Source: an uncultured Chloroflexia bacterium (GTDB lineage Bacteria > Chloroflexota > Limnocylindria > Limnocylindrales > CSP1-4). Taken from it: 64,000 nt of DNA. This document shows, piece after piece, positions 1 to 64,000 of the stretch. Positions within the stretch are counted from its first letter, which is position 1, and every line of letters starts with the position of its first letter. The stretch covers positions 613,708 to 677,707 of the forward strand of contig CAVTMH010000003.1 of NCBI GenBank assembly GCA_963735785.1. The letters run 5' to 3'. Below the pieces are notes generated by a model that saw nothing but the letters and a program-made list of their open reading frames with translations, was not told the DNA's origin and made no database searches. The translations under genes and the position numbers were made by a program.

Positions 1-743
1 CGGGTCATCTGGGTCGCCAGGAACGAGACGCCGAAGATGAGGAAGATGCGGCGGACGATCGGGTCGGCGAGGACGCCGCGGAGCGCGCCGAACGCGAGGT
101 CGATGACGCGTCCCGTCGGGACGACCTCGGGCCGCACCTCGCGCGACCCGAACGCCACGAGCAACGCGGTCACGACCGACAGGCCCGCCGACAACCAGAA
201 GACCGCCGGCAGCGACCAGCCGAGGCCGTCGATCAGGAGACCGGCCAGGGCCGGGCCGACGGCGAACCCGATCGGCCCGGATGCCCCGAAGATCGCGATC
301 GTCGTGCCGAGCCGGCGGGAGGGCGTCACGTCGCGGATCCCGGCCAGCATGACCCCGGTATTCCCCAGCTGGAACCCGATGAGCAGGACGCTCAGGGCGA
401 GTTGCCACGGTTCCCTGGACAGCGCGACGCCGGCGAACACGACCGCCTCCACGAGCGCGCTCCGGACGATGACCGCCTTGCGGCTGTACTTGTCGGCCCA
501 GACGCCCCACAACGGGACGAGCGGCATCCCGACGACGAAGATCAGCGAGCCGAAGAGGCCCACGAATGCCAGCCGGTCCGCTTCCGGCACGCCCATGCCG
601 CGCAGGTAGGTCGGCAGCAGGGCGAAGATCTGGCTCACGCCGAGACCCTCGACGAGCGAGGTGATCCAGAAGACCGCGACCAGGACGCGCCAGTCCTGCG
701 CGGGGCGCGGCCGGCCCGGAGTTGGTCCGCGCTCGAGGGTCAC
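1..743 (-). CDS. MFS transporter, partial: N-terminal part in window, C-terminus lies beyond the window start
   Basis: My reverse-strand translation from the GTG at 743-741 gives VTLERGPTPGRPRPAQDWRVLVAVFWITSLVEGLGVSQIFALLPTYLRGMGVP..., a typical MFS N-terminus with TM helices and a D-R-x-G-R-[KR]-like loop. It is absent from the ORF track only because it is truncated at the window edge. Confidence 0.65.
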   Translation of the reverse strand, partial: MTLERGPTPGRPRPAQDWRVLVAVFWITSLVEGLGVSQIFALLPTYLRGMGVPEADRLAFVGLFGSLIFVVGMPLVPLWGVWADKYSRKAVIVRSALVEAVVFAGVALSREPWQLALSVLLIGFQLGNTGVMLAGIRDVTPSRRLGTTIAIFGASGPIGFAVGPALAGLLIDGLGWSLPAVFWLSAGLSVVTALLVAFGSREVRPEVVPTGRVIDLAFGALRGVLADPIVRRIFLIFGVSFLATQMT

Positions 744-1199
744 GGCGCGAGCCTACCGCGACCCGGATGCGGCGTGCCGCTCCCAGTGACGCGCCACCGC
801 TCCGCGTCGCGCACGGGCCGCGCACACGAAAGCGCCCGAAGGAACTGGTGGGAAAACCAGCCGGTCGGCCTCCCTTCGGCTCCGAACAAGTCCGGAGTCT
901 CCGGGTGCCGCCCGAGAACCTCGTCCGCTGGCCTTGCGACCCTCGAACCTGGTTCCCGAGACCGTCCCGAGGATCGCTCCCCGATGCGGTTCTGGCGGTT
1001 CGCACCTGCCCCTTCGGGCAAGACGAAATGTAGATGCAACGGTTTGGGGCCACAACCGCCTTATCCACGAACATCGGTCGTGGTCGCGCGACCTTATCCC
1101 CGACTTTCCCACCGCTGTGGACGGCCTGTGGAGAAGCAGCTTCGTAGGCATCCACAGGCATCGCGCCGGGCGTACAGTCTCCCCAGGGAGGTGTGAACC

Positions 1200-2072
1200 G
1201 TGGCTCGATTGCTGGCTCGCCTCGTGGCGATGAACGACGGCTGGGCGCGACCCCTCGGCGAATTCAACCGTCGTTGGGTCTCGGCGATCTTTCGGCCGAT
1301 CCGGCCGATCAGGGACCTGCTGAATGGTCGCTGGCTGGGCCATCCCCTTCATGCCGCATCGACCGATCTGCCGATCGGGCTGCTGCTGGGCGTCGTCGTC
1401 CTGGATGTCATCGGCCAGCCGGCCGCGGCTGACATCGTCCTGCTCGCGACGATCGTCACGATGCTGCTCTCGGCCCTCTCGGGCCTCGCCGACTACGCCG
1501 ATACCAACGGCACGGCCCTGACCCGAGCGACGCTGCATTCGACGCTCATGGTCGTCGCGCTCGTGCTGCTCGTGATCTCAGCCATCGTGCGAGCGGGCGG
1601 TCCCGCCGATCGGACCGTGCCGGTCGCGTCGTCGATCATCGGGTTCCTCATCGTGACCGCCGGGGCCTTCGTCGGCGGCGACGTCGTGTACGTCCTGGGA
1701 AACATGGTCAATCGCCACGCCTTCCGTGGCGCCGGTACGAAGTGGATCAGGCTGGACACCGGCGATGTCGCCGACCTTGCCGCGCTCCCGGAGGCGGCAC
1801 CCACGAAGATGCGCGCCGGCATCAACGACCTCGTCCTGGTCCGCCTGGGCGACACGATCCATGCCCTGCACGCGGTATGCGCCCACGCGGGCGGTCCGCT
1901 CGACGAGGGCACGATCGTCGACGGGTGCGTCGAGTGCCCGTGGCACGCCTCACGGTTCCGACTGAGCGATGGGCTCGCGCGCCAGGGACCGACCGTCTAC
2001 GACCAGCCGAGCTACGAGATCCGCAATGCAGAGGGCGGCGGGTACGAGGTGCGGCGCCGAGTCGTGACCTAG
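1200..2072 (+). CDS. Rieske (2Fe-2S) domain protein with N-terminal multi-TM (DUF2231-like) membrane domain
   Basis: GTG start preceded by GGGAGG. C-terminus carries CAHAGGPLDEGTIVDGCVECPWHASRF, the C-x-H...C-x-x-H Rieske motif. N-terminal half is hydrophobic helices. Confidence 0.8.
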   Translation: MARLLARLVAMNDGWARPLGEFNRRWVSAIFRPIRPIRDLLNGRWLGHPLHAASTDLPIGLLLGVVVLDVIGQPAAADIVLLATIVTMLLSALSGLADYADTNGTALTRATLHSTLMVVALVLLVISAIVRAGGPADRTVPVASSIIGFLIVTAGAFVGGDVVYVLGNMVNRHAFRGAGTKWIRLDTGDVADLAALPEAAPTKMRAGINDLVLVRLGDTIHALHAVCAHAGGPLDEGTIVDGCVECPWHASRFRLSDGLARQGPTVYDQPSYEIRNAEGGGYEVRRRVVT

Positions 2073-2085
2073 GCAGACCCCCCGG

Positions 2086-2622
2086 GTGTCCACGCTCGTC
2101 CTGCCCGACCCCAGCCTCGTCGTCATGGTCGGGGCAGCAGGCTCCGGGAAGTCCACGCTCGCAGCCCGTCTGTTCGAACCGCACGAGATCCTCTCCTCGG
2201 ATGCCCTGCGCGCCGCGGTGTCGGGGAGCGAGGCCGATCAGTCCGCCTCGGCGGTCGCGTTCCGCATCCTCCACGATACGCTCGGCCGGCGCCTCGACCG
2301 TGGCGACATGACGGTCGTCGATGCCACGAACACGAAGGCCGATCAGCGGCGCCCGCTCCTCGCCGCCGCGCGGCGCGCCCGTGTCCCAGCCATCGCGATC
2401 GTCCTCGACCTGCCATCACGCATGGTCCTCGCCCAGAACGGCAAGCGAGCCGCGCGTGTCGTCGAGCGTGACGTCGTCAAGCGCCACCTCGCGGCCGTCA
2501 GACGCACCGTCGACGACGGGCAGCTGACGAGGGAGGGCTTCGATCACGTCATCCATCTCCGCGCGCCGCGCGACGTGGCTGGCCTCCACGTCGAGCGCCG
2601 GGTCAGGAAACCGGTCGCGTGA
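2086..2622 (+). CDS. P-loop NTPase, AAA_33-like (polynucleotide-kinase-like ATP-binding protein)
   Basis: Walker A GAAGSGKST near the N-terminus followed by DATN. Small (178 aa) kinase-like fold. Confidence 0.6.
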   Translation: MSTLVLPDPSLVVMVGAAGSGKSTLAARLFEPHEILSSDALRAAVSGSEADQSASAVAFRILHDTLGRRLDRGDMTVVDATNTKADQRRPLLAAARRARVPAIAIVLDLPSRMVLAQNGKRAARVVERDVVKRHLAAVRRTVDDGQLTREGFDHVIHLRAPRDVAGLHVERRVRKPVA

Positions 2623-2680
2623 CTCGACCGAACGGCCGTGCCCGGAGCTCTACCCAGACCCCCGTTGCGCAGCGGGCAGT

Positions 2681-3538
2681 CTACGCGGAGCCCAAGCCGA
2701 TGAGGACGATCGCCGCAGCCGCGAGGGCGATCCCGACCGTGTGATCGCGGGTCACGCGTTCGCGGAGCACGAGCGCTGCCAGGATGACGGTGGCCACCGG
2801 GTACAGCGCCGACAGCACGGACGCAACGGCCAGCGCACCGGTCTGGACCGCGAGCAGGTAGAAGCTGTTGCCGGCCATGTCCAGCACGCCGACGACGACG
2901 ATCGCCGGCACCGCGTCCGTGGGCGGGCGCCATTTCGCACGGGTGACCAGCACGATGGCGATCACGAGGGCACCCTGGACGAGCCGGATGACGGTGAGCG
3001 AGCTGAAGACCTGACCCTCGCTCAGCCCGGAGATGACGATGCCGAACGAGCCGATCGCCACACCGGCGACCAGCGCCTCGGTCAGCCCGGCCCGCCCGCC
3101 GCCCTCGTCGGCCACACGCGAGACGAGCACGACGGCGAGGATCGCCAGCCCGATGCCGGCGAGGACCATGACGCCCGGGACACCCTCGAGGACGATCCCG
3201 GCCGCGACCGGGATGACCGCCGCCAGAACACCGGTCACCGGCGCGACGATGCCCATCCGGCCGATCGCGAGCCCGCGATAGAGGGCGGTGATCCCGAGAC
3301 CACCGGCCACGCCGGCGAGCAGGCATAGCAGCAGGTCCGTGCCGGTCGGGACTGCCTCCGCGCGCACGAACGCGAGGCCGAGCGCGATCGTCATCCCGAC
3401 GAACTGGGACAGCAGGACGACGCCGTATACTGGGGCGCGTCGACTGAGCAGCCCGCCACCGAAATCGCCGGCGCCCCACGCCGCAGCGGCGGCGAGGCCA
3501 AGGACGACTGTCGCGCTGCCGGCGGGCAGGGAATCGAT
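2681..3538 (-). CDS. DMT/EamA family transporter; start codon unresolved
   Basis: ORF track gives 2681..3394 (EamA-like hydrophobic repeats). By hand the same frame stays open and membrane-like (…LPAGSATVVLGLAAAAAWGAGDFGGGLLSRRAPVYGVVLLSQFVG-M…) up to the sbcC-like stop at 3538, with no ATG/GTG in between. The true start is therefore non-canonical or lies between 3394 and 3538. Confidence 0.6.
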   Translation of the reverse strand: MDSLPAGSATVVLGLAAAAAWGAGDFGGGLLSRRAPVYGVVLLSQFVGMTIALGLAFVRAEAVPTGTDLLLCLLAGVAGGLGITALYRGLAIGRMGIVAPVTGVLAAVIPVAAGIVLEGVPGVMVLAGIGLAILAVVLVSRVADEGGGRAGLTEALVAGVAIGSFGIVISGLSEGQVFSSLTVIRLVQGALVIAIVLVTRAKWRPPTDAVPAIVVVGVLDMAGNSFYLLAVQTGALAVASVLSALYPVATVILAALVLRERVTRDHTVGIALAAAAIVLIGLGSA

Positions 3539-5754
3539 CAGGCGCCGACTCCCGTGGCCGCGGGCTCCTCCCGAGCGAGCGCGGGATCGTCCACGCCCTC
3601 GTCGACCGCGGTCGGTCCTGGCAGCTCGACGACGGCGTCGGCCACGCTGTCATACCGATCCGAGGTCGTCAGGTAGATGATCTGGAAGTCGGATGCGACC
3701 CGCCTGAGCAGGTCCAACGCCCGCGACGCGCGGGTGTCGTCGAGCGTCACGAACGGATCGTCGAACACGAGCGGCGGTCGTCGATCGCCGGTCACCAGCC
3801 GCACGAGCCCAAGCCGGGCGGTGAGGTAGACCAGGTCGAGCGTCCCCTGGCTCAGGCTGCCGACCGGCACCCAATCGTCGCGTTCGGGGGCGTGCACGTC
3901 GATGTCGAGGGTCTTGTCGTCCACGCGGATCCGTCGGTAGCGGCCGCCAGTGACCGTGGCGATGTCGCGGACCATGTGCCCCTCGAGGTAGCGCGTGGCG
4001 GTCTTCATCGTCGCGACCTCGGCATGCTCGATGGATCGCAGCGTCGTCTCGAGCACCCGATGACGCCGGCGCAGCGTCTCGAGCTGTTCGCGCGAGCCCG
4101 CGAGACGCTCGGCCTCTGCCGCCACCTCCTCGGCATCGACCGCGTTGGCCTCGACCCGAGCACGGGCGTTCGCCTCGTCGTCGCGGGCGCGCTCGAGACT
4201 GGCTTCCTGGTCGCGGACCTCGACTTCGAGCCGCTCACGGGCCCGCGGCTCCTTGGCGATCGGGCCGAGGTGCTCGAGCGCGCTCGTCTTCTGATCGATC
4301 TCGAGGGCGGACGCGTCTCGCAGCGTCCCCAGTGTCTCGCGCGGCTCCTTGCCGACCAGTCCCTCGAGCTGCGCGGAGAGCTGGTCCATCCGACCGACGT
4401 GGGCTTCCTCACGGCTCAGCATGTCTTCGGCGCTTGCCAGGTCCTCGAGGCCGAGCGCGCCCAGCTGCTGCACGGTGTCGATCTCGGCCTGGCGCAGCTC
4501 CGCCTCCATCTCCGACCGACCGCGCAGGCGTCGATCGATCTCGACGTCGCGCAACTGCTCCTGCATCTGCGACCCGCGTCGGAGCCAGAACGCGACGAGC
4601 GTGAGGATGAGTCCGATGCCGGCCATGGCCGCCCCGAGGTAGAGCGGAGCGGCGCCGAGATCGAGGACGCCGACGGTCGCCGCGAGGAACGACCCACCGG
4701 CAACGACGACGCCGAGCAGGACGAGCAGCATGCCCCACCGCGAGAGCGGGCGCCAGGTCGGCTCGGGCGCGACGTCGAACTGGACGGCGACCTCGCCGGA
4801 CAGCGCCGCGTTGAGCTCGCGGATGCGGGTATCGAGCGAGCGGAGCCGCTCGACGCTCTGGCGGACGACCGGGAGCGGGTTCGGGGACGGGTGGGTCTGG
4901 GCCAGGCCATCGAGCTCCGCTGCGACCTCGACCGCCTCGCGATATCGCTCATAGCGCTCCTGGGCGGCCGTGCGCTCCGCGAGCAGGCGCTCTGCCTGGC
5001 GCGCCTTCTCGAGCATGCTCCGTCGCTCGACGAGGGAGGTTTCGACCGCGGTGCGACGCTCGCGTGCCCCGGACAGCGAATCGCGGTCCTGTTCGAGCCG
5101 GGCGAGCGCGAGCTCACCCTGCTCGAGCGACTGCGCCGACGCCGATACCGCGTCCTCGACGATCTTGAGGCGGCCGGGGTTCTTGTCGCCCTTCGTCGCC
5201 AGGCCGTGGAGCGCGCGCTCGAGCTTCTTCTTCGCTCTTCCGGTGCCCCGGTCCGCGCCGCTGATGCTGGCCTGCAACCGGTCCCGCAGCGCGCTCTCGT
5301 CGCGAGCGAGGTCGCTGAGCTCGTGATGGCGGACCGACGCGGTCGAGCGGAAGAACGGTTCGGTCGGGATGCCGGAGAGCTCGGCCAGGACCTGGTCGGC
5401 GAGCGCCGGGTCGGTGATCGCCGGCTGACCGTCGTACTCGAGGCTGACCGTCCCCCGCTGACCTGCAAAGGTCTTCTGGAGCGTCCCGGTCACCTTGCGG
5501 CCGTCCTCCTCGTCCTGCTCGAATTCGATCGCGATCCATGTCCGGGCCTCGCCCTCGGCATCCCACGGCCGCAGCGATTCGAGGTCCGCGGCGGTGCTCG
5601 TGACACGCCTGGTGATCGCAAGCTCGATGGCCCGCTGGATCGTCGACTTCCCCGCCTCGTTCGGCCCACGCACCACCGTGACACCGGGCGCCAAATCGAT
5701 ATCGAGCTCGCGATAACGGCGCAGGTCGCGGATCTGGAGCCGCCGGATCCTCAC
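3538..5754 (-). CDS. SbcC-like AAA ATPase (SMC/Rad50-type, long coiled coil with an internal TM hairpin)
   Basis: N-terminal Walker A GPNEAGKST and C-terminal Walker B/D-loop LVFDDPFVTLDD. About 500 aa of coiled coil with heptad E/R/L repeats. Two hydrophobic helices (LLVLLGVVVAGGSFLAATVGVL…AMAGIGLILTLVAFWL) sit in the middle. GTG start overlaps the sbcD-like stop (GTGA). Confidence 0.8.
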   Translation of the reverse strand: MRIRRLQIRDLRRYRELDIDLAPGVTVVRGPNEAGKSTIQRAIELAITRRVTSTAADLESLRPWDAEGEARTWIAIEFEQDEEDGRKVTGTLQKTFAGQRGTVSLEYDGQPAITDPALADQVLAELSGIPTEPFFRSTASVRHHELSDLARDESALRDRLQASISGADRGTGRAKKKLERALHGLATKGDKNPGRLKIVEDAVSASAQSLEQGELALARLEQDRDSLSGARERRTAVETSLVERRSMLEKARQAERLLAERTAAQERYERYREAVEVAAELDGLAQTHPSPNPLPVVRQSVERLRSLDTRIRELNAALSGEVAVQFDVAPEPTWRPLSRWGMLLVLLGVVVAGGSFLAATVGVLDLGAAPLYLGAAMAGIGLILTLVAFWLRRGSQMQEQLRDVEIDRRLRGRSEMEAELRQAEIDTVQQLGALGLEDLASAEDMLSREEAHVGRMDQLSAQLEGLVGKEPRETLGTLRDASALEIDQKTSALEHLGPIAKEPRARERLEVEVRDQEASLERARDDEANARARVEANAVDAEEVAAEAERLAGSREQLETLRRRHRVLETTLRSIEHAEVATMKTATRYLEGHMVRDIATVTGGRYRRIRVDDKTLDIDVHAPERDDWVPVGSLSQGTLDLVYLTARLGLVRLVTGDRRPPLVFDDPFVTLDDTRASRALDLLRRVASDFQIIYLTTSDRYDSVADAVVELPGPTAVDEGVDDPALAREEPAATGVGA

Positions 5755-6944
5755 AGCGACACCTCGTGGCCGGCCAGCAGGAGCCGGCCCAGGCGCAAGG
5801 CGTCGCGCAGCTCGGCAGCCTCGGCCGAGGGATCCTGCGCGCCCGCATTGGGGACCGCCCCGGCCTCGAGCTCGGCGATCCGCGCTTCGAGGTCGCGGAT
5901 GAACGCCCCGGCGATCGTGTCGGGCGGCGGCAGCGCGCCCTCGGTCAGGGCAGGCAGGCTCACGTCGCGCACGCGCACCTTCAGGAACGACCCGGCCAGC
6001 GCCGCCTCGATCTCGTCGAGATGCAGGTCGAGCTCGTCCGGCCGGACGCCGACGACGCGCGCGTCCAGGACGAGATCCGGGTTGCCCTTCTTGCGAAGGC
6101 TCTCGATCAATGCCGGCTGTGAGGTGACGCTCCCGGCGTCGATCTCCACCTTCTCAAAGCGCGTGGCACCGACCTGCCGTTCCTGGACCGTGATCGAGCG
6201 ACGACCGTCGGTCTCCTCCAGCTCCACGAGCAGGACCTTGCCCGCCCGGTCCTGGGTCAGTGCCACCGGCTCCGGCGCTCCGGCAAAGGCATAGGTGACC
6301 CCACCGGAACGACCCTGTTGCGTCGAATGCCAGTGGCCGAGGGCGAGGTAGTCGAACCCCGTCGCGGCGATCTCGTCGGCGGTGATCACGACGTCGTCAC
6401 GCTCGGTCTTGCCCGGGATGAAGATCGAGCCGTGGACCATGCCGATCCTCCAGGTGGCCGGCGCGTCGCCGGGTCGACCGGCGAGGTCTCGCAACGGGCT
6501 GTGCGGTGCCTTCTTCGTCGCGAACACCGGACCGTGGACGATGGCGTCACACGCCGTGACGTGGACACTCGGCCGGTCGGGGGTGAGGACCGTCACGAGA
6601 TCGTCGTTGGGGCCACTCCCCGCGAGCGCCGCGAGGTCGTAGGCACGATAGATCGAGGCGCGGTCGTAACAGTCGTGCGTGCCCGGGATGATGACCGTCC
6701 GGATCTTCGACTCGGCCAGGCGCTTGAGCTGCTCGGCGACACGCTCGACCGAGCGGCGCGGCTGGACGTTGCTGTCGAACAGGTCGCCGGCGATCAGGAA
6801 GAGATCGACCTTCTCGGCGAGCGCGAGATCGATGGCGGCAGCAAAGGCGGCGAACTGCCGCTCCCGCTGGGCACTCGCCTGCTCGCCGAGGTCGTCGTGT
6901 CGTGCTCCGAGATGGACATCGGCGGTATGGATGATCCGTAGCAT
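5751..6944 (-). CDS. SbcD/Mre11-like metallophosphoesterase (DNA repair exonuclease nuclease subunit)
   Basis: MLRIIHTADVHLG…GDLFD…GTHD…GHWH calcineurin-like phosphoesterase motifs. Translationally coupled to the downstream ATPase gene. Confidence 0.8.
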   Translation of the reverse strand: MLRIIHTADVHLGARHDDLGEQASAQRERQFAAFAAAIDLALAEKVDLFLIAGDLFDSNVQPRRSVERVAEQLKRLAESKIRTVIIPGTHDCYDRASIYRAYDLAALAGSGPNDDLVTVLTPDRPSVHVTACDAIVHGPVFATKKAPHSPLRDLAGRPGDAPATWRIGMVHGSIFIPGKTERDDVVITADEIAATGFDYLALGHWHSTQQGRSGGVTYAFAGAPEPVALTQDRAGKVLLVELEETDGRRSITVQERQVGATRFEKVEIDAGSVTSQPALIESLRKKGNPDLVLDARVVGVRPDELDLHLDEIEAALAGSFLKVRVRDVSLPALTEGALPPPDTIAGAFIRDLEARIAELEAGAVPNAGAQDPSAEAAELRDALRLGRLLLAGHEVSL

Positions 6945-7313
6945 CCGCTGGGGCAGGGCCTCCGTGGTCGGCGTCTTGGTCGATCACGATCCGGTTCGCG
7001 CAAGCTACGTGGGTCTGGCGCGAGCGAGGCGCCCCCATGACTCCCCGCTCGCCGCCCCGGATCCTCGCCGGTCATTGTGACAGGTCGCTTGTCACGGCCG
7101 CCACCCCCGTCCGGGCCTGCGATGTCCGAATTTTCGACCCGTTGTATCCTGCGCCGCACTAGAACCGGTGCGCCCCGCAAAACAGGGACTCCCACATCGG
7201 CACCTGGGTCAGCGCGGGCCCGGCTTCTCTCGCCAGACCACGCATCCCCGTCCGCCGATGCGGCCGCCCCAGGTGGCGCACCCCCGCCGACCAACGCGTC
7301 CCGGAGGAGCATC

Positions 7314-7652
7314 GTGACCTACGTCGATCGGACCCTGAACTGCGTGGACTGTGGCGTCGAATTCATCCATTCGGCCGCGGACCAGGAGTACTACGTCCAG
7401 AAGGGGTTCTCCAGCGATCCGAAGCGGTGCACGAGCTGCCGCGCGAGCCGGCGAGCCGCCCGAGACGGTGGGTACGACGTGCGCGACATCGGGGGCCCCC
7501 GAGGCTACGAGCGCGGCGATGATCGCCCGAACCGCGAGTACTTCGCGGTGGTCTGCTCATCCTGCGGGAACCAGGCCCAGGTGCCCTTCAAGCCGCGTAT
7601 GGACCGCCCGGTCTACTGCTCGGATTGCTTCCGGACGGTCCGCCCCGACTGA
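7314..7652 (+). CDS. CxxC-x17-CxxC zinc-ribbon domain protein
   Basis: GTG start 6 nt after GGAGGAG. The LNCVDCGVEFIHSAADQEYYVQKGF…KRCTSCR motif is repeated as VVCSSCGNQAQVPFKPRMDRPVYCSDCF. The longer track ORF 7077..7652 is an upstream extension without RBS. Confidence 0.7.
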   Translation: MTYVDRTLNCVDCGVEFIHSAADQEYYVQKGFSSDPKRCTSCRASRRAARDGGYDVRDIGGPRGYERGDDRPNREYFAVVCSSCGNQAQVPFKPRMDRPVYCSDCFRTVRPD

Positions 7653-7782
7653 CGCGCCCCACAATGACGGCGCCGGCGTTCGTCGATCGCTGCGCGCGTC
7701 GCTCACGCACCTTGGGGTGCGCTCGCTTCCGTGCTCGCTCTCGCCTTCGCCGGCACCATCCCTGCGGCGCGCTTCGCTATAT

Positions 7783-8490
7783 CTAGGTTCGGAACGTCTC
7801 GCCCGCGCGGAAGCGTTCGCGGCGGCGCCCACGCCAGACCGTGACCCGCGCGGCGCCGTGGACCTGCCAGGCGCCGTCCCGGCCGACGACGGCGGTCTGC
7901 TCATCGATCCCGAGCACGACCGATCCGCGCGGCGCCTGCAGCGCGATCAGCGCGGACATCGACTCCGGCCACGCGTCGTAGTGCGGCACGACCGAGACCC
8001 CCCGCGCAAACCCGAGTCCCCGCGCCCAGCGCAACGGCCACGGCGCGAACCGCACCCGGAAATCGAAGGCGTGGCCGGCCAGGATCATCGCACCGGCCGA
8101 GCAGCCTGCCAGCACCGCGCCACGCTCATGCGCCCCCAGCAGGGCGGCACCGACGGCGCTGCCCTCGAGCGATCTCCGCAGGTACTCAGGCTTCCCGCCA
8201 GAGAGGTAGATGAGGTCGGCCTCGCCGACCGCTTGCGCGGCTGCCGGGTCGTCCGCCCCGGCGCGATCCCGGACGAGCAGCGGCTCCACCTCCGCCCCGA
8301 GGCCGGCGAAGTGGGCCGCGCCCATCGCCGCCCAGCGCTGGAAGACGTCCTCGCCGTCGGGGAATGACGCCGTCGGCAGGACGGCCACACGCGGCCGCGC
8401 CACACCGGTCGATGCCAGCAGACCCGCATCGATCTCGGCCATGGCCGGGAGGAACTCACCGGCGCCTACGAGCACCACGGGTCCGGGCAT
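7783..8490 (-). CDS. Peptidase S51 family (cyanophycinase / dipeptidase E-like, class-I glutamine amidotransferase fold)
   Basis: LSGGKPEYL…GAVLAGCSAGAMIL nucleophile-elbow region typical of S51. The internal ATG at 8490 (MPGPVVLVGAGEF) was chosen because the longer ORF overlaps the divergent MFS gene. Confidence 0.6.
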   Translation of the reverse strand: MPGPVVLVGAGEFLPAMAEIDAGLLASTGVARPRVAVLPTASFPDGEDVFQRWAAMGAAHFAGLGAEVEPLLVRDRAGADDPAAAQAVGEADLIYLSGGKPEYLRRSLEGSAVGAALLGAHERGAVLAGCSAGAMILAGHAFDFRVRFAPWPLRWARGLGFARGVSVVPHYDAWPESMSALIALQAPRGSVVLGIDEQTAVVGRDGAWQVHGAARVTVWRGRRRERFRAGETFRT

Positions 8491-8521
8491 ACCGCGAGAG
8501 TCTATCTGCGAGACTGCGAGC

Positions 8522-10104
8522 ATGACGACACGCCAGCGCTGGACCCTCCTCGCGACGATCATCGGGTCGGGGTCGGTCTTCCTGGACGGCACGATCGTGA
8601 ACGTGGCGCTGCCGAGGATCGGGCGGGAGCTGCCCTCGTCGGTGTTCGGGGTCCTCGAGGGCCAGACCTACGTCGTGAGCGGCTACCTCGCCGTCCTCGC
8701 CGCACTGCTGATCCTGGCCGGCGCCCTATCCGATCGCTACGGGCGTCGGCGCGTCTACGCCCTCGGTCTTGCCAGCTTCGCGGCGACGTCGGCGCTGTGC
8801 GGGCTCGCGCCCACCCTCGAATGGCTCGTCATCTTCCGGCTGCTGCAGGGCGCGGCCGGCGCTCTGCTCGTGCCCGGAGCGTTATCGCTCATCACCCAGA
8901 CATTCGAGAGCGGGCCGGAGCGCGGACGCGCCTTCGGTCTCTGGGCCGCTGCGACCTCCGGGCTGGTGCTGGTCGGACCGCTTGCCGGTGGGCTGTTGGT
9001 CGACACGATCGGCTGGCGGGTTGCGTTCCTGATCAACGTCCCGGTCCTCGCGTTCGCGCTGTGGGTCGTCATGCGGCATGTGGTGGAGTCGCGCGACACC
9101 CGTTCCTCCCAACGGTTCGACTGGCTCGGATCGGCCGTGGCGGCGATCGCCGTGGGCGGCCTGTCGTTCGGGCTCGTTCGTGGCGGCGAGCGCGATTGGC
9201 AGGACCCCGTGTCGTGGGCGTCGATCGCCGTCGGGGGGCTGGCCCTGGTCGCCTTCCCGATCCTGATGGCGACTCGCCCCGACCCGCTCGTGCCCCTGTC
9301 GCTGTTCCGCTCGCGCGCGTTCACGACGATCAACCTTGCGACGTTCTTCATCTATGGCGCGCTGTACGTCACGTTCAGCTACAGGGGATCCTGTTCCAGA
9401 ACGTGCTGGGGTACACCGCGCTTGCCGCCGGTGCGTCCGGACTCCCCGTCGGGATCTGCCTGACGCTCCTCTCGACGCGCGTCGGGACCGTCGCCGGTCG
9501 GATCGGTGCACGCCCGTTCCTCGTCGTCGGACCCCTGCTCATGGCGGCCGGTCTCCTCTGGTTCGCGCGGATACCGGTCGACTCCGACCCGTGGCTGGCG
9601 TCCGTGCAAGACCCCACGACGCTGATCCCGCCACGGGATTTCTTCATCGACGTCCTGCCGTCGGTCCTGCTCTTCGGGCTCGGCATCTCGTGCATCGTCG
9701 CGCCGCTCACGACCACCCTGATGGGCTCGATCCCGGAGCGCTTCTCCGGGTTGGGGTCCGCCATGAACAACGCCATCGCGAGGGTCGGCCAGCCGCTGCT
9801 CGGGGCCGTCATCTTCGTCGCGATCAGCGCGACCTTCTATTCGTCGCTCGAGGCGCTCGCGCCCGGGCTGGACGTCCGCGATCCCCAGGTGCGCGAGGTG
9901 TTCTCCCCGCTCAATCCGCCGGAGGAGGACGCGACCGCGGCACAGGTCGAGGCCGCCCGGCGCGCCTCCATCGATGCCTTCCACCAGGCGATGCTGGTCG
10001 GGGCCTCGTTGCTGGCTGCGGGCGCCGCGATCTCATGGTACGGCTTGCGCGATGAGCGGTCGCCCCGAGAGGCGGAGGCCGGCGGGGCCCCCGCGGCCGT
10101 CTGA
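8522..10104 (+). pseudogene. MFS transporter (DHA2/EmrB-like, 14-TMS type) interrupted by a -1 frameshift near 9377
   Basis: First frame (8522..~9377) reads MTTRQRWTLLATIIGSGSVFLDGTIVNVALP…FFIYGALYVTF. The protein then continues in another frame (LQGILFQNVLGYTALAAGASGLP… to 10104). Together they give about 527 aa of continuous MFS sequence. Confidence 0.75.
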
Positions 10105-10124
10105 CAGGAAGCCAGAGCACGGCC

Positions 10125-10868
10125 GTGACTCGCGACTGGGATGCCCGGACCTACGACCAAGTCGCCGATCCCATGACCCGCTGGGGCTCCGAGGTGCTCG
10201 ACCGCCTGCCGTTGCGGGGCGACGAACGCGTGCTCGACGCGGGGTGCGGGACCGGGCGCGTGACGGATCGCCTCGTCGAGCGACTGCCGCGCGGCCGGGT
10301 GGTGGCGCTCGACGGGTCGCCGGCGATGGTCGATCTCGCGCGCCAGCGCCTCGCCCGGTTCGGCGATCGCGTCGACTACCTGGTCGCCGATCTGGGCATG
10401 CCTCTGCCGATCGAGGGCGTCGTCGATGCGGTTCTCTCGACCGCGACGTTCCATTGGGTGCCGGACCACGACGCCCTCTTCGCGAACCTCGCCGCGGTCA
10501 CGAGGCCCGGCGGCCGGCTCGTCGCCCAGTGTGGTGGCGCGGGCAATATCGCATCGATCCAGCGCGCGCTGGCGACGATCGGCGACGGCTGGCTCGGCCC
10601 GGTCCATTTCGAGACACCCGAGGCGACGGCACGCCGGCTCACGGCTGCCGGCTTCGACGAGGTCGACTGCTGGCTCACCGAGGAGCCGACACGGTTCGAG
10701 CCCGGCGAGCCCTTCGAGTCATACCTGCGAGCCGTCGTGCTCGGTGGCCACCTGGAGCGCCTGCCGGCGGCCGACCACGACGCGTTCGTCCATGCCGTCG
10801 CCGAGGGGGTCGGCGATCCGCTGATCGACTACGTCCGCCTGAACATCACGGCCCGTCGATCGAGCTGA
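10125..10868 (+). CDS. Class I SAM-dependent methyltransferase (trans-aconitate methyltransferase-like)
   Basis: VLDAGCGTGRVT (motif I), VALDGSPAMV, and a C-terminal domain like Tam. Confidence 0.8.
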   Translation: MTRDWDARTYDQVADPMTRWGSEVLDRLPLRGDERVLDAGCGTGRVTDRLVERLPRGRVVALDGSPAMVDLARQRLARFGDRVDYLVADLGMPLPIEGVVDAVLSTATFHWVPDHDALFANLAAVTRPGGRLVAQCGGAGNIASIQRALATIGDGWLGPVHFETPEATARRLTAAGFDEVDCWLTEEPTRFEPGEPFESYLRAVVLGGHLERLPAADHDAFVHAVAEGVGDPLIDYVRLNITARRSS

Positions 10869-10885
10869 CCGATCGACGGCGGGCG

Positions 10886-11368
10886 TCAGCCCTCCAGATC
10901 GATCGTCTCGATCTCGAGCGTCGGCCGGCCATCGTCGCCGGATGCATGGAATGTGCCCGTGACGGTCACGGATCCCCACCACATCTTCTTGAGGTCGGGC
11001 TCCGTCGTGGTGTCGAGGGCCGCGAGGGTATCGGCCGGGACCTGCCCGGTCAGCCGCACCCCGCCGCCGCACTGCGGTGGGTACGACTCCATCAACAGGG
11101 CGCACAGCTGCGCGGTGCCCTCATCCGCGAGGAAGTTGCCGGTTACGCGGACGATCTTGCCGTCATTGGCCGCTGCGGCGGCGAGCAGGGCGTCGACATC
11201 GATGGCCGCCGGGGCATCGCCGCCCGGCGCGGAGGGAGCCGCCGGCGACGCGGGGGCCTGGGTCGTGGGTGGCGAGGCGGCCGCGCCGGCGCACGCGGCG
11301 AGGACGAACGCGAGGACGGCCACGAGCCAGGCGGCGGCCAAGGGACGACGAGGCGAACGGGCGAGCAT
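10886..11368 (-). CDS. Hypothetical lipoprotein
   Basis: Internal start MLARSPRRPLAAAWLVAVLAFVLAAC-AG gives a signal peptide plus lipobox. No recognisable domain. Confidence 0.5.
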   Translation of the reverse strand: MLARSPRRPLAAAWLVAVLAFVLAACAGAAASPPTTQAPASPAAPSAPGGDAPAAIDVDALLAAAAANDGKIVRVTGNFLADEGTAQLCALLMESYPPQCGGGVRLTGQVPADTLAALDTTTEPDLKKMWWGSVTVTGTFHASGDDGRPTLEIETIDLEG

Positions 11369-11706
11369 CGGATTCTCCGGAGCGCAGGTCGTGGAGGGCT
11401 GATGCGTGTCTCGACGCGGCGCCACGACGGGCGGTTCCGTCAGTCACGCATCGGGAATGGCGCGCCGTGGCCCGGGACGACGACGTCGGCGGCGGCGAGC
11501 ACCCGCGCTCGCCCTCGCTCGCACGCCGCCAGGTCTGACGCGTAGGGGTCGATCCCAGAGCAGGTGGACGGTTGTCATGGCGCCGCAGTGTAGGGCCGCG
11601 CATGGCCACCCGACGCACCCGTGTCGCATCGGGCGCGATGTCCCGGCAGGGCTGCGACGTCGCTGGCAGACTCAGGCAGGCATCCATCCCTGACCGGAGG
11701 CCCGCC

Positions 11707-13365
11707 GTGACTGCGACGCCCGAGCACCCAGCCGATCTCGTCTTCCATGGCGGGCATGTCGTCACCATGGACCCGGCGCGGAGCTGGGCCAGCGGCATGG
11801 CGATACGTGACGGCCGGATCGTTGCCGTCGGCTCCGACCGCGAGGCGGCCGCGACCGTCGGTCCGTCGACACGGGTCATCGACCTGCGGGGCCGGACGGT
11901 CACCCCGGGCTTCCAGGACGCGCACGTGCATCCGGTCCACGGCGGGCTCGCACGCCTGCGTTGCGAGCTCCACGACACGCGCGGCCGCGAGGCATACCTC
12001 GCGGTCATCGCGGAGTACGCCCGAAGTCACCCGGACGAGGCATGGATCCGCGGCGGCGGCTGGTACATGGACGACTTCCCGGGCGGCACGCCTCGCCGCG
12101 AGGACCTCGACGCAATCGTGCCGGATCGGCCGATCTTCCTGCCGAACCGTGACGGTCACAGCGCCTGGGTGAACACGCGCGCGCTCGAGATCGGCGGCGT
12201 CACGGCTGACACGAGCGACCCGCCCGACGGGCGCATCGAGCGAGACGACCGTGGCCACCCGAGCGGGACGCTCCACGAGGGCGCCATGGGACTGGTCGAC
12301 CGCTTCGAGCCCGACGACACTGCGGCCGATCTCGAGGAGGCGCTGCGCATCGGCCAGGCCTACCTGCATTCGCTGGGCATCACGGCCTGGCAGGACGCCA
12401 TCGTCCGGCCCGAGACGGAGGAGCGCGCCTACGTCGCGCTCGCATCGCGGGATGAACTGACGGCCCGGGTCGTCGGGGCGATGTGGTGGGAGCACCACCG
12501 CGGCGAGGAGCAGATCGAGGAATTCGTCGAACGTCGCACGGCCACATCCATGGGTCGCTACCGGGCCATCAGCGTGAAGCTGATGATGGATGGTGTTCTC
12601 GAGAACTTCACCGGCGCCATGCTCGAGCCGTATGGCGATGGCCGCGGGGGCACGACCGAGAATCGTGGCCTGCTCCAGATCGACCCGGCGGGGCTCGCCA
12701 GCTGGGTGCCGCGCCTCGATGCGCTCGGCTTCCAGGCGCATTTCCACGCGATCGGCGATCGGGCGGTCCGGGCCTCGCTCGACGCCGTTTCTGCGGCGCG
12801 CGCGCAGAACGGCCCATCCGATACCCGCCCGCACATCGCGCATATCCAGGTGATCCACCCCGACGACATCGGCCGGTTCCGCGAGCTGGGTGTCGCGGCC
12901 AACGCGCAGCCCTACTGGGCCTGTCACGAAGGGCAGATGGACAACCTGACGATCCCGTTCCTTGGCGACCGGTGGCGCTGGCAATACCCGTTCCGCTCGC
13001 TGCGGGCGGCGGGCGCGGTCCTCGCGATGGGCTCGGACTGGAGCGTATCCACCCCGAACCCGCTGCTCGAGATGGAGCTGGCAGTCGAGCGCGTCGCCGA
13101 TGAGAGCCGCGGTATCCGCGATCCATTCCTGCCCGACGAGCGGCTGGATCTCGTGGACGCGCTGGCCGCCTTCACGGCCGGGTCCGCCTACGTCAACCAC
13201 CTCGACACCGAGACCGGGACGCTCGAGGTCGGCAAGGCGGCGGATCTCGCTGTCCTGGACCGCGACCTGTTCGATCGAGGCGCCGGCCCGATCGGGGACA
13301 CCAGGGTGGTCGGCACGTTCGTCGACGGCGCGTCCGTGTACGAGGAGCCCGCCCTCGAGGGCTGA
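11707..13365 (+). CDS. Amidohydrolase family protein (Amidohydro_3, metal-dependent hydrolase)
   Basis: HGGHVVTMDP…AIRDGRIVAVG…TPGFQDAHVHPVHGG… and the C-terminal GSDW…P motif. GTG at 11707 follows GGAGG by 7 nt. Alternative upstream ATG at 11638. Confidence 0.75.
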   Translation: MTATPEHPADLVFHGGHVVTMDPARSWASGMAIRDGRIVAVGSDREAAATVGPSTRVIDLRGRTVTPGFQDAHVHPVHGGLARLRCELHDTRGREAYLAVIAEYARSHPDEAWIRGGGWYMDDFPGGTPRREDLDAIVPDRPIFLPNRDGHSAWVNTRALEIGGVTADTSDPPDGRIERDDRGHPSGTLHEGAMGLVDRFEPDDTAADLEEALRIGQAYLHSLGITAWQDAIVRPETEERAYVALASRDELTARVVGAMWWEHHRGEEQIEEFVERRTATSMGRYRAISVKLMMDGVLENFTGAMLEPYGDGRGGTTENRGLLQIDPAGLASWVPRLDALGFQAHFHAIGDRAVRASLDAVSAARAQNGPSDTRPHIAHIQVIHPDDIGRFRELGVAANAQPYWACHEGQMDNLTIPFLGDRWRWQYPFRSLRAAGAVLAMGSDWSVSTPNPLLEMELAVERVADESRGIRDPFLPDERLDLVDALAAFTAGSAYVNHLDTETGTLEVGKAADLAVLDRDLFDRGAGPIGDTRVVGTFVDGASVYEEPALEG

Positions 13366-13497
13366 GGGGTCCATCCGGGGCATGGACAGATGACGATGGT
13401 GTTTCGGCAACGGACGACGGTGGTCGCCGAACCCCGTTGGGGCGATGCTCCTGTTGCGCACCGGATGGACCGGGACGCAGAAAGGAGCGATCAAGCA

Positions 13498-13707
13498 ATG
13501 AACTCGTATTCGATCCTCATCGTCAACGAGCACATCCAGTATCTGCTCGACGAGGCGGCGGCTCACCGCGCGGCCAAGGTCGAGAAGCCCGGACTGTTCG
13601 AGCGGATCGCTTCCGCTGCATCCTCGGTCAAGGCGGCGATCGACGCCCCTGCCGACTACAGCCGCTCGATCCTTCCGCCGCTCCACGACTATCCGTACCG
13701 GAGCTGA
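13498..13707 (+). CDS. Hypothetical small protein (69 aa)
   Basis: ATG preceded by AAAGGAG. MNSYSILIVNEHIQYLLDEAAAHRAAKVEK…. No recognised family. Confidence 0.4.
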   Translation: MNSYSILIVNEHIQYLLDEAAAHRAAKVEKPGLFERIASAASSVKAAIDAPADYSRSILPPLHDYPYRS

Positions 13708-13750
13708 GGCTTCCTCCCCTCGGTTTCGCCGACCTCCCTCCCAAACGCGA

Positions 13751-13780
13751 ACGACCCCCGGATCCTCCTCCGGGGGTCGT
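13751..13780. terminator. Bidirectional intrinsic-terminator-like hairpin between convergent genes
   Basis: ACGACCCCCGGA-TCCTCC-TCCGGGGGTCGT. Perfect 12-bp GC-rich stem with a 6-nt loop, between the 13498..13707(+) and 13805..14092(-) genes. Confidence 0.55.
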
Positions 13781-13804
13781 CGTGTGTCCCCAGCCTGGGA
13801 ACCG

Positions 13805-14092
13805 TCAGTCGCGCTCGCCGCGCAGCCGACGCATCTCCCGCTGGATCTCCGCCTCGCGCCGCGCGTCGTTGACGCCGTAGACCGTCCACCAGTGCGCGAC
13901 GAGCCCGATCCCCCACCCGATCGAGGCGAAGGCCGGCCATGGCACGCCCGGCGTGCGATCGGTCGTGAACCAGATGGCCCAGAGGAACCCGTTCACGAGC
14001 ACGTAGATCAACAGGTGGATGCGGAAGTCCTCGCGGGCCTTGACGCGTCCTTCGGCCCGGGCGCGCAGGTCGTCGTCGGATGTCGTCGTCAT
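13805..14092 (-). CDS. 2TM domain-containing protein
   Basis: REDFRIHLLIYVLVNGFLWAIWFTT…GWGIGLVAHWW matches the characteristic 2TM domain architecture. Confidence 0.7.
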   Translation of the reverse strand: MTTTSDDDLRARAEGRVKAREDFRIHLLIYVLVNGFLWAIWFTTDRTPGVPWPAFASIGWGIGLVAHWWTVYGVNDARREAEIQREMRRLRGERD

Positions 14093-14131
14093 GGCATCGC
14101 CTCCGATCGTAGTGTCGTCCCGACCACCGTA

Positions 14132-14722
14132 CTACGCTGGCTCCAGGTCCCCTGGCGTGTCGATGTCGTGGAGCGTCGCCGCGCCGGGATCGTCGCGCCG
14201 CCATGACGCCTCTGGGACGACGTGCGCGGCAAGGGCCTCGGGCAGGGCGCGAAACCGCCGCTCACCCCTATCCAGAAGCTCCCGCGCGGCCACCTCGCCG
14301 CGCCGGCGATCCAGCGCGAGCGGCAACGGCTGCGGGTCGCCCTCGCTCCCCAGGACCGCGGCCGCGTGTCCCGAAACGATCGCCCCCACCAGGCGCTCGA
14401 GCACCGCCGGCACGAGCGACGGCATGTCCCCAGCGACGACCATCACCCGCTCGATCCCTGGATCGAGGGCCGCGAGACCCGCCACGACGCCCACGAGCGG
14501 GCCGTCGAAGGCCGCGGGATCGTGGGCGATGCGGACGCCGTCGGGCACCGTCGGCTCGACGCCCGGACCGGTGACGACGACGACGTCTGTCGCCACGACA
14601 CACACCGCGGCGATGGCGTGATCGAGTAGCGGTCGGCCGTCGATCAACTCGGCCAACTTGTCCCGACCAAACCTCGTCGAGCGGCCCCCCGCGAGCACGA
14701 TCGCCCCAGTCCGCTCGGTCAC
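14132..14722 (-). CDS. mobA: Molybdenum cofactor guanylyltransferase
   Basis: [23 protein letters not shown]…VVAGDMP motifs. GTG start overlaps the selB stop (GTGA). The longer track ORF (to 15007) is an N-terminal extension overlapping selB. Confidence 0.8.
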   Translation of the reverse strand: MTERTGAIVLAGGRSTRFGRDKLAELIDGRPLLDHAIAAVCVVATDVVVVTGPGVEPTVPDGVRIAHDPAAFDGPLVGVVAGLAALDPGIERVMVVAGDMPSLVPAVLERLVGAIVSGHAAAVLGSEGDPQPLPLALDRRRGEVAARELLDRGERRFRALPEALAAHVVPEASWRRDDPGAATLHDIDTPGDLEPA

Positions 14723-16506
14723 GGCACGGCCTCGGTCCGGCGTGGAGCCCTCGAGCCGGGAACATGGCCGTTTGGCGTGCGTCGCAGGATGGCCCGCCGG
14801 TCGAGGTCCTCCAGGATCGCCAGCACGTACTTGCGGCTGGTGCCGGTCGCGTCGCGGTAGGCCGCCGGTGTCAGGGGCTCGCGGGCGGCCATCGAGAGCG
14901 CCGTGGCCGTGAGATCTCGGTATGCGGACATCTCGTATGCGAGATCCGGCTCCAGGACGACGATCCGAGCGGCCCGCTCCAGCGCCCGAACCCCAGCCGG
15001 CGGGCACCCCGCGACCCGGGCGGCATCGGCGAGCGGGGGTGGGGCCGGGACCGCAAGCAGTGCCTCGAGGCGGTCCATGGCCGCGGCCAGTCCGGGGTCG
15101 ACGATCCTCCCCGCAGATCCTGGGTGGCGGAGGGTGTCGCCGTCCCGGACGAGGCGGCCGTCCGCCACCAGGCCCTCGATCACCGGCCCTGCCGCCGCCA
15201 AGGCCCGGTCTCGGCGGATGGTCACAGCGCGACGGAGCGTGGCTGCCACGACCGAGCGCACCTGGCCGAGCGTCGCCTCGTCCTTGACGACGGTGAGCGC
15301 ACCGGCCGCCGCCAGCTCGCGAACGTCGGGGGCGAGGACGGTCCGGCCCCCGTCGGCGATGGCGCCATGCAACGCGAGCCGCGCGCCGGGGTCGCGACCC
15401 GCCGCCGCGAGCATCGCGACACGCGCCGCCGTCTGACGCCGCCGCGAGATCCCCCGCGGGGGCGCCACGTCCAGGACGACCCCGCCGACGGGGAGCACCG
15501 CCGAGCCCCGTCGCAGGACGAAGCGATCACCGGGAGCCAGGGCGATGGGCGCGCCGAGTCGGACGATCCCGGCGGGCGTCCCGTCCGGCAGCTCCAGGGC
15601 GTCGCGCCCGGCCCGACCGACCGAGGCTTCCGCAGCGGCCGTGCCCGCGTGGAACCTGGCGCGGGTTCGGTCCGCGAGCGGCCCGCCGAACGCGACGAGT
15701 GCCCGGTCCGTGGCATGCACGAGCGGATCGTTGGTGAGCGCCAATCCCCGATGCAGCTCCCCGATATCGACACCGGCGAGGTTCAGCGCCGTGCGCCCGC
15801 CTCCCTGGACGCGATCGACGGCCCCGCCGTGGACCTGGATCTCGCGGATCCGGACGACCCGGTCGCCGGGGACCAGTCGAAGCGTGTCGCCACGGTCGAG
15901 CGAGCCGCCCCGGAGGGTGCCGGTGACGACAGCGCCACGGCCCTTCAGCGAGAACACCCGGTCGATGGCAAGCGTCGGCGGGCGTGCGGGCGGCCGATGC
16001 CCGGCGACCAGCGCCAGGATCGCGGCACGGACGGCGTCCACGCCTTCCCCGGTCAGAGCGGAGGCGGCGAGGACCGGGGAGCCGGCAAGGGACGTCGGCG
16101 CGAGGAGGTCGGCCACGGCCGCGACGACGGCAGCGACCCGCTCCGGATCAACGGCGTCGATCTTGGTGACGACCGCGAGACCGAAGCCGACGCCGAGGGC
16201 ATCGAGCAGCGCCAGGTGCTCGAGCGTCTGTGCGCGAGGGCCATCGTCGGCGGCCACGACGAGCATCACCGCGTCGATCTCGCCGGCGCCGACGAGCATG
16301 TTCCCGACCAGCTTGTCGTGGCCCGGCACGTCGACGAAGTCGATCGCCTGTCCGTCGTCGAGCGTGAGATGCGCGTAGCCGACGTCGATGGTCATCCCGC
16401 GCCGGCGCTCCTCCGGCAACCGGTCAGCGTCGATCCCGGTCAGTGCTTGCAGCAGCGTGGTCTTGCCGTGGTCGATATGGCCCGCGGTGCCGACGACGAT
16501 GGTCAC
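14719..16506 (-). CDS. selB: Selenocysteine-specific translation elongation factor
   Basis: G-domain [11 protein letters not shown]…DVPGH…TKID. Long C-terminal winged-helix extension. Position is between selA and mobA. Confidence 0.85.
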
Positions 16507-17885
16507 GCCGCGCCGCCGAGCACCCGCTCGATCGTCCGCGCGAGGGCGTCATCCGACTGCGGATCGACGGTTCGGAGGTCCAGCACGACCCGCCCATCCT
16601 CGATCCGGCCGATCACAGGCGGATCCTCGCGCCGGAGAGCGGCGAGCACACCCACGGCTGAGGGCCCGCTCAGGCGCAGCCCGACCGACGGCAGGGTCTC
16701 CCCGGGCAGCGAGCCCCCTCCGACGGTCGATCGCAGGTCGACCATCTCGACCGCGCCGCCGACGCGCGCGCAAAGCCGTTCAGCCCGCTCGCGGAGCGCG
16801 TCCGGTGTCGTCGCGATCATCTGCCAGACCGGGATGTCCGTCGTGGCGCGGCCGGCCCGATAGAGCCCGAGGGTCAACGCCACACCGGCCATCGTCACCT
16901 TGTCCGGTCGCATCGCCCGGGCGAGTGGATCGCGTCGCATCCTGGCGACGAGGGTCGAGCGGCCCACCACGAGGCCCGCCTGTGGCCCGCCGACCAGCTT
17001 GTCGCCGCTGAACGTGACGACATCGGAGCCGGCGCCCAGACGCTCGGACGGCATAGGCTCGTGGGCGAGGCCGAAGGCCGTCGTGTCGAGCAGCGCCCCG
17101 GAGCCCAGGTCGTCGATGACGATGGCGTCGTGACGGTGCGCGAGGTCGGCGACGGCAGCCGGGTCGGGGCTCTCGGTGAAGCCGGACATCGTGAAATTGG
17201 ACTGGTGGACGCGAAGTACGGCGCGGGCACGGCCCTCCGCGAGCGGCGCCTCGAAGTCGTCGGCGCGGGTCCGATTGGTCGTCCCGACCTCGATCAGCTT
17301 CGCACCGGCGCGACGCACGATATCCGGGATCCGCACGCCGCCGCCGATCTCGACGAGCTCCCCGCGCGAGACGACCACGCCCCCGCGACCCGCCAGACCC
17401 ACGGCGAGGGCGAGCGCCGCCGCGTTGTTGTTCGTGACGAGGGCATCCTCGGCGCCGGTCAGCGCGACGAGGTGGTCCTCGGCGATGCGTGCCCGCGCCC
17501 CGCGCCGACCCGTTTCGCGGTCGAGCTCGAGCAGCATCGCCTGTGTCGCCAGCGCGGCGGCCGACTCCGCGGCGGCGGGCGGCCAGGGCGCGCGACCCAG
17601 GTTCGTGTGGACGATGACGCCCGTCGCGTTGATGACGGCTGGCGGCGCCGCACCGACCTGCCCGGCGAATGCGTCGAGTCGATCCAGCACCGAGGTGGCC
17701 AAGCGGTCCAGGTCCGGCGGCACCGAGCCGTCCGAGCGCAGGCGTTCGCGCTCGGCATTCACGACCTCTCGCGCCACGGCGACGACCGCCCCGGCCTCTC
17801 GCGGACCCGGCAGCCGATCGCGCACGCGCGCGAGCACGTGCTCGACGCTGGGCGGGCGCGGCCGGGCGGCCGGCTTCGACGACAT
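16503..17885 (-). CDS. selA: L-seryl-tRNA(Sec) selenium transferase
   Basis: SelA signatures including [17 protein letters not shown] and [13 protein letters not shown] (PLP lysine). ATG at 17885 lies 20 nt downstream of tRNA-Sec. The track ORF extension to 17984 overlaps the tRNA and is rejected. Confidence 0.85.
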
Positions 17886-17905
17886 CGTTCCTCCATCGCG
17901 ACGCG

Positions 17906-18002
17906 TGGCGGGAGCGCGTGGGAGTCGAACCCACCGAGCCACGCCGAGCGCGGCGCCACCGGTTTTGAAGACCGGGGGACCCACCGGGACCCCTCCGCTC
18001 CC
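17906..18002 (-). tRNA. selC: tRNA-Sec (anticodon UCA)
   Basis: Reverse strand reads GGGAGCGGAGGGGTCCCGGTGGGTCCCCCGGTCTTCAAAACCGG…GGTTCGACTCCCACGCGCTCCCGCCA. It has a long acceptor stem, anticodon loop CU-UCA-AA, long variable arm, T-arm GGTTCGACTCC and encoded CCA. Confidence 0.85.
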
Positions 18003-18066
18003 ACGCTCGATGGTAGCGCGGGCGCGGCCGACGGCCCGCGGCCGACGGCGGACCTATCATCGCGGC

Positions 18067-19128
18067 ATGACCACGCTCGACGCCGCGCCGCCGCTTCGCC
18101 TGACCACGATGACCGGCTGCGGCGGATGTGCGGCGAAGCTCGGGGCGGACCTGCTGGCGGACGCCTTGTCCGGCCTTCGCGCGGAGGCAGCGGGGGTCGA
18201 TGCGGACGGCGCGCTCATCGCCGGCCTCGCGCCGCCCGACGATGGCGTGGCCTATCGGGTCAGCGACGACCTCGCGATCATCGGCACGCTCGACTTCTTT
18301 CCGCCGCTCGTCGACGATCCTCGGACGTTCGGGGAGATCGCCGCGGCCAACGCCCTGAGCGACGTGTTCGCGATGGGCGGCCGGGTGCTGTTCGCCCTGT
18401 CGATCGCGGCATTCCCCGAGGAGCTGCCGCGGGACGTGCTGGCCGCGATCTTCGACGGGGCGTCATCGAAGGTCCGCGAAGCCGGGGGCACGCTGGCCGG
18501 CGGTCATACGATCCGCGACCCGGAGCCCAAGTACGGACTCGCGGTCGTCGGGGCAGCGCACCCGGACAAGCTCCTGCGCAAGGGAGGCGCGGTGCCGGGT
18601 GACGTCCTCGTGCTCACGAAGCGGCTCGGGACCGGGGTCCTCGTCTCGGGCTCGCGGCAGGGCCGGACGAGTGCCGCGGATCTGGTGACGGCCATCGACG
18701 GGATGCGGACGCTCAACCGGGCGGCCTCGGAGGTATTCGTCGCGGCAGGCATCCGAGGGGCCACCGACGTCACGGGCTTCGGCCTGCTCGGGCACGGCCT
18801 CGAGATGGCCCGGACGTCGGACACCCGGTTCGTCTTCGACGCGGATTCCCTGCCGGCACTGCCGGGTGCGCTGGAACTGGCCGCGGCCGGCGTGGAGACC
18901 GGCGGGGCGGCGCACAACCGGCGCTTTGTGGCGGCGGCCCTGGAGGTCGCGCACGAGGTGAACCCGGCGCTGGTCACGTTGGCGCACGATCCGCAGACGA
19001 GCGGCGGGCTGCTCGCGGCCGTCGCGGCTGATCGGCACGAGACCGTGGACCTCGCGCTCGCGGATGCCGGTATCGAGCGGCACTGGATCGGACGGGTCGA
19101 CGCCGGCGCGGGCGTCGCACTGCGGTGA
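18067..19128 (+). CDS. selD: Selenide, water dikinase (Cys-type)
   Basis: MTTLDAAPPLRLTTMTGCGGCAAK (Cys at the catalytic position) and a downstream AIR-synthase-like fold (GGHTIRDPEPKYGLAVVG). The track ORF starting at 17176 is a spurious extension across tRNA-Sec. Confidence 0.85.
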   Translation: MTTLDAAPPLRLTTMTGCGGCAAKLGADLLADALSGLRAEAAGVDADGALIAGLAPPDDGVAYRVSDDLAIIGTLDFFPPLVDDPRTFGEIAAANALSDVFAMGGRVLFALSIAAFPEELPRDVLAAIFDGASSKVREAGGTLAGGHTIRDPEPKYGLAVVGAAHPDKLLRKGGAVPGDVLVLTKRLGTGVLVSGSRQGRTSAADLVTAIDGMRTLNRAASEVFVAAGIRGATDVTGFGLLGHGLEMARTSDTRFVFDADSLPALPGALELAAAGVETGGAAHNRRFVAAALEVAHEVNPALVTLAHDPQTSGGLLAAVAADRHETVDLALADAGIERHWIGRVDAGAGVALR

Positions 19129-19925
19129 CGACCCCGAACAGCTCGCCTGTCCACGTCGAGCGCGTCGGTTCTGGGCCGCGAGTCATCCTCGTTCACGGCA
19201 GCATGCGGCACGGCTCCGTGTCGTTCGAGCCGCTACGTGTGTTGGCCGATCAGTACACCCTCGAATTCGTCGATCGGCGCGGATTCGGCCAAAGCATCCT
19301 GCGCGAGCATGGCGTCGACTTCGACCTCGACGCCGAGGACATTGCCGGATTGCTCGGCGACGGAGCGCACCTCATCGGTCACTCGTACGGTGGTGTCGTC
19401 GCGATCCTGGCCACCGCCCGACGCCCAGATGCCGTCCGGTCGCTCACCGTGATCGAGCCACCGTTCTTTGCCCTCGCCGCAGACCATCCGGCCGTTCGGA
19501 CGTTGCGAGAGCGCCTGGCCGACCTGTTCCCCGCTCCGACCGACATGGGACCCGGGCGCTGGCTCTCGATGTTCGCCGGTGGGCTCGGAAGCCGGGTGCC
19601 GCCAGAGCTGCCGTTCGGTGCGGACGAGGTCGCCGACATCCGCGCTTCGATGACGGAGCGCCCTCCGTGGGAGGCGTCCGTGGATCTCGCCTCGATCCGC
19701 TCGGCCGGGGTGCCGACGCTCGTGATCCGCGGGGACTGGTCAACCGACCCGCCGGCAGCGGCCATCGGCGGCGCGGCCTTCGGGGCGATCGCGGATGTGT
19801 TGGTGCGGGAGCTTGCGGCGACCAGTCTCGTCGCTCCCGGCGCGACGCACCGGCCGCAACTGGACCGCGCAGACCTGGTGGTGCCGCACGTCCGGGCCTT
19901 CCTGGATGCGGCGCGCGCTGGGTAG
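19125..19925 (+). CDS. Alpha/beta hydrolase
   Basis: VILVHGS…GHSYGG nucleophile elbow. GTG start overlaps the selD stop. Confidence 0.7.
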   Translation: MTTPNSSPVHVERVGSGPRVILVHGSMRHGSVSFEPLRVLADQYTLEFVDRRGFGQSILREHGVDFDLDAEDIAGLLGDGAHLIGHSYGGVVAILATARRPDAVRSLTVIEPPFFALAADHPAVRTLRERLADLFPAPTDMGPGRWLSMFAGGLGSRVPPELPFGADEVADIRASMTERPPWEASVDLASIRSAGVPTLVIRGDWSTDPPAAAIGGAAFGAIADVLVRELAATSLVAPGATHRPQLDRADLVVPHVRAFLDAARAG

Positions 19926-19984
19926 CTCCCGCACGGCCACCCGGCGCTACACTCCGTGGTAAACCCCCGCAGGAGGCCACCTGA

Positions 19985-21898
19985 GTGGCGAAACCCTACG
20001 TTCGACTGACCCAGCCGCTCGTGCGTGACACGAAGGGCGGCGAGCTGCGTCCCGCGACCTGGGACGAGGCGCTCGATCGCGTGGTCGAAGGGTTCGCGGC
20101 CGCCAAGGCGGCCCACGGCCCGACGACCTTCGGCACCTTCAGCTGCAGCAAGGCGACCAACGAGGTCAACTTCGCGGCCCAGAAGTTCAGCCGAGCGGTC
20201 CTGGGCAGCAACAACATCGACAGCTGCAACCGGACCTGACACGCCCCGAGCGTCGCCGGTCTGGCGACCGTGTTCGGTGCCGGTGGCGGCACAAGTTCAT
20301 ATCGTGAGGCAGAGGACACCGATCTGATCGTCCTGTGGGGCAGCAACGCCCGCGAGACGCATCCGATCTTCTTCCATCACGTCCTCAAGGCCGTCCACAA
20401 GGGCGCCCGCCTCTATGCGATCGATCCACGGCGGACGTCCAGCGCGGAGTGGGCCGACAGCTGGCTCGGGCTCGATGTCGGGTCGGACATCGCCCTCGCG
20501 AACGCCATGGCCCGCGAGATCATCGCCGCCGGCCTCGAGAACCGCGACTTCATCGAGCGAGCGACGGTCGACTTCGACGCCTACAAGGCCAAGGTCGAGA
20601 GCTACACGCTCGAATACGCGGAGGGGGAGACCGGCGTCCCGGCCGAGGCCATCCGGGAGCTCGCCCACGCCTTCGCACAGGCGCCGCGCGCGATGATCTG
20701 CTGGACCCTGGGGATCACCGAGCACCACAATGCGGTCGACAACGTCCTCGCGCTCATCTCGCTGGTCCTCCTGACCGGGCATGTCGGGCGCTACGGCAGC
20801 GGCGTCAATCCGTTGCGTGGCCAGAACAACGTCCAGGGTGGCGGCGACATGGGCGCTCTGCCGGACCGGCTGCCCGGGTTCCAGCACGTCGAGAACGACG
20901 AGCTGCGGGCCAAGTTCGATGCGGCCTGGGGGGTCAAGGTCCCGCCTCAACGCGGCTGGCACCTGTCGGGGATGTTCGACGCGATGGAGCGCGGCGACCT
21001 GACCGCTGTCTACTGCATCGGGGAGAACCCGGTCCAGTCGGAGGCGGACCAGAAACGCGCGATCCGCCTGCTCGAGGGGCTCGAGCTGCTCGTCGTGCAG
21101 GACCTGTTCCTGACCAGGACCGCCGAGCTCGCCGACGTCGTGCTGCCGGCCAGCGCGGCCTGGGCCGAAGGGGAAGGCACCGTCACCAACTCCGAGCGCC
21201 GCGTGCAGCGGGTGCGCGCGGCCGTTGCTCCGCCGCCGGGCGCCCGAGACGACCTGGCGATCATCTTCGAGCTCGCCAACCGCATGGGCGCCGACTGGGG
21301 CGAGGCGAACGCCGAGGGGGTCTGGGACGAGGTCCGCAGCCTCTCGCCGGTCCACGCCGGGATGAGCTACCGCCGCCTCGAGGAGCTCGGCGGGATCCAG
21401 TGGCCGTGTTACGACGACGACCACCCGGGCGAGCTGTTCCTGCATTCGCGGCTCTGGGAGGATCCGGTCCCGGGCAATCGCGTCCCGTTCGTGCCGGTCG
21501 ACCACGACCCACCGGTCGACAAGCTCACGACCGAATACCCCATCCGGCTCACGACCGGCCGGCGGCTGGACTCGTACAACACCGGCGTCCAGAGCGCCGG
21601 CTACACGTCGCCGCTGCGTCGTGGCGAGTCGCTCGACATCTCGCCGGAGGACCTGGCCTCCTACGGCCTGGCCGACGGGGAGCGGGTCCGCGTCATCTCG
21701 CGCCGTGGCGAGGTGGAGGTGCCGGTACGGCTCGATGGATCGCTGCGACCCGGGCTGACGTTCATGACCCTGCACTTCCAGGACGACGTGGCGACGAACC
21801 TCCTGACGATCGATGCGACCGACCCGAAGTCGGGCACGGCCGAATTCAAGGCCACGGCCATCCGGATCGAGAAGCTCGGGGCGCCTGTCCCGGCCTGA
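19985..21898 (+). CDS. fdhA: Formate dehydrogenase catalytic (molybdopterin, MopB) subunit, selenocysteine-containing, lacking the N-terminal [4Fe-4S] domain
   Basis: Track ORFs 19985..20239 and 20270..21898 are in the same frame, separated only by TGA at 20237-20239. Across the TGA the protein reads …NIDSCNRT-U-HAPSVAGLATVFGAGGG…, the canonical FdhF/FdnG C-x-R-x-U-H Sec motif. The remainder is a MopB domain. The protein begins at the equivalent of FdhF residue ~60, so the CxxCxxxC cluster domain is absent. Confidence 0.8.
20247..20275 (+). promoter_or_regulatory. SECIS-like hairpin immediately 3' of the UGA-Sec codon
   Basis: 12 nt after TGA: GTCGCC-GGTCT-GGCGAC (20252-20268). A 6-bp GC stem with apical loop GGUCU. 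As I recall the E. coli fdhF SECIS, its apical loop is GGUC-containing as well. Confidence 0.6.
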
Positions 21899-21909
21899 GG
21901 AGGATCACG

Positions 21910-22851
21910 ATGGCGACGGCACTGTCGGCGTTCCACGTAACCCGCGAGCAGTTCCACCTCGCGTGGGATCCGGCGATCCCCCCGATCGCCACGGTCGTCT
22001 CGGGCAGCACGGTCACGTTCGACTGCCTCGACGCGAGCGGCGGGCAGCTGACGGCGACATCGACACTCGACGACCTCGCCCGCCTCGACTTCGATCGCGT
22101 CGACCAGGTGAACGGGCCCATCGCGGTCGAGGGCGCCGAGACCGGCGACACCCTGCAGGTCGACCTGCTGGACTTCCGACCCGCCGATTGGGGCTGGACA
22201 GCGAGTATCCCTGGGTTCGGACTGCTCGCCGACGAATTCCCGGATCCCGCGCTGCGCATCACGCCGCTGCCGTCGGTGGGCAGCCGCGCCGAGTTCCTGC
22301 CGGGCATCCGGCTGCCGATCATCCCGTTCTGCGGCGAGGTCGGTGTGGCGCCGGCAGACGGGCCGCGCTCCACGATCCCACCGGACGTCCATGGCGGGAA
22401 CATGGACACCCGCCACCTGACCGCGGGCGCTACGTTGTTCCTGCCGGTATTCCACGACGGCGCGCGCCTGAGCGTCGGAGATGGCCACGCCGCGCAGGGC
22501 GACGGCGAGGTGTGCGGGACGGCGATCGAGACCCCGATGCACGCGACGCTCCGGCTGACCGTCCGCAAGGACCTGCACCTGACGGCGCCCGAGTTCCTGA
22601 CGGCACCCGGAGACGCGGCCGAGCGCCCCGTCGGCCGACGGTACGCGACCGACGGGGTCGGGCCCGACCTGATGACGGCGGCTCGGGATGCCACCCGCCG
22701 GATGATCGACTGGCTCGGCCGTGAGCACGGCCTCGCGCCGATCGATGCCTACCTGCTGTCCAGCGTCGCCGTCGATCTACGGATCAGCGAGATCGTGGAC
22801 ATGCCGAATGTCATCGTCACCGCCCACTGTCCGCTGGCGATCTTCGACTGA
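21910..22851 (+). CDS. Formamidase / acetamidase family amidohydrolase (FmdA_AmdA)
   Basis: ATG 9 nt after GAGGAGG. Sequence (…GPIAVEGAETGDTLQVDLLD…HGGNMDTRHLTAGATLFLPV…GDGHAAQGDGEV…) resembles the acetamidase/formamidase family as I recall it. The 838-aa track ORF 20335..22851 is an alternate-frame artefact. Confidence 0.7.
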   Translation: MATALSAFHVTREQFHLAWDPAIPPIATVVSGSTVTFDCLDASGGQLTATSTLDDLARLDFDRVDQVNGPIAVEGAETGDTLQVDLLDFRPADWGWTASIPGFGLLADEFPDPALRITPLPSVGSRAEFLPGIRLPIIPFCGEVGVAPADGPRSTIPPDVHGGNMDTRHLTAGATLFLPVFHDGARLSVGDGHAAQGDGEVCGTAIETPMHATLRLTVRKDLHLTAPEFLTAPGDAAERPVGRRYATDGVGPDLMTAARDATRRMIDWLGREHGLAPIDAYLLSSVAVDLRISEIVDMPNVIVTAHCPLAIFD

Positions 22852-22861
22852 TCCTCGCGGA

Positions 22862-24337
22862 TCAGCCGTCAGTCATCACGTCGCCGACACGCGTCAGGGC
22901 GTCCGGGGTCCGGCTCCTGACCACGAAGTAGGCGACGACCCCGATGATCATCCAGATCAGGACGAGCAGCGGGACGATGTCGAAGGGCTGGGCGAGCGGA
23001 TCGAGATCGATGTCGAGGATCGGGATCGTCAGGCCGCCGAGGACGCCGAGGAACGCGGGGATCAGCAGCACGATGCCGAGGATGGGTACCACGAGGTGCT
23101 TGATGGGCGAGAAGTCCTCCCTCCGTTCGCCCATGTAGAACCCGATGACTGCGAGGTTGACCGCGACGTACATGCCGGCAAACAGCAGGCCGAGGGCATA
23201 CCCGATCCAGACGTAGGTCGTGAGCGGGCCACCCAGCGGCTGGCCCTGGAAGACGAGCCCGAGTACGACCGCAAGCCCGATTCCGAGGATGCCCTGGAAA
23301 TGGACGGCATTCATCGGCGTCCGGTAGGTCTCATGGATGACGGCGAACCAGCGCGGCAGCAGGCGCACGCGGCCCAGGGAGAAGATCACCCGGGTCGAGG
23401 CGTTCGCACCGGCGCTTGCGTTGGCGAGGCAGCTGTTGAGGATCGCGAAGATCACGAGCAGTCCGCCGATGCCGGGCAGGACCTCGTTCGCCATCCCGCT
23501 CCAGGGATCGCCATCGTTGAACGCGAGGAAGTCGCCCATCCGTTCCGGTCCGAAGTAGACGGTCGCCGCGTACATGTTGAACGCGTAGAACAGGCCGATG
23601 AGGACCGCCGACAGGAGGACCGCCCGACGGATGGTGCGCTTCGGGTCGCGGGTCTCCTCGGCCAGCGGTGCCGCTGCCTCGAAGCCGACAAAGGCGAGCA
23701 GGCAGAACACCATGCCCTGCAACGCGGGCTTGAAACCGTCCGCGCCCGGGGTGAACACCGAGAGCGTGTTCCTGTCGCCGGCATTCACGATGAGCAGGAA
23801 CGACACCAGCAGGAAGATGCCGATCTCGATCAGGCCGAGGGCGACGCCCACACGCGTCGACAGTGAGATGCCGCGATACACGAGCCACCACACGAGCAGG
23901 CCGCAGCCGACCGCGAGCGGCAGCCACAACAGGTCGTTCGAGAACCCCGTCAGCGTCGTGATCAGGGATGCGCCGAACAACCCGAACGCCGCGAACAGTG
24001 CCGCCGGGACGACGGGCTCGGCGAGCAGGAACGCCCACGCCATCAGCCATCCCGCGAACGAACCGAGACCGCGGGCAACGTACGTGTACATGCCACCCGC
24101 CGATGGCAGGTAGCGCGCAAGCTCCCCGATCGAATAGGCCGTGAACACGGCCGCGACGAGGGCGAGCACGACGGCGAGGGGCGCGTTGCCGGCGGCGAAG
24201 ATCGTGGCGGCCCCGATCGAGAGGGCCGTCGCGACCGCCGGCGCCATGTGCGTGATCGACTGGAACAGGACCTCGGTGAGGCCGATGGCCCCACGTTCGA
24301 GGGTTTGACCGCCAGGGTCGGACGCAGACGAGGACAT
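22862..24337 (-). CDS. APC superfamily amino acid/amide permease
   Basis: 12 predicted TM helices. Start MSSSASDPGG at 24337 is preceded by GGAGGAG. Confidence 0.75.
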   Translation of the reverse strand: MSSSASDPGGQTLERGAIGLTEVLFQSITHMAPAVATALSIGAATIFAAGNAPLAVVLALVAAVFTAYSIGELARYLPSAGGMYTYVARGLGSFAGWLMAWAFLLAEPVVPAALFAAFGLFGASLITTLTGFSNDLLWLPLAVGCGLLVWWLVYRGISLSTRVGVALGLIEIGIFLLVSFLLIVNAGDRNTLSVFTPGADGFKPALQGMVFCLLAFVGFEAAAPLAEETRDPKRTIRRAVLLSAVLIGLFYAFNMYAATVYFGPERMGDFLAFNDGDPWSGMANEVLPGIGGLLVIFAILNSCLANASAGANASTRVIFSLGRVRLLPRWFAVIHETYRTPMNAVHFQGILGIGLAVVLGLVFQGQPLGGPLTTYVWIGYALGLLFAGMYVAVNLAVIGFYMGERREDFSPIKHLVVPILGIVLLIPAFLGVLGGLTIPILDIDLDPLAQPFDIVPLLVLIWMIIGVVAYFVVRSRTPDALTRVGDVMTDG

Positions 24338-24500
24338 GACTCCTCCCTCTCCACCGGCGTGCACCGCGCGGCCACCCCTCCGCCCTCCGGGCACGCGTCA
24401 GGTGCATCCTACGGCGCAACCGAGTCACTGGAGCTGCGGAATCGCAGCGAACCGACGGGCAGGCGTAGAGTCTGTCGGGCCACGCGAAGAGAGGTCGCTG

Positions 24501-25358
24501 ATGGGATCCGAGGCGCGACCAGGATCGACGGTCGACGGGTCGACGGCGCAGGACGACGCCGCGCCGGACGAGGCGCCGGGCCTGGCCGCGCCGATCGTTT
24601 CGGATCCGCAGTGGCGGGCCATCCTGGAGGGCACCGCCGGCGGGTTCGGCTCCGGACGGCGGATCCTTCGACACATCCCGAGCTCACCGCGCTGCAAGCT
24701 CTGTGCGGCGCCCTTCGCCGGGCTCGGGGGGCGGGCGATGCGGCTGATCGATCGCGGCCCCTGGGAAAAGAATCCGACCATCTGCGGCTTCTGCTTCAAG
24801 GAGCTGGAGCGCGACCGCGGCGGCGCCGAGATCACCCTCACGCTGCTGTTCGCCGATATCCGTGGCTCGACGACGCTGGCTGAATCGATGGAGCCGGGGG
24901 CCTTCCACGGGCTGATGGGCCGCTTCTACCACGAGGTGACCGAGGTCCTCGTCGCGCACGATGCCGTCGTCGACAAGTTCGTCGGTGACGAGGTCGTGGC
25001 CCTCTTCATCCCCGCCCTCACCGGGGAAGGGCACGCCGGTCGCGCGGTGCAGGCCGCGCGCGAGCTGCTCCGGGTGACGGGTCATGCCGGTCCCGGGAAT
25101 CCATGGGCCCCGCTCGGGATCGGCATCCACACGGGTCAGGCCTATGTCGGTACGATCGGCGATGCCGTGACCGACTTCACCGCGCTCGGCGACACCGTGA
25201 ACGTCACCGCGAGACTGGCCTCGGCCGCCGCCGCGGGCGAGATCCTTGTCAGCGCCGACGCGTCGGCGCTCGCGGGCCTCGAATCCGATCTCGAAGCACG
25301 CAACCTGACCCTTCGGGGGCGACAGCAACCGCTCGACGTCCGCGTCATCCGAATCTGA
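24501..25358 (+). CDS. Adenylate/guanylate cyclase (class III) domain protein with N-terminal Cys4 zinc-ribbon-like motif
   Basis: C-terminal LTLLFADIRGSTTLAE…FVGDEVVALF…TGQAYVGTIGD cyclase motifs. N-terminal CKLC…CGFC. Confidence 0.7.
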   Translation: MGSEARPGSTVDGSTAQDDAAPDEAPGLAAPIVSDPQWRAILEGTAGGFGSGRRILRHIPSSPRCKLCAAPFAGLGGRAMRLIDRGPWEKNPTICGFCFKELERDRGGAEITLTLLFADIRGSTTLAESMEPGAFHGLMGRFYHEVTEVLVAHDAVVDKFVGDEVVALFIPALTGEGHAGRAVQAARELLRVTGHAGPGNPWAPLGIGIHTGQAYVGTIGDAVTDFTALGDTVNVTARLASAAAAGEILVSADASALAGLESDLEARNLTLRGRQQPLDVRVIRI

Positions 25359-25388
25359 CGCGGGCCCGCATCGCTACACTCGACGGCG

Positions 25389-27236
25389 ATGGACCTGCAT
25401 GTCATCGGGCCGCTCGCCTCCCCCGCCGAGCGCGCAGCGGTCGATGCCGTCCTCGGGCCTCCGGAGTCGGGCTGGGTCGGTGGTGCTCGACGACCGGGGA
25501 TCGATGGCCACGCTGCCCGCGGCGGCCACGCCCTCCGGGCCAGGCGTTCACAGCTGCTGCCGGCCCTCCACGCCGTCCAGGACCGGATCGGCTGGATCAG
25601 CCAGCCCGCGCTCAACTACATCTCGCGGCGTCTGGCCGTGCCACCCGCGGAGGCGTACGGCGTCGCGACGTTCTACGCCCTGTACTCGACGACGCCCAGG
25701 CCGCCGGTCGTCGCCCATGTCTGCGACGACATCGCCTGCCGGCTCGCCGGGGCGGAGCGGATCTGCGCGGACGTCGAGCGTTCGGTCGGGCGGGCAGATG
25801 AGGCCGCACGTGACGGCGAGGTCGGCTGGCTTCGCTCGCCGTGCCTGGGACTGTGCGACTTGGCCCCCGCGGCGATGATCACCAGGGCTGGGGACACGGC
25901 TACAGCGGTGACCGCGGCGCCCGTGGACGCGGCGGGGATCGTCGCACGTCTCGACGGGACCACGGTCACGCGTCCGGCCGTGCCGGCACGGCAGGCCGGC
26001 GACCCGTCGCTCCGGCTGCTCCGGCGAGTCGGCGTCGTCGACCCATCGTCTCTCGATGACTACCGTTCCGGCGGCGGCTATGCCGGCCTTGCCAGGGCCA
26101 TCGAGATCGGAGCGGACGCGGTCATCGGCGAGGTGACGGCGTCGAAGCTCATGGGTCGCGGCGGCGCGGCCTTCCCGACAGGCCGCAAGTGGGCGGCTGT
26201 CGCATCCCAGCCCGCCCGGCCGCACTACCTCGTCTGCAACGCCGACGAATCGGAACCTGGCACCTTCAAGGACCGGGTCCTCCTCGAGGGCGACCCATTC
26301 GCGATCGTGGAGGCGATGACGATCGCCGCGTTCGCGACCGGCGCGGCGCAGGGATACATCTACATCCGCGGGGAGTACCCCGAGGCCGAGGAACGCATGA
26401 GCAACGCGATCTCGACCGCGCGGGACGCCGGTCTCCTTGGACCCGACATCCACGGGTCAGGGTTCGCGTTCGACATCGAATTGCGACGTGGCGCCGGGGC
26501 CTACATCTGCGGCGAGGAGACGGCGCTCTTCGAATCGATCGAGGGCAAGCGCGGCGAGCCGCGCAACAAGCCACCGTTCCCGGTCGAGGTCGGGCTCTTC
26601 GGCAAGCCCACGGTCGTCAACAACGTCGAGACGCTCGCCAACATCCCGCTCATCCTCGAGATGGGTGGCGAGGCCTATGCACGGATCGGCACGGAGGACT
26701 CGACCGGGCCGCGGCTGTTCTGCCTGTCCGGCCACGTCGAGCGGCCCGGCGTCTACGAGGTCGAGTTCGGCGCGACCCTGCGCGACCTCATCGAGCTCGC
26801 CGGTGGCGTGAGCGGTGGTCGCGGCATCCGGGCGATCCTGCTCGGCGGGGCGGCCGGGGTCTTCGTCGGGCCGGACGCCCTCGACATGCCCCTCACGTTC
26901 GAGGCGACCCGGGCCGCCGGCGCGACGCTCGGGTCGGGCGTGATCATGGTCTTCGACGAGAGCGTCGACCTCGTCGACACGCTCCGGCGCATCGCCCAGT
27001 TCTTCCGCGACGAGTCGTGCGGCCAGTGCGTGCCCTGTCGGGTCGGGAGCGTGCGCCAGGAAGAGTTGCTCGCCCGTCTCGCGGCCGGCTCGGGTGTGCG
27101 GTCGCGGGACGAGGAGATGGTCCTGCTCCGGGACATCGGCCAGGTCATGCGTGACGCATCGATCTGTGGCCTCGGCCAGACGGCGTCGTCGGCGATCGAG
27201 TCCGCTCTGCGGCAGCCGGAGCTGGTGGCGCTGTGA
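25389..27236 (+). CDS. NADH:quinone oxidoreductase subunits E+F fused (NuoE-like [2Fe-2S] thioredoxin-like domain + NuoF-like NAD/FMN/[4Fe-4S] domain); likely diaphorase module of an NAD-linked formate dehydrogenase
   Basis: N-terminal LLPALHAVQDRIGWISQPALNYISRRLAVPPAEAYGVATFYALY…HVCDDIAC (NuoE/HoxF-N). C-terminal GRGGAAFPTGRKW…LVCNADESEPGTFKDR…ESCGQCVPCR…ICGLGQTA (NuoF). Confidence 0.8.
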   Translation: MDLHVIGPLASPAERAAVDAVLGPPESGWVGGARRPGIDGHAARGGHALRARRSQLLPALHAVQDRIGWISQPALNYISRRLAVPPAEAYGVATFYALYSTTPRPPVVAHVCDDIACRLAGAERICADVERSVGRADEAARDGEVGWLRSPCLGLCDLAPAAMITRAGDTATAVTAAPVDAAGIVARLDGTTVTRPAVPARQAGDPSLRLLRRVGVVDPSSLDDYRSGGGYAGLARAIEIGADAVIGEVTASKLMGRGGAAFPTGRKWAAVASQPARPHYLVCNADESEPGTFKDRVLLEGDPFAIVEAMTIAAFATGAAQGYIYIRGEYPEAEERMSNAISTARDAGLLGPDIHGSGFAFDIELRRGAGAYICGEETALFESIEGKRGEPRNKPPFPVEVGLFGKPTVVNNVETLANIPLILEMGGEAYARIGTEDSTGPRLFCLSGHVERPGVYEVEFGATLRDLIELAGGVSGGRGIRAILLGGAAGVFVGPDALDMPLTFEATRAAGATLGSGVIMVFDESVDLVDTLRRIAQFFRDESCGQCVPCRVGSVRQEELLARLAAGSGVRSRDEEMVLLRDIGQVMRDASICGLGQTASSAIESALRQPELVAL

Positions 27237-28333
27237 GCGAGGACACGCGGGGCCTGTCCATGAGCCGCGACCCCGCTCCGGACCCACACACCCCGCACGG
27301 CGGCCAGGCGCCGGCCGCCCAACCGCTGACGGAGATCATCCTGCGCCCGCCCGCGCGGCCGTCGCGCCCGCCAGCGCCACCGCACGTCGACGCGCCGCCG
27401 GACATCGAGCTCTCGATCGACGGCGTCTCGGTGGTCGTCCCCGAAGGCACGACGATCCTAGGCGCGTGCCGACAGCAGGGTGTCGACACGCCGACGCTCT
27501 GCTACGCGGACAACCTCGCGCCGGTCAACGTCTGCCGCGTCTGTGTCGTCGAGGTGACCGGGTCACGCGTCCTGGTGCCCGCCTGCTCGCGCAAGGTCGA
27601 GGCCGGGATGGAGGTGCAGACCGACTCGGAGCGCGTCCGCCTGTCGCGCAAGGTCGTGCTCGAGTTCCTGGGCTCCTCGGTCGACGTGTCGCTCGCTGGT
27701 CCCGCGGTGCCGGACGGGACGATCCACTCGTACATGCGGCGGTACGGCGCGGACCCGGCCCGGTATGGGCCGCCGGCCCCACCAGCCGCAGCCGGCGAGC
27801 GGGACGACCGGACTCCCGGACACCATCACGTCCCCGAGGGAGCCGCCGTGGCTGCCACCGTCGCCCAGCCCACCAAGATCGACAACGACCTGTACGTCCG
27901 CGACTACTCGAAGTGCATCCTCTGCTACAAGTGCGTCGAGGCGTGCGGTGAGGATGCCCAGAACACCTTTGCGATCGCGGTCGCCGGGCGCGGCTTCGAT
28001 GCCCGTATCTCGACCGAGCAGGCCGTGCCATTGCCCGAGTCGGCGTGCGTCTACTGCGGCAACTGCATCGGCGTGTGCCCGACCGGCGCGCTGATGGCCA
28101 AGCCCGAATACGACATGCGCGAGGCGGGCACGTGGGACGAGTCGACCCAGACCGTGACCTCGACCATCTGCCCGTACTGTGGCGTCGGGTGCGTGCTGGA
28201 CCTCCACGTCCAGGACGACCGCATCCTGAAGGTGACGTCCCCGCTGGACTCGTCCGTGACGGACGGCCACCTCTGCGTGAAGGGCCGCTTCGGCTTCGAG
28301 TTCGTGAACGAGCGCCCCAAGCCCGGGGCCTGA
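27233..28333 (+). CDS. NuoG-N-terminal-like Fe-S protein ([2Fe-2S] ferredoxin + 2x[4Fe-4S] + MopB-type N-terminal [4Fe-4S] domain) without molybdopterin domain; probable Fe-S partner of the split fdhA
   Basis: GTG overlaps the preceding stop (GTGA). CYADNLAPVNVCRVCVVEV…C (2Fe-2S). CILCYKCVEAC and CVYCGNCIGVCP (ferredoxin clusters). C-terminal CPYCGVGCVLDLHV…GHLCVKGRFGFEFVN is the equivalent of the first ~55 residues of FdhF/FdsA missing from fdhA. Ends directly after this domain. Confidence 0.75.
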   Translation: MSEDTRGLSMSRDPAPDPHTPHGGQAPAAQPLTEIILRPPARPSRPPAPPHVDAPPDIELSIDGVSVVVPEGTTILGACRQQGVDTPTLCYADNLAPVNVCRVCVVEVTGSRVLVPACSRKVEAGMEVQTDSERVRLSRKVVLEFLGSSVDVSLAGPAVPDGTIHSYMRRYGADPARYGPPAPPAAAGERDDRTPGHHHVPEGAAVAATVAQPTKIDNDLYVRDYSKCILCYKCVEACGEDAQNTFAIAVAGRGFDARISTEQAVPLPESACVYCGNCIGVCPTGALMAKPEYDMREAGTWDESTQTVTSTICPYCGVGCVLDLHVQDDRILKVTSPLDSSVTDGHLCVKGRFGFEFVNERPKPGA

Positions 28334-28342
28334 TCCGCGGGT

Positions 28343-29209
28343 TCAGCTCCAGCCGGTCAGGTCGTGCAGGTCGATCCGGCGGTCGTGGCTGTAGACGTTG
28401 AACCCGTCGCCGCGGAGGAAACCGACCAGCGTGACCCCGAGCCGCTCTGCGGTCTCGATCGCGAGGTCCGACGGGGCCGAAACGGCGCACACGATCGGGA
28501 CGCCGGCGACCGCCGCCTTCTGCACGATCTCGAAGCTGACCCTCCCTGAGACCATGAGGATCCGGTCGTGCAGCGGCAACGCGCCGGCGAACAGCTGCGA
28601 CCCGACCAGCTTGTCGAGCGCGTTGTGCCGCCCGACGTCCTCGCGGATCTCGATGAGTTCGCCGCGCGGGGTGAACAGCGCGGCGGCGTGGAGCCCACCA
28701 GTCTCGTCGAACGCCCGTTGTGCCACGCGCAGCAAGTCCGGCAGGGCCAGGACCACCGTCCGTGCGACGACCGGCCCATCCGGCAGCGGCTCGCAGCGCA
28801 CGGCGACCTCGTCGATCGACGCCTTGCCGCAGATCCCGCACGACGCCGTCGCCACGAAATGGCGCTCCGCCACCGAGGACGCGTCGAAGGGGCGCGTGAG
28901 GCGGACGACGATCGTGTCGTCCGGCTGGTTCAACGCGGCGGGATCGCCGCCCTCGGTCGAGGCCACGTCGTCGCGTCCGTCGATCAGGCCCTCCGTGCGC
29001 ATGAATCCGACCGCGAGCTCGGCCTCGTGACCAGGAGTCCGCATCGTCACCGCCACGGCCACGGGCTCCTCGTCCGGCCCGGCGGCCCGGATCTCGAGTG
29101 GCGCCTCCCCGACGATCCGGTCCGGACGGACTTCGAGCGTCTCCCCGCGCACGGTCACGACGGAGCGGGTGGCGATGTGGCGTGTCGGGGGAGCGCTCGT
29201 GTCGTGCAC
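28343..29209 (-). CDS. fdhD: Formate dehydrogenase accessory sulfurtransferase
   Basis: SCGICGKASIDE and GRHNALDKLVG FdhD signatures. Confidence 0.85.
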   Translation of the reverse strand: MHDTSAPPTRHIATRSVVTVRGETLEVRPDRIVGEAPLEIRAAGPDEEPVAVAVTMRTPGHEAELAVGFMRTEGLIDGRDDVASTEGGDPAALNQPDDTIVVRLTRPFDASSVAERHFVATASCGICGKASIDEVAVRCEPLPDGPVVARTVVLALPDLLRVAQRAFDETGGLHAAALFTPRGELIEIREDVGRHNALDKLVGSQLFAGALPLHDRILMVSGRVSFEIVQKAAVAGVPIVCAVSAPSDLAIETAERLGVTLVGFLRGDGFNVYSHDRRIDLHDLTGWS

Positions 29210-29260
29210 ACGCCGAGTGTAGGACCGGCCGCCGCCGGCGGCGCATCATTGGGCGCACCG

Positions 29261-29719
29261 ATGTCGACCGTCGTCATGGATCCCCGGCAGATCGCGTTCC
29301 TGGTCGCTGCCCGCCGGGCGATCCTGGCTACGATCGACCCCGACGGCCGACCGAGACCGGTCCCGATCTGCTTCATCGTCGATGGCGCCGACCCCACCCA
29401 TGTCCGCATCCTCACGCCGCTCGACGACAAGCCGAAGGCGTCCCCCGACAAGCGCGCGCTCGCCCGTGTCCGCGATATCAGCACGCGGCCGGAGGTCAGC
29501 GTCCTCGTCGAGCGCTGGGACGAGGACTGGTCCCGCCTCGGCTGGCTGCGTCTCAACGGACGGGCGTCCCTGATCGAGCCGGCCGATGTGGCGCCCGACG
29601 CCGTCGGGCGCCTCCGGGCGAAGTATCCGCAGTACGCGGCGCACGACCTGGAGTCGAGCCCGATGATCGCGATCGTGATCGAGCACGCGACCGGTTGGGG
29701 CGCCGTCGAGGCCGGCTAG
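29261..29719 (+). CDS. PPOX class F420-dependent / pyridoxamine 5'-phosphate oxidase family protein
   Basis: Split-barrel FMN/F420-binding fold pattern (FLVAARRAILATIDPDGRPRPVPICF…). Internal ATG at 29261 chosen; the longer ORF overlaps fdhD. Confidence 0.6.
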   Translation: MSTVVMDPRQIAFLVAARRAILATIDPDGRPRPVPICFIVDGADPTHVRILTPLDDKPKASPDKRALARVRDISTRPEVSVLVERWDEDWSRLGWLRLNGRASLIEPADVAPDAVGRLRAKYPQYAAHDLESSPMIAIVIEHATGWGAVEAG

Positions 29720-30961
29720 CTAGCGGTCGAGGAAGACGGCCTCGCCCATCGGTCGCAGGCAGTGCGTCGAGCTCATCGCCTGGAGATAGCCCCCCGCGTT
29801 GAGCAACGCGACCATGTCGCCCTCGCGGACCGGCGGCATCGGGTAGTCCTCGGCGAACACGTCGCTCGCTTCGTTGATGTGGCCCGCCACCGTGACGGTC
29901 TCGGTCCGCTCGGCCCCGGCATCGCGGCACAGGACGAGCTCCTGCGCAAAGCCGTAGATGAAGTACGCGCAGTTCACGTTCCAGCCGATGTCCAGGCCGA
30001 CGAAGGTGACCCCGCGCCGATCCTCGACCGTGACGACCTCGCCCAGCAGGATCGCCGCATCCTTCGAGAGGTGGTCCCCGGGTTCCGATGCGACGACGAC
30101 CCCCAACGGCTCGAGATGTCGGGCGACGATCGCGGCGTAGGCGTCGAGGTCGATCGCGGGCTCGTCGGCCCGAGCGGGCATGCCGAGTCCGCCGCCGACG
30201 TTGACCTCGATCACCTCGTGCCCGACGGCGCGTAACCGCTCGACGGCTGTCACCGCCGCCGGCAGCGCCCGCTCGAACGCGGGCAGCCCGTCCCGGAGCC
30301 AGCCGGATCCGGCGTGGAAATGGACCGTGTCGATCTGGAGCTCGTGACTGGCGGCCACGGCGATCGCTTCATCGAGTCGTTCGAGGCCGATCCCGAACTT
30401 GGTCGGCCGCTCGCCGCTGTATTCGAGATGGGCGTTGTACCCGGCGCCCGCCCCGGGATCGATGCGGATCCCGATCCGCGATCGCGGCGCTCGCCGGCCG
30501 TAGCGCTCGATCTGGCTGACGGCATCCAGGTTGCAGTGGATGCCATGCGCCAGCAGGACGTCGAGGTCCCGCTCGGACACGTTCGTGCCGGTATAGCTGA
30601 TCTCCCCGGGCGTCCAGCCGCACTCCAGCGCCCGCAGGACCTCACCGGGCGAGCAGGCATCGATCCCGACGCTCTCCGGTGTGCCGGGCGCGCCGAGGCC
30701 ACGGAACACCTCGAGGACCTCGGGCAGCGGATTTGCCTTGAGGGCGAACCGCAGTCGAAACGGTACGCCGGTCCGCGCGAAGGCCGACTGCAGCCGCCGG
30801 GCATGCTCGCCGAACCGAGGCCGGTCATAGACGAACAGCGGGGTCCCGTGCTCGCGGGCCAGCGCCTCGGCATCGACCCCGGCGATCCGCAAGCGCCCGT
30901 CGGGCGTCAGATCAAGGCCAGGACGGACCCACCAAGGGGCGGTCGTGGCCGGGCTGGTCAC
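29720..30961 (-). CDS. PLP-dependent decarboxylase, Orn/DAP/Arg decarboxylase family 2 (diaminopimelate decarboxylase-like)
   Basis: FALKANP (PLP lysine), HFHAGSG, EPGDHL, CAYFIY motifs typical of LysA/ODC fold. Confidence 0.75.
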   Translation of the reverse strand: MTSPATTAPWWVRPGLDLTPDGRLRIAGVDAEALAREHGTPLFVYDRPRFGEHARRLQSAFARTGVPFRLRFALKANPLPEVLEVFRGLGAPGTPESVGIDACSPGEVLRALECGWTPGEISYTGTNVSERDLDVLLAHGIHCNLDAVSQIERYGRRAPRSRIGIRIDPGAGAGYNAHLEYSGERPTKFGIGLERLDEAIAVAASHELQIDTVHFHAGSGWLRDGLPAFERALPAAVTAVERLRAVGHEVIEVNVGGGLGMPARADEPAIDLDAYAAIVARHLEPLGVVVASEPGDHLSKDAAILLGEVVTVEDRRGVTFVGLDIGWNVNCAYFIYGFAQELVLCRDAGAERTETVTVAGHINEASDVFAEDYPMPPVREGDMVALLNAGGYLQAMSSTHCLRPMGEAVFLDR

Positions 30962-31227
30962 GCCAGGACGCGCGGTCGCGAGCGGGCCTGTCCGCTCCCG
31001 GGGGTCCAGCGATTCGGACCCTCCTCCACGGGAACACCGATCGACTCGACCAGGTGACGGGATGCGTGCGCGATCTCAGCGATTGCGGCTTCGAACGCCT
31101 CCTGATTACGAGCACTCGGTTCACGATAGCCGCTGAGCTTGCGGACGTACTGGCGGGCGGCGGCCTCCAGTTCGCCCGTCGTCGCCGTTTCGCCCGGGCG
31201 ACGCAGGGTCTTGATGCTTCGGCACAT
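30958..31227 (-). CDS. DUF2277 domain protein
   Basis: MCRSIKTLRRPGETATTGELEAAARQYVRKLSGYREPSARNQEAFEAAIAEIAHASRHL matches the conserved DUF2277 N-terminus. ATG overlaps the upstream stop. The longer track ORF is an extension. Confidence 0.7.
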   Translation of the reverse strand: MCRSIKTLRRPGETATTGELEAAARQYVRKLSGYREPSARNQEAFEAAIAEIAHASRHLVESIGVPVEEGPNRWTPGSGQARSRPRVLA

Positions 31228-31528
31228 ACCCGTACGGTACGGCGCATCGAGACCGTCTGCCAGCCGGCGAGGCCGCACGGTCTTCGGCTCGCTGAGCACC
31301 GCGGGGTCGTTCCGTACCGCGCGTCGTCCACGCCCGAATGGCCCTTTCCGGTGCCCCCCGACAACACAAGGACCGTTGAGCCGGGTGTTGCAAGGCCCAC
31401 TGGAAGGCACCCGGGGTATGCTCCCCATCGCACTTGTCCAAGGCGTGCTACCCAGCTGGCGCGTAAGTCGACCCGAGAGCTCGTTGGGGGATCCACCATT
31501 GTCTGCCATCAAGAACCTGTCTGACCGC

Positions 31529-34459
31529 GTGTCCGCCGTATCACCTCGCGTCCGCGGCCGCTTCATCCGGCCGATCGCGGCCGCCATCGCGGTCACCCTG
31601 ATCGCCACCGGCATCGCCGCCGCATCGACACCCGTGACGAACGGCTACCGCGACCAGGCGTTCGGCGGCGGCGCGTTCCGACCGACCAGCGACAAGCCGC
31701 AGTCGAAGCTCTGGTACACCAACGGCCAATGGTTCGCCGGGATGTTCCTCAACAAGACCACGGCCCCCCCGAAGTCCGAGTTCCGCATCCACCGCCTCGA
31801 CGAGGCGACGCACTCCTGGGTCGACATGGGTGACGTGATCGACACCCGCGACCAGTCGACCGGCGACTACCTGTTCGATGCGAACGCGCTCTGGGTCGCG
31901 TCCACATATCCGACCAACGGCCCCGCCACCATCGACGACGGGATCAACATCTTCAAGTACATCTACACCCCCGCGTCGAACACGTACGCGGTCGCCCCGG
32001 GCTTCGGCGCCACCGGAATCACGATCCCCGGCACCCGGGGTGGGACCACGACGACCGGCGGCTCCAGCAGCGTCACCATCGATCGTGACTCCACCGGACG
32101 ATTGTGGGCCGCGTGGTCCGTCTTCACCGAGGTGCGCTACAGCACCTCCGTCGATGGCGGGCTGACATGGACCAACCCCGTCAAGGTCCCGACGCAGGGC
32201 ACCAATACGGTCAAGGAGGCGGGCGCCACCAGCGATATCGCCAGCGTGATCGAATTCGGCGACAACGTCGGCATCGGCTGGAGCGATCACGACGGGTTCC
32301 CGACGACCGCGGATAACGGCTACTACTTCTCGGTGATCGCCGAGGGTGCCGATCCCACCGTCGCGGGAAACTGGTCGCTCGAGAAGCTCCCCACGCTCGT
32401 CGTGGGCGCCCCGAACGAGGTCGCCGACGACCACCTCAACTTCAAGGCGCACAGCAACGGCACCGTCTACATGGTGGGCAAGACCGGCAAGGACACCGCC
32501 GGTTGCGCGACCAACCAGAACCAGCCGCTCGTGCCGTTCTTCCGCCGGACGACCGCGGGCGTCTGGAGCACGCATCTCGTCGGCACGGTCGGCGATTGCA
32601 ACACCCGGCCACAGCTCGTCATCAGCGAGGAGCTGAACACCGCCTGGGTATTCCTGACCTCGCCCAACGGCGGCGGCGTCGTCTACGTCAAGTCAGCGCC
32701 GCTGTCCGGACCCGGCGCCCTCGTGTTCCGTGGGACCGCCGATACGACGATCCAGCGCGGGACTCCGTTCATCCGGAGCGCCACCGAGACCGCCATCGAC
32801 GACCCGACCACAAGCAAGCACCCGGTTTCGGCCGCCAGCGGCATCGTGGTCCTCGCGAACAACCTGCGCAACGCGACCTCCGGGCAGAAGAGCTTCTACC
32901 TCCACAACGAGATGTCCATCCCCGCAACGGACGTGGCGCCGCCGACGTCGGGTAGCGCGGTGGCGATCAAGGGCGGCTCGGCCCACACCGCAACGACCGC
33001 GGTCACCGTCGACGTGCCCGCGTCCGACGCGGGCAGCGGCATGAGCCTCGTCCGCCTGTCGAACTCGAACACGGCGTCCGGCGGTGTGCTCACCACGGGC
33101 CAGAGCTTCAACTACATCCCGACCGTCCCCTGGACGTTGCCCGCCGGCGACGGCCTCAAGACCGTCTACGTCCAGTGGCGCGATGCAGCGGGCAACTGGT
33201 CCGGCATCACGAGCGACACGATCACCCTCGACACCACGGCGCCGACCGGCACCGTCCAGATCAATGGCGGCGCGGCCGCCACCACTTCTCCGAACGTGAC
33301 GTTGAACCTGTCCGCCACCGACGCAGCCGGCGGCAGCGGCGTCCACTCCGTGCTGATCTCGAACTCGACCGACTTCTCCGGCGCCAGCCCGATCCCCTAC
33401 GCGGCCAGCGTGAACTGGACGCTCTCTGCGGGCGACGGGACAAAGACCGTGTACGTGAAGTTCGTCGATGCGGTGGGGAACACCTCCGCATCGCCGGTCA
33501 GCGACACGATCAACCTTGATGCCCCACCGACCGGGACGGTGCTGATCAACGGTGGCAAGGTCGGGACGAAGACCACCGCGGTCTCGCTGACCTTCCCGAA
33601 CACGGCCAGTGACGTCACCCACGTCCGGGCCGCCTCCCCGAAGTTGGTTGGTGGCGAGCCGTGGCAGGCCTACAGCCCCGGCATGACGCTGCCGATCACG
33701 CTCAGCCCGGGGGGCGATGGGACGAAGACCGTCCAGGCCCAGTTCAGGGACGCCAGTCTGACCCCTTCGGTGAAGGTCGGCGATTCGATCATCCTTGACA
33801 CGATCGCGCCCGCAAGGCCGTCGGTCCCGGTCCATTCGCTGAGCAACCCGGTCTCCGCGAAGGTCAACGTCCACCTCACGTGGACGGGGGCGGACACCGC
33901 CGGCAGCAAGTTCGCGAGCTACGCCGTTCGACAGAGCGTCGACGGTGGCGCCTTCACGATCCTCGGCTACCCGACCACGGGCAGCTTCGACGTCCCGGTC
34001 GATCCTGCGAAGAACTACGTCTTCCAGGTCGCCACCCTCGATGGAGCCGGGAATGTCAGCCCGTGGGCGACGTCCGCTACGATCCGCGCGGAGAACCACG
34101 CGGAGACGAGCGCGGCGATCGCCTACACCGGATCCTGGAGCACGCAGACCCTGACGAGCTACATGGGTGGCACCGCGAAGGCGTCGAGCACGGCCAATGC
34201 GACCGCGACGTTCACCTTCACGGGCAGGCACGTGGCGTGGCTGTCACGCCTGAGCAACATCAACGGACAGGCCCGGGTCTACGTCGACAACGTGCTCATC
34301 GCGACGGTGAACACGTTCTCGTCGACCGTGCAGCCCAAGCGGGTCGTGTTCACGCGGACGTTCTCCACGGCGGTGAGCCGCAAGCTCAAGATCGTCGTGC
34401 TCGGTACCCCGACGACCAATCCGCGGGTGACCATCGACCAGTTCTTCGTCCTCAAGTAA
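31529..34459 (+). CDS. Secreted BNR/Asp-box repeat (sialidase-like beta-propeller) protein with three tandem ~95-aa Ig-like repeats and a C-terminal lectin-like domain
   Basis: Signal peptide MSAVSPRVRGRFIRPIAAAIAVTLIATGIAAAS. Asp-box YSTSVDGGLTWTNP. Repeats each end with …DG(L/T)KTVYVQWRDAAGNWS / …DGTKTVYVKFVDAVGNTS / …DGTKTVQAQFRDASLTPS. Start could also be the upstream TTG at 31500. Confidence 0.65.
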   Translation: MSAVSPRVRGRFIRPIAAAIAVTLIATGIAAASTPVTNGYRDQAFGGGAFRPTSDKPQSKLWYTNGQWFAGMFLNKTTAPPKSEFRIHRLDEATHSWVDMGDVIDTRDQSTGDYLFDANALWVASTYPTNGPATIDDGINIFKYIYTPASNTYAVAPGFGATGITIPGTRGGTTTTGGSSSVTIDRDSTGRLWAAWSVFTEVRYSTSVDGGLTWTNPVKVPTQGTNTVKEAGATSDIASVIEFGDNVGIGWSDHDGFPTTADNGYYFSVIAEGADPTVAGNWSLEKLPTLVVGAPNEVADDHLNFKAHSNGTVYMVGKTGKDTAGCATNQNQPLVPFFRRTTAGVWSTHLVGTVGDCNTRPQLVISEELNTAWVFLTSPNGGGVVYVKSAPLSGPGALVFRGTADTTIQRGTPFIRSATETAIDDPTTSKHPVSAASGIVVLANNLRNATSGQKSFYLHNEMSIPATDVAPPTSGSAVAIKGGSAHTATTAVTVDVPASDAGSGMSLVRLSNSNTASGGVLTTGQSFNYIPTVPWTLPAGDGLKTVYVQWRDAAGNWSGITSDTITLDTTAPTGTVQINGGAAATTSPNVTLNLSATDAAGGSGVHSVLISNSTDFSGASPIPYAASVNWTLSAGDGTKTVYVKFVDAVGNTSASPVSDTINLDAPPTGTVLINGGKVGTKTTAVSLTFPNTASDVTHVRAASPKLVGGEPWQAYSPGMTLPITLSPGGDGTKTVQAQFRDASLTPSVKVGDSIILDTIAPARPSVPVHSLSNPVSAKVNVHLTWTGADTAGSKFASYAVRQSVDGGAFTILGYPTTGSFDVPVDPAKNYVFQVATLDGAGNVSPWATSATIRAENHAETSAAIAYTGSWSTQTLTSYMGGTAKASSTANATATFTFTGRHVAWLSRLSNINGQARVYVDNVLIATVNTFSSTVQPKRVVFTRTFSTAVSRKLKIVVLGTPTTNPRVTIDQFFVLK

Positions 34460-34557
34460 CCGCCCAGCAGGTCATGCGCCGGTCCTGACGGGCCGGCGCC
34501 GACGCCACCCCGCGGCGAGTCAACCCTGCGGCGGACGCACCCCGGTACCGTAGACGT

Positions 34558-35469
34558 ATGCGCGCCGACAGCCGGCCCCGGAGCACGCGTGCCCTGATCG
34601 TCCGGATCGCGTTGGCCGTCGTGCTCGGACTCGGGCTTGGGCTCGCGATCGATGTCGTCCGGTCAGGCGGTCCCGGCGCCTGGTTCGCCCTGCGCGGACT
34701 GCCGGCGCCGTACCTCCCCTTGGGCGACGAAGTCGACGTCGACGGGCGCTCCGTGTATCTCGATTGTCGGGGCGGCGGCGTTCCGACCGTCGTCCTGGAA
34801 GCCGGGATGGGCAGCGGCGCCGCGAGCTGGAGCCCGGTCCACGACGACCTCGCCCGGACGACCCGGACATGCGCGTACGACCGTCCGGGGCTCGGGTCGA
34901 GCGATCCCCGCGGCCGCCATACGCTCGCCGACACGGCGACCGACCTCCGCATGGCGCTCGATGATGCCGGTGAGGTGAGCCCGTTCGTCCTCGTGGGTCA
35001 CTCGCATGGCGGGGACTACGTGCGGGTCTTCGCGGGCCGATACCGCGAGGACGTGGTGGGTCTGGTCCTGGTCGACACCTTCGATCCGGACCTGCATGCG
35101 ACGTTCATCCATCCCCTGCTCGGAGACCTGCGGCCGGAATACGACACGACGCTCGATGGCCTGCGTGCGCTCGTCGCCGATGTCGAGGACCTGGACTACG
35201 CGGTCTCGGAGCGGCAGCTGCGTGACGCTTCGCTGGTCGGGCTGCCGATCGAGGTCCTGCGCGCCCCGCGCGGGGAGCCCCGGCTGGATGCCGCGACGAA
35301 CGAAGCCCTCGCCGAAGCGATCATCGCGGCCTACGATTCCCTCTCACCAGGGCGGGTGCGCTTCGAGCTCGCGTGGGGGGCCGGACACATGATCCACATC
35401 GACCGGCCCGACATGGTGATCGCCGCCACTCGCCGGATCGTCGAGGCGGCGCGCGTCGGGGACCGTTAG
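34558..35469 (+). CDS. Alpha/beta hydrolase with N-terminal membrane anchor
   Basis: N-terminal TM helix. HGGGVPTVVLEAGMGSG… and the GHSHGG nucleophile elbow. Confidence 0.75.
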   Translation: MRADSRPRSTRALIVRIALAVVLGLGLGLAIDVVRSGGPGAWFALRGLPAPYLPLGDEVDVDGRSVYLDCRGGGVPTVVLEAGMGSGAASWSPVHDDLARTTRTCAYDRPGLGSSDPRGRHTLADTATDLRMALDDAGEVSPFVLVGHSHGGDYVRVFAGRYREDVVGLVLVDTFDPDLHATFIHPLLGDLRPEYDTTLDGLRALVADVEDLDYAVSERQLRDASLVGLPIEVLRAPRGEPRLDAATNEALAEAIIAAYDSLSPGRVRFELAWGAGHMIHIDRPDMVIAATRRIVEAARVGDR

Positions 35470-35506
35470 CGTCGGTTCTGGACCCAACCTGTTCGGAGAT
35501 CGCCAC

Positions 35507-35953
35507 GTGCCCAGGATCGACGCCTCCGCCGTCATCGATCGACTCGGCCTCCGCCCGCACCCGGAGGGCGGCTGGTACGCCGAGACGTGGCGCGCCCAGT
35601 CCGATACGGGCGTGCGGCCCAGCGCCAGCGCCATCCTCTACCTGCTCGCAGCCGGCGAACGCTCCCACTGGCACCGGGTGGATGCGGCCGAGATCTGGCA
35701 GTACTCGGCCGGCGACCCGCTCGAGCTGCGCATCCTTGCCGGCGAGGGTTCGGAGATCGTCACGCACCGGCTCGGGGCGGGCACGAGCGAGGATGCGGGC
35801 GTGCCCCAGGTCGTCGTGCCGGCCGACGCGTGGCAGGCGGCGCGCCCGTTGGGCGCATGGACGCTCGTCGGATGCATCGTGAGCCCGGCCTTCGACTTCG
35901 CGGGCTTCGAGCTCGCCCCCGACGGCTGGGAGCCGCCCGGTCCTCCGTCGTGA
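35507..35953 (+). CDS. Cupin domain protein (DUF985/cupin_5-like)
   Basis: LGLRPHPEGGWYAETWR…SAILYLLAAGERSHWHRVDAAEIWQY cupin_5 signature. Confidence 0.7.
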   Translation: MPRIDASAVIDRLGLRPHPEGGWYAETWRAQSDTGVRPSASAILYLLAAGERSHWHRVDAAEIWQYSAGDPLELRILAGEGSEIVTHRLGAGTSEDAGVPQVVVPADAWQAARPLGAWTLVGCIVSPAFDFAGFELAPDGWEPPGPPS

Positions 35954-35960
35954 GCGCCGA

Positions 35961-36635
35961 TCAGCGCGCGGCGTACTTCCAGGACATGGAGCCCGTGTAA
36001 CAGTGGCGCAGCTTCAGGCACAACCCGCCGGTGAGGTCCCACGTCCGGCCGCTCACGTACGGCCCGCGATCCACGACCGGGGCGGTCACGACGCGGCCGT
36101 TCGAGGGGTTCTTGAAGGTGATGCGGGTGCCGCAGGGGAGCGTCCGGTGGGCGACGCCCACGAGAGATTCCGTCATCGCCTGGCCACACGCCGTTCGCTT
36201 GCCGTAGAAGCCCGGGCCGTACCAGGACACGTTGCGGTCCAGCCGCCAGGTGTTCTTCTTGATCGTGCCGGTGCGTGCCTGCGGTTGGGCAGCCGACGGC
36301 CGAGCCTGAGGCGGCTCTGCGCTGAGGTCTGGCTCGACCATGGTCGAGGTCTCGTCCAGGTTCCCGTCAGAACGGGCCCCCGGATCGAGGGGCGAGGGCG
36401 TCATCACCGGCCCGCGGACAGCCGCTATCTCCACCGAGGCGAAGAGGTCAGCGGAGGGGGTCTGGAGCGAGCTGGGGGCTCGCGAACCCACCGGTCCGGG
36501 GACGGCGACCGTGGCGAACGCGGCGATGAGCGCTGCGATCGCGACGACCTTGGGGCGTCGCACGTCACGGGAACCGTACCATCGATCCGCGTCGAGCAGG
36601 GGTTGCGTGGCCACGCGTCGGCATCTCGATTCCAT
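35961..36635 (-). CDS. RlpA-like double-psi beta-barrel lipoprotein
   Basis: C-terminal VSWYGPGFYGKRTACGQAMTESLVGVAHRTLPCGTRITFKNPSNGRVVTAPVVDRGPY is a DPBB_1 (RlpA) domain. N-terminal TM/signal. Pro-rich linker. Confidence 0.7.
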   Translation of the reverse strand: MESRCRRVATQPLLDADRWYGSRDVRRPKVVAIAALIAAFATVAVPGPVGSRAPSSLQTPSADLFASVEIAAVRGPVMTPSPLDPGARSDGNLDETSTMVEPDLSAEPPQARPSAAQPQARTGTIKKNTWRLDRNVSWYGPGFYGKRTACGQAMTESLVGVAHRTLPCGTRITFKNPSNGRVVTAPVVDRGPYVSGRTWDLTGGLCLKLRHCYTGSMSWKYAAR

Positions 36636-36649
36636 GCCAGACTCATGTC

Positions 36650-37570
36650 GTGATCCGGCGCGACCTTCGAATCGACGGACCCTTCGACCTGTCCGGGACC
36701 CTCGCGCCACTCGTCCGGGGCAACGGCGACAGGACGATCCGGATCACCTCGCGGGAAGCCTGGTGGACGACGCGGACCGCGGCCGGACCCGCGACGCTGC
36801 ACCTGGCGGTCGGGCCGGGGACCCTGACCGCCGAGGCCTGGGGCGCGGGAGCGGAGCTCGCGCTCGAACGAGCCGGCCGACTGGTCGGCGTGGAGCCCGA
36901 CCGCCAGTCGACGGGTGCCCTGGCCGGCGTTGACGATGGCCGGATCGCCTCGCTCGCCCGGGGACGTCCTGGCGTCCGCACGCTGCGGACCGAAGCCGTG
37001 TTCGACGCTCTCGTTGCCGGCATCGTCGAGCAGAAGGTCACGGGGTTCGAGGCGCATCGCGCGTGGCACGGGCTGGTCCGGACGTACGGCGAGCCGGCAC
37101 CCGGACCGGCCGCTCGCGAGCTGGGTCTCCGGCTGTTCCCGGCGCCGGCCACGCTGGCCGCGCTCCCCTACTACGCGTTCCACCCGCTCGGCCTCGAGCG
37201 CCGCCGGGCCGACCTGATCCGGGCGGTCGCGGTGCGCGCGCCGTGGTTGGAGGCCATCGTGGGTCTGCCGCTTCCCGAAGCCTATCGCCGGTTGCTGGCG
37301 GTCCCTGGCATCGGTCCGTGGACGGCCGCGGAGGTGGCCGTCCGAGCGTTGGGGGACGACGACGCGGTGAGTGTCGGCGACTTCCACCTCCCGAACCTCG
37401 TGGCCTGGGCGCTGGCCGGCGAGCCGCGCGGCCACGACGCCCGGATGCTCGAGCTCCTGGAGCCGTACCGCGGTCGGCGCGCGCTCGTCGTCCGGTTGCT
37501 GGAGCTCAGCGGGATGCGCGCGCCGCGCTACGGACCCAGGCTCGCTCCGCGCGGGATCGTGGCGATCTGA
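36650..37570 (+). CDS. DNA-3-methyladenine glycosylase II family (AlkA-like HhH-GPD)
   Basis: [33 protein letters not shown] is a HhH-GPD motif with catalytic Asp. Confidence 0.75.
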
Positions 37571-37625
37571 GGAACGGGCGGCCTCGGCTACACTCGGGCA
37601 TCGTTCCACGAGGCCGCCCGCACCC

Positions 37626-41369
<3,744 letters not shown>

Positions 41370-41424
41370 CCCGCGATGGGAGCGTCGAAAACCCATCGAG
41401 CCGACACGACGTATCGTTGACGTG

Positions 41425-42174
41425 ATGACGACCCTGGATCGGTCCCAGCGCACGCGGCGCAGCCACTTCGCGGCCCTGGCGCTCGCAGGCGCGCTGCTCG
41501 TCGCGCTCGCGCCCGCCACCGGCGGGGCGACGCAGTACACGCGGGACGTCTCGAAGCGCGCCGATTTCGTCGCCCAGACGAACTTCGTCCAGTGCGTCGG
41601 CGCGAGCATGCAGATGATGCTCAACATGATCCAGCCCGGCAACGATCGGAGCGCGGCCACGCAGCTCCGGCTGCAGAAGCTGGCACGTGCCTGGAGCGGA
41701 TCGCGACCCGACGGCCGTGAGCGACAGGGCGCCAGCGTGCGTGGCTGGGCGGCCGGCCTCAACATCCTGGGTGCCGGGCCGTACCGGCTCGTCGGCGAGA
41801 AGAGCCTCGCGGCGGCGATGCGGACCGCGGCGAAGGCCATCACCGCGACGGGGCGGCCCGTCGGCCTGCTGGTCTGGCGCGGCCGCCACGCCTGGGTCAT
41901 GAGCGGCTTCACGGCCACGGCAAAGCCCGGGACGACCGACGACGTCCGCGTCACCAGGGCCATCGTCCACGATCCCCTCTACCCGCATGGGAACGCCGTG
42001 TGGGGACCGAGCCCATCGCCGGGTGCGGCGATCAGCCTCTCGGCGCTCGGGCGCCAGTTCGTGCCACGCCGGATGTCGAATCGGATCGGCGGCCAGCCGA
42101 GCAGGCTCGGCGGCAAATATGTGCTGGTCCTCCCGTACGAGACCGACTTCAGCGTCTGGTCGGCGGCTCGCTGA
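41425..42174 (+). CDS. Secreted hypothetical protein (possible papain/C39-like cysteine peptidase fold)
   Basis: Signal peptide (HFAALALAGALLVALAPATGGA). Q…C-x-G-A-S motif (QTNFVQCVGASMQMMLNM) reminiscent of peptidase C39 nucleophile region. Weak call. Confidence 0.4.
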   Translation: MTTLDRSQRTRRSHFAALALAGALLVALAPATGGATQYTRDVSKRADFVAQTNFVQCVGASMQMMLNMIQPGNDRSAATQLRLQKLARAWSGSRPDGRERQGASVRGWAAGLNILGAGPYRLVGEKSLAAAMRTAAKAITATGRPVGLLVWRGRHAWVMSGFTATAKPGTTDDVRVTRAIVHDPLYPHGNAVWGPSPSPGAAISLSALGRQFVPRRMSNRIGGQPSRLGGKYVLVLPYETDFSVWSAAR

Positions 42175-43144
42175 TCCTCGCTGCCCCTCGCTCGCCCGGC
42201 CGATCGGCAGATCCGGCGCGGAATGCCCGGACCGTCGCCGCGAATCTCGTGACGGCCTCGGGCGTCCGCGGGTCCATCGCGGCGATGAGGTGCCCGGTCC
42301 CCTCAGCGGCATAGGCCGCCAACCCGGCCGCGACCGCGGCATCGCCGATGAGCGCCCGCTCGACGGACCCATCTCCGTCCCCGTCGTCGTCGCCGCCGGC
42401 ATCGTCGCCGGACCCGGGCGGAGCCTCGCGGAGGCCCGGGTAGCGCACCTCCACACCCACGGTCCGCTCGAGGCTCCCCGGATCGCGGCCCGCCGTCGCG
42501 CACGCGGCCTCGAGGTGGTCGCGCACGCGCCGCCAGCGCTCGTCGGGCAGCCCGAACCACGCGACGTTCCACATGTCGGCGTGACGGGCCGTGAGGTCCA
42601 GCATCCGCGGCCGCCGGGCGGCGATGAGGATCGGCAGGTCGGGCCGCGCTGGAGGAGCGAGGACGGCGTCCCTTGCGGTCATCCAGCGCCCGTCGAGGTC
42701 CGCCCGACCATCGCGGATCAGCTGTCGGATGATCGTGAGCGACTCCTCGAAGCGGCCGACGCGGTGGTCCGTCGGGTAGCCGAACGCCTCGTATTCCGGA
42801 TCGTGCCAGCCGCAGCCGATGCCCAGGATCAGCCGACCCCCGCTGACGTGGTCGAGCGTCGCCGCCATCTTGGCGAGCAGGGCGGCGTTCCGGAAGGACG
42901 TGCACATGACGAGGATCCCGAGCTCGACCCGCGTCGTGGCTTCGGCGATCGCGGCCAGGATCGTCCAGCACTCGTGGATCCCCGTCGTCTTGCCGTCGAA
43001 CCGGAACAGCAGGTGGTCGTAGACCCAGACGGAGTCCAGCCCGTTCGCCTCGGCCGCCATGGCCACCGCGCGGATCGCCGGGTACGGCGCCGGAGCCGTC
43101 GCGTCATCCTCCTGGGCGATCGGCAGCACGACCCCGACCTTCAA
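42149..43144 (-). CDS. LLM class flavin/F420-dependent oxidoreductase (luciferase-like monooxygenase)
   Basis: VWVYDHL…LGIGCGWHDPEYEAFGY… TIM-barrel LLM motifs. Start assigned to TTG at 43144 (MKVGVVLPIAQ) after GAGGAG; ATG at 43189 is an alternative. Carries an acidic low-complexity insert GDDAGGDDDGDGDG. Confidence 0.65.
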   Translation of the reverse strand: MKVGVVLPIAQEDDATAPAPYPAIRAVAMAAEANGLDSVWVYDHLLFRFDGKTTGIHECWTILAAIAEATTRVELGILVMCTSFRNAALLAKMAATLDHVSGGRLILGIGCGWHDPEYEAFGYPTDHRVGRFEESLTIIRQLIRDGRADLDGRWMTARDAVLAPPARPDLPILIAARRPRMLDLTARHADMWNVAWFGLPDERWRRVRDHLEAACATAGRDPGSLERTVGVEVRYPGLREAPPGSGDDAGGDDDGDGDGSVERALIGDAAVAAGLAAYAAEGTGHLIAAMDPRTPEAVTRFAATVRAFRAGSADRPGERGAARISEPPTRR

Positions 43145-43256
43145 TCGTCCGCTCCTCGGTCGGGACAGGGCATGGCCAAGGTCCTCCACATCGGGTATCG
43201 AGGAAGCCTACGCTACGGGTGCGGCAGCTCGCCGCCCGGGTCCAACGAGGAGATCG

Positions 43257-43601
43257 ATGCCGTCGCTCGAGAAGTCACCACCCGAGCTCATCGCCCGCTT
43301 CGATGCCGCGGCCGAGAGGTTCCCGCTGGCGCAGCGTCGCAAGATGTTCGGGTATCCAGCGCTGTTCGTCGGCGGCAATCTCGTCACCGGGTTGTTCGCC
43401 GATCAGTGGATGATCCGGCTGGCCGAGAGCGACCTCGCCGAGCTGCTGACGCGGCCCGGTGCGTCGCCATTCAGCCCGATGGCCGGGCGGACGATGAAGG
43501 GCTACGCCGTGCTGCCGCCGGACGTCGTGGCGAACGACGCCGCCCTCGATGGCTGGCTGGGACGGGCGATCGAGCTCGGCAAGACGCTTCCGCCCAAGTG
43601 A
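43257..43601 (+). CDS. TfoX N-terminal domain-containing protein
   Basis: ATG after GAGGAG. RRKMFGYPALFVGGNLVTGLFADQWMIRL is the TfoX_N signature. Confidence 0.65.
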   Translation: MPSLEKSPPELIARFDAAAERFPLAQRRKMFGYPALFVGGNLVTGLFADQWMIRLAESDLAELLTRPGASPFSPMAGRTMKGYAVLPPDVVANDAALDGWLGRAIELGKTLPPK

Positions 43602-43630
43602 GGGCGGTCGCCCCATCGCCGCGTCCCGGG

Positions 43631-45415
43631 ATGGGTGCGCTCCCGTACCGCGGCGGGACCACGTTCCGGGTCTGGGCTCCGCACGCCGAGTCAGTCGTCG
43701 TGACCGGCAGCTTCGACGGCTGGGCGCCCGAGGCGACGGCATTGGGACGCGATGACGACGGCACGAGTGGCACCTGGTCGGCGGACGTCGAAGGCGTCGG
43801 GCCGGGGGCCGAGTACCGGTTTCGCCTGCGCACCGCGGACGGGACGGAGCTGTGGCGGATCGACCCGTACGCGCGACAGGTCACGAGCTCGATCGGCAAC
43901 GCGGTGGTCTACGACCCGGCCGCCTTCGACTGGGGCGACCACCGGTTCGAGATGCCCGCCCACGACGATCTCGTGATCTACGAGCTGCACGTCGGGACCT
44001 TCAACCCGGATGGCGATCGCCGAGGCGACTTCGACCGCGCCATCGAGCGCCTGCCGTACCTGCGCGACCTGGGCATCAACGCCGTCTCGATCATGCCGCC
44101 CTTCGAGTTCGCGGGCGACGTGTCGTGGGGCTACAACCCGGCGCATGTCTTCGCCATCGAGTCGAGCTACGGCGGTCCGGACGCCTTCAAGCGCTTCATC
44201 GTGGCGGCCCATGCCCAGGGCATCGCGGTCTTCGTCGACGTCGTCTTCAATCATCTCGGCCCGAGCGACCTCGACCTGTGGCAGTTCGACGGCTGGAGCG
44301 CGAACGGTGGGGGCGGCATCTACTTCTACAACGACGAGCGCGCCATCACGCCATGGGGCGCGACCCGACCCGACTACGGCCGCGGCGAGGTCCGCACGTT
44401 CCTGCGTGACAGCGCGCTGACCTGGCTCGAGGAGTTCCAGGCTGATGGGCTGCGCTTCGACGCGACCCTGTTCATCCGGACCATCGATGGACTGCCCGGC
44501 AACCCGGCATCCGAGCTGCCGGACGGCTGGTCGTTCATGGCCTGGATCAACGACGAGATCCGGGCGCGCCAGCCCTGGAAGCTGACGATCGCGGAGGACA
44601 TCCAGGACGACCCGACGCTGGTGGTATCGACCGCCGACGATGGGGCAGGGTTCGGCGCCCAGTGGGATGTCGGCTTCATCCGACGGGTGCGACCAAGCCT
44701 CGAGACCGGCGACGACCGCGAGCGGTCCATCGCGACCGTCGTCGAGGGCATCACCGGCGAGCGTCGCGGCCCACCCATGACGCGGGTCATCTACACGGAA
44801 TCACATGACGACGTCGCGAATGACCGCGTGCGCCTTCCCGAGGCCATCAAGCCGGGTGATGCCGGCAGCTGGTGGTCGGAAAAGCGCGCGACGCTCGGGT
44901 CGGCACTCGTGCTGACGGCCCCGGGCATCCCGATGCTGTTCCAGGGGCAGGAGCTGCTCGAGGACCGCTGGTTCGACGACACCGTCGGCATGGACTGGAC
45001 CAAGGTGACCACCAACGCGGGCATCCTGCAGCTCCATCGCGACCTCATCGCGCTGCGGCGTGGCGGCGGTGGGACCACGCGCGGCCTGCGCGGCGAGCAC
45101 GTGGCGATCGTCCGAGCCGACGACGCGTCGAAGGTGCTCGCCTTCCACCGCTGGCGGGAGGGCGGCCCGGGCGACGACGTCGTGGTCATCGCGAACTTCG
45201 CCGATCGGGTCGTGGCCGACCTGCGGGTGGGCCTGCCCGCCGCCGGGCGCTGGCGGGTCCGGCTGAACTCGGACTGGCCGGCCTATGCGCCCGATTTCGG
45301 CGGCCAGGAAGCGTTCGACACCGAGACGGACGACGACCCCGTCGACGGTTTCGACCAGAGCGCTCTCGTCTCCGTCGGGCCGTACGGGGTCGTCGTCCTG
45401 TCGCAGGACCCCTGA
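43631..45415 (+). CDS. GH13 alpha-amylase family glucan hydrolase/transferase with N-terminal CBM48 (TreZ/GlgB-like)
   Basis: CBM48 YRGGTTFRVWAPHAESVVVTGSFDGW. GH13 motifs DVVFNHLGP, GLRFDAT, AEDIQDD, YTESHDD. The 1142-aa track ORF 41987..45415 is an artefactual extension. Confidence 0.7.
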   Translation: MGALPYRGGTTFRVWAPHAESVVVTGSFDGWAPEATALGRDDDGTSGTWSADVEGVGPGAEYRFRLRTADGTELWRIDPYARQVTSSIGNAVVYDPAAFDWGDHRFEMPAHDDLVIYELHVGTFNPDGDRRGDFDRAIERLPYLRDLGINAVSIMPPFEFAGDVSWGYNPAHVFAIESSYGGPDAFKRFIVAAHAQGIAVFVDVVFNHLGPSDLDLWQFDGWSANGGGGIYFYNDERAITPWGATRPDYGRGEVRTFLRDSALTWLEEFQADGLRFDATLFIRTIDGLPGNPASELPDGWSFMAWINDEIRARQPWKLTIAEDIQDDPTLVVSTADDGAGFGAQWDVGFIRRVRPSLETGDDRERSIATVVEGITGERRGPPMTRVIYTESHDDVANDRVRLPEAIKPGDAGSWWSEKRATLGSALVLTAPGIPMLFQGQELLEDRWFDDTVGMDWTKVTTNAGILQLHRDLIALRRGGGGTTRGLRGEHVAIVRADDASKVLAFHRWREGGPGDDVVVIANFADRVVADLRVGLPAAGRWRVRLNSDWPAYAPDFGGQEAFDTETDDDPVDGFDQSALVSVGPYGVVVLSQDP

Positions 45416-45420
45416 GAGGG

Positions 45421-46818
45421 TCAGTTCGTGGCCGGGCGGATGTTCTGGTTGAGGTGGAACAGGTTGGTCGGGTCGTACCGGCGCTTGACGTCGGCCAGGC
45501 GCTCGTACGTTGCCGTGGGATAGGCCTCGCGGATGCGGGCCTCGCCCTCGGCCTCGAGGAAGTTCGAGTAGACGCCGACCGCGCGCGGTCGCAACTCCTC
45601 GAAGTAGGCCTGCGTCCACGTCTCGTGGACCGGCTTCTCGGCCGGGTCCTCGAAGATCGTGATGAGCACGACCATGACCGGCGCATCGCGGTGGGCGAAG
45701 GCCGTGGCGCCCGCGGAGACCTCGGCCATCCGGCCACCCAGGACGCGGATCTGGGTCATCGCCATCGGTGAGCTGGGCGCCGCCGTGCGGGCGAGGATCG
45801 TATCGACCGCGGCGTCGTCGAGCGTGTCGAGGAACACCGACCGGTGCACCGCCGGGGCGGGGTCCTCGGCGGCCTTCATGAGCTCGTAGATCCCGACGTA
45901 CGGCATGGGCTGGACCATCTCGAAGAGCGGCGTCGCGACCTCGCGGAATGGCTGGATGGCGCGCTGGCCCTCGGCGGGATCGCCGTCATACACGAACATG
46001 ACCGCGAGGACCTGCTGGAAGTGGAGTTCGGCCGGCACGAACGGGAGCGGCGGGACGGGCATGACCATGGAGATCGTGGTCAGTGCTTCGGGCGCGGCGG
46101 ATGCGATCGGGACGAGGCTCCGAAGGACGTCGCGGGTCAGCGGCAACATGAGCATGCCGCCGAGCACCTCGCCGACCGGGTAGAGCCTGAACTGGAAGCG
46201 GGTGACGACCCCGAAGTTGCCGCCACCACCGCGGACCGCCCAGAAAAGGTCGCTGTGCTCGGTCTCGCTGGCGGTGATGACCCGGCCGTCGGCCGTCACG
46301 ACCTCGACCGACACCAGGGCGTCGATGGCCAGACCATGCTTGCGCGCGAGCCAGCCGATGCCGCCGCCGAGGGTCAGGCCGGCGATGCCGACGCTCCCCG
46401 TGTCGCCGAACGGGGTGGCGAGGCCGTGGGCCGCGGCCGCTCCCGTGTACTCACCGGCGGTGAGGCCGGCCTGCGCCCACGCCAGACGGCGGTCGGGATC
46501 GATGTGCAGGCCCTTCATCGAGCTCAGGTCGAGGACGATGCCGCCCTCGCTCGTGCCGTAGCCGGCCAGGCTGTGCGAACCGCCACGGACCGCGAGGTCG
46601 AGTTCAGCGTCGCGGGCGAACGCGACGGTCCGCACCACGTCGGTGGTCGTCGCGGCCTTGACGATCAGTGTGGGCCGACGGTCGATCGTCAGGTTGTGCA
46701 CTTGTCGGGCGGCTTCGTAGGCCTCGTCATCGGGGCGGATGACCGACCCTGTGATGCCCGCGCGCAGCGCGGCGATGTCGAGCGGGCTGGAGGGGGCGGG
46801 CGTGCGGGCGAGGGCCAT
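45421..46818 (-). CDS. FAD-binding oxidoreductase (FAD-linked oxidase, PCMH/BBE-like)
   Basis: VRGGSHSLAGYGT…GIVLDLSSM…GGGIGWLARKHGLAID…WAVRGGGGNFGVVT FAD_binding_4 motifs. ATG at 46818 after AAAGGAAC. Confidence 0.75.
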   Translation of the reverse strand: MALARTPAPSSPLDIAALRAGITGSVIRPDDEAYEAARQVHNLTIDRRPTLIVKAATTTDVVRTVAFARDAELDLAVRGGSHSLAGYGTSEGGIVLDLSSMKGLHIDPDRRLAWAQAGLTAGEYTGAAAAHGLATPFGDTGSVGIAGLTLGGGIGWLARKHGLAIDALVSVEVVTADGRVITASETEHSDLFWAVRGGGGNFGVVTRFQFRLYPVGEVLGGMLMLPLTRDVLRSLVPIASAAPEALTTISMVMPVPPLPFVPAELHFQQVLAVMFVYDGDPAEGQRAIQPFREVATPLFEMVQPMPYVGIYELMKAAEDPAPAVHRSVFLDTLDDAAVDTILARTAAPSSPMAMTQIRVLGGRMAEVSAGATAFAHRDAPVMVVLITIFEDPAEKPVHETWTQAYFEELRPRAVGVYSNFLEAEGEARIREAYPTATYERLADVKRRYDPTNLFHLNQNIRPATN

Positions 46819-47005
46819 CGCGGTCGGTTCCTTTCGGGTGGGTCGCCTGGGGGCGGTGGGAGGAGGTATCGCCATGCTCGTGGCTTGTCGATCCGCCGAC
46901 AGCGGGCAAGCGCCTGCGTCGCGATGCCGACGGATGGCGAGGTCGGACGCGACAGATGACGATGCCGGCGCCCGATGGGCATCGGGGGCGACCGGTCGGG
47001 CCGCG

Positions 47006-47899
47006 TCAGACGGACGCGGGTGTCTCGAGCATGCCGAGCGCGGCACAGTCCTCGGCGATACGCTCGAGCAGCCCGGGGTCGGCGACCGCACCGAACCCCT
47101 GGAGCATGACCCGGCGCAGGCCGAGATCCCGGTAGGCACGCAGCAGATCCCGGCGCGCCGGCCCAGGCGCCGTGTCCGGCAGTCCCCAGATGTGGACCGA
47201 TACGCCGAGCGACGCCGGGTCGCGGCCGATCTCCTCGCATCGCGACGCGATGACCGGCAGCGCCCGCTCGGTCTCGTCCGGCGTCAAGGCGTCAAGGTTC
47301 AGCTCGTCCGCCAAGCGCGCGGCGAGGCGCCACGTGACCTTCGGGCCATTGCCGCCGATGAGGATGGGGATCCGATCGCCGAATGACTTCGGCTCGTGGA
47401 TCGCATCGACCACATGGGCGTGCCGTCCTGCATAGGTGGCATGCCCCGGCGCCAGCATCCGGGTGATGACCTCGAGGTGGTCGGCGAGGATGGCCAGCCG
47501 TTCGGGAGCGCCCGGGAAGCCGTAGCCATAGGCACGCCACTCGTCCTCCTTCCAGCCCGCGCCGATCCCCAGCTCGAAGCGACCGCCCGCGATCACGTCC
47601 AGCGTGGACGCCATCTTGGCCGTCAACGCCGCTGGCCGATATGCCGCAGCGAGCACCAGGTGCCCCAGACGCGCCCGCGTCGTGACGCCGGCGATCGCGG
47701 TGAGCTCCACGAACGGCTCGAACACGGGCGCGTCCACGAGCGGCGGATCCACCTGGAAGTGGTCGTACAGCCACAGCGATCCGAACCCGAGTGCCTCTGC
47801 CTGCCGTGCGGCCGCGACCGTCCGCCTCCACGCCGTCGCCCCGTCCAGCCCCAGGAACTCGCGGTCGCAGCCCTGGGGAAGGGTGAGCCCGACCTTCAT
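47006..47899 (-). CDS. LLM class F420-dependent oxidoreductase
   Basis: MKVGLTLPQG…LGFGSLWLYDHF…ELGIGAGW motifs. ATG overlaps the upstream stop (ATGA). Confidence 0.75.
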   Translation of the reverse strand: MKVGLTLPQGCDREFLGLDGATAWRRTVAAARQAEALGFGSLWLYDHFQVDPPLVDAPVFEPFVELTAIAGVTTRARLGHLVLAAAYRPAALTAKMASTLDVIAGGRFELGIGAGWKEDEWRAYGYGFPGAPERLAILADHLEVITRMLAPGHATYAGRHAHVVDAIHEPKSFGDRIPILIGGNGPKVTWRLAARLADELNLDALTPDETERALPVIASRCEEIGRDPASLGVSVHIWGLPDTAPGPARRDLLRAYRDLGLRRVMLQGFGAVADPGLLERIAEDCAALGMLETPASV

Positions 47900-48942
47900 G
47901 ACTCGCCCTCCCACGGACCGTACGCGGCCTCGACCCGGTCCCTCACGCCCGCGACGACCGCGTCGTCGACCGGTCGCTCATCCGCGACCGAGTGCCACAG
48001 CCCGGCCTCGCGCACGAACGCAGCCAGGGTGCGCATGGCGGCTTCGACATCGTCCCAGGTGACGCCCATCGCCTCGGGTCGGATGTCCACGCCGGCGCGC
48101 TGCATCGCGGCGACCATGTCGTCCGCTCCCTGGTCGTGCAGCACCGACCCGAAGACGACGCCCAAGCCGACCGGCTGGCCGTGGATGAAGTGCTTCCGGG
48201 TCCGCATTTCGAGGTTGTAGAACAGGAAGTGCTCCACGCCTTCGATGTGGCGCGGGTTCCAGCCGGCCGCGTGGAATGTGTTGCCGCCCCAGCGGTGCGC
48301 CTCCATGAGCGTCCGGATCCCGTGATCCGTAACGTCGTGGATGTCGTCGAGCGCAGCGAGCACCATGTCCAGTCGCTGCCGGGCCGCAGCGACCAGCCCC
48401 TCGTCGAAGGGCCACCGGCGTTCCTCGCGACCGAGGTCGCGGCTCAGTCGCCAATCGAGATGGGCGGTGTGGTAGCAGACGATGTCGCCGAAACCCGCGC
48501 GATTGAGCCCGGCCGGTGCGCTGGCGATGACATCGAAGTCGACGTAGACGGCTTCCGGGATCGCGAAGCCGAGGTAGCGGACGATGCCATCGCGGCGCAG
48601 ACCGGCGCGGTGGCCGAATGGGGCGTTGACCGTCATCGCCGTCGGCACCTGGAACAGCGGCAGGCGGCGGCGCCACGCCACGAACTTCGCGACGTCGACG
48701 GCCTGCCCACCGCCCAGGCCGATGACACACGCGGCCTCGGGTAGCGTGTCCACGATCCCCTCGAGCTCGGTCACCTCGAGCGTGCGCACGTGGTGGACGC
48801 CCGCCAGCCCGTCGCCGCCGAGCGCCTGGGCGAACCGCGGCCACAGGTCCTCCATCGTGACAACGAGGTAGGGCCGGTGGACGAATACCGGGAGCTCCGC
48901 GACGAGGTTCCGCCCGAATACGGTCGTGAACTCGCCGCTCAC
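47896..48942 (-). CDS. Iron-containing alcohol dehydrogenase / glycerol-1-phosphate dehydrogenase-like (DHQS-fold) protein
   Basis: GLGGGQAVDVAKFVA glycine-rich NAD motif and His-rich metal site region (HAAGWNPRHIEGVEH). Confidence 0.6.
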   Translation of the reverse strand: MSGEFTTVFGRNLVAELPVFVHRPYLVVTMEDLWPRFAQALGGDGLAGVHHVRTLEVTELEGIVDTLPEAACVIGLGGGQAVDVAKFVAWRRRLPLFQVPTAMTVNAPFGHRAGLRRDGIVRYLGFAIPEAVYVDFDVIASAPAGLNRAGFGDIVCYHTAHLDWRLSRDLGREERRWPFDEGLVAAARQRLDMVLAALDDIHDVTDHGIRTLMEAHRWGGNTFHAAGWNPRHIEGVEHFLFYNLEMRTRKHFIHGQPVGLGVVFGSVLHDQGADDMVAAMQRAGVDIRPEAMGVTWDDVEAAMRTLAAFVREAGLWHSVADERPVDDAVVAGVRDRVEAAYGPWEGES

Positions 48943-48970
48943 CGTGGCGCCATCTCGCTCGCGGCGGCGG

Positions 48971-50515
48971 TCATGCGACGGCCCGTGTCGCGTGCGCCAT
49001 GATCCGCTCCTCGGTCGCTTCGGCGGCTTGGAGCTGGGCCGTGATCCGACCCTCGCGCATCACCAGGATCCGGTCGCTCATGCCCAGGATCTCGGGCAGC
49101 TCGGACGAGACCATGACGATCCCCACGCCCGTCGCGGCGAGCTCGCGGAGCAGCGCGTAGATCTCGCGCTTCGCGCCGACGTCGACACCCCGCGTCGGCT
49201 CGTCGATCAAGAGGATGCGGCAGCGGGCGTGCAGCCATTTGGCGAAGATCACCTTCTGCTGGTTGCCGCCCGAGAGGTTGCGCACCAGCGCCGACGGCCC
49301 GCGCGTCCGGATCGATAGGCGCGTGATGTGGCCGCCCACCGCCCGGCGCTCGCGCCGCGTGTCGATGACCCCGCTCGAGGCGACCTCATCGAGGCGCGAG
49401 ATCGTGACGTTGGTCGCGACCGACTGGCCGAGCAGCAGCCCGTCGGCCTTGCGGTCCTCGGTGAGCAGGCCGATCCCGAGCGCGATCGCCTCGCGCGGCG
49501 ACCGGATACGGGCCGCGACCCCGCCCACGACGACGCTACCAGCGTCGATCGGATCGGCACCGTGGATGGCGCGCAGGACCTCGGTCCGGCCCGAACCGGC
49601 CAACCCGGCGATCCCGACGATCTCGCCACGCGCGACGGAGAAATCGATATCGTGAAAGACGCCGTCGCGACGCAGGCCGCGCACGGCGAGGATCGGCGCG
49701 TCGGACGGTGCCGTCGCCGTCTCGGTCTCCAGGCGGGCGCCATAGATCGCGTCGATCTCGCGGCCGACCATCAGCCGGATGAGGCGCTCCGGGGTCACCT
49801 TCGCGGTGGGCTCGGCGGCCACGACTCGGCCGTCCTTCATGACGACCACGCGGTCGGTGATCCGGAAGACCTCGTTGAGCCGGTGCGAGATGTAGATGAA
49901 CGCGACGCCCTTCTCGGTCAGGCGCCGCATGACCCGAAACAGCCCGTCGAGCTCGGCGTCGGCGAGGACGGCCGACGGTTCATCGAGGACGATCAGACGC
50001 GCGTCGCGCGACAGCGCCCTGGCGATCTCGACCATCTGGCGGCGGGCGACGCTGAGCGAAGCGACGCGGGCCCTCGGATCCAGGTCCAGACCGAGCCGCT
50101 CGGCCACGACGAGGGTGTCCTCGATCAGGCGGCGCCGGTCGACCAGGCCGCGTGCCGTGGTCGGCAGACGGCCCATGTAGATGTTCTCGGCGACGCTGAG
50201 GTGCGGAGCGAGTGCCGGCTCCTGGTAGATCACTGCGAGACCGCGCCGGATCATGTCCTGCGGGCCGCCGGCCTCGACCACCTCGCCATCGACGAGGATG
50301 TGGCCCGTGTCACGGGTGTAGGCACCCGACAGGATCTTCATGAGCGTCGACTTGCCGGCCCCGTTCTCCCCGACGAGCCCGACGATCTCCCCTGGTCGAA
50401 CGGTCAGATCGACGGATCTCAGGGCATGGACACCAGGAAACGACTTGTCGATCGCCCGCATCTCGAGGACGGTCGCCTCGTGACTGGCGGCCTTGTCCGA
50501 GTCCGGCTGGATCAC
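48971..50515 (-). CDS. Sugar ABC transporter ATP-binding protein (two fused NBDs, RbsA/XylG-like)
   Basis: Two Walker A (GENGAGKST; GLAGSGRTE), two signature LSGGNQQK-like motifs, Walker B. GTG start 50515 follows AGAGGAGCGAGG. Confidence 0.8.
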   Translation of the reverse strand: MIQPDSDKAASHEATVLEMRAIDKSFPGVHALRSVDLTVRPGEIVGLVGENGAGKSTLMKILSGAYTRDTGHILVDGEVVEAGGPQDMIRRGLAVIYQEPALAPHLSVAENIYMGRLPTTARGLVDRRRLIEDTLVVAERLGLDLDPRARVASLSVARRQMVEIARALSRDARLIVLDEPSAVLADAELDGLFRVMRRLTEKGVAFIYISHRLNEVFRITDRVVVMKDGRVVAAEPTAKVTPERLIRLMVGREIDAIYGARLETETATAPSDAPILAVRGLRRDGVFHDIDFSVARGEIVGIAGLAGSGRTEVLRAIHGADPIDAGSVVVGGVAARIRSPREAIALGIGLLTEDRKADGLLLGQSVATNVTISRLDEVASSGVIDTRRERRAVGGHITRLSIRTRGPSALVRNLSGGNQQKVIFAKWLHARCRILLIDEPTRGVDVGAKREIYALLRELAATGVGIVMVSSELPEILGMSDRILVMREGRITAQLQAAEATEERIMAHATRAVA

Positions 50516-50622
50516 TGGCCTCGCTCCTCTAGGCGGTGGGATGGGATCCGTCGAGGACGCGGCGGAGGAGAAGCCGCGCCCTCGACGGTGGCTCGGTCCC
50601 GGTGGGACCGATGACGGGATGT

Positions 50623-51636
50623 CTAGAAACCCTTGCCGATCCACTCCGCGGCGTTCGCCGCGTCGATCGTGTTGGTCGGCAGCACCCACTGGGGATCGAT
50701 GGTCTCGCCCGCGAGCAGCTTCTTGGCCGACTCGCAGCCTTCCTTGCCGGCATTGTCGTACGTGAACGTCACGACGATCTTGCCGTCCGCGATAGCCTGG
50801 ATCGCCTCGTTCTGGCCATCGATCCCGACGACCTTGAACTCGTCGGCCCTGCCGGCGGTCTCGAGTGCCGCGACGACGCCCAGCGCCATCGCGTCGTTGT
50901 GCGTGTAGATGACGTCGACCGTGCCCGGGGCGTGGGCTTGGAGCAGGTCGTTCATCGCCGTGAGCGCCTTTTCGCGCTTGTAGTCTCCGTCGACGCTGGC
51001 CACGATCTCGACCGTGGGGTCGTTGTCGGCCAACCATTTCACGAACTCGTCGTGCCGGTCGGTCGTCGCCGAGGAACCCTGGGTCCCCTGGATCTCGATG
51101 ACCTTGCCGCCGTTGCCCCCCAGGATCGTCTTGGAGACGTACTCAGCGGCTGTCCGGCCGATGAGCTTGTTGTCCGCGCCGATGTGCTGGGTCACCGGGT
51201 CGATCACGCCTCGGTCGAGGGTGATGACCGGGATGTTGGCCGCCATGGCGCGCTTGGCCGCTTCGTTCAAACCGACGTCGGTGTTCGGCGTCAGCAGCAG
51301 CACATCGACCGGGCGGGCGATGAATTCGTCGACATGGCCGGACTGCACGGCGTCATCGCCCTGGGCATCGGAGATGAGCGTCTCGGCGCCGGGGTTGTAC
51401 TCCTTGCAGTAGTCGCGGACATTGTTGTTCTGATTGGTGCGCCACTCGTCGCCGCCGTTGGCCTGCGAGAAGCCGATGACGCCACCACCCGCTGCGCTCG
51501 GTGCGGCCGCGCTGGGCGCCGCCGCGGACGGTGCGGCGACCGACGGGGCCGCCGATGGGGCCGCAGGTGTCGTCGTGCAGCCCACGAAAACCATGATCGA
51601 TCCGGCGACCAGACTCGTCTTCAGGATCCGGGACAT
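50623..51636 (-). CDS. Sugar ABC transporter substrate-binding lipoprotein (periplasmic binding protein type 1, RbsB-like)
   Basis: Lipobox LVAGSIMVFVGC followed by an Ala/Pro/Ser linker. PBP1 fold motifs (VIGFSQ…VITLDRG…IDGQNEAIQAI). Confidence 0.8.
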   Translation of the reverse strand: MSRILKTSLVAGSIMVFVGCTTTPAAPSAAPSVAAPSAAAPSAAAPSAAGGGVIGFSQANGGDEWRTNQNNNVRDYCKEYNPGAETLISDAQGDDAVQSGHVDEFIARPVDVLLLTPNTDVGLNEAAKRAMAANIPVITLDRGVIDPVTQHIGADNKLIGRTAAEYVSKTILGGNGGKVIEIQGTQGSSATTDRHDEFVKWLADNDPTVEIVASVDGDYKREKALTAMNDLLQAHAPGTVDVIYTHNDAMALGVVAALETAGRADEFKVVGIDGQNEAIQAIADGKIVVTFTYDNAGKEGCESAKKLLAGETIDPQWVLPTNTIDAANAAEWIGKGF

Positions 51637-51741
51637 GTGTCTTGCCCTCCTTCTCGTGCTTGATACGCCCTTCGTTCTCCGACGCCGTCCCCGGCGGCGT
51701 CACGCGACCGCGCTGCTCCATGGCCGCACTCGGTCACGGGC

Positions 51742-52797
51742 TCACCTGCCTTCCTCCCTGGTCCTGGTCCGCCGCTCCAGGAGGACGGCGCCGAGGATGA
51801 TCAGGCCCTTCACGATCTGCTGCGAGAAGGGCGAGACCCCGAGGAGGTTCAGGAGGTTGTTCATCGCGGCCACGACCGCCGCCCCGACGACCGTGCCGCC
51901 GACCCCGCCCTCGCCGCCGAACAGGCTTGTCCCGCCGATCACCACGATCGCGATGGCATCGAGCTCGAAGCCCGTGCCCTGGGTCGGCTCGGCGGCCGCC
52001 AGGCGGGAGACGACGATGAGGGCGGCGACCGCGGCACACAGGCCGCTGATGACGTAGGCGCTGAAGACGGCACGATCGGTATCGATGCCCGACAGCCGGG
52101 CCGCCTCGCGGTTATCGCCGACCGCATAGATCCGCCGCCCGAACGGGGTGGAGCGGAGCAGGAACCAGGACAGCGCGGCGATGCCGGCGAACAGCAACAG
52201 CGGGACCGGGACGCCCAGGACGTCGCCGTTGCCGATCCAGGCGATGTCGGCGGCGTTGTCGCCGGCGCGGATGGGCTTTCCGTCGGCGATCGTCAGCGTC
52301 AGGCCGCGGGCGATGACGAGCATGCCCAGTGTCATGATGAATGGCTGGAGCCCACCCTTCGTGATGCCCAGCCCGTTGATCGCGCCTGCGCCCGCGCCGA
52401 CGAGGAGTGCCAGCCCGACGGCAAGCGGCCACGGGATGCCGCTGGCCATTGCGGCGGCGAACGTGATGGCGACCAGCCCCAGCACGGAGCCGACCGACAG
52501 GTCGATGCCGGCGGTCAGGATCACGAACGTCATCCCGATTCCAAGGATCCCGACGATGGATGCCTGTCGGGCGACGTTCGTGATGTTGGCGACGGTCAGG
52601 AAATGCGGCGAAAGGGCCGCACCGACGACGAGCAGGATGATCAGGGCAAGGAGGATCCCGTGCCCCCGCACCAGGCCCACGAGACCACCGCCCCTGGCCC
52701 ATCGGGCTGCGGCACGCAACCGGTCGGCCCGGTCCGGCGGCGGCGCCGCGGTCGTCTCGAGGTCGGTCATCGGTGATCGCTCGTCATCGCCTGCCAT
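51742..52797 (-). CDS. Sugar ABC transporter permease (RbsC/BPD_transp_2 family)
   Basis: About 10 TM helices and conserved …TLGMLVIARGL… region. Directly downstream of the SDR gene. Confidence 0.75.
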   Translation of the reverse strand: MAGDDERSPMTDLETTAAPPPDRADRLRAAARWARGGGLVGLVRGHGILLALIILLVVGAALSPHFLTVANITNVARQASIVGILGIGMTFVILTAGIDLSVGSVLGLVAITFAAAMASGIPWPLAVGLALLVGAGAGAINGLGITKGGLQPFIMTLGMLVIARGLTLTIADGKPIRAGDNAADIAWIGNGDVLGVPVPLLLFAGIAALSWFLLRSTPFGRRIYAVGDNREAARLSGIDTDRAVFSAYVISGLCAAVAALIVVSRLAAAEPTQGTGFELDAIAIVVIGGTSLFGGEGGVGGTVVGAAVVAAMNNLLNLLGVSPFSQQIVKGLIILGAVLLERRTRTREEGR

Positions 52798-53568
52798 CTA
52801 CCTCGCCGTCCAGCCGCCGTCGATGAGCAGCGTCGTGCCGGTGATGAGGCCCGCTGCGGGCGACGCCAGGAAGACGACGCAGCCGGCCACGTCCATCGGC
52901 TCCCCGATGCGGTGGAGGCCGGCGATCCGTTCTCGGACGTCCGCCTCGAACGCGGGATCGGCGAGGTCGGATGCCGTGCCATCGGTCCGGATGAACGTCG
53001 GGGCCACCGCGTTGACGGTGATGCCGTGCTGGCCCCACTCGACCGCGAGGCACTTGGTCAGGTGCGCCACGGCCGCTTTGCTCGCACAGTAGATGGCCTC
53101 GGTCGGCAGGGCGACGAAGCCCGCCTGCGAGCTGAGATTGACGATACGGCCGCTGCCGCGCCGGATCATCATCCGTCCGGCGGCCTGGCTCGCGAAGAAC
53201 AGGCCCTTGAGATTGACGTTGATCGTGAGGTCGAAATCGGCTTCGGTCACGTGCTCCGCGGCATTGGCGGGGCCGAGACCCGCATTGTTCACCAGGATGT
53301 CGAGCCGCCCGAAGTGCGCCACCACCGTATCGATCGCCAGGCCGATCTGGCTCAGATCGGTCACGTCCATCGGGACGGCGAGCGCGCGCCGGCCCATCGC
53401 CTCGATATCAGCTACCAGGTCGTCGGCGCTGCCCGCCGCCCGAAGCCCCAGCGCCACGTCCGCACCCGCGTCCGCGAGCGCGAGCGCGATCGCCCGGCCA
53501 AGCCCGCGCGCAGCCCCCGTCACGAGCGCCGTCTGGCCGGTAAGCGTGAAGCTCGGGTACTCGGTCAC
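52798..53568 (-). CDS. SDR family oxidoreductase
   Basis: TGAARGLGRAIA (TGxxxGxG), NNAG, and the catalytic Y-x-x-x-K (YCASKAA). Confidence 0.85.
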   Translation of the reverse strand: MTEYPSFTLTGQTALVTGAARGLGRAIALALADAGADVALGLRAAGSADDLVADIEAMGRRALAVPMDVTDLSQIGLAIDTVVAHFGRLDILVNNAGLGPANAAEHVTEADFDLTINVNLKGLFFASQAAGRMMIRRGSGRIVNLSSQAGFVALPTEAIYCASKAAVAHLTKCLAVEWGQHGITVNAVAPTFIRTDGTASDLADPAFEADVRERIAGLHRIGEPMDVAGCVVFLASPAAGLITGTTLLIDGGWTAR

Positions 53569-53714
53569 CCATCCTCCTCGGGGTCCCTACGCCTAGGCTT
53601 AACGCTTAGGCTTATCGATAGCGCTTAACGTTTGCGCTTGACGCTAAGCGTGCGCAGGATATACTCGGCCGAGCGACGACGTCAAGAGGTTTTCGGGAGG
53701 GATCGGACCACCGA

Positions 53715-54767
53715 GTGGAGACGCCCAGGACAGCCCAGGCGACGGTCACGCTGCGCGATGTCGCGCAGCGTTCCGGGGTCTCCATCACCACCGTCTCGCG
53801 CATCCTCAACGGCCGCGAGACCGGAGTGCCCATCCGGGACGAGACGCGCCAGCGCGTGCTCGCCGTGGCGGCCGAGCTGGGCTACAAGCCGAACCTCCTG
53901 GCCCGCGGTCTGCGCGGCAGCCGCAGCTCCCTGCTGGGGGTCATCGCCCGCGACATCTCGGACCCGTTCCACATCCAGATCCTGCGCGGGATCAACGAGG
54001 CATCCCGGGTGCGGGACTACCGGCTCTTCCTGGGTCATGTCGATTACCGTCCGGACGTGGCGCTCTCCTACAGCTCGATGTTCGAGAGTTCCCATGCGGA
54101 CGGGATCATCGTCATCGGCGACATCGATGGCGGTGACGAGACGCTCGATCAGCTCGCGAACCAGCATCGCTACGTCATCGGTGTCACGGACCGCACGACC
54201 CGGCGCCAGATCCCGGGCGTCTATGCCGATGGCGTGGCGGGCACCCACCTGGCGCTCGAACACCTATGGGAGCTCGGACACCGCTCGATCATCTGCGTCT
54301 CGGACGCGCGGACCTACGACGGTCGCCAGCGCATCGACCTGTACGAGCGCTTCATGCGCGAGCGGGAGGTGGCCGACCGCATCGGTGTCTTCATCACGGA
54401 CCAGGACCCGGGCCCCAGCCTCGAGCTGGGCCGGCGCATCTTCGCGGGCTGGGCCGACCACGATCACCCGACCGCGATCTACGCCACGTCCGACACGATC
54501 GCGATCGGACTCATGCAGGCGGCTTATGAGGCCGAGATCCGAGTGCCCGAGGATCTCTCGATGGTCGGCTTCGATGACATCGATGTCGCCGCGTTCACGA
54601 TCCCGCCGCTGACGACGATCAGCCAGGACGGCATCGAGATGGGCCGAACGGCGGCGGAGCTGCTGTTCGACATGGTCGACAACGGGCGCCATCGCTCCGA
54701 GGTCGCTGACGTCGTGCTGCAGCCGCGGCTGATCGTGCGCAGATCGGCGATCCGGATTCCCGGCTAG
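53715..54767 (+). CDS. LacI family transcriptional regulator
   Basis: N-terminal [25 protein letters not shown]. Periplasmic-binding-protein-like effector domain. GTG start. Confidence 0.8.
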
Positions 54768-56455
54768 CGCGCCTCGCGGCCGACCGACGGCGGCTCGGAC
54801 ACGCCATGCCGGTAGAACGGGATGGGTTCGGCCGCCAGCGGTGTGTTCCCGGCGATGAGGTCCGCGGCCTTCTCGGCCAGCATCATCACGGGGGCGTAGA
54901 TGTTGCCGTTGGTGACGTACGGCATCGCGGAGGCGTCGACCACCCGCAAGCCGTCCACGCCGTGGACGCGCATCGTGAGCGGGTCCGTGACGGACCGCTC
55001 GTCGATCCCCATCCGGGCCGTGCACGACGGGTGGAGCGCCGTCTCCGCGTCACGCCGGACCCACTCGAGGATCTCGTCGTCCGTCTCGACGGCGGCGCCA
55101 GGCGAGGTCTCGCCTCCGTTGTACGGCGACATCGCCGGCTGGTTCAGCAGACGCCGCGCGACGCGCACGGCTTCCACCCATTCGCGTCGGTCCTGGTCGG
55201 TCGAGAGGTAGTTGAAGCGGAGGGCCGGATGGACCCGCGGATCGGTGCCCATGAGCGTCACCGAGCCACGTGTGTCCGAGTACATCGGCCCGACATGGAC
55301 CTGATAGCCGTGGCCCGGTGCGCCCGCGGATCCGTCATAGCGGATCGCCAGCGGGAGGAAGTGGAACATCAGGTTGGGGTAGGCGACGTCGTCGTTGGAG
55401 CGGACGAAGCCCCCGCCTTCGAAATGGTTCGTGGCCCCCGGCCCGCTGCGCAGGAACAGCCACTGCGCCCCGATGAAGGGCCGTCGCCAGCGCTGCGTGG
55501 CGGACGGTTGCATGGAGACCGGTTGCAGGGACTTGAACTGGATGTAGACCTCGAGGTGGTCCTGCAGGTGCTGGCCGACGCCCGGCCGATCCGCCACGAC
55601 CGGGATGCCGAGCGTTCCAAGGTCCGCCGCGGCGCCGACGCCGGACAGCAGCAGCAGCTGCGGGGTGTTGATCGCACCGCCGGCGAGGATCACCTCCCCG
55701 GCCTCGATGCGCTCCGTGCCACGGCCCTTCGCGATCTCGACCCCGACCGCCCGGGTCCCGTCGAACAGGACCCTCGTCACGAAGGTGCGCGTGCGCACCT
55801 CGAGATTCGGTCGCTTGCCCATGATCGGATGCAGGTAGGCGCGGGCGGCCGACAGCCGCCGGCCACGGTGGATGTTCCGATCGAAGGCCGCGAAACCCTC
55901 CTGGCGGTAGCCGTTCACGTCCTCGGTCAGCGGGTAGCCCGCCTCCTGGACGCTCTGGAAGAAGGCCGTGAAGAGTGGATTGGTGGCCGGGCCGCGCTCG
56001 AGGACGAGCGGCCCGTCGTGCCCGCGCCACGGGTCGTCGGGAGCTGCCGCCAGCGCCGTCTCCATGCGCTTGAAGTAGGGCAGGCAATGGGCATAATCCC
56101 ACGTCGCCATGCCGGGGTCGGCGGCCCATCGCTCGTAGTCGAGCGGATTGCCACGCTGGAAGATCTGCCCGTTGATGCTGCTGCTCCCGCCCAGGACCTT
56201 GCCGCGGGCGTGGTAGATGCGCCGTCCGTGCATGGATGGCTCGGGCTCGGACTCGTACTTCCAGTCGTAGAACCGGCTCCCGATCGGGAACGTGAGGGCG
56301 GCCGGCATGTGGATGAACGGGTCGATGCGCCAGTCGGCGCGGCCTGCCTCGAGCACGAGCACCCGGGTCGACGGTTCGGCCGACAGGCGATTGCCCAGGG
56401 CGCTGCCCGCCGAGCCGCCACCCACGATGAGGTAGTCGTAGCGCCTGTCCGACAT
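54764..56455 (-). CDS. GMC family oxidoreductase (choline dehydrogenase-like)
   Basis: [23 protein letters not shown] motif, [14 protein letters not shown], and C-terminal GMC_oxred_C with active-site His. Confidence 0.85.
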
Positions 56456-56535
56456 AGTGGCCGCGATGCTAGCAGCGAGGCGAGGCCCGCCTCGCCGCCG
56501 CCCGTCTGGTGCTCCCGCGGCGGCGGAGATCCCTC

Positions 56536-56778
56536 CTAGCGGTCAGGCGCGTCCGGTGACTCGGGAGCCTGCGTCATCTCGGTGACGAGCTCCCGCTCGG
56601 CGATCGTCTTTCGAAGGATGCTCCGCGCCAATCCCTCCGCGCGGGACGCCAACCCCGGGGTGCGTGCATGCGATGGACCGAGCGTGACCTTCTCCGCTTC
56701 GATCGACTGCAGGGTCTCGGCGTCCGCGGCGATGTCCTCGGCGGTCGCCTGGATGTCGCTCTCCAGATCGTCCGGCAT
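56536..56778 (-). CDS. Small hypothetical protein, paralog A (80 aa, alpha-helical)
   Basis: ATG after GGAGAGGGG. Homologous to the N-terminal half of the 57143..57571 product (see findings). Confidence 0.5.
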
Positions 56779-56806
56779 GATGCCCCTCTCCAAAGCGACT
56801 TAACGG

Positions 56807-57019
56807 TCAGTCGGGTGTCCAGCGTCCGTCGCGGTAGACATACCATACCTCGGTCGATTCCGAGCTGAGCTCACGGCGACGGGCGATCGCCTCCGGATAT
56901 TGGGCGCGCAGGCCGAGCTGGAGTTCGGACGGGTCGGTCGGGGCGTCCGCCATCAGCCGCGTGACAAGCTCGACGAACCGCGCATCGCTGCGCGGATTCA
57001 TGATCACGAGGGGACGCAC
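56807..57019 (-). CDS. Small hypothetical protein (70 aa)
   Basis: ORF between the two paralogs, same strand: MRPLVIMNPRSDARFVELVTRLMADAPTDPSELQLGLRAQYPEAIARRREL…WYVYRDGRWTPD. Confidence 0.35.
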   Translation of the reverse strand: MRPLVIMNPRSDARFVELVTRLMADAPTDPSELQLGLRAQYPEAIARRRELSSESTEVWYVYRDGRWTPD

Positions 57020-57142
57020 GAGTCACCTGTCCAGCGAGGAACCCCGAGCACCATCGGCCTGAAGGTAGACGGGAGCGCGTTGCAGACGCATCAACGACGA
57101 GGGCATGGCCCCGGGATGCGCGTCACTCGGTTCGAGGACCGG

Positions 57143-57571
57143 TCAGTCGGGCCCCTTGCGCTCCTCGAGCGCCCGCCGGTATTCCTCGCGGTACTGCTCG
57201 CTGAGGGCCCCCGCTTCGGCCGCCTCCGCGGAGCCGGGGGCGGCCGCGGCAACGCGACGCTCGACGGCTCGCCACTCCGCGAGGATCGCGGCGATCGCGC
57301 GGGGGGTGCGGTCGATCGAATCCGGGGCAGGACCAGGGACGCCTCCTTCGACCTGCTCGTGGCCGACCTCGGTCAGGCGCCGTTGACGGACAGTCGACGT
57401 CAGCACCCGCCTGGCGATGTCCTCGACACGCTGGGCGAGCTCCACCAGTCGCGGGTCACCCGGCTCGAGCGTGCGCTTCTCCTCTTCGATCGCGGCCAGC
57501 ACCTCGAGATCGCGCATGAGCGCGTCCGAGGTGGCGCGGAGGTCTGCAGCTGTGTCTTCCACGATGTTCAC
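57143..57571 (-). CDS. Hypothetical protein, paralog B (143 aa)
   Basis: GTG start chosen 29 nt downstream of tRNA-Pro. The N-terminal ~65 aa align with paralog A (D..D..AT…L..IE.EK.TL.P…R..LA.R.E..AR..L..T…R.L.E). Confidence 0.5.
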
Positions 57572-57602
57572 CGGGCACCACCAACGATCCAGAAGACGGG
57601 AG

Positions 57603-57679
<77 letters not shown>

Positions 57680-57778
57680 GACCGAGGGTGCTCGTTCGAC
57701 AGAGCCTGCGGATGATACACCAAGGCCCGGCGAAGCGGCCATACCACCTCGCCGGGCCCGGTCCCCAGGGTGGTTCGT

Positions 57779-58786
57779 CTACGGCGTCAGCCAGACAGGA
57801 TAGTCGCGGATGTCCTGCGGCGACCCGTCCTGGGCCGAACCGTAGAACACGCGCAACGTGCCCCACTGTGCCCGCGCGACGGTGTAGCGCAGCGTCACGT
57901 CGAACGTGCCACGGCAACCGGTACCGCACGTTGCCATCGTGTGCTCGTCCACGAGCGTCCGGCCCGACCCATCCAGGATCGCCACGCGGAAGCTCGCCTC
58001 GAACACGTTCGCGTTGCCGGTGATCCGCGCCGGGTTGCCGGCGGCGGCCCCGTACGCTGGCCGGTCGACGAAGATCGACGGCAGGAGATCATCGAAATCG
58101 GCGCGCGCCTGCGGGCCCTCGAGCACGATCCCCTCGCTGCCGAAGGTGGTCACGGTCCGTCCCTCGACCTGGAAGAGCACGGCGCGCACGGTCGGGAACT
58201 GGGTCAGGGTGTAGACGACCTGGCCGAGCCGGCCAAATGCCGAGGCGCTGCCACCGCCCGACTCGAATTCGCGCGACAGGTCGACGGTCGCGATCCCGTT
58301 GCGGATCGTCAGGCCGAGCAGCCGGGTGCCCGAGGGGATGGCCGTGGACAGGCGGTCGTCGTCGAGGATGTCGGCCCGCAGCAGGGCGTCCATCGCTGCC
58401 CGCGCGACGCCGATGGTCTCGGGCACGTCCCGCAACGTGGGTACGAGCCCCGCGACGCCGACGTCGCCGTCGAGCACGAAGTACGCGCGGATGACCATCG
58501 TCTGGGTGGGGGTCCGGGTCGGGGCGGTCGTCGGACGTGGCGTCGCCAACGGGCCGCCGCTCGGTGTCTGGCTGGGGATGGGTGTCGGTGACGCGACCGC
58601 CGTCGGCTCTGGCGTCATGTCGGGCGGTCCCGGATCCGCGGAAGGGGCCGGAGTTCGGATGACGGGCGGCACAGTGCCGAGACCGCCGGTCGGCCCACAG
58701 GCGGCCACGGCGATCGCGACGACCGACAGGGCCACCGCAGTCAGGACGTGGTGAGCGGGTCGGATGCGGTGAGCGGGTCGGATCAT
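57779..58786 (-). CDS. LpqB-like lipoprotein (GerMN + Gmad2 Ig-like domains), short form
   Basis: Lipobox AIAVAAC. Pro/Thr-rich linker. GerMN-type region (VIRAYFV…[16 protein letters not shown]) and C-terminal Gmad2-like region. ATG overlaps the histidine-kinase stop (ATGA), as in mtrA-mtrB-lpqB operons. Confidence 0.65.
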
Positions 58787-60282
58787 GGTTCGGGCTCCAG
58801 CGTGGTGGTCGTTGGAGCCTCACTCTCGAAGCTCCGGGTGACGACCGCATCGCCGTCACGTAACGAATCGGTCACAGCCCCGGGCAGAACGAGCTCCAGG
58901 CGGAGGCCACCGCCGTCTCGGTTCATGGCCTGCAGATACCCGCCGAGCAGCGCGGCGTGCTCGGCTGCGATGGCGAGCCCGAGACCGCTGCTGCCGCCGC
59001 TGCGCGACGGGTCGAGCTTCGTGAACCGCTCGAAGATGCGCTCCAGACGGTCCTCTGGCACACCGGGCCCGCGATCGGAGACCGCCAGGACCAGGTCCTC
59101 GGCGCCGACCTCGAGGTCCACCGTCACGTCGGCGGCGCCGGCGTGCTCGCGCGCGTTGTCGAGGAAGTTGCCAAGGATCCGCTCCAGGCGCCGCGGATCC
59201 GTGTCCACGACGACCGATGGCGCGGGCGGGTCGAACCTTGCCGTCGACTGACGCGCGGCGATCACGGCCCCGACGAGCCGGACGAGGTCGACCGGTTCGA
59301 GCGCCACCTCCTCGGCCGACGCGTCGAAGCGCGACAGCTCCATCAGCTCCTCGACGAGCGCCCGCATGCGTCCCACGTCGGCCACGAGCAGCTCCGCGGC
59401 ACGCCGGCTGTCCGGGGGCATTCCATCGAGGTGGGCCCCGACGATGGACGCCTCCGCGACGAGCGCCGCCAGCGGCGTCCGCAGCTCGTGCGACACGTCC
59501 GCGACGAACCGCCGGTTCTGGTGCTGGGCGGCTTCGAGACGTCGGATCGTGTCCGCGAGGACCCCGGTCATCCGGTTGAATCGCTCGGCCCACGTCCCGA
59601 ATTCGTCGCGGGACGTGACCGGGACCCGTGCGGAGAGGTCGCCGCGCTCGATCCGCTCGGCGACCTGCCCCGCCTCCTCGACAGGGGCCAGGATGCTGCG
59701 CGCCACGCGCCGGGCGATCACGAGCGCCAGCACGAGCAGGACGAGCGCCCCGACCGCCAGGGCCAGGCGCAGCTGGTCGATCGCCTGGTTGATGCCGCTG
59801 ACGTCACGGACGAAGTAGAACACCGGCCCACCGCCGGCCGGGCGACCGCCCACCACGAGCGAGGGCTGCCCCGCGACGTCCAACCAGCCGTAGGCGATCT
59901 CGCCCCGGTCGATACGGGACCGCATGTCCGCCGGCAGCAGCGTCAGCAGCCCGGCCAGGCGTTCATGGGACTGGAACCGCGCGTCGTCGCCCAGGTCGAC
60001 GAACGTCTCGACGGCGCCGCGCCTGACCTCGCCTCTCCGGAACGTATCGGCGAGTCCGCTCTGCCTGATGTCCTCCGGTGTCGGCCGATCCGGCAGCTGC
60101 CGCTCCGGGACGACCACCGACAGGTCGAACTGCGCCTGCTCTGCGGCGGCCTGGAGCGCCTGGTCGTGGAGCCGCAGATCGACGAACACGGACGCTCCGA
60201 CACCGAGGACGAGCGCAGTGAGGGCAACGAGCGCGACCAGCGCCCTCGTCAGTCGCGCCCGCACACCGCCTAGCGCCGACAT
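58783..60282 (-). CDS. HAMP-domain sensor histidine kinase (MtrB-like)
   Basis: Two TM helices flank a periplasmic loop. HAMP domain. H-box VADVSHELRTPLA. HATPase_c N/G boxes (LGNFLDNAREHAG, DRGPGVPE, GGSSGLGLAIA). Confidence 0.85.
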   Translation of the reverse strand: MSALGGVRARLTRALVALVALTALVLGVGASVFVDLRLHDQALQAAAEQAQFDLSVVVPERQLPDRPTPEDIRQSGLADTFRRGEVRRGAVETFVDLGDDARFQSHERLAGLLTLLPADMRSRIDRGEIAYGWLDVAGQPSLVVGGRPAGGGPVFYFVRDVSGINQAIDQLRLALAVGALVLLVLALVIARRVARSILAPVEEAGQVAERIERGDLSARVPVTSRDEFGTWAERFNRMTGVLADTIRRLEAAQHQNRRFVADVSHELRTPLAALVAEASIVGAHLDGMPPDSRRAAELLVADVGRMRALVEELMELSRFDASAEEVALEPVDLVRLVGAVIAARQSTARFDPPAPSVVVDTDPRRLERILGNFLDNAREHAGAADVTVDLEVGAEDLVLAVSDRGPGVPEDRLERIFERFTKLDPSRSGGSSGLGLAIAAEHAALLGGYLQAMNRDGGGLRLELVLPGAVTDSLRDGDAVVTRSFESEAPTTTTLEPEP

Positions 60283-60292
60283 GGGTCCCGCC

Positions 60293-60976
60293 CTACCGCG
60301 TGGCCTTGTAGCCCGCGCCGCGGACGGTCTGGATCAGTTCGGGCGCCGCAGGATCGGTCTCGATCTTGGCGCGAAGACGGCCGACGGCGACGTCGACGAG
60401 CCGCGAATCGCCCAGGTAGTCGTAGCCCCAGATCCGGTCGAGCAACGTGTCGCGGGCGAGGACCTGGCCCGCGTGCCGGGCGAGGTCCACGAGCAGGTCG
60501 AACTCGGTCCGGGTCAGCGGGATGTCGCGTCCGTCGCGGGCCACGGTCCGCCCCGCGATGTCGATCACGAGCGGCCCGAGGCGCAACAGCGCCCCCTCGT
60601 CCTCGGGCCGTCGACCGACACGCCGCAGTGCCGCACGCACGCGGGCGACGAGCTCGGGCACGTCGAACGGCTTGCGGACGTAGTCGTCGGCGCCCGCTTC
60701 CAGCCCGACCACCACATCGAGCGTGTCGGCGCGCGCGGTCAGCATGACGACCGGGATCGTCGAGACCTTGCGGATCGCCCGGCAGACCTCGAGGCCGTCC
60801 ATGCGCGGCAGCATGACGTCGAGCAGGACGAGGTCGAACGGCTCGCGCTCGAAGCGCTCGAGTCCGTCGCGCCCGTCGCTCGCCGTGTCGACCGTGAACC
60901 CGGCGTTGCGCAGCCCGATCGCGGTCACCTCGCGGATCGACGGGTCGTCCTCGACGAGCAGGATCCTCGCGTCCAA
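60293..60976 (-). CDS. OmpR-family response regulator (MtrA-like)
   Basis: Receiver domain DLVLLDVMLP (phospho-Asp). Winged-helix Trans_reg_C (LTRTEFDLL…RLVDVAVGRLRAKIE). Confidence 0.85.
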   Translation of the reverse strand: MDARILLVEDDPSIREVTAIGLRNAGFTVDTASDGRDGLERFEREPFDLVLLDVMLPRMDGLEVCRAIRKVSTIPVVMLTARADTLDVVVGLEAGADDYVRKPFDVPELVARVRAALRRVGRRPEDEGALLRLGPLVIDIAGRTVARDGRDIPLTRTEFDLLVDLARHAGQVLARDTLLDRIWGYDYLGDSRLVDVAVGRLRAKIETDPAAPELIQTVRGAGYKATR

Positions 60977-61000
60977 GCCACTCCTTGCGCGGCCGTGCGG

Positions 61001-62218
61001 TCAGGGCCGGTTCGGCGGCAGTATGCCAGCCGACGCCCGCCCCCCCGCGTCGTCGGTCCGGATCGGCAGCGTGGCCACCGCCGCGCCCAGGAAGGCGACG
61101 GCCATGAGGCCGAACACGAGCGGGACGCCGGTCGGCTCGCCGAGCGCTTCGATGACGACGCCGTAGACCGCGGTCCACAACGAGCCCACGCCGAACGCGA
61201 GGGTGAAGTACAGGGCGTACGAGGCATCGCGGGTCGCGGGCGGCGCGATGTCGGCGAGGAGGGCCTGGAGCTGGGGCGATTCGGCGAACGAGAAGAGGCC
61301 CATCAGCACGATCCCGGCCCACAGCAACACCAGCGAGGACCCGGCCAGGATGAACACCCCGAAGCCGATCGCGCCGCCCAGGTAGGCCGCGATGATCAGT
61401 GGCTTACGGCCGAGACGGTCGGACAGCCAGCCCGCCAGCAGCGGCGTCGGCACGCTGAACACGATGAGCGCCCCATACATCAGGCCCGCGGTCGCGGCGT
61501 CGAACCCGAGCACGCGGGTCAGGTAGATCAGGGCGAACAGGTTCACGACCCCGAGCCCGCGTCCGCCCCCGCCCAGCACGGACGTCAGGAACAGCCAGCG
61601 CAGGTCGCGGTCGGCCAGGACCCGGCGGAGCGCGTCGCGGCTGCTGCCACCGGCCACGGCGGCAGCCCGGTCCGTGCCGCGTTCGCGGACGAAGGCCAGC
61701 ATGCCGAGGGCGATGAGGATCGCGGCCACGCCGAACACGACCGACACGCCACGCCAGCCGAGCGCGACGAGCATCGGCGTCCCCACCACCGCGACGACCA
61801 CGGTGCCCACGTTCCCGCCGGCGATATGGGCGCTGATCGCGAACCCCCGTCGCTCTTGCGGAAACTGCTCGGCGAGCAGGCCGTTGCCGACCGGATGCTG
61901 AGGCGAACCGCCGATGCGCGACAGGATGTTCGGGATCGCGAAGGTCACGAAGTTCGTGGCCAGGGCCGTCGCCGCGAAGCCGCTACCGAACAGGATCCCG
62001 CCAAGGCCCAGCAACCGCCGGCGAGAGACCCGCCGGGTGAGCTCGGCGTAGCTGAGCTGGACCATCCCGGACGCGAATGCGCCGACGGCGGCGAGGATCG
62101 CGACCGCGGACACGGTGACCCCGAACTCGTCGATGACCGCGAGGAAGATCGGCGGCAACAACACGGCGTAGGCGTGGTTGACCGCGTGCGCCACCGACAG
62201 GAGGCCGAGCGAGCGCAT
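61001..62218 (-). CDS. MFS transporter
   Basis: 12 TM helices. Start set at MRSLGLLSVAHAVNHAY; alternative ATG at 62245. Confidence 0.75.
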   Translation of the reverse strand: MRSLGLLSVAHAVNHAYAVLLPPIFLAVIDEFGVTVSAVAILAAVGAFASGMVQLSYAELTRRVSRRRLLGLGGILFGSGFAATALATNFVTFAIPNILSRIGGSPQHPVGNGLLAEQFPQERRGFAISAHIAGGNVGTVVVAVVGTPMLVALGWRGVSVVFGVAAILIALGMLAFVRERGTDRAAAVAGGSSRDALRRVLADRDLRWLFLTSVLGGGGRGLGVVNLFALIYLTRVLGFDAATAGLMYGALIVFSVPTPLLAGWLSDRLGRKPLIIAAYLGGAIGFGVFILAGSSLVLLWAGIVLMGLFSFAESPQLQALLADIAPPATRDASYALYFTLAFGVGSLWTAVYGVVIEALGEPTGVPLVFGLMAVAFLGAAVATLPIRTDDAGGRASAGILPPNRP

Positions 62219-62272
62219 CGGGCGGATGGTCGGCGGGGCCTGCACCGGGCCATCTTGCCCGAATGCGAACGC

Positions 62273-63337
62273 TCAGCGGAGGTCGATCACCTCCACGACC
62301 TGGCTGACCGTCAGGCCGGGGCGCGGTCCCCCGAGCAACACGTAGGCCCGCCCGTTCATGAACGCGGCGCCCAGGCCGTGTCGCGGGTACGTCAACCCGG
62401 GGAGCGTCGTCGTCTCGGAGGCGCCGACGCACTCGACCGCTCCGAACGTCCCGTCGGGGCCTTCTCCGCCCACCACGCAGTCCCCCAACGTGCCGGCCGA
62501 AAAAGCGGCGATCCCGCCGCGTGGGGTCGGCAGGTCCTCGGCATGCCCGACCACGCCCTCGGCTGACACGAAGTCGATCGTCCCGAGATTGCCGCCGAGC
62601 CCGCCAGATCGTCCGCCCAGGAACGTCACGGAGCCGGAACCCCCGGAGGTGGCGGCAAGGTGTTCGCGTGGCCGGCTGAGCGATGCCAGCAAGCGCCACC
62701 CACGGTCGTCGCGGACGAATACGTCGGCCGAGACACCGTCCGGGCCTACCCCACCGCCGTACATGATCTGGCCCCGGCCGCTCCATGCCGCCGCACCGGC
62801 ACCACGCGGCTCGGGCAGCGGCTGATCCGGGACCCAGACGCCCTTATCCGCGTCGTCGAGCCGCCAGACGGCGGCGGTCGGACGGTCGAAGCCATCGCCC
62901 GTGTACCCGCCGATCAGGAACAGCGCGTCGCCGTCCGACACGAGGGCCGCATGATGGACCGGCTCAGGCAAGGGCGGCCACGGCGCCCAGCCCTCTCCGA
63001 CCGGGTCATAGACAAGCAGGTCATCCACGGCGCGGCCCTCAGCATCGAGGCCTCCCGCGACCCAGATCCGGCGCTGATGCGCCGCGGCGGCCACCTCGGT
63101 CAGGGCGACCGGCGCGGGAGCACCGAGAACCCAACCCGCCTCGCCCGGCGCGGCGGCCCGGCCGGGCTGCCCCGGGAAGATCCCGATCCGTCGCGGATCG
63201 GTGACGATCACCACCGCCAGCACGCCGAGGGCTGCGACGACCGCGAGGAGCAGGATCACCCGCCGCCGCGATGACCGACGGTCCTGATGCGTCTCAGTAT
63301 CCACCGGCCAATCTTGCCGGACCCGTTGGACCCGCAC
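62273..63337 (-). CDS. Kelch-repeat beta-propeller protein with N-terminal membrane anchor
   Basis: N-terminal TM (RVILLLAVVAALGVLAVVIV). Repeated …W..LP..R….A….G.LY..GG… Kelch-type blades. Confidence 0.6.
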   Translation of the reverse strand: MRVQRVRQDWPVDTETHQDRRSSRRRVILLLAVVAALGVLAVVIVTDPRRIGIFPGQPGRAAAPGEAGWVLGAPAPVALTEVAAAAHQRRIWVAGGLDAEGRAVDDLLVYDPVGEGWAPWPPLPEPVHHAALVSDGDALFLIGGYTGDGFDRPTAAVWRLDDADKGVWVPDQPLPEPRGAGAAAWSGRGQIMYGGGVGPDGVSADVFVRDDRGWRLLASLSRPREHLAATSGGSGSVTFLGGRSGGLGGNLGTIDFVSAEGVVGHAEDLPTPRGGIAAFSAGTLGDCVVGGEGPDGTFGAVECVGASETTTLPGLTYPRHGLGAAFMNGRAYVLLGGPRPGLTVSQVVEVIDLR

Positions 63338-63348
63338 GGCGCGCCTAC

Positions 63349-64000
63349 CTAGAACTGGTCGAGGTAGCGCTCGACCTCCCAGTCACTGACCTGGGTCCGG
63401 TACTCGTCCCATTCGGCACGCTTCGCCTCGACGTAGTGGCTGAACACGTGGTCGCCGAGGGCTTCGCGGATGACGTCGTCGCGCTCGAGCTCGTCGAGGG
63501 CCTCGCCCAGCGTCCCCGGCAGCTCGCGGATGCCCTTCTCCGCGATCCGGGTCGCGTCCATCTCGAACAGCGATTCCTCGACCGGGTCGGCGAGCACCAT
63601 GTTCTTCGCCACACCGTCGAGCCCGGCCGCGATCATCGCCGCGAAGGCCAGATAGGTGTTCGAGGACGGATCCGGGCAGCGGACCTCGGCCCGCGTGCCC
63701 TCCACGGAACGCCCGGGCGAGACCATCGGCACGCGGATGAGCGCGGACCGGTTCGTGCGTCCCCACGTCAGATAGGTCGGGGCCTCGTAGCCCGGCACGA
63801 GCCGCTTGTACGAGTTCACCAGCGGTGCGAGGACCGCGATCATGCCTCGCGCATGGGCGAGGATCCCGGCCATGTACGAGCGCGCCACGTCGGACAGCCC
63901 GTACGGATCCGCGGCATCGGCGAACGCGTTGCGCCCCTCGGCGATCGACCACAGCGACTGATGGGCATGCATCCCCGACCCGTTGATGCCGTGGATGGGC
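63349..64000 (-). CDS. glnA: Glutamine synthetase type I, C-terminal part (gene continues beyond window end)
   Basis: MHAHQSLW…NSYKRLVPGYEAPTYLTWGRTNRSALIRVP…NTYLAFAAMIAAGLDG are GS catalytic-domain signatures, including the adenylylation-loop region. Confidence 0.85.
   Translation of the reverse strand, partial: PIHGINGSGMHAHQSLWSIAEGRNAFADAADPYGLSDVARSYMAGILAHARGMIAVLAPLVNSYKRLVPGYEAPTYLTWGRTNRSALIRVPMVSPGRSVEGTRAEVRCPDPSSNTYLAFAAMIAAGLDGVAKNMVLADPVEESLFEMDATRIAEKGIRELPGTLGEALDELERDDVIREALGDHVFSHYVEAKRAEWDEYRTQVSDWEVERYLDQF

Follow-up and report, generated by a model that had tools for sequence, protein, structure and literature searches.

A conserved neighbourhood of selenocysteine-insertion genes and a formate dehydrogenase with a split alpha subunit in Limnocylindrales

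Results

Selenocysteine-decoding genes

The window, a stretch of 64,000 nucleotides from a bacterium of the Limnocylindrales (Chloroflexota), was initially annotated as carrying selenocysteine (Sec)-decoding genes next to a Sec/Mo formate dehydrogenase (FDH) and late maturation genes (mobA-like, fdhD), an arrangement that our analysis of positions 14132-29209 bears out. The Sec-decoding part consists of the following features.

14132-14722, minus strand: mobA-like NTP transferase, 196 aa (Pfam NTP_transf_3, 103 bits)
14719-16506, minus strand: selB, Sec-specific elongation factor, 595 aa (TIGR00475, 296 bits, cut-off 242)
16503-17885, minus strand: selA, selenocysteine synthase, 460 aa (TIGR00474, 442 bits, cut-off 268)
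17906-18002, minus strand: selC, tRNA-Sec (ARAGORN anticodon TCA, i.e. UCA; CCA encoded), 20 nt upstream of the selA start
18003-18066, no strand: selC/selD divergent intergenic region, 64 bp, presumed promoter site in both directions
18067-19128, plus strand: selD, selenophosphate synthetase, 353 aa (TIGR00476, 330 bits, cut-off 125)

SelA, SelB and SelD all score above their curated cut-offs; SelB also has the Pfam domains GTP_EFTU and SelB-wing_3 (SelB winged helix), and selA starts with the ATG at 17885, preceded by GGAGG. The covariance-model search that had been named beforehand as the check on the tRNA-Sec gene returned a full-length match to Rfam RF01852 at 68.3 bits (gathering score 47; E = 8e-12). 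As annotated, selD is divergent from selC-selA-selB and of the Cys type, its N-terminal motif GCGGCAAK placing a Cys three residues ahead of the Lys, and an in-frame TGA is absent. The minus-strand order selC-selA-selB-mobA also stands, together with its GTGA overlaps at selA/selB and at selB/mobA, where the GTG start of the mobA-like gene overlaps the selB stop; the same overlap is found at selD/hydrolase and nuoEF/fdhA_N. The identity of the last gene as mobA is the part that falls short, since its product reaches 72 bits with the MobA equivalog TIGR02665, under the cut-off of 152, and 59 bits with MocA. The gene is a member of the MobA-like NTP-transferase family, and its assignment as MobA comes from context, because mobA adjoins an FDH of the split type in many loci. 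The mobA-like gene also adjoins the 3' side of selB in the relatives L015-L017. Promoters and terminators were looked for at the locus and none was detected; at 18003-18066 no sigma-70-type consensus was found, a negative that says little in Chloroflexota.

A formate dehydrogenase with a split and permuted alpha subunit

The FDH part of the locus is made up of three structural genes, with the Sec codon and its SECIS element in the first of them, and of fdhD.

19985-21898, plus strand: fdhA C-half (fdhA_C), catalytic Mo/W-bisPGD subunit, 637 aa, with Sec85 (Pfam Molybdopterin, Molydop_binding)
20237-20239, plus strand: Sec85 codon, in-frame UGA, context CNRT-U-HAPSVAGL
20252-20268, plus strand: SECIS upper hairpin GUCGCC-GGUCU-GGCGAC, stem 12 nt and apical loop 18 nt after the UGA
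25389-27236, plus strand: NuoE-NuoF (FdsG-FdsB-like) fusion, NAD(H)/FMN diaphorase subunit, 615 aa (NF010120 NuoF, 396 bits, cut-off 389)
27233-28333, plus strand: fdhA N-half (fdhA_N), 366 aa (Pfam Fer2_4, Fer4, Molybdop_Fe4S4)
28343-29209, minus strand: fdhD, FDH sulfurtransferase, 288 aa (NF001943, 271 bits, cut-off 269; Pfam FdhD-NarQ)

The alpha subunit of the FDH is split and its gene permuted, a feature that the initial annotation had overlooked. The C-half covers positions 53-672 of TIGR01591 (646 bits, cut-off 666) and aligns with residues 61-688 of E. coli FDH-H and 308-936 of R. capsulatus FdsA; its chain has the MGD domains but no FS0 (proximal 4Fe-4S) domain. The gene first labelled 'NuoG-N-like' encodes the NuoG-like 2Fe-2S and two 4Fe-4S clusters and also carries the Molybdop_Fe4S4 (FS0) domain missing from fdhA, at residues 307-359 and ending 7 residues before the C-terminus, and it represents positions 1-52 of TIGR01591. 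With fdhA_N aligned to residues 7-304 of FdsA, the two halves tile this protein without gap or overlap, the break lying directly after FS0 (TIGR01591 cut at 52/53), and the cluster cysteines of fdhA_N are invariant in the alignment (A1). The order in the window is C-half, NuoEF, N-half, all on the plus strand. As fdhA_N lies 5.3 kb downstream of fdhA_C, with a minus-strand gene between them, the halves cannot share a single transcript in the source genome; genes of the locus may be co-transcribed.

The annotation of fdhA as a gene with a UGA and a SECIS is upheld. In alignment, the UGA takes the place of the catalytic Cys in T. kivui FdhF, and every fdhA orthologue of 59-91% identity has one TGA, with coding conserved on either side. 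The Sec-His pair U85-H86 and the arginine-containing LRGQNNVQGG are both present in fdhA_C and in its alignment; from established knowledge of FDH-H, we take U85, H86 and the arginine of RGQNNVQG to be the catalytic residues. The SECIS pairing is kept in 100% of 330 cells (55 distinct orthologous sequences), with compensatory changes at two pairs (CG to GC in 6 sequences, CG to UA in 3), and its covariation score was reached by none of 500 shuffles; the single-sequence fold z-score is only -1.9. A reading of the TGA as a real stop, which was to be checked, is opposed by the retention of the UGA and its flanking coding in orthologues of at least 59% identity and by the covarying stem. fdhA_C is the sole PF00384 match and the only Mo-bisPGD enzyme found in the source genome, whose completeness of 91.7% makes the counts of Mo enzymes and of selenoproteins lower bounds.

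Profile scores confirm the annotated NuoE-NuoF fusion and fdhD. The fusion contains the Pfam domains 2Fe-2S_thioredx, Complex1_51K, SLBB and NADH_4Fe-4S, and joins in a single protein the NuoE- and NuoF-like diaphorase parts of an FdsABG-type enzyme, with the FMN/NADH site and the clusters. fdhD is convergent on fdhA_N, a position common to most loci of the family.

Unrelated genes within the locus

Four genes absent from the initial list lie within 14132-29209, with 3.5 kb of this cargo between fdhA_C and NuoEF.

19125-19925, plus strand: alpha/beta hydrolase, 266 aa (Pfam Abhydrolase_6), start overlapping the selD stop
21910-22851, plus strand: acetamidase/formamidase-family amidase, 313 aa (Pfam FmdA_AmdA, 215 bits)
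22862-24394, minus strand: amino-acid (APC) permease (Pfam AA_permease)
24336-25358, plus strand: adenylate/guanylate-cyclase-domain protein (Pfam Guanylate_cyc)

These genes are unrelated to Sec or FDH and occupy slots that vary among relatives, and the locus is not compact. In a tblastn search the hydrolase gene had no match in the selD-fdhA slot of any of the 11 genus loci, and the two loci scanned there with Pfam have an ECF sigma factor and an ABC1 kinase in this slot. The amidase gene starts 11 nt past the fdhA stop with its own GGAGG; its product scores 151 bits with NF045496 FmdA (cut-off 500) and has 2ii1, 'acetamidase', as its top PDB match, and any link to the FDH through supply of formate would be conjectural. 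It is found in some relatives only, in L023 and L106 together with the permease, and the cyclase-domain gene has a counterpart at this position in L015 alone. The earlier statement that everything needed sits at one locus does not hold, given this variable cargo and the location of core Moco-synthesis genes elsewhere, of MoaC and MoeA on contig C2 and of MoaE on C3, about 1 Mb off.

Conservation of the gene order

The gene order of the neighbourhood is conserved across genus and family: throughout the genus, and in much of the family, the succession is selB-selA-selC, selD, FDH, fdhD, odc. The FDH has flanking sel genes in every genus locus and in five others (L108, L118, L124, L132, L147). 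More than 100 genomes from several phyla have the order C-half, NuoEF, N-half, including 11 genus loci and, at 60-73% identity, 8 loci from other Chloroflexota families; in the family, 30 loci (9 genera) show the nuoEF-fdhA_N end without fdhA_C downstream. Among 80 named MAG contigs, 61 have the full order and none has fdhA_C after fdhA_N; the taxon labels of these contigs, which may be unreliable, are Chloroflexota, Actinomycetota, Acidobacteriota, Planctomycetota and Rokubacteria. In L102 and L103, outgroups of about 45% identity, nuoEF precedes a fused alpha subunit, the canonical arrangement. In the actinobacterial loci examined the operon is compact, fdhD-fdhA_C-nuoEF-fdhA_N-mobA.

A second selenoprotein candidate

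The initial annotation had presented the locus as a candidate 'single-selenoprotein selenium island', a reading contradicted by the genome-wide scan, which gave a second gene with a conserved UGA and hairpin.

G000 C1:24995-25648, minus strand: MerB-like gene with an in-frame UGA within the Pfam MerB domain

In alignment, its UGA coincides with MerB2's second catalytic Cys, and it is conserved in 16 other genus genomes at 60-93% identity. The hairpin CUUCC-GGUC-GGAAG that follows, with its loop 19 nt past the UGA, is invariant even at synonymous sites. Both fdhA and the MerB-like gene combine a conserved in-frame UGA with a SECIS, and in two independent genome-wide scans they are the only convincing candidates; the SECIS-first scan placed them at ranks one and two, well clear of the rest, with fdhA on top. 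SaoL is a MerB-like organometallic-lyase selenoprotein (NF040728; PMC9312934, PMC13188914) that shares a MerB fold and Sec with the candidate, whereas its motif is listed as C-U (PMC13188914) and that of the candidate is T-U. The candidate scores 50 bits with NF040728, under the cut-off of 140, and is on a branch of the MerB family separate from SaoL.

Discussion

The locus is a real, vertically conserved Sec and FDH neighbourhood of an already known type, which serves at least two selenoproteins. We consider it likely that it is a chromosomal, vertically inherited locus of a soil Limnocylindrales bacterium, in which the Sec-insertion genes lie beside their main client, a cytoplasmic, NAD-type Sec/Mo FDH encoded by three genes with a split alpha subunit. 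We propose that SelD would provide selenophosphate, that SelA would convert Ser-tRNA-Sec, and that SelB would recognise the GGUC-loop SECIS directly after the UGA, while the mobA-like product and FdhD would complete the bis-MGD cofactor. With Sec85, the following His and its two MGD-binding domains, fdhA_C would oxidise formate at Mo-Sec, and the electrons would pass between the two proteins, over their interface, to FS0 on fdhA_N. The latter would supply the 4Fe-4S cluster normally placed beside the molybdenum, in addition to NuoG-like clusters, and its Fe-S chain would lead to the FMN of NuoEF, the subunit with the NAD(H) site, for reduction of NAD+. The three proteins would act as one complex, and NAD+ as the acceptor is suggested by the domain set and by analogy with FDH3 of Actinomycetospora chiangmaiensis.

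Several other readings of the locus can be weighed against this one. That fdhA_C is an FdhF-like enzyme with a different carrier, NuoEF and fdhA_N being a stand-alone diaphorase or part of another enzyme, would agree with the distance and the opposite-strand gene between the halves and with the resemblance of the first 300 residues of fdhA_N to HoxU/HndD-type hydrogenase subunits. We regard this as improbable: fdhA_N ends in exactly the FS0 domain that fdhA_C lacks, the three genes occur together and next to one another wherever a locus is of sufficient length, and the genome has no other PF00384 protein to take an orphan FS0 domain. A closed unit, in which the sel genes exist solely for the fdhA UGA, is quite improbable in its turn. 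It would be in keeping with the single Mo-bisPGD enzyme, with the adjoining of sel genes and FDH throughout the genus, and with our search of the source genome for selU and yqeC, neither of which was found, but the MerB-like gene, with its conserved UGA, its invariant hairpin and its rank in the SECIS-first scan, argues against it.

Recent gain of the block by horizontal transfer, as a mobile island, we hold to be very unlikely. The occurrence of the split FDH operon in several phyla at 60-75% identity does suggest past transfer of the three-gene core, and the adjoining slots carry variable cargo; against this, GC content (0.68-0.74) and skew across the locus are the same as in the flanks, no integrase, repeats or tRNA-end junction was noticed at the locus, and the gene order, with a divergence that tracks the rest of the genome, holds throughout the genus and in much of the family. 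Moreover, other Chloroflexota families have the FDH operon without sel genes nearby, which implies that the sel genes and the FDH have not moved as one unit. It is barely conceivable that the split or the UGA results from misassembly or from decay into a pseudogene with relic halves and a true stop. Frameshifted pieces of locus genes do occur in several long-read MAGs of the genus (G012, G015, G020), but more than 100 independent assemblies, with proteins 59-97% identical, share the breakpoint, the gene order and the UGA and keep the cluster cysteines, the SECIS stem shows compensatory changes, and all three subunits were found at the protein level in an actinobacterium in culture (PMC7176365).

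The locus can be compared with three known systems. E. coli FdhF (FDH-H) has the same Sec-His motif and a SECIS hairpin directly after the UGA, and E. coli too has selA, selB, selC and selD, but the enzyme has its own FS0 domain and passes electrons to hydrogenase 3, not to NAD+. The apical loop of the E. coli fdhF SECIS is of the GGUC type, as in the window, and the E. coli sel genes are scattered and are not known to adjoin fdhF. FdsABG(D), the NAD+-dependent Mo-FDH of Rhodobacter capsulatus (PDB 6TG9/6TGA), shares the domain set, the cofactor order, NuoE- and NuoF-like subunits and an FdhD/FdsC-type maturation factor; FdsA, however, is one chain with an active-site Cys, whereas in the window a break after FS0 divides it in two, with the C-half gene coming first, Sec is used, NuoE and NuoF are fused, and FdsD was not noticed there. 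In number and size of subunits the enzyme matches FDH3 (FdhA3-FdhB3-FdhC3) of A. chiangmaiensis DSM 45062, a three-subunit cytoplasmic Sec-FDH of 640, 614 and 316 aa (Rohwerder et al, 2020, PMC7176365), compared with 637, 615 and 366 aa in the window. All three FDH3 subunits were detected in the proteome, formate removal and oxidation were selenium-dependent and needed selenite, and selA and selB likewise lie within an FDH cluster, FDH1; the alpha subunit was not analysed as split or permuted (PMC7176365). Compared with the compact actinobacterial loci examined, the operon in the window is interrupted by cargo, and its mobA-like gene is coupled to selB.

Split alpha subunit of formate dehydrogenase

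The most interesting feature of the locus is the split and permuted alpha subunit of its formate dehydrogenase (FDH), which the initial annotation missed, although the UGA-bearing fdhA, the NuoG-N-like gene and fdhD that it listed are all present. The features are the following.

17906-18002, minus strand: selC, tRNA-Sec with anticodon UCA, full length by ARAGORN and Rfam
Start at 17885, minus strand: selA, 20 bases downstream of selC, GGAGG ahead of the start
After selA, minus strand: selB and a mobA-like gene, chained by start/stop overlaps
18067-19128, plus strand: selD, divergent from selC, 64 bp between them
19985-21898, plus strand: fdhA_C, C-half of FDH alpha (637 aa)
21910-24394: amidase of the acetamidase/formamidase family, preceded by its own GGAGG and starting 11 nt past the fdhA stop, and an amino-acid permease on the opposite strand
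25389-27236, plus strand: nuoEF, NuoE-NuoF fusion (615 aa), between the two alpha halves
27233-28333, plus strand: fdhA_N, N-half of FDH alpha (366 aa), with a 2Fe-2S, two 4Fe-4S and a Molybdop_Fe4S4 domain
28343-29209, minus strand: fdhD

The fdhA frame opens with GTG at 19985 behind a GGAGG and ends at 21898, with the TGA at 20237-20239 lying within CNRT-U-HAPSVAGL. Against solved structures, the fdhA_C product aligns from its residue 7 onward with E. coli FDH-H from residue 61, and with residues 308-936 of R. capsulatus FdsA, so that it lacks the proximal 4Fe-4S domain (FS0). The fdhA_N product aligns with FdsA residues 7-304 and ends seven residues past the Molybdop_Fe4S4 domain, leaving ten bases before the convergent fdhD. 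The NCBIfam model TIGR01591 is cut exactly at position 52/53 between the two proteins, the N-half ending in ...KGRFGFEFVNERPKPGA and the C-half starting with MAKPYVRLTQPLVRD, with no residues lost and none duplicated. The C-half is the sole PF00384 match in the genome.

The order fdhA_C, nuoEF, fdhA_N is found at 11 loci of the genus, the three genes being directly adjacent in one relative (G024). The nuoEF-fdhA_N end is present at 30 loci from nine genera of the family, usually followed by a convergent fdhD, and at none of these 30 does fdhA_C lie downstream of fdhA_N. Beyond the family, the full order occurs at eight loci of other Chloroflexota families (60-73% identity) and in 61 of 80 named MAG contigs, labelled Limnocylindrales, Chloroflexia, Actinomycetota, Acidobacteriota, Planctomycetota and Rokubacteria; the remaining 19 are too short or carry an insert of more than 4 kb, and fdhA_C follows fdhA_N in none of the 80. 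Many Actinomycetota-labelled contigs hold a compact fdhD-fdhA_C-nuoEF-fdhA_N-mobA operon, and two more distant loci (L102 and L103, homologues of ~45% identity) have the canonical nuoEF followed by a single fused alpha gene. On this comparison the split is old and selected, and it is no assembly error. The representative proteins retrieved with fdhA_N are mostly metagenomic fragments, among which split genes and Sec-truncated fused genes are indistinguishable. At four loci of relatives (L021 to L024; genomes G012, G020 and G015, all few-contig MAGs), FDH, selD and fdhD are in several frame-shifted pieces, which are likely to reflect long-read assembly indels rather than decay.

Selenocysteine codon and insertion genes

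A single TGA is kept at the fdhA site in all orthologues of 59-91% identity, with coding conserved on both sides. Within the genus the hairpin GUCGCC-GGUCU-GGCGAC (20252-20268) does not vary, although adjacent synonymous sites do, and 330 of 330 stem cells pair among 55 distinct sequences from several phyla. In six sequences, two synonymous substitutions have turned one CG pair into GC, and another pair has passed from CG through UG to UA; none of 500 shuffles reaches this covariation. The UGA is therefore a Sec codon.

The insertion genes proposed from the sequence are borne out. The tRNA-Sec scores 68.3 bits with the Rfam covariance model RF01852 (gathering score 47), the minus-strand series from selA to the mobA-like gene is joined by GTGA start/stop overlaps at 16503-16506 (selA/selB) and 14719-14722 (selB/mobA-like), and SelA, SelB and SelD all score above the NCBIfam equivalog cut-offs. 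SelD is indeed of the Cys type, with Cys rather than Sec three residues ahead of the conserved Lys. The assignment of mobA stands in part: a gene of this kind does follow selB, but its product reaches 72 bits against an NCBIfam equivalog cut-off of 152, and it is therefore called a MobA-like NTP transferase, a name given by genomic context.

The arrangement of selB-selA-selC, selD and FDH is conserved at all loci of the genus, and a number of Limnocylindrales contigs share it (L108, L118, L124, L132 and L147); sel genes also sit next to FDH, in other orientations, in G409 and one Actinomycetota-labelled contig. By contrast, no sel genes lie within about 6-11 kb of FDH in the other Chloroflexota families sampled, so that the pairing is a lineage-specific synteny and not a travelling unit.

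A candidate second selenoprotein

The initial annotation took fdhA to be possibly the only gene served by this machinery, a claim that genome-wide scans (3.1 Mb, three contigs, 91.7% complete) do not uphold. A codon model trained on this genome was used to score the coding potential before and after every in-frame TGA, which gave 125 candidates, or 57 once antisense shadow frames were removed, of which fdhA and a gene with an alkylmercury-lyase (MerB-like) fold were left after inspection; the others were adjacent in-frame genes or antisense shadows. When GGUC-loop hairpins 14-24 nt past a TGA were sought instead, the same two genes came out on top, well separated from all others. No credible further selenoprotein emerged from redox-motif screens (C..U, U..C and similar), and homologues of selU and yqeC were not found. 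On contig C3, at a TGA at 1626261 (plus strand), a LuxR-type response regulator ends and the same frame continues into a multicopper-oxidase-like protein with the Tat signal RRGFLRAAAV; no ATG, GTG or TTG start lies in the 78 codons before and around this signal.

Contig C1, 24995-25648 (L025, 5993-6649), minus strand: MerB-like gene, 218 codons

Codon 147, an in-frame UGA within the Pfam MerB domain, corresponds in the alignment to the second catalytic Cys of MerB2, and the Cys/Asp pair of MerB (C86, D89) is retained. Sixteen other genomes of the genus (60-93% identity) share the UGA, which is followed by a CUUCC-GGUC-GGAAG hairpin, with the loop 19 nt past the UGA. Synonymous sites are invariant along the stretch CUC-UUC-CGG-UCG-GAA, where the sole change preserves pairing. 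Single-sequence folds of both SECIS regions (fdhA and MerB-like) are not significant against shuffles in this GC-rich DNA (z = -0.6 to -1.9); the candidate SECIS elements are supported by covariation and synonymous-site conservation in place of folding energy. The protein scores far under the equivalog cut-offs for both SaoL and MerB (SaoL, 50 bits against 140) and has a T-U motif, whereas SaoL, a known Sec-containing relative of MerB, is listed with C-U (PMC13188914); the gene is distinct from SaoL. It is followed by a gene for an EamA-type transporter. The genome would thus encode at least two selenoproteins, two being a lower bound.

Gene neighbourhood and cargo

Contrary to what had been proposed, the locus is not self-contained: it holds only the last maturation steps of the molybdenum cofactor (the mobA-like gene and fdhD), while MoaC and MoeA are on contig C2 and MoaE is ~1 Mb away on C3. 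Nor is the locus compact, since it has two slots with unrelated genes that differ among relatives. Between selD and fdhA_C there is an alpha/beta hydrolase here and an ECF sigma factor or ABC1 kinase in relatives; between fdhA_C and nuoEF there are the amidase, the permease and a cyclase-domain gene here, an MFS transporter in G005 and nothing in G024. The first observation was largely right; its interpretation is correct on the conserved neighbourhood of Sec and FDH genes, and wrong on closure and the single client.

Compared with loci L014-L024 of relatives, 19125-19925 and 21899-25388 act as variable slots, and no mobile-element genes were noticed. GC content is ~70% throughout the window, with no shift in composition at the locus, and a scan for promoters and terminators gave none above chance. 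The amidase-permease pair recurs in L023 (7617-8555) and L106 (1521-3986). Despite its family, the amidase is far under the FmdA equivalog cut-off, and its nearest structures are uncharacterised 'acetamidases'; that it may supply formate to FDH (formamide or an amide giving formate, and then CO2) is no more than an attractive speculation. An Orn/DAP/Arg decarboxylase-family gene adjoining fdhD (29720-30961, minus strand) occupies the same place throughout the genus, as it does in many Limnocylindrales contigs, with no obvious link to FDH. Two long ORFs flank the locus (31139-34459, plus strand, 1106 aa; 11575-13686, minus strand, 703 aa), both with no Pfam match at E <= 0.001, and either could be a shadow frame, given the GC-rich DNA.

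Significance of the split order

It can be proposed, as an improbable reading, that the gene permutation is adaptive for selenium control. With the catalytic half first, the UGA stands at codon 85 of the leading cistron, where it would otherwise fall near codon 390 of the final one, and selenium supply, through SelB/SECIS decoding, could control the output of the entire FDH operon at an early stage and at little cost; the coupling of mobA to selB would match bis-MGD synthesis to Sec insertion in the case of the only bis-MGD enzyme of the genome. This is consistent with the UGA found in every split-clade member examined, as against a mix of Sec and Cys in fused relatives, of which shared ancestry may equally be the cause.

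The locus illustrates how a little-studied soil lineage organises its use of selenium, with the Sec machinery, a cofactor-finishing gene and FDH kept together over evolutionary time while unrelated genes turn over in two slots. It also offers a clean and complete example of a widespread split FDH, in which the active site and the nearest Fe-S cluster are on separate proteins, and whose catalytic half is cut short at the UGA by gene callers. The assumption that sel genes beside fdhA make FdhA the only selenoprotein is corrected by the candidate second client, which standard annotation would miss.

No direct description of a 'split' FDH alpha came out of a literature search. The layout itself is not new, being on record in one paper, which does not discuss fission of the alpha subunit: the same three-subunit enzyme is listed there as FDH3 of Actinomycetospora chiangmaiensis (640, 614 and 316 aa; PMC7176365). 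All three of its proteins were detected and selenite was required for formate removal; as in the window, selA and selB lie within an FDH cluster (PMC7176365).

What the first reader, a model, noticed from the sequence alone, without database searches (positions are those of the whole stretch)
19985..28333. Gene fission of the FDH alpha subunit
fdhA begins at the equivalent of FdhF residue ~60 and has no CxxCxxxC…C [4Fe-4S] domain. That exact domain (TSTICPYCGVGCVLDLHV…GHLCVKGRFGFEFVN) forms the C-terminus of the NuoG-N-like gene 27233..28333, which ends right after it. In FdsA/FdhF-type enzymes these are one polypeptide. Here the break falls precisely at the domain boundary, and the two halves are separated by four other genes (formamidase, APC permease, cyclase, NuoEF fusion). 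This suggests a trans-assembled NAD-dependent FDH (NuoEF-fusion : NuoG-N+4Fe4S : Sec-MopB). I do not recognise this organisation as the standard one.
Basis: partly seen in the sequence, partly recalled or inferred. Interest (0 to 1): 0.7.

Follow-up and report, generated by a model that had tools for sequence, protein, structure and literature searches.

The report
Formate dehydrogenase split into two genes
The catalytic subunit of this selenium-containing formate dehydrogenase lacks its usual iron-sulfur domain, which sits at the end of a separate electron-transfer protein, and this split is conserved in hundreds of soil-bacterial genomes from several phyla, yet I found no description of it.

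Summary
fdhA (19985..21898, Sec codon at 20237) has only the two molybdopterin domains. The NuoG-N-like gene (27233..28333) ends with the Molybdop_Fe4S4 domain. On NCBIfam TIGR01591 the two proteins cover profile positions 1-52 and 53-672. On R. capsulatus FdsA they cover residues 7-304 and 308-936.

It is not a remnant. In 79 of 80 related species genomes (Chloroflexota/Limnocylindria, Actinomycetota, Acidobacteriota, Planctomycetota) the Fe-S protein stops 14-45 residues after the cluster motif. Every readable fdhA starts without a Cys motif and carries TGA. The usual layout is a compact operon, fdhA-nuoEF-nuoGN, which is a circular permutation of nuoE-nuoF-fdsA. The extra genes in this window (formamidase, permease, cyclase) are a Limnocylindria-specific insertion.

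All ligands for a Mo/Sec to FS0 to 2x[4Fe-4S] to [2Fe-2S] to [4Fe-4S] to FMN chain are conserved. Only the off-pathway His-ligated cluster is lost.

Best reading: a three-subunit, NAD(P)-linked Sec-FDH whose FS0 cluster is supplied in trans. The complex itself is inferred, not shown. Eight literature searches found no description. I rate it a new variant of a known kind.

The parts
16503..17900 (-). selA (L-seryl-tRNA(Sec) selenium transferase); 5' end approximate
   Evidence: PF03841 SelA, E=2.6e-113. The same gene sits upstream in relative L081.
17906..18002 (-). tRNA-Sec (anticodon TCA)
   Evidence: ARAGORN.
18067..19128 (+). selD (selenophosphate synthetase); start is ATG 18067 or 18109
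   Evidence: TIGR00476 selD, 329 bits against a cutoff of 125. Start candidates.
19985..21898 (+). fdhA: Sec-containing molybdopterin catalytic subunit without the FS0 [4Fe-4S] domain (637 aa)
   Evidence: PF00384 plus PF01568 only. TIGR01591 positions 53-672. Aligns to FdhF 61-688 and RcFdsA 308-936. RBS and start.
20237..20239 (+). UGA selenocysteine codon (residue 85), followed by His86
   Evidence: Aligns to Sec140 of E. coli FdhF, shown as X in 1aa6_A. TGA in the context CNRT*HAPSV in all 61 related loci where the site is readable.
20252..20268 (+). SECIS-like hairpin GUCGCC-GGUCU-GGCGAC, 15 nt after the UGA
   Evidence: The hairpin is present in the MFE and centroid folds, although the fold energy is not exceptional (z = -0.87). 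It is conserved with G-U and compensatory variants across phyla. The resemblance of the GGUC loop to the E. coli fdhF SECIS is from memory.
21910..22851 (+). acetamidase/formamidase gene, 12 nt after fdhA (lineage-specific insert)
   Evidence: PF03069, E=4.3e-65. GAGGAGG RBS. The same gene is present in L081.
22862..24394 (-). APC-family amino-acid permease (lineage-specific insert, opposite strand)
   Evidence: PF00324 and PF13520.
24501..25358 (+). nucleotide cyclase domain protein (lineage-specific insert); the start may be 24336 or 24402
   Evidence: PF00211. The L081 homologue is 286 aa.
25389..27236 (+). nuoEF fusion: [2Fe-2S] thioredoxin-like domain plus the FMN/NAD(P)-binding NuoF module with a [4Fe-4S] cluster
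   Evidence: PF01257, PF01512, SLBB and PF10589. Ligands C112/117/152/156 and C544/547/550/593, and the GRGGAAFPTGRKW motif. Best solved relatives are 9bov_B and C. necator FdsB 6vw7_B.
27233..28333 (+). nuoGN: NuoG-N/HoxU-like Fe-S subunit ending with the FS0 domain; its GTG start overlaps the nuoEF stop (GTGA)
   Evidence: Pfam. Aligns to RcFdsA 7-304. 16 invariant Cys in 55 homologues.
28151..28309 (+). FS0 segment (res 307-359): C313, C316, C320, C348 and K350
   Evidence: PF04879, E=2.3e-18. TIGR01591 positions 1-52. The Cys are invariant and the Lys is conserved in at least 90% of sequences.
28343..29209 (-). fdhD (FDH sulfurtransferase/maturation factor), convergent with nuoGN
   Evidence: PF02634, and NF001943 at 271 bits against a cutoff of 269.

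Best explanation
The three genes fdhA, nuoEF and nuoGN encode one soluble, cytoplasmic, selenocysteine- and Mo/W-dependent formate dehydrogenase of the FdsABG/NuoEFG-related kind. In the ancestral alpha subunit the NuoG-N Fe-S domains, the FS0 domain and the MopB domains formed one polypeptide. Here it is cut exactly between the FS0 [4Fe-4S] segment and the first molybdopterin domain.

FS0 stayed with the electron-transfer half (NuoGN). The catalytic half (FdhA) binds bis-MGD and carries Sec85, His86 and the conserved Arg (NPLRGQNNVQG).

In the assembled enzyme the C-terminal FS0 segment of NuoGN should dock onto FdhA, where the same segment sits in FdhF and FdsA. Electrons from formate would then pass along this route:
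1. Mo/W-bisMGD
2. FS0 (C313/316/320/348, with K350)
3. two ferredoxin-type [4Fe-4S] clusters
4. [2Fe-2S] (C90/101/104/118)
5. the NuoF-type [4Fe-4S]
6. FMN
7. NAD(P)+

FdhD matures the Mo site, and the adjacent selA/tRNA-Sec/selD genes supply Sec.

The gene order (C-half, nuoEF, N-half) is a circular permutation of nuoE-nuoF-fdsA. It is most simply produced by a tandem duplication of that operon followed by loss of both ends.

What is shown: the domain content, the exact break point, conservation of all ligands, the conserved operon, and Sec usage. What is inferred: the physical complex, the electron path, the NAD(P) specificity, and the origin of the permutation.
For: - Exact complementarity on TIGR01591 (1-52 / 53-672), on RcFdsA (7-304 / 308-936) and on FdhF, with no residues lost at the junction against fused relatives.
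- Conservation of the split. 120 of 120 listed 90%-identity clusters for the window protein are 341-485 aa with PF04879 last and no PF00384. The same holds for a Planctomycete query.
- In 79 of 80 species genomes the ORF stops 14-45 aa after CxKGR. Every fdhA with a readable 5' region lacks CxxCxxxC upstream.
- The order fdhA-nuoEF-nuoGN holds in every locus with enough flank. About 57 of 60 loci with 10 kb upstream contain fdhA. The fdhA-nuoEF gap is 6-100 nt (up to 224 nt in one locus) outside Limnocylindria, apart from two Chloroflexia-labelled loci with about 3 kb.
- nuoEF and nuoGN overlap as GTGA.
- Sixteen invariant Cys give four clusters, and Lys350 is conserved, in 55 sequences down to 37% identity. 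NuoEF has complete [2Fe-2S], [4Fe-4S] and FMN motifs. FdhA cannot bind a cluster itself.
- The only cluster lost (His-ligated A4) lies off the bis-MGD-to-FMN pathway in RcFDH (PMC7171172).
- Sec machinery and a SECIS-like hairpin are present, and fdhD is adjacent.
Against: - There is no direct evidence for a complex.
- The NuoGN model on its own is poor (mean pLDDT 63, C-terminus below 50), so it says nothing about docking.
- In this window and most Limnocylindria, fdhA and nuoEF-nuoGN are no longer one transcription unit. An opposite-strand permease lies between them, so co-expression is not guaranteed.
- The MopB half scores slightly better against FdhF-type enzymes (471-484 bits) than against FdsA (424-428 bits). 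Descent of both halves from a single FdsA-like ancestor is therefore not proven.
- NAD versus NADP, and the physiological direction of the reaction, were not tested.
Confidence: 0.75

Rival explanations
1. The two genes are decaying remnants of a disrupted fdsA, or an assembly or annotation artefact, and a functional FDH is encoded elsewhere.
For: Gene callers do cut fdhA at the UGA, giving 84 aa plus 542 aa in L081 and L082. Truncated-looking NuoG-N proteins of about 360-440 aa can be artefacts of that kind (P0241, P0243, P0259 and P0267 end at ...CAR-x just before Sec). One locus (L064) also carries a canonical fused FdsA cluster.
Against: - Both ORFs are intact and have proper starts.
- The stop after FS0 and the FS0-less start are reproduced in 79 of 80 species genomes from at least four phyla at 63-86% identity, with all cofactor ligands invariant.
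- The window holds no other FDH gene.
- The break is not at the UGA.
Confidence: 0.02
2. The products do not form one enzyme. FdhA works as an FS0-less molybdoenzyme (like DorA, TorA or BisC) with another redox partner. NuoEF-NuoGN is an independent diaphorase or electron-input module whose C-terminal FS0-like cluster serves some other partner.
For: Several MopB enzymes function without FS0 (PMC10100899). In Limnocylindria the two parts are repeatedly separated by unrelated genes and opposite-strand genes. In three loci no fdhA was found within 8-10 kb upstream (L030, L031, L059).
Against: - FdhA belongs to the FdhF/FdsA clade, whose members all carry FS0, and not to the FS0-less clade.
- The FS0 segment on NuoGN keeps the Cys-x-Lys signature used for cluster-to-pterin transfer and has no MopB domain in cis.
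- Tight three-gene operons occur in Actinomycetota, Acidobacteriota and Planctomycetota.
Confidence: 0.08
3. The complex assembles in trans as proposed but is not a simple NAD(P)-linked FDH. It could be an electron-bifurcating (Bfu/HylABC-FdhF2-like) enzyme, or the electron-input module of a larger membrane complex.
For: NuoEF scores about as well against the bifurcating HydB/NfnB flavoproteins as against FdsB (387-400 bits). NuoGN resembles HydA- and HoxU-type Fe-S modules.
Against: NuoEF ends at residue 615, directly after the NADH_4Fe-4S domain (531-609). It therefore lacks the extra C-terminal ferredoxin-type clusters of bifurcating HydB-type subunits (the requirement itself is from memory). 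No ferredoxin-like or membrane-subunit genes are conserved next to the operon.
Confidence: 0.1

Closest known systems
FdsABG(D)-type NAD+-dependent Mo-FDH (Rhodobacter capsulatus 6TG9/6TGA, Cupriavidus necator 6VW7)
   Same: - The same cofactor chain, with NuoE/NuoF-like diaphorase and NuoG-N/HoxU-like Fe-S domains.
- FS0 plus an FdhF-like MopB module.
- An FdhD/FdsC maturation factor.
- NuoGN aligns to FdsA 7-304 and FdhA to FdsA 308-936. NuoEF matches FdsB.
   Different: - FdsA is one 958-aa polypeptide; here it is two genes cut at residue ~306.
- The gene order is permuted (MopB half, nuoEF, Fe-S half) compared with fdsGBACD.
- The active site has Sec instead of Cys.
- The His-ligated A4 cluster at the FdsA dimer interface is lost.
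- NuoE and NuoF are fused.
- No FdsD was identified; it was not searched for.
Methylobacterium extorquens FDH1 (tungsten, alpha-beta; 7E5Z/7VW6)
   Same: A soluble NAD-linked FDH. Its beta subunit combines NuoE-like and NuoF-like parts in one chain (from memory). 7e5z_B matches NuoEF residues 222-608, and 7e5z_A matches both halves.
   Different: The alpha subunit is a single 989-995 aa chain that contains the NuoG-N domains, FS0 and MopB. It uses Cys, not Sec.
FdhF / FDH-H type (E. coli 1FDO; HDCR FdhF 7QV7)
   Same: These are the best sequence matches for the MopB half (471-484 bits). They share the Sec-His pair and the Arg motif.
   Different: FdhF carries its own FS0 (residues 1-60) and receives or donates electrons through HycB-type subunits. 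The window FdhA starts at FdhF residue 61.
Formylmethanofuran dehydrogenase FwdB/FwdD (and the M. wolfeii case cited in PMC7171172)
   Same: This is a precedent for a MopB catalytic unit encoded as two polypeptides that reassemble (mentioned; details are from memory).
   Different: That split removes the C-terminal Molydop_binding domain (FwdD). FS0 stays with the catalytic chain. Here the N-terminal FS0 is removed and is fused to the electron-transfer subunit.
HylABC-FdhF2 of Gottschalkia (Clostridium) acidurici and other NuoEFG-like modules partnered with a separate FdhF (from memory)
   Same: A NuoG-N/HydA-N-like Fe-S subunit and a NuoEF-like flavoprotein serve a separate Sec-containing MopB subunit.
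   Different: In that system the MopB subunit keeps its own FS0 and the complex is bifurcating. Here FS0 itself has moved to the Fe-S subunit.

Membership tests
Metal-dependent formate dehydrogenase catalytic subunit (TIGR01591 Fdh-alpha / FdhF-FdsA clade) | bis-MGD-binding MopB domains (PF00384 plus PF01568) | tested here: met
   PF00384 E=2.2e-69 and PF01568 E=1.9e-25.
Metal-dependent formate dehydrogenase catalytic subunit (TIGR01591 Fdh-alpha / FdhF-FdsA clade) | Sec/Cys-His pair and conserved Arg at the active site | tested here: met
   U85-H86 align to Sec140-His141 of FdhF, and NPLRGQNNVQG aligns to NPVRGQNNVQG. TGA is conserved in 61 loci.
Metal-dependent formate dehydrogenase catalytic subunit (TIGR01591 Fdh-alpha / FdhF-FdsA clade) | N-terminal FS0 [4Fe-4S] domain (PF04879) in the same polypeptide | tested here: not met
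   fdhA has no PF04879 and no Cys motif. The domain is at the C-terminus of NuoGN.
Metal-dependent formate dehydrogenase catalytic subunit (TIGR01591 Fdh-alpha / FdhF-FdsA clade) | Whole-protein score above the curated NCBIfam cutoff | tested here: not met
   646 bits against a cutoff of 666.25. The missing 54 bits are found on NuoGN res 311-362.
FdsABG-type NAD+-dependent FDH | Alpha subunit with the NuoG-N/HoxU-like Fe-S domains fused to FS0 plus MopB | tested here: not met
   Two genes 5.3 kb apart here, separated by nuoEF in all relatives.
FdsABG-type NAD+-dependent FDH | NuoF-like FMN/NAD subunit with a [4Fe-4S] cluster, and a NuoE-like [2Fe-2S] cluster | tested here: met
   The domains and all ligands are present in the NuoEF fusion. 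FdsB is among the best solved relatives.
FdsABG-type NAD+-dependent FDH | His-ligated [4Fe-4S] cluster (A4; PF10588 NADH-G_4Fe-4S_3) | tested here: not met
   There is no PF10588 hit. The H/C ligands are replaced (SSVDVS...) in the alignment to 6tg9_A and across the family. The fused relative P0259 retains PF10588.
FdsABG-type NAD+-dependent FDH | FdhD/FdsC-type sulfurtransferase encoded nearby | tested here: met
   fdhD 28343..29209, NF001943 at 271 bits against a cutoff of 269. Present in most loci.
FdsABG-type NAD+-dependent FDH | Formate:NAD+ oxidoreductase activity of the purified complex | not testable with these tools
   Requires biochemistry.
Bfu-type electron-bifurcating NuoEFG-like enzymes (HydABC, NfnABC, HylABC-FdhF2) | Flavoprotein subunit with additional C-terminal ferredoxin-type clusters | tested here: not met
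   NuoEF ends at residue 615, right after PF10589 (531-609), and has no Cys beyond C593. The requirement itself is from memory.
Bacterial selenoprotein gene | In-frame UGA at the catalytic position, a downstream hairpin, and tRNA-Sec/SelA/SelD in the genome | tested here: met
   SelB was not looked for.

The most novel reading that the evidence does not exclude
The split is an adaptive redesign, not a neutral fission. Domain I of the molybdoenzyme would be completed only across a subunit interface. This makes the Sec/Mo catalytic subunit a separately matured, replaceable cartridge that plugs into a pre-built Fe-S/flavin wire.

Three benefits would follow:
- bis-MGD insertion and sulfuration by FdhD would be uncoupled from Fe-S assembly.
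- Failed UGA decoding would yield a harmless 84-aa peptide. In a fused enzyme it would yield a ~390-aa Fe-S fragment that could poison NuoEF.
- A damaged catalytic subunit could be exchanged in aerobic soil bacteria.

The universal use of Sec in the family, the loss of the dimer-interface cluster, and the spread of the three-gene cassette between phyla at 60-75% identity would all be parts of this design.
Probability: 0.25. Interest if true: 0.8.

Novelty: new variant of a known kind. Interest (0 to 1): 0.6.

Why it matters
In the solved formate dehydrogenases and nitrate reductases matched here, the proximal [4Fe-4S] cluster (FS0) is part of the same chain as the molybdopterin domains. It is normally treated as an integral part of the catalytic subunit.

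This family shows that the cluster can be supplied by a different polypeptide, the electron-transfer subunit. The arrangement is stable and successful in abundant, mostly uncultured soil and freshwater lineages (Limnocylindria, Actinomycetota, Acidobacteriota, Planctomycetota).

Why that is useful:
- It gives a natural test case for how the FS0-pterin junction assembles.
- It offers a naturally modular FDH for CO2-reduction engineering, with the catalytic cartridge separate from the NAD(P)-linked wire.
- It has an annotation consequence. The catalytic gene falls just below the NCBIfam cutoff and is further cut at the UGA. The partner is labelled only '2Fe-2S iron-sulfur cluster-binding protein', 'HndD' or 'YjgC'. 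Formate oxidation capacity in these lineages is therefore easily missed or mis-assigned in metagenome surveys.

Tried and rejected
1. I first used ORF 21813..22724 as the 'formamidase'. It gave no Pfam, NCBIfam or PDB hit and turned out to be a spurious alternative-frame ORF in this 70% GC DNA. The real gene is 21910..22851. The 'Fmd' rows therefore rest on an out-of-frame query and should be ignored, apart from showing that L003 is collinear.

3. AlphaFold of NuoGN alone, with a 55-sequence alignment, gave a poor model (pLDDT 63). I did not use it for fold searches or docking arguments.

4. The search of 50%-identity representatives returned mostly metagenomic fragments. It gave little on how deep the split clade goes. 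It did reveal the nearest fused, Sec-type relatives (at most about 43% identity).

5. I considered that the ~360-440 aa relatives P0241, P0243, P0259 and P0267 were further independent splits. I rejected this because they end at the residue before Sec and are gene-caller truncations of fused genes.

6. An exact look-up of the window protein found no record. Cluster look-ups gave no isolate name. I could not tie the family to a cultured, studied organism.

7. Eight literature searches and eight paper reads found no description of an FDH with FS0 on a separate subunit. This is absence of evidence in an open-access library only.

8. Read-through, frameshift or trans-splicing joining the halves was rejected on gene order and strand layout.


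Full report
**What is at the coordinates**

The window has about 70% G+C, so spurious long ORFs are common. I fixed the genes by domain content.

- fdhA runs from GTG 19985 to the stop at 21898. Its start lies 8 nt after an AGGAGG and directly after an in-frame TGA at 19982-19984, in the spacer that follows an alpha/beta-hydrolase gene ending at 19925.
- It has one in-frame TGA at 20237-20239.
- The 637-aa product has only PF00384 (res 7-433) and PF01568 (res 521-624).
- It has five scattered cysteines and no CxxCxxxC motif.
- The 366-aa product of 27233..28333 has Fer2_4 (58-132), two ferredoxin-type 4Fe-4S motifs (about 222-287) and Molybdop_Fe4S4 (307-359). It ends 7 residues later.
- Between the two genes lie an acetamidase/formamidase gene (21910..22851, PF03069), an APC permease on the opposite strand (24394..22862), a cyclase-domain gene (about 24501..25358), and a 615-aa NuoE-NuoF fusion (25389..27236) whose stop overlaps the nuoGN start (GTGA).
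- fdhD lies convergent, 9 nt beyond nuoGN.
- Directly upstream of fdhA are selA, tRNA-Sec and selD.

**Is the break really at the domain boundary?**

Yes, and it is precise.

- On the NCBIfam equivalog model for FDH alpha (TIGR01591, 672 positions), NuoGN residues 311-362 match positions 1-52 and FdhA residues 7-628 match positions 53-672.
- FdhA scores 646 bits, just under the 666.25 cutoff. The missing 54 bits are on the other protein.
- Against the solved R. capsulatus FdsA (6tg9_A), NuoGN aligns to residues 7-304 and FdhA to residues 308-936.
- Against E. coli FdhF, FdhA begins at residue 61, and its TGA aligns to Sec140.
- In fused relatives the junction reads ...[23 protein letters not shown].... 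The window has ...CVKGRFGFEFVNERPKPGA(stop) in one gene and VAKPYVRLTQPLVR... in the other. Nothing is missing or duplicated.
- No other FDH-like gene is present in the 64 kb window.

**Is it a remnant or a conserved design?**

It is conserved.

- A database search with NuoGN returned 120 listed clusters at 79-97% identity. All are 341-485 aa, all have PF04879 as the last domain, and none has a molybdopterin domain.
- A Planctomycete family member gave another 120 such clusters of 321-392 aa.
- I analysed the best 80 loci. By their MAG labels they come from Chloroflexota/Limnocylindria, Actinomycetota (about 15), Acidobacteriota (about 10), Planctomycetota (5) and a few others. Some labels look like binning errors.
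- In 79 of the 80 loci the ORF stops 14-45 residues after the CxKGR motif. The exception, L031, has an 820-aa tail that looks like out-of-frame sequence.
- Wherever the fdhA 5' end is on the contig, there is no Cys motif in the upstream in-frame extension.
- The catalytic codon is TGA in all 61 readable cases, in the context CNRT*HAPSV.
- The nearest fused relatives are at most about 43% identical in the Fe-S half. They still have the PF10588 cluster domain.
- These fused relatives show up in protein databases as ~360-440 aa 'proteins' only because gene callers stop at their UGA. That artefact should not be confused with the real split.

**Gene order**

The order is fdhA, then nuoEF, then nuoGN in every locus with enough flank. 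About 57 of the 60 loci with 10 kb upstream contain fdhA.

- Outside Limnocylindria the three genes are usually packed tightly. Most fdhA-to-nuoEF gaps are 6-100 nt (up to 224 nt in one locus), apart from two Chloroflexia-labelled loci with about 3 kb. See for example L082.
- In Limnocylindria the same junction holds 0.05-7 kb of unrelated genes that differ between genomes. These include membrane proteins, a methyltransferase, a subtilisin-like protease, cation antiporters, a Phd/PIN toxin-antitoxin pair and serine dehydratase. In the window and its 97%-identical relative L081 the insert is formamidase, permease and cyclase.
- So the 'four genes in between' are a secondary, lineage-specific feature. 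The constant feature is that nuoEF separates the two halves and that the C-terminal half comes first.
- Relative to the canonical fdsGBACD order (NuoE, NuoF, alpha), the order C-half/nuoE(F)/N-half is a circular permutation.
- A tandem duplication G-B-[N-C]-G-B-[N-C] followed by loss of both ends leaves exactly C-G-B-N. This is my inference and is untested.

**How it most likely works**

All ligands needed for an uninterrupted electron wire are conserved.

- In 55 aligned homologues (down to 37% identity), 16 Cys are invariant:
  - C90/101/104/118 for the [2Fe-2S] cluster;
  - C228/231/234/238 and C272/275/278/282 for two [4Fe-4S] clusters;
  - C313/316/320/348 for FS0.
- Lys350, two residues after the last FS0 Cys, is conserved in at least 90% of sequences. 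From memory, this is the residue that bridges FS0 and the pterin in FdhF.
- NuoEF has the NuoE-type [2Fe-2S] ligands (C112/117/152/156), the NuoF [4Fe-4S] ligands (C544/547/550/593), and the GRGGAAFPTGRKW and ADESEPGTFKDR flavin/nucleotide motifs.
- Its best solved relatives include C. necator FdsB.
- FdhA keeps Sec-His and the NPLRGQNNVQG arginine motif.
- The one cluster that is missing is the His-ligated cluster (PF10588; His117/Cys121/124/130 in RcFdsA). In the R. capsulatus cryo-EM structure it lies outside the bis-MGD-to-FMN pathway, at the FdsA-FdsA dimer interface (PMC7171172).

I therefore propose a heterotrimer in which the C-terminal FS0 segment of NuoGN docks onto FdhA. Electrons would flow Mo/W(Sec) to FS0, to 2x[4Fe-4S], to [2Fe-2S], to [4Fe-4S], to FMN, to NAD(P)+.

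From memory of the FdhF structure, domain I is built from residues 1-60 plus two later segments. If so, the split would require domain I to be completed across the subunit interface, making the two proteins obligate partners.

NuoEF ends right after the NADH_4Fe-4S domain. It thus lacks the additional clusters of bifurcating HydB-type flavoproteins, which argues for a simple NAD(P)-linked enzyme.

**What is not shown**

- I could not model the complex.
- The NuoGN-only model is poor (pLDDT 63).
- Co-expression in Limnocylindria, where the parts are in different transcription units, is unverified.
- The MopB half scores a little higher against FdhF-type enzymes than against FdsA. Fission of one FdsA-like gene is the simplest history, but proper phylogenies have not established it.

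**Comparison with what is known**

- The system works like FdsABG/FDH1-type soluble NAD-linked FDHs.
- It fails their defining architectural feature, a single alpha chain, and it lacks the A4 cluster.
- It also fails the TIGR01591 cutoff and the 'FS0 in cis' feature of FdhF-type subunits.
- The closest precedent for a split MopB enzyme is FwdB/FwdD, where the C-terminal domain is the separate piece.
- The closest precedent for a NuoG-N-like subunit serving a separate FdhF is HylABC-FdhF2, where FdhF keeps its FS0.
- Eight full-text searches and eight paper reads found no mention of FS0 residing on the electron-transfer subunit. These included a 2023 MopB-superfamily phylogeny and a 2026 FDH review.
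- Database names for NuoGN are generic: '2Fe-2S iron-sulfur cluster-binding protein', 'HndD', 'YjgC'.
- The library covers open-access papers only, so a description elsewhere cannot be excluded.

**Verdict**

- This is a widespread, conserved, Sec-dependent FDH family with a permuted three-gene operon and FS0 supplied in trans.
- It is a new variant of a known kind of enzyme.
- It is of real interest to molybdoenzyme and soil-metabolism specialists.
- It awaits structural or biochemical proof of the complex.

Noticed in passing
window 27233..28333, especially nt 27815..27829 (residues 195-199): The whole NuoGN family has lost the His/Cys ligands of the His-ligated [4Fe-4S] cluster. This is A4 of RcFDH, which is off-pathway and sits at the dimer interface. 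In the replaced, otherwise variable segment the family carries a conserved P-G-H-H-H motif (GHHH, EHH or HHQ in all 12 phylum-spanning sequences inspected). Its function is unknown; it could be a metal site.
   Followed up: partly
window 21910..22851 (+): An acetamidase/formamidase gene (PF03069) starts 12 nt after the fdhA stop and has its own GAGGAGG RBS. Formamide hydrolysis would feed formate directly to the FDH. A divergent APC permease and a cyclase follow. The same insert is present in L081, and L003 is collinear here.
   Followed up: partly
window 21813..22724 (+): A 303-aa ATG ORF overlaps the end of fdhA and the formamidase gene in another frame. It is spurious (no family hits) and is easily mistaken for the formamidase in ORF lists of this 70% GC DNA.
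   Followed up: yes
window 16503..19128: A selenocysteine island lies immediately upstream of fdhA: selA (-), tRNA-Sec 17906..18002 (-) and selD (+). selB was not looked for.
   Followed up: partly
L005-L072, junction between fdhA and nuoEF: In Limnocylindria this one intergenic junction has been invaded repeatedly by unrelated genes that differ from genome to genome. They include membrane proteins, a methyltransferase, a protease, cation antiporters, a Phd/PIN toxin-antitoxin pair and serine dehydratase. In most other loci the junction is only 6-100 nt.
   Followed up: partly
L039-L080 compared with the window: All three subunits are 59-78% identical between Chloroflexota, Actinomycetota, Acidobacteriota, Planctomycetota and a proteobacterial MAG. 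This suggests horizontal spread of the three-gene cassette. Some MAG labels (Saccharimonadales L001, Binatia L018, Verrucomicrobiia L049) look like binning errors.
   Followed up: no
P0241, P0243, P0259, P0267; L083-L085: Fused, Sec-type FdsA relatives appear in protein databases as ~360-440 aa proteins that end at ...C-A-R-x, because gene callers stop at the UGA. Likewise, fdhA of the split family is called as 84-87 aa plus 539-542 aa genes (L081, L082). Both artefacts can mislead domain-architecture surveys.
   Followed up: yes
L064 9517..15515 (- strand): One Limnocylindrales genome carries a canonical fused FdsA-type cluster (fdhD, fused alpha, NuoF-like) a few kb from its split fdhA-nuoEF-nuoGN set. 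The two architectures therefore coexist in one genome.
   Followed up: no
L031 10001..13450: This is the only locus where the NuoGN reading frame runs on, for 820 codons after FS0. The tail looks like out-of-frame, Arg/Gly-rich sequence, so a long-read indel is suspected. No fdhA was found within the 8 kb upstream.
   Followed up: no
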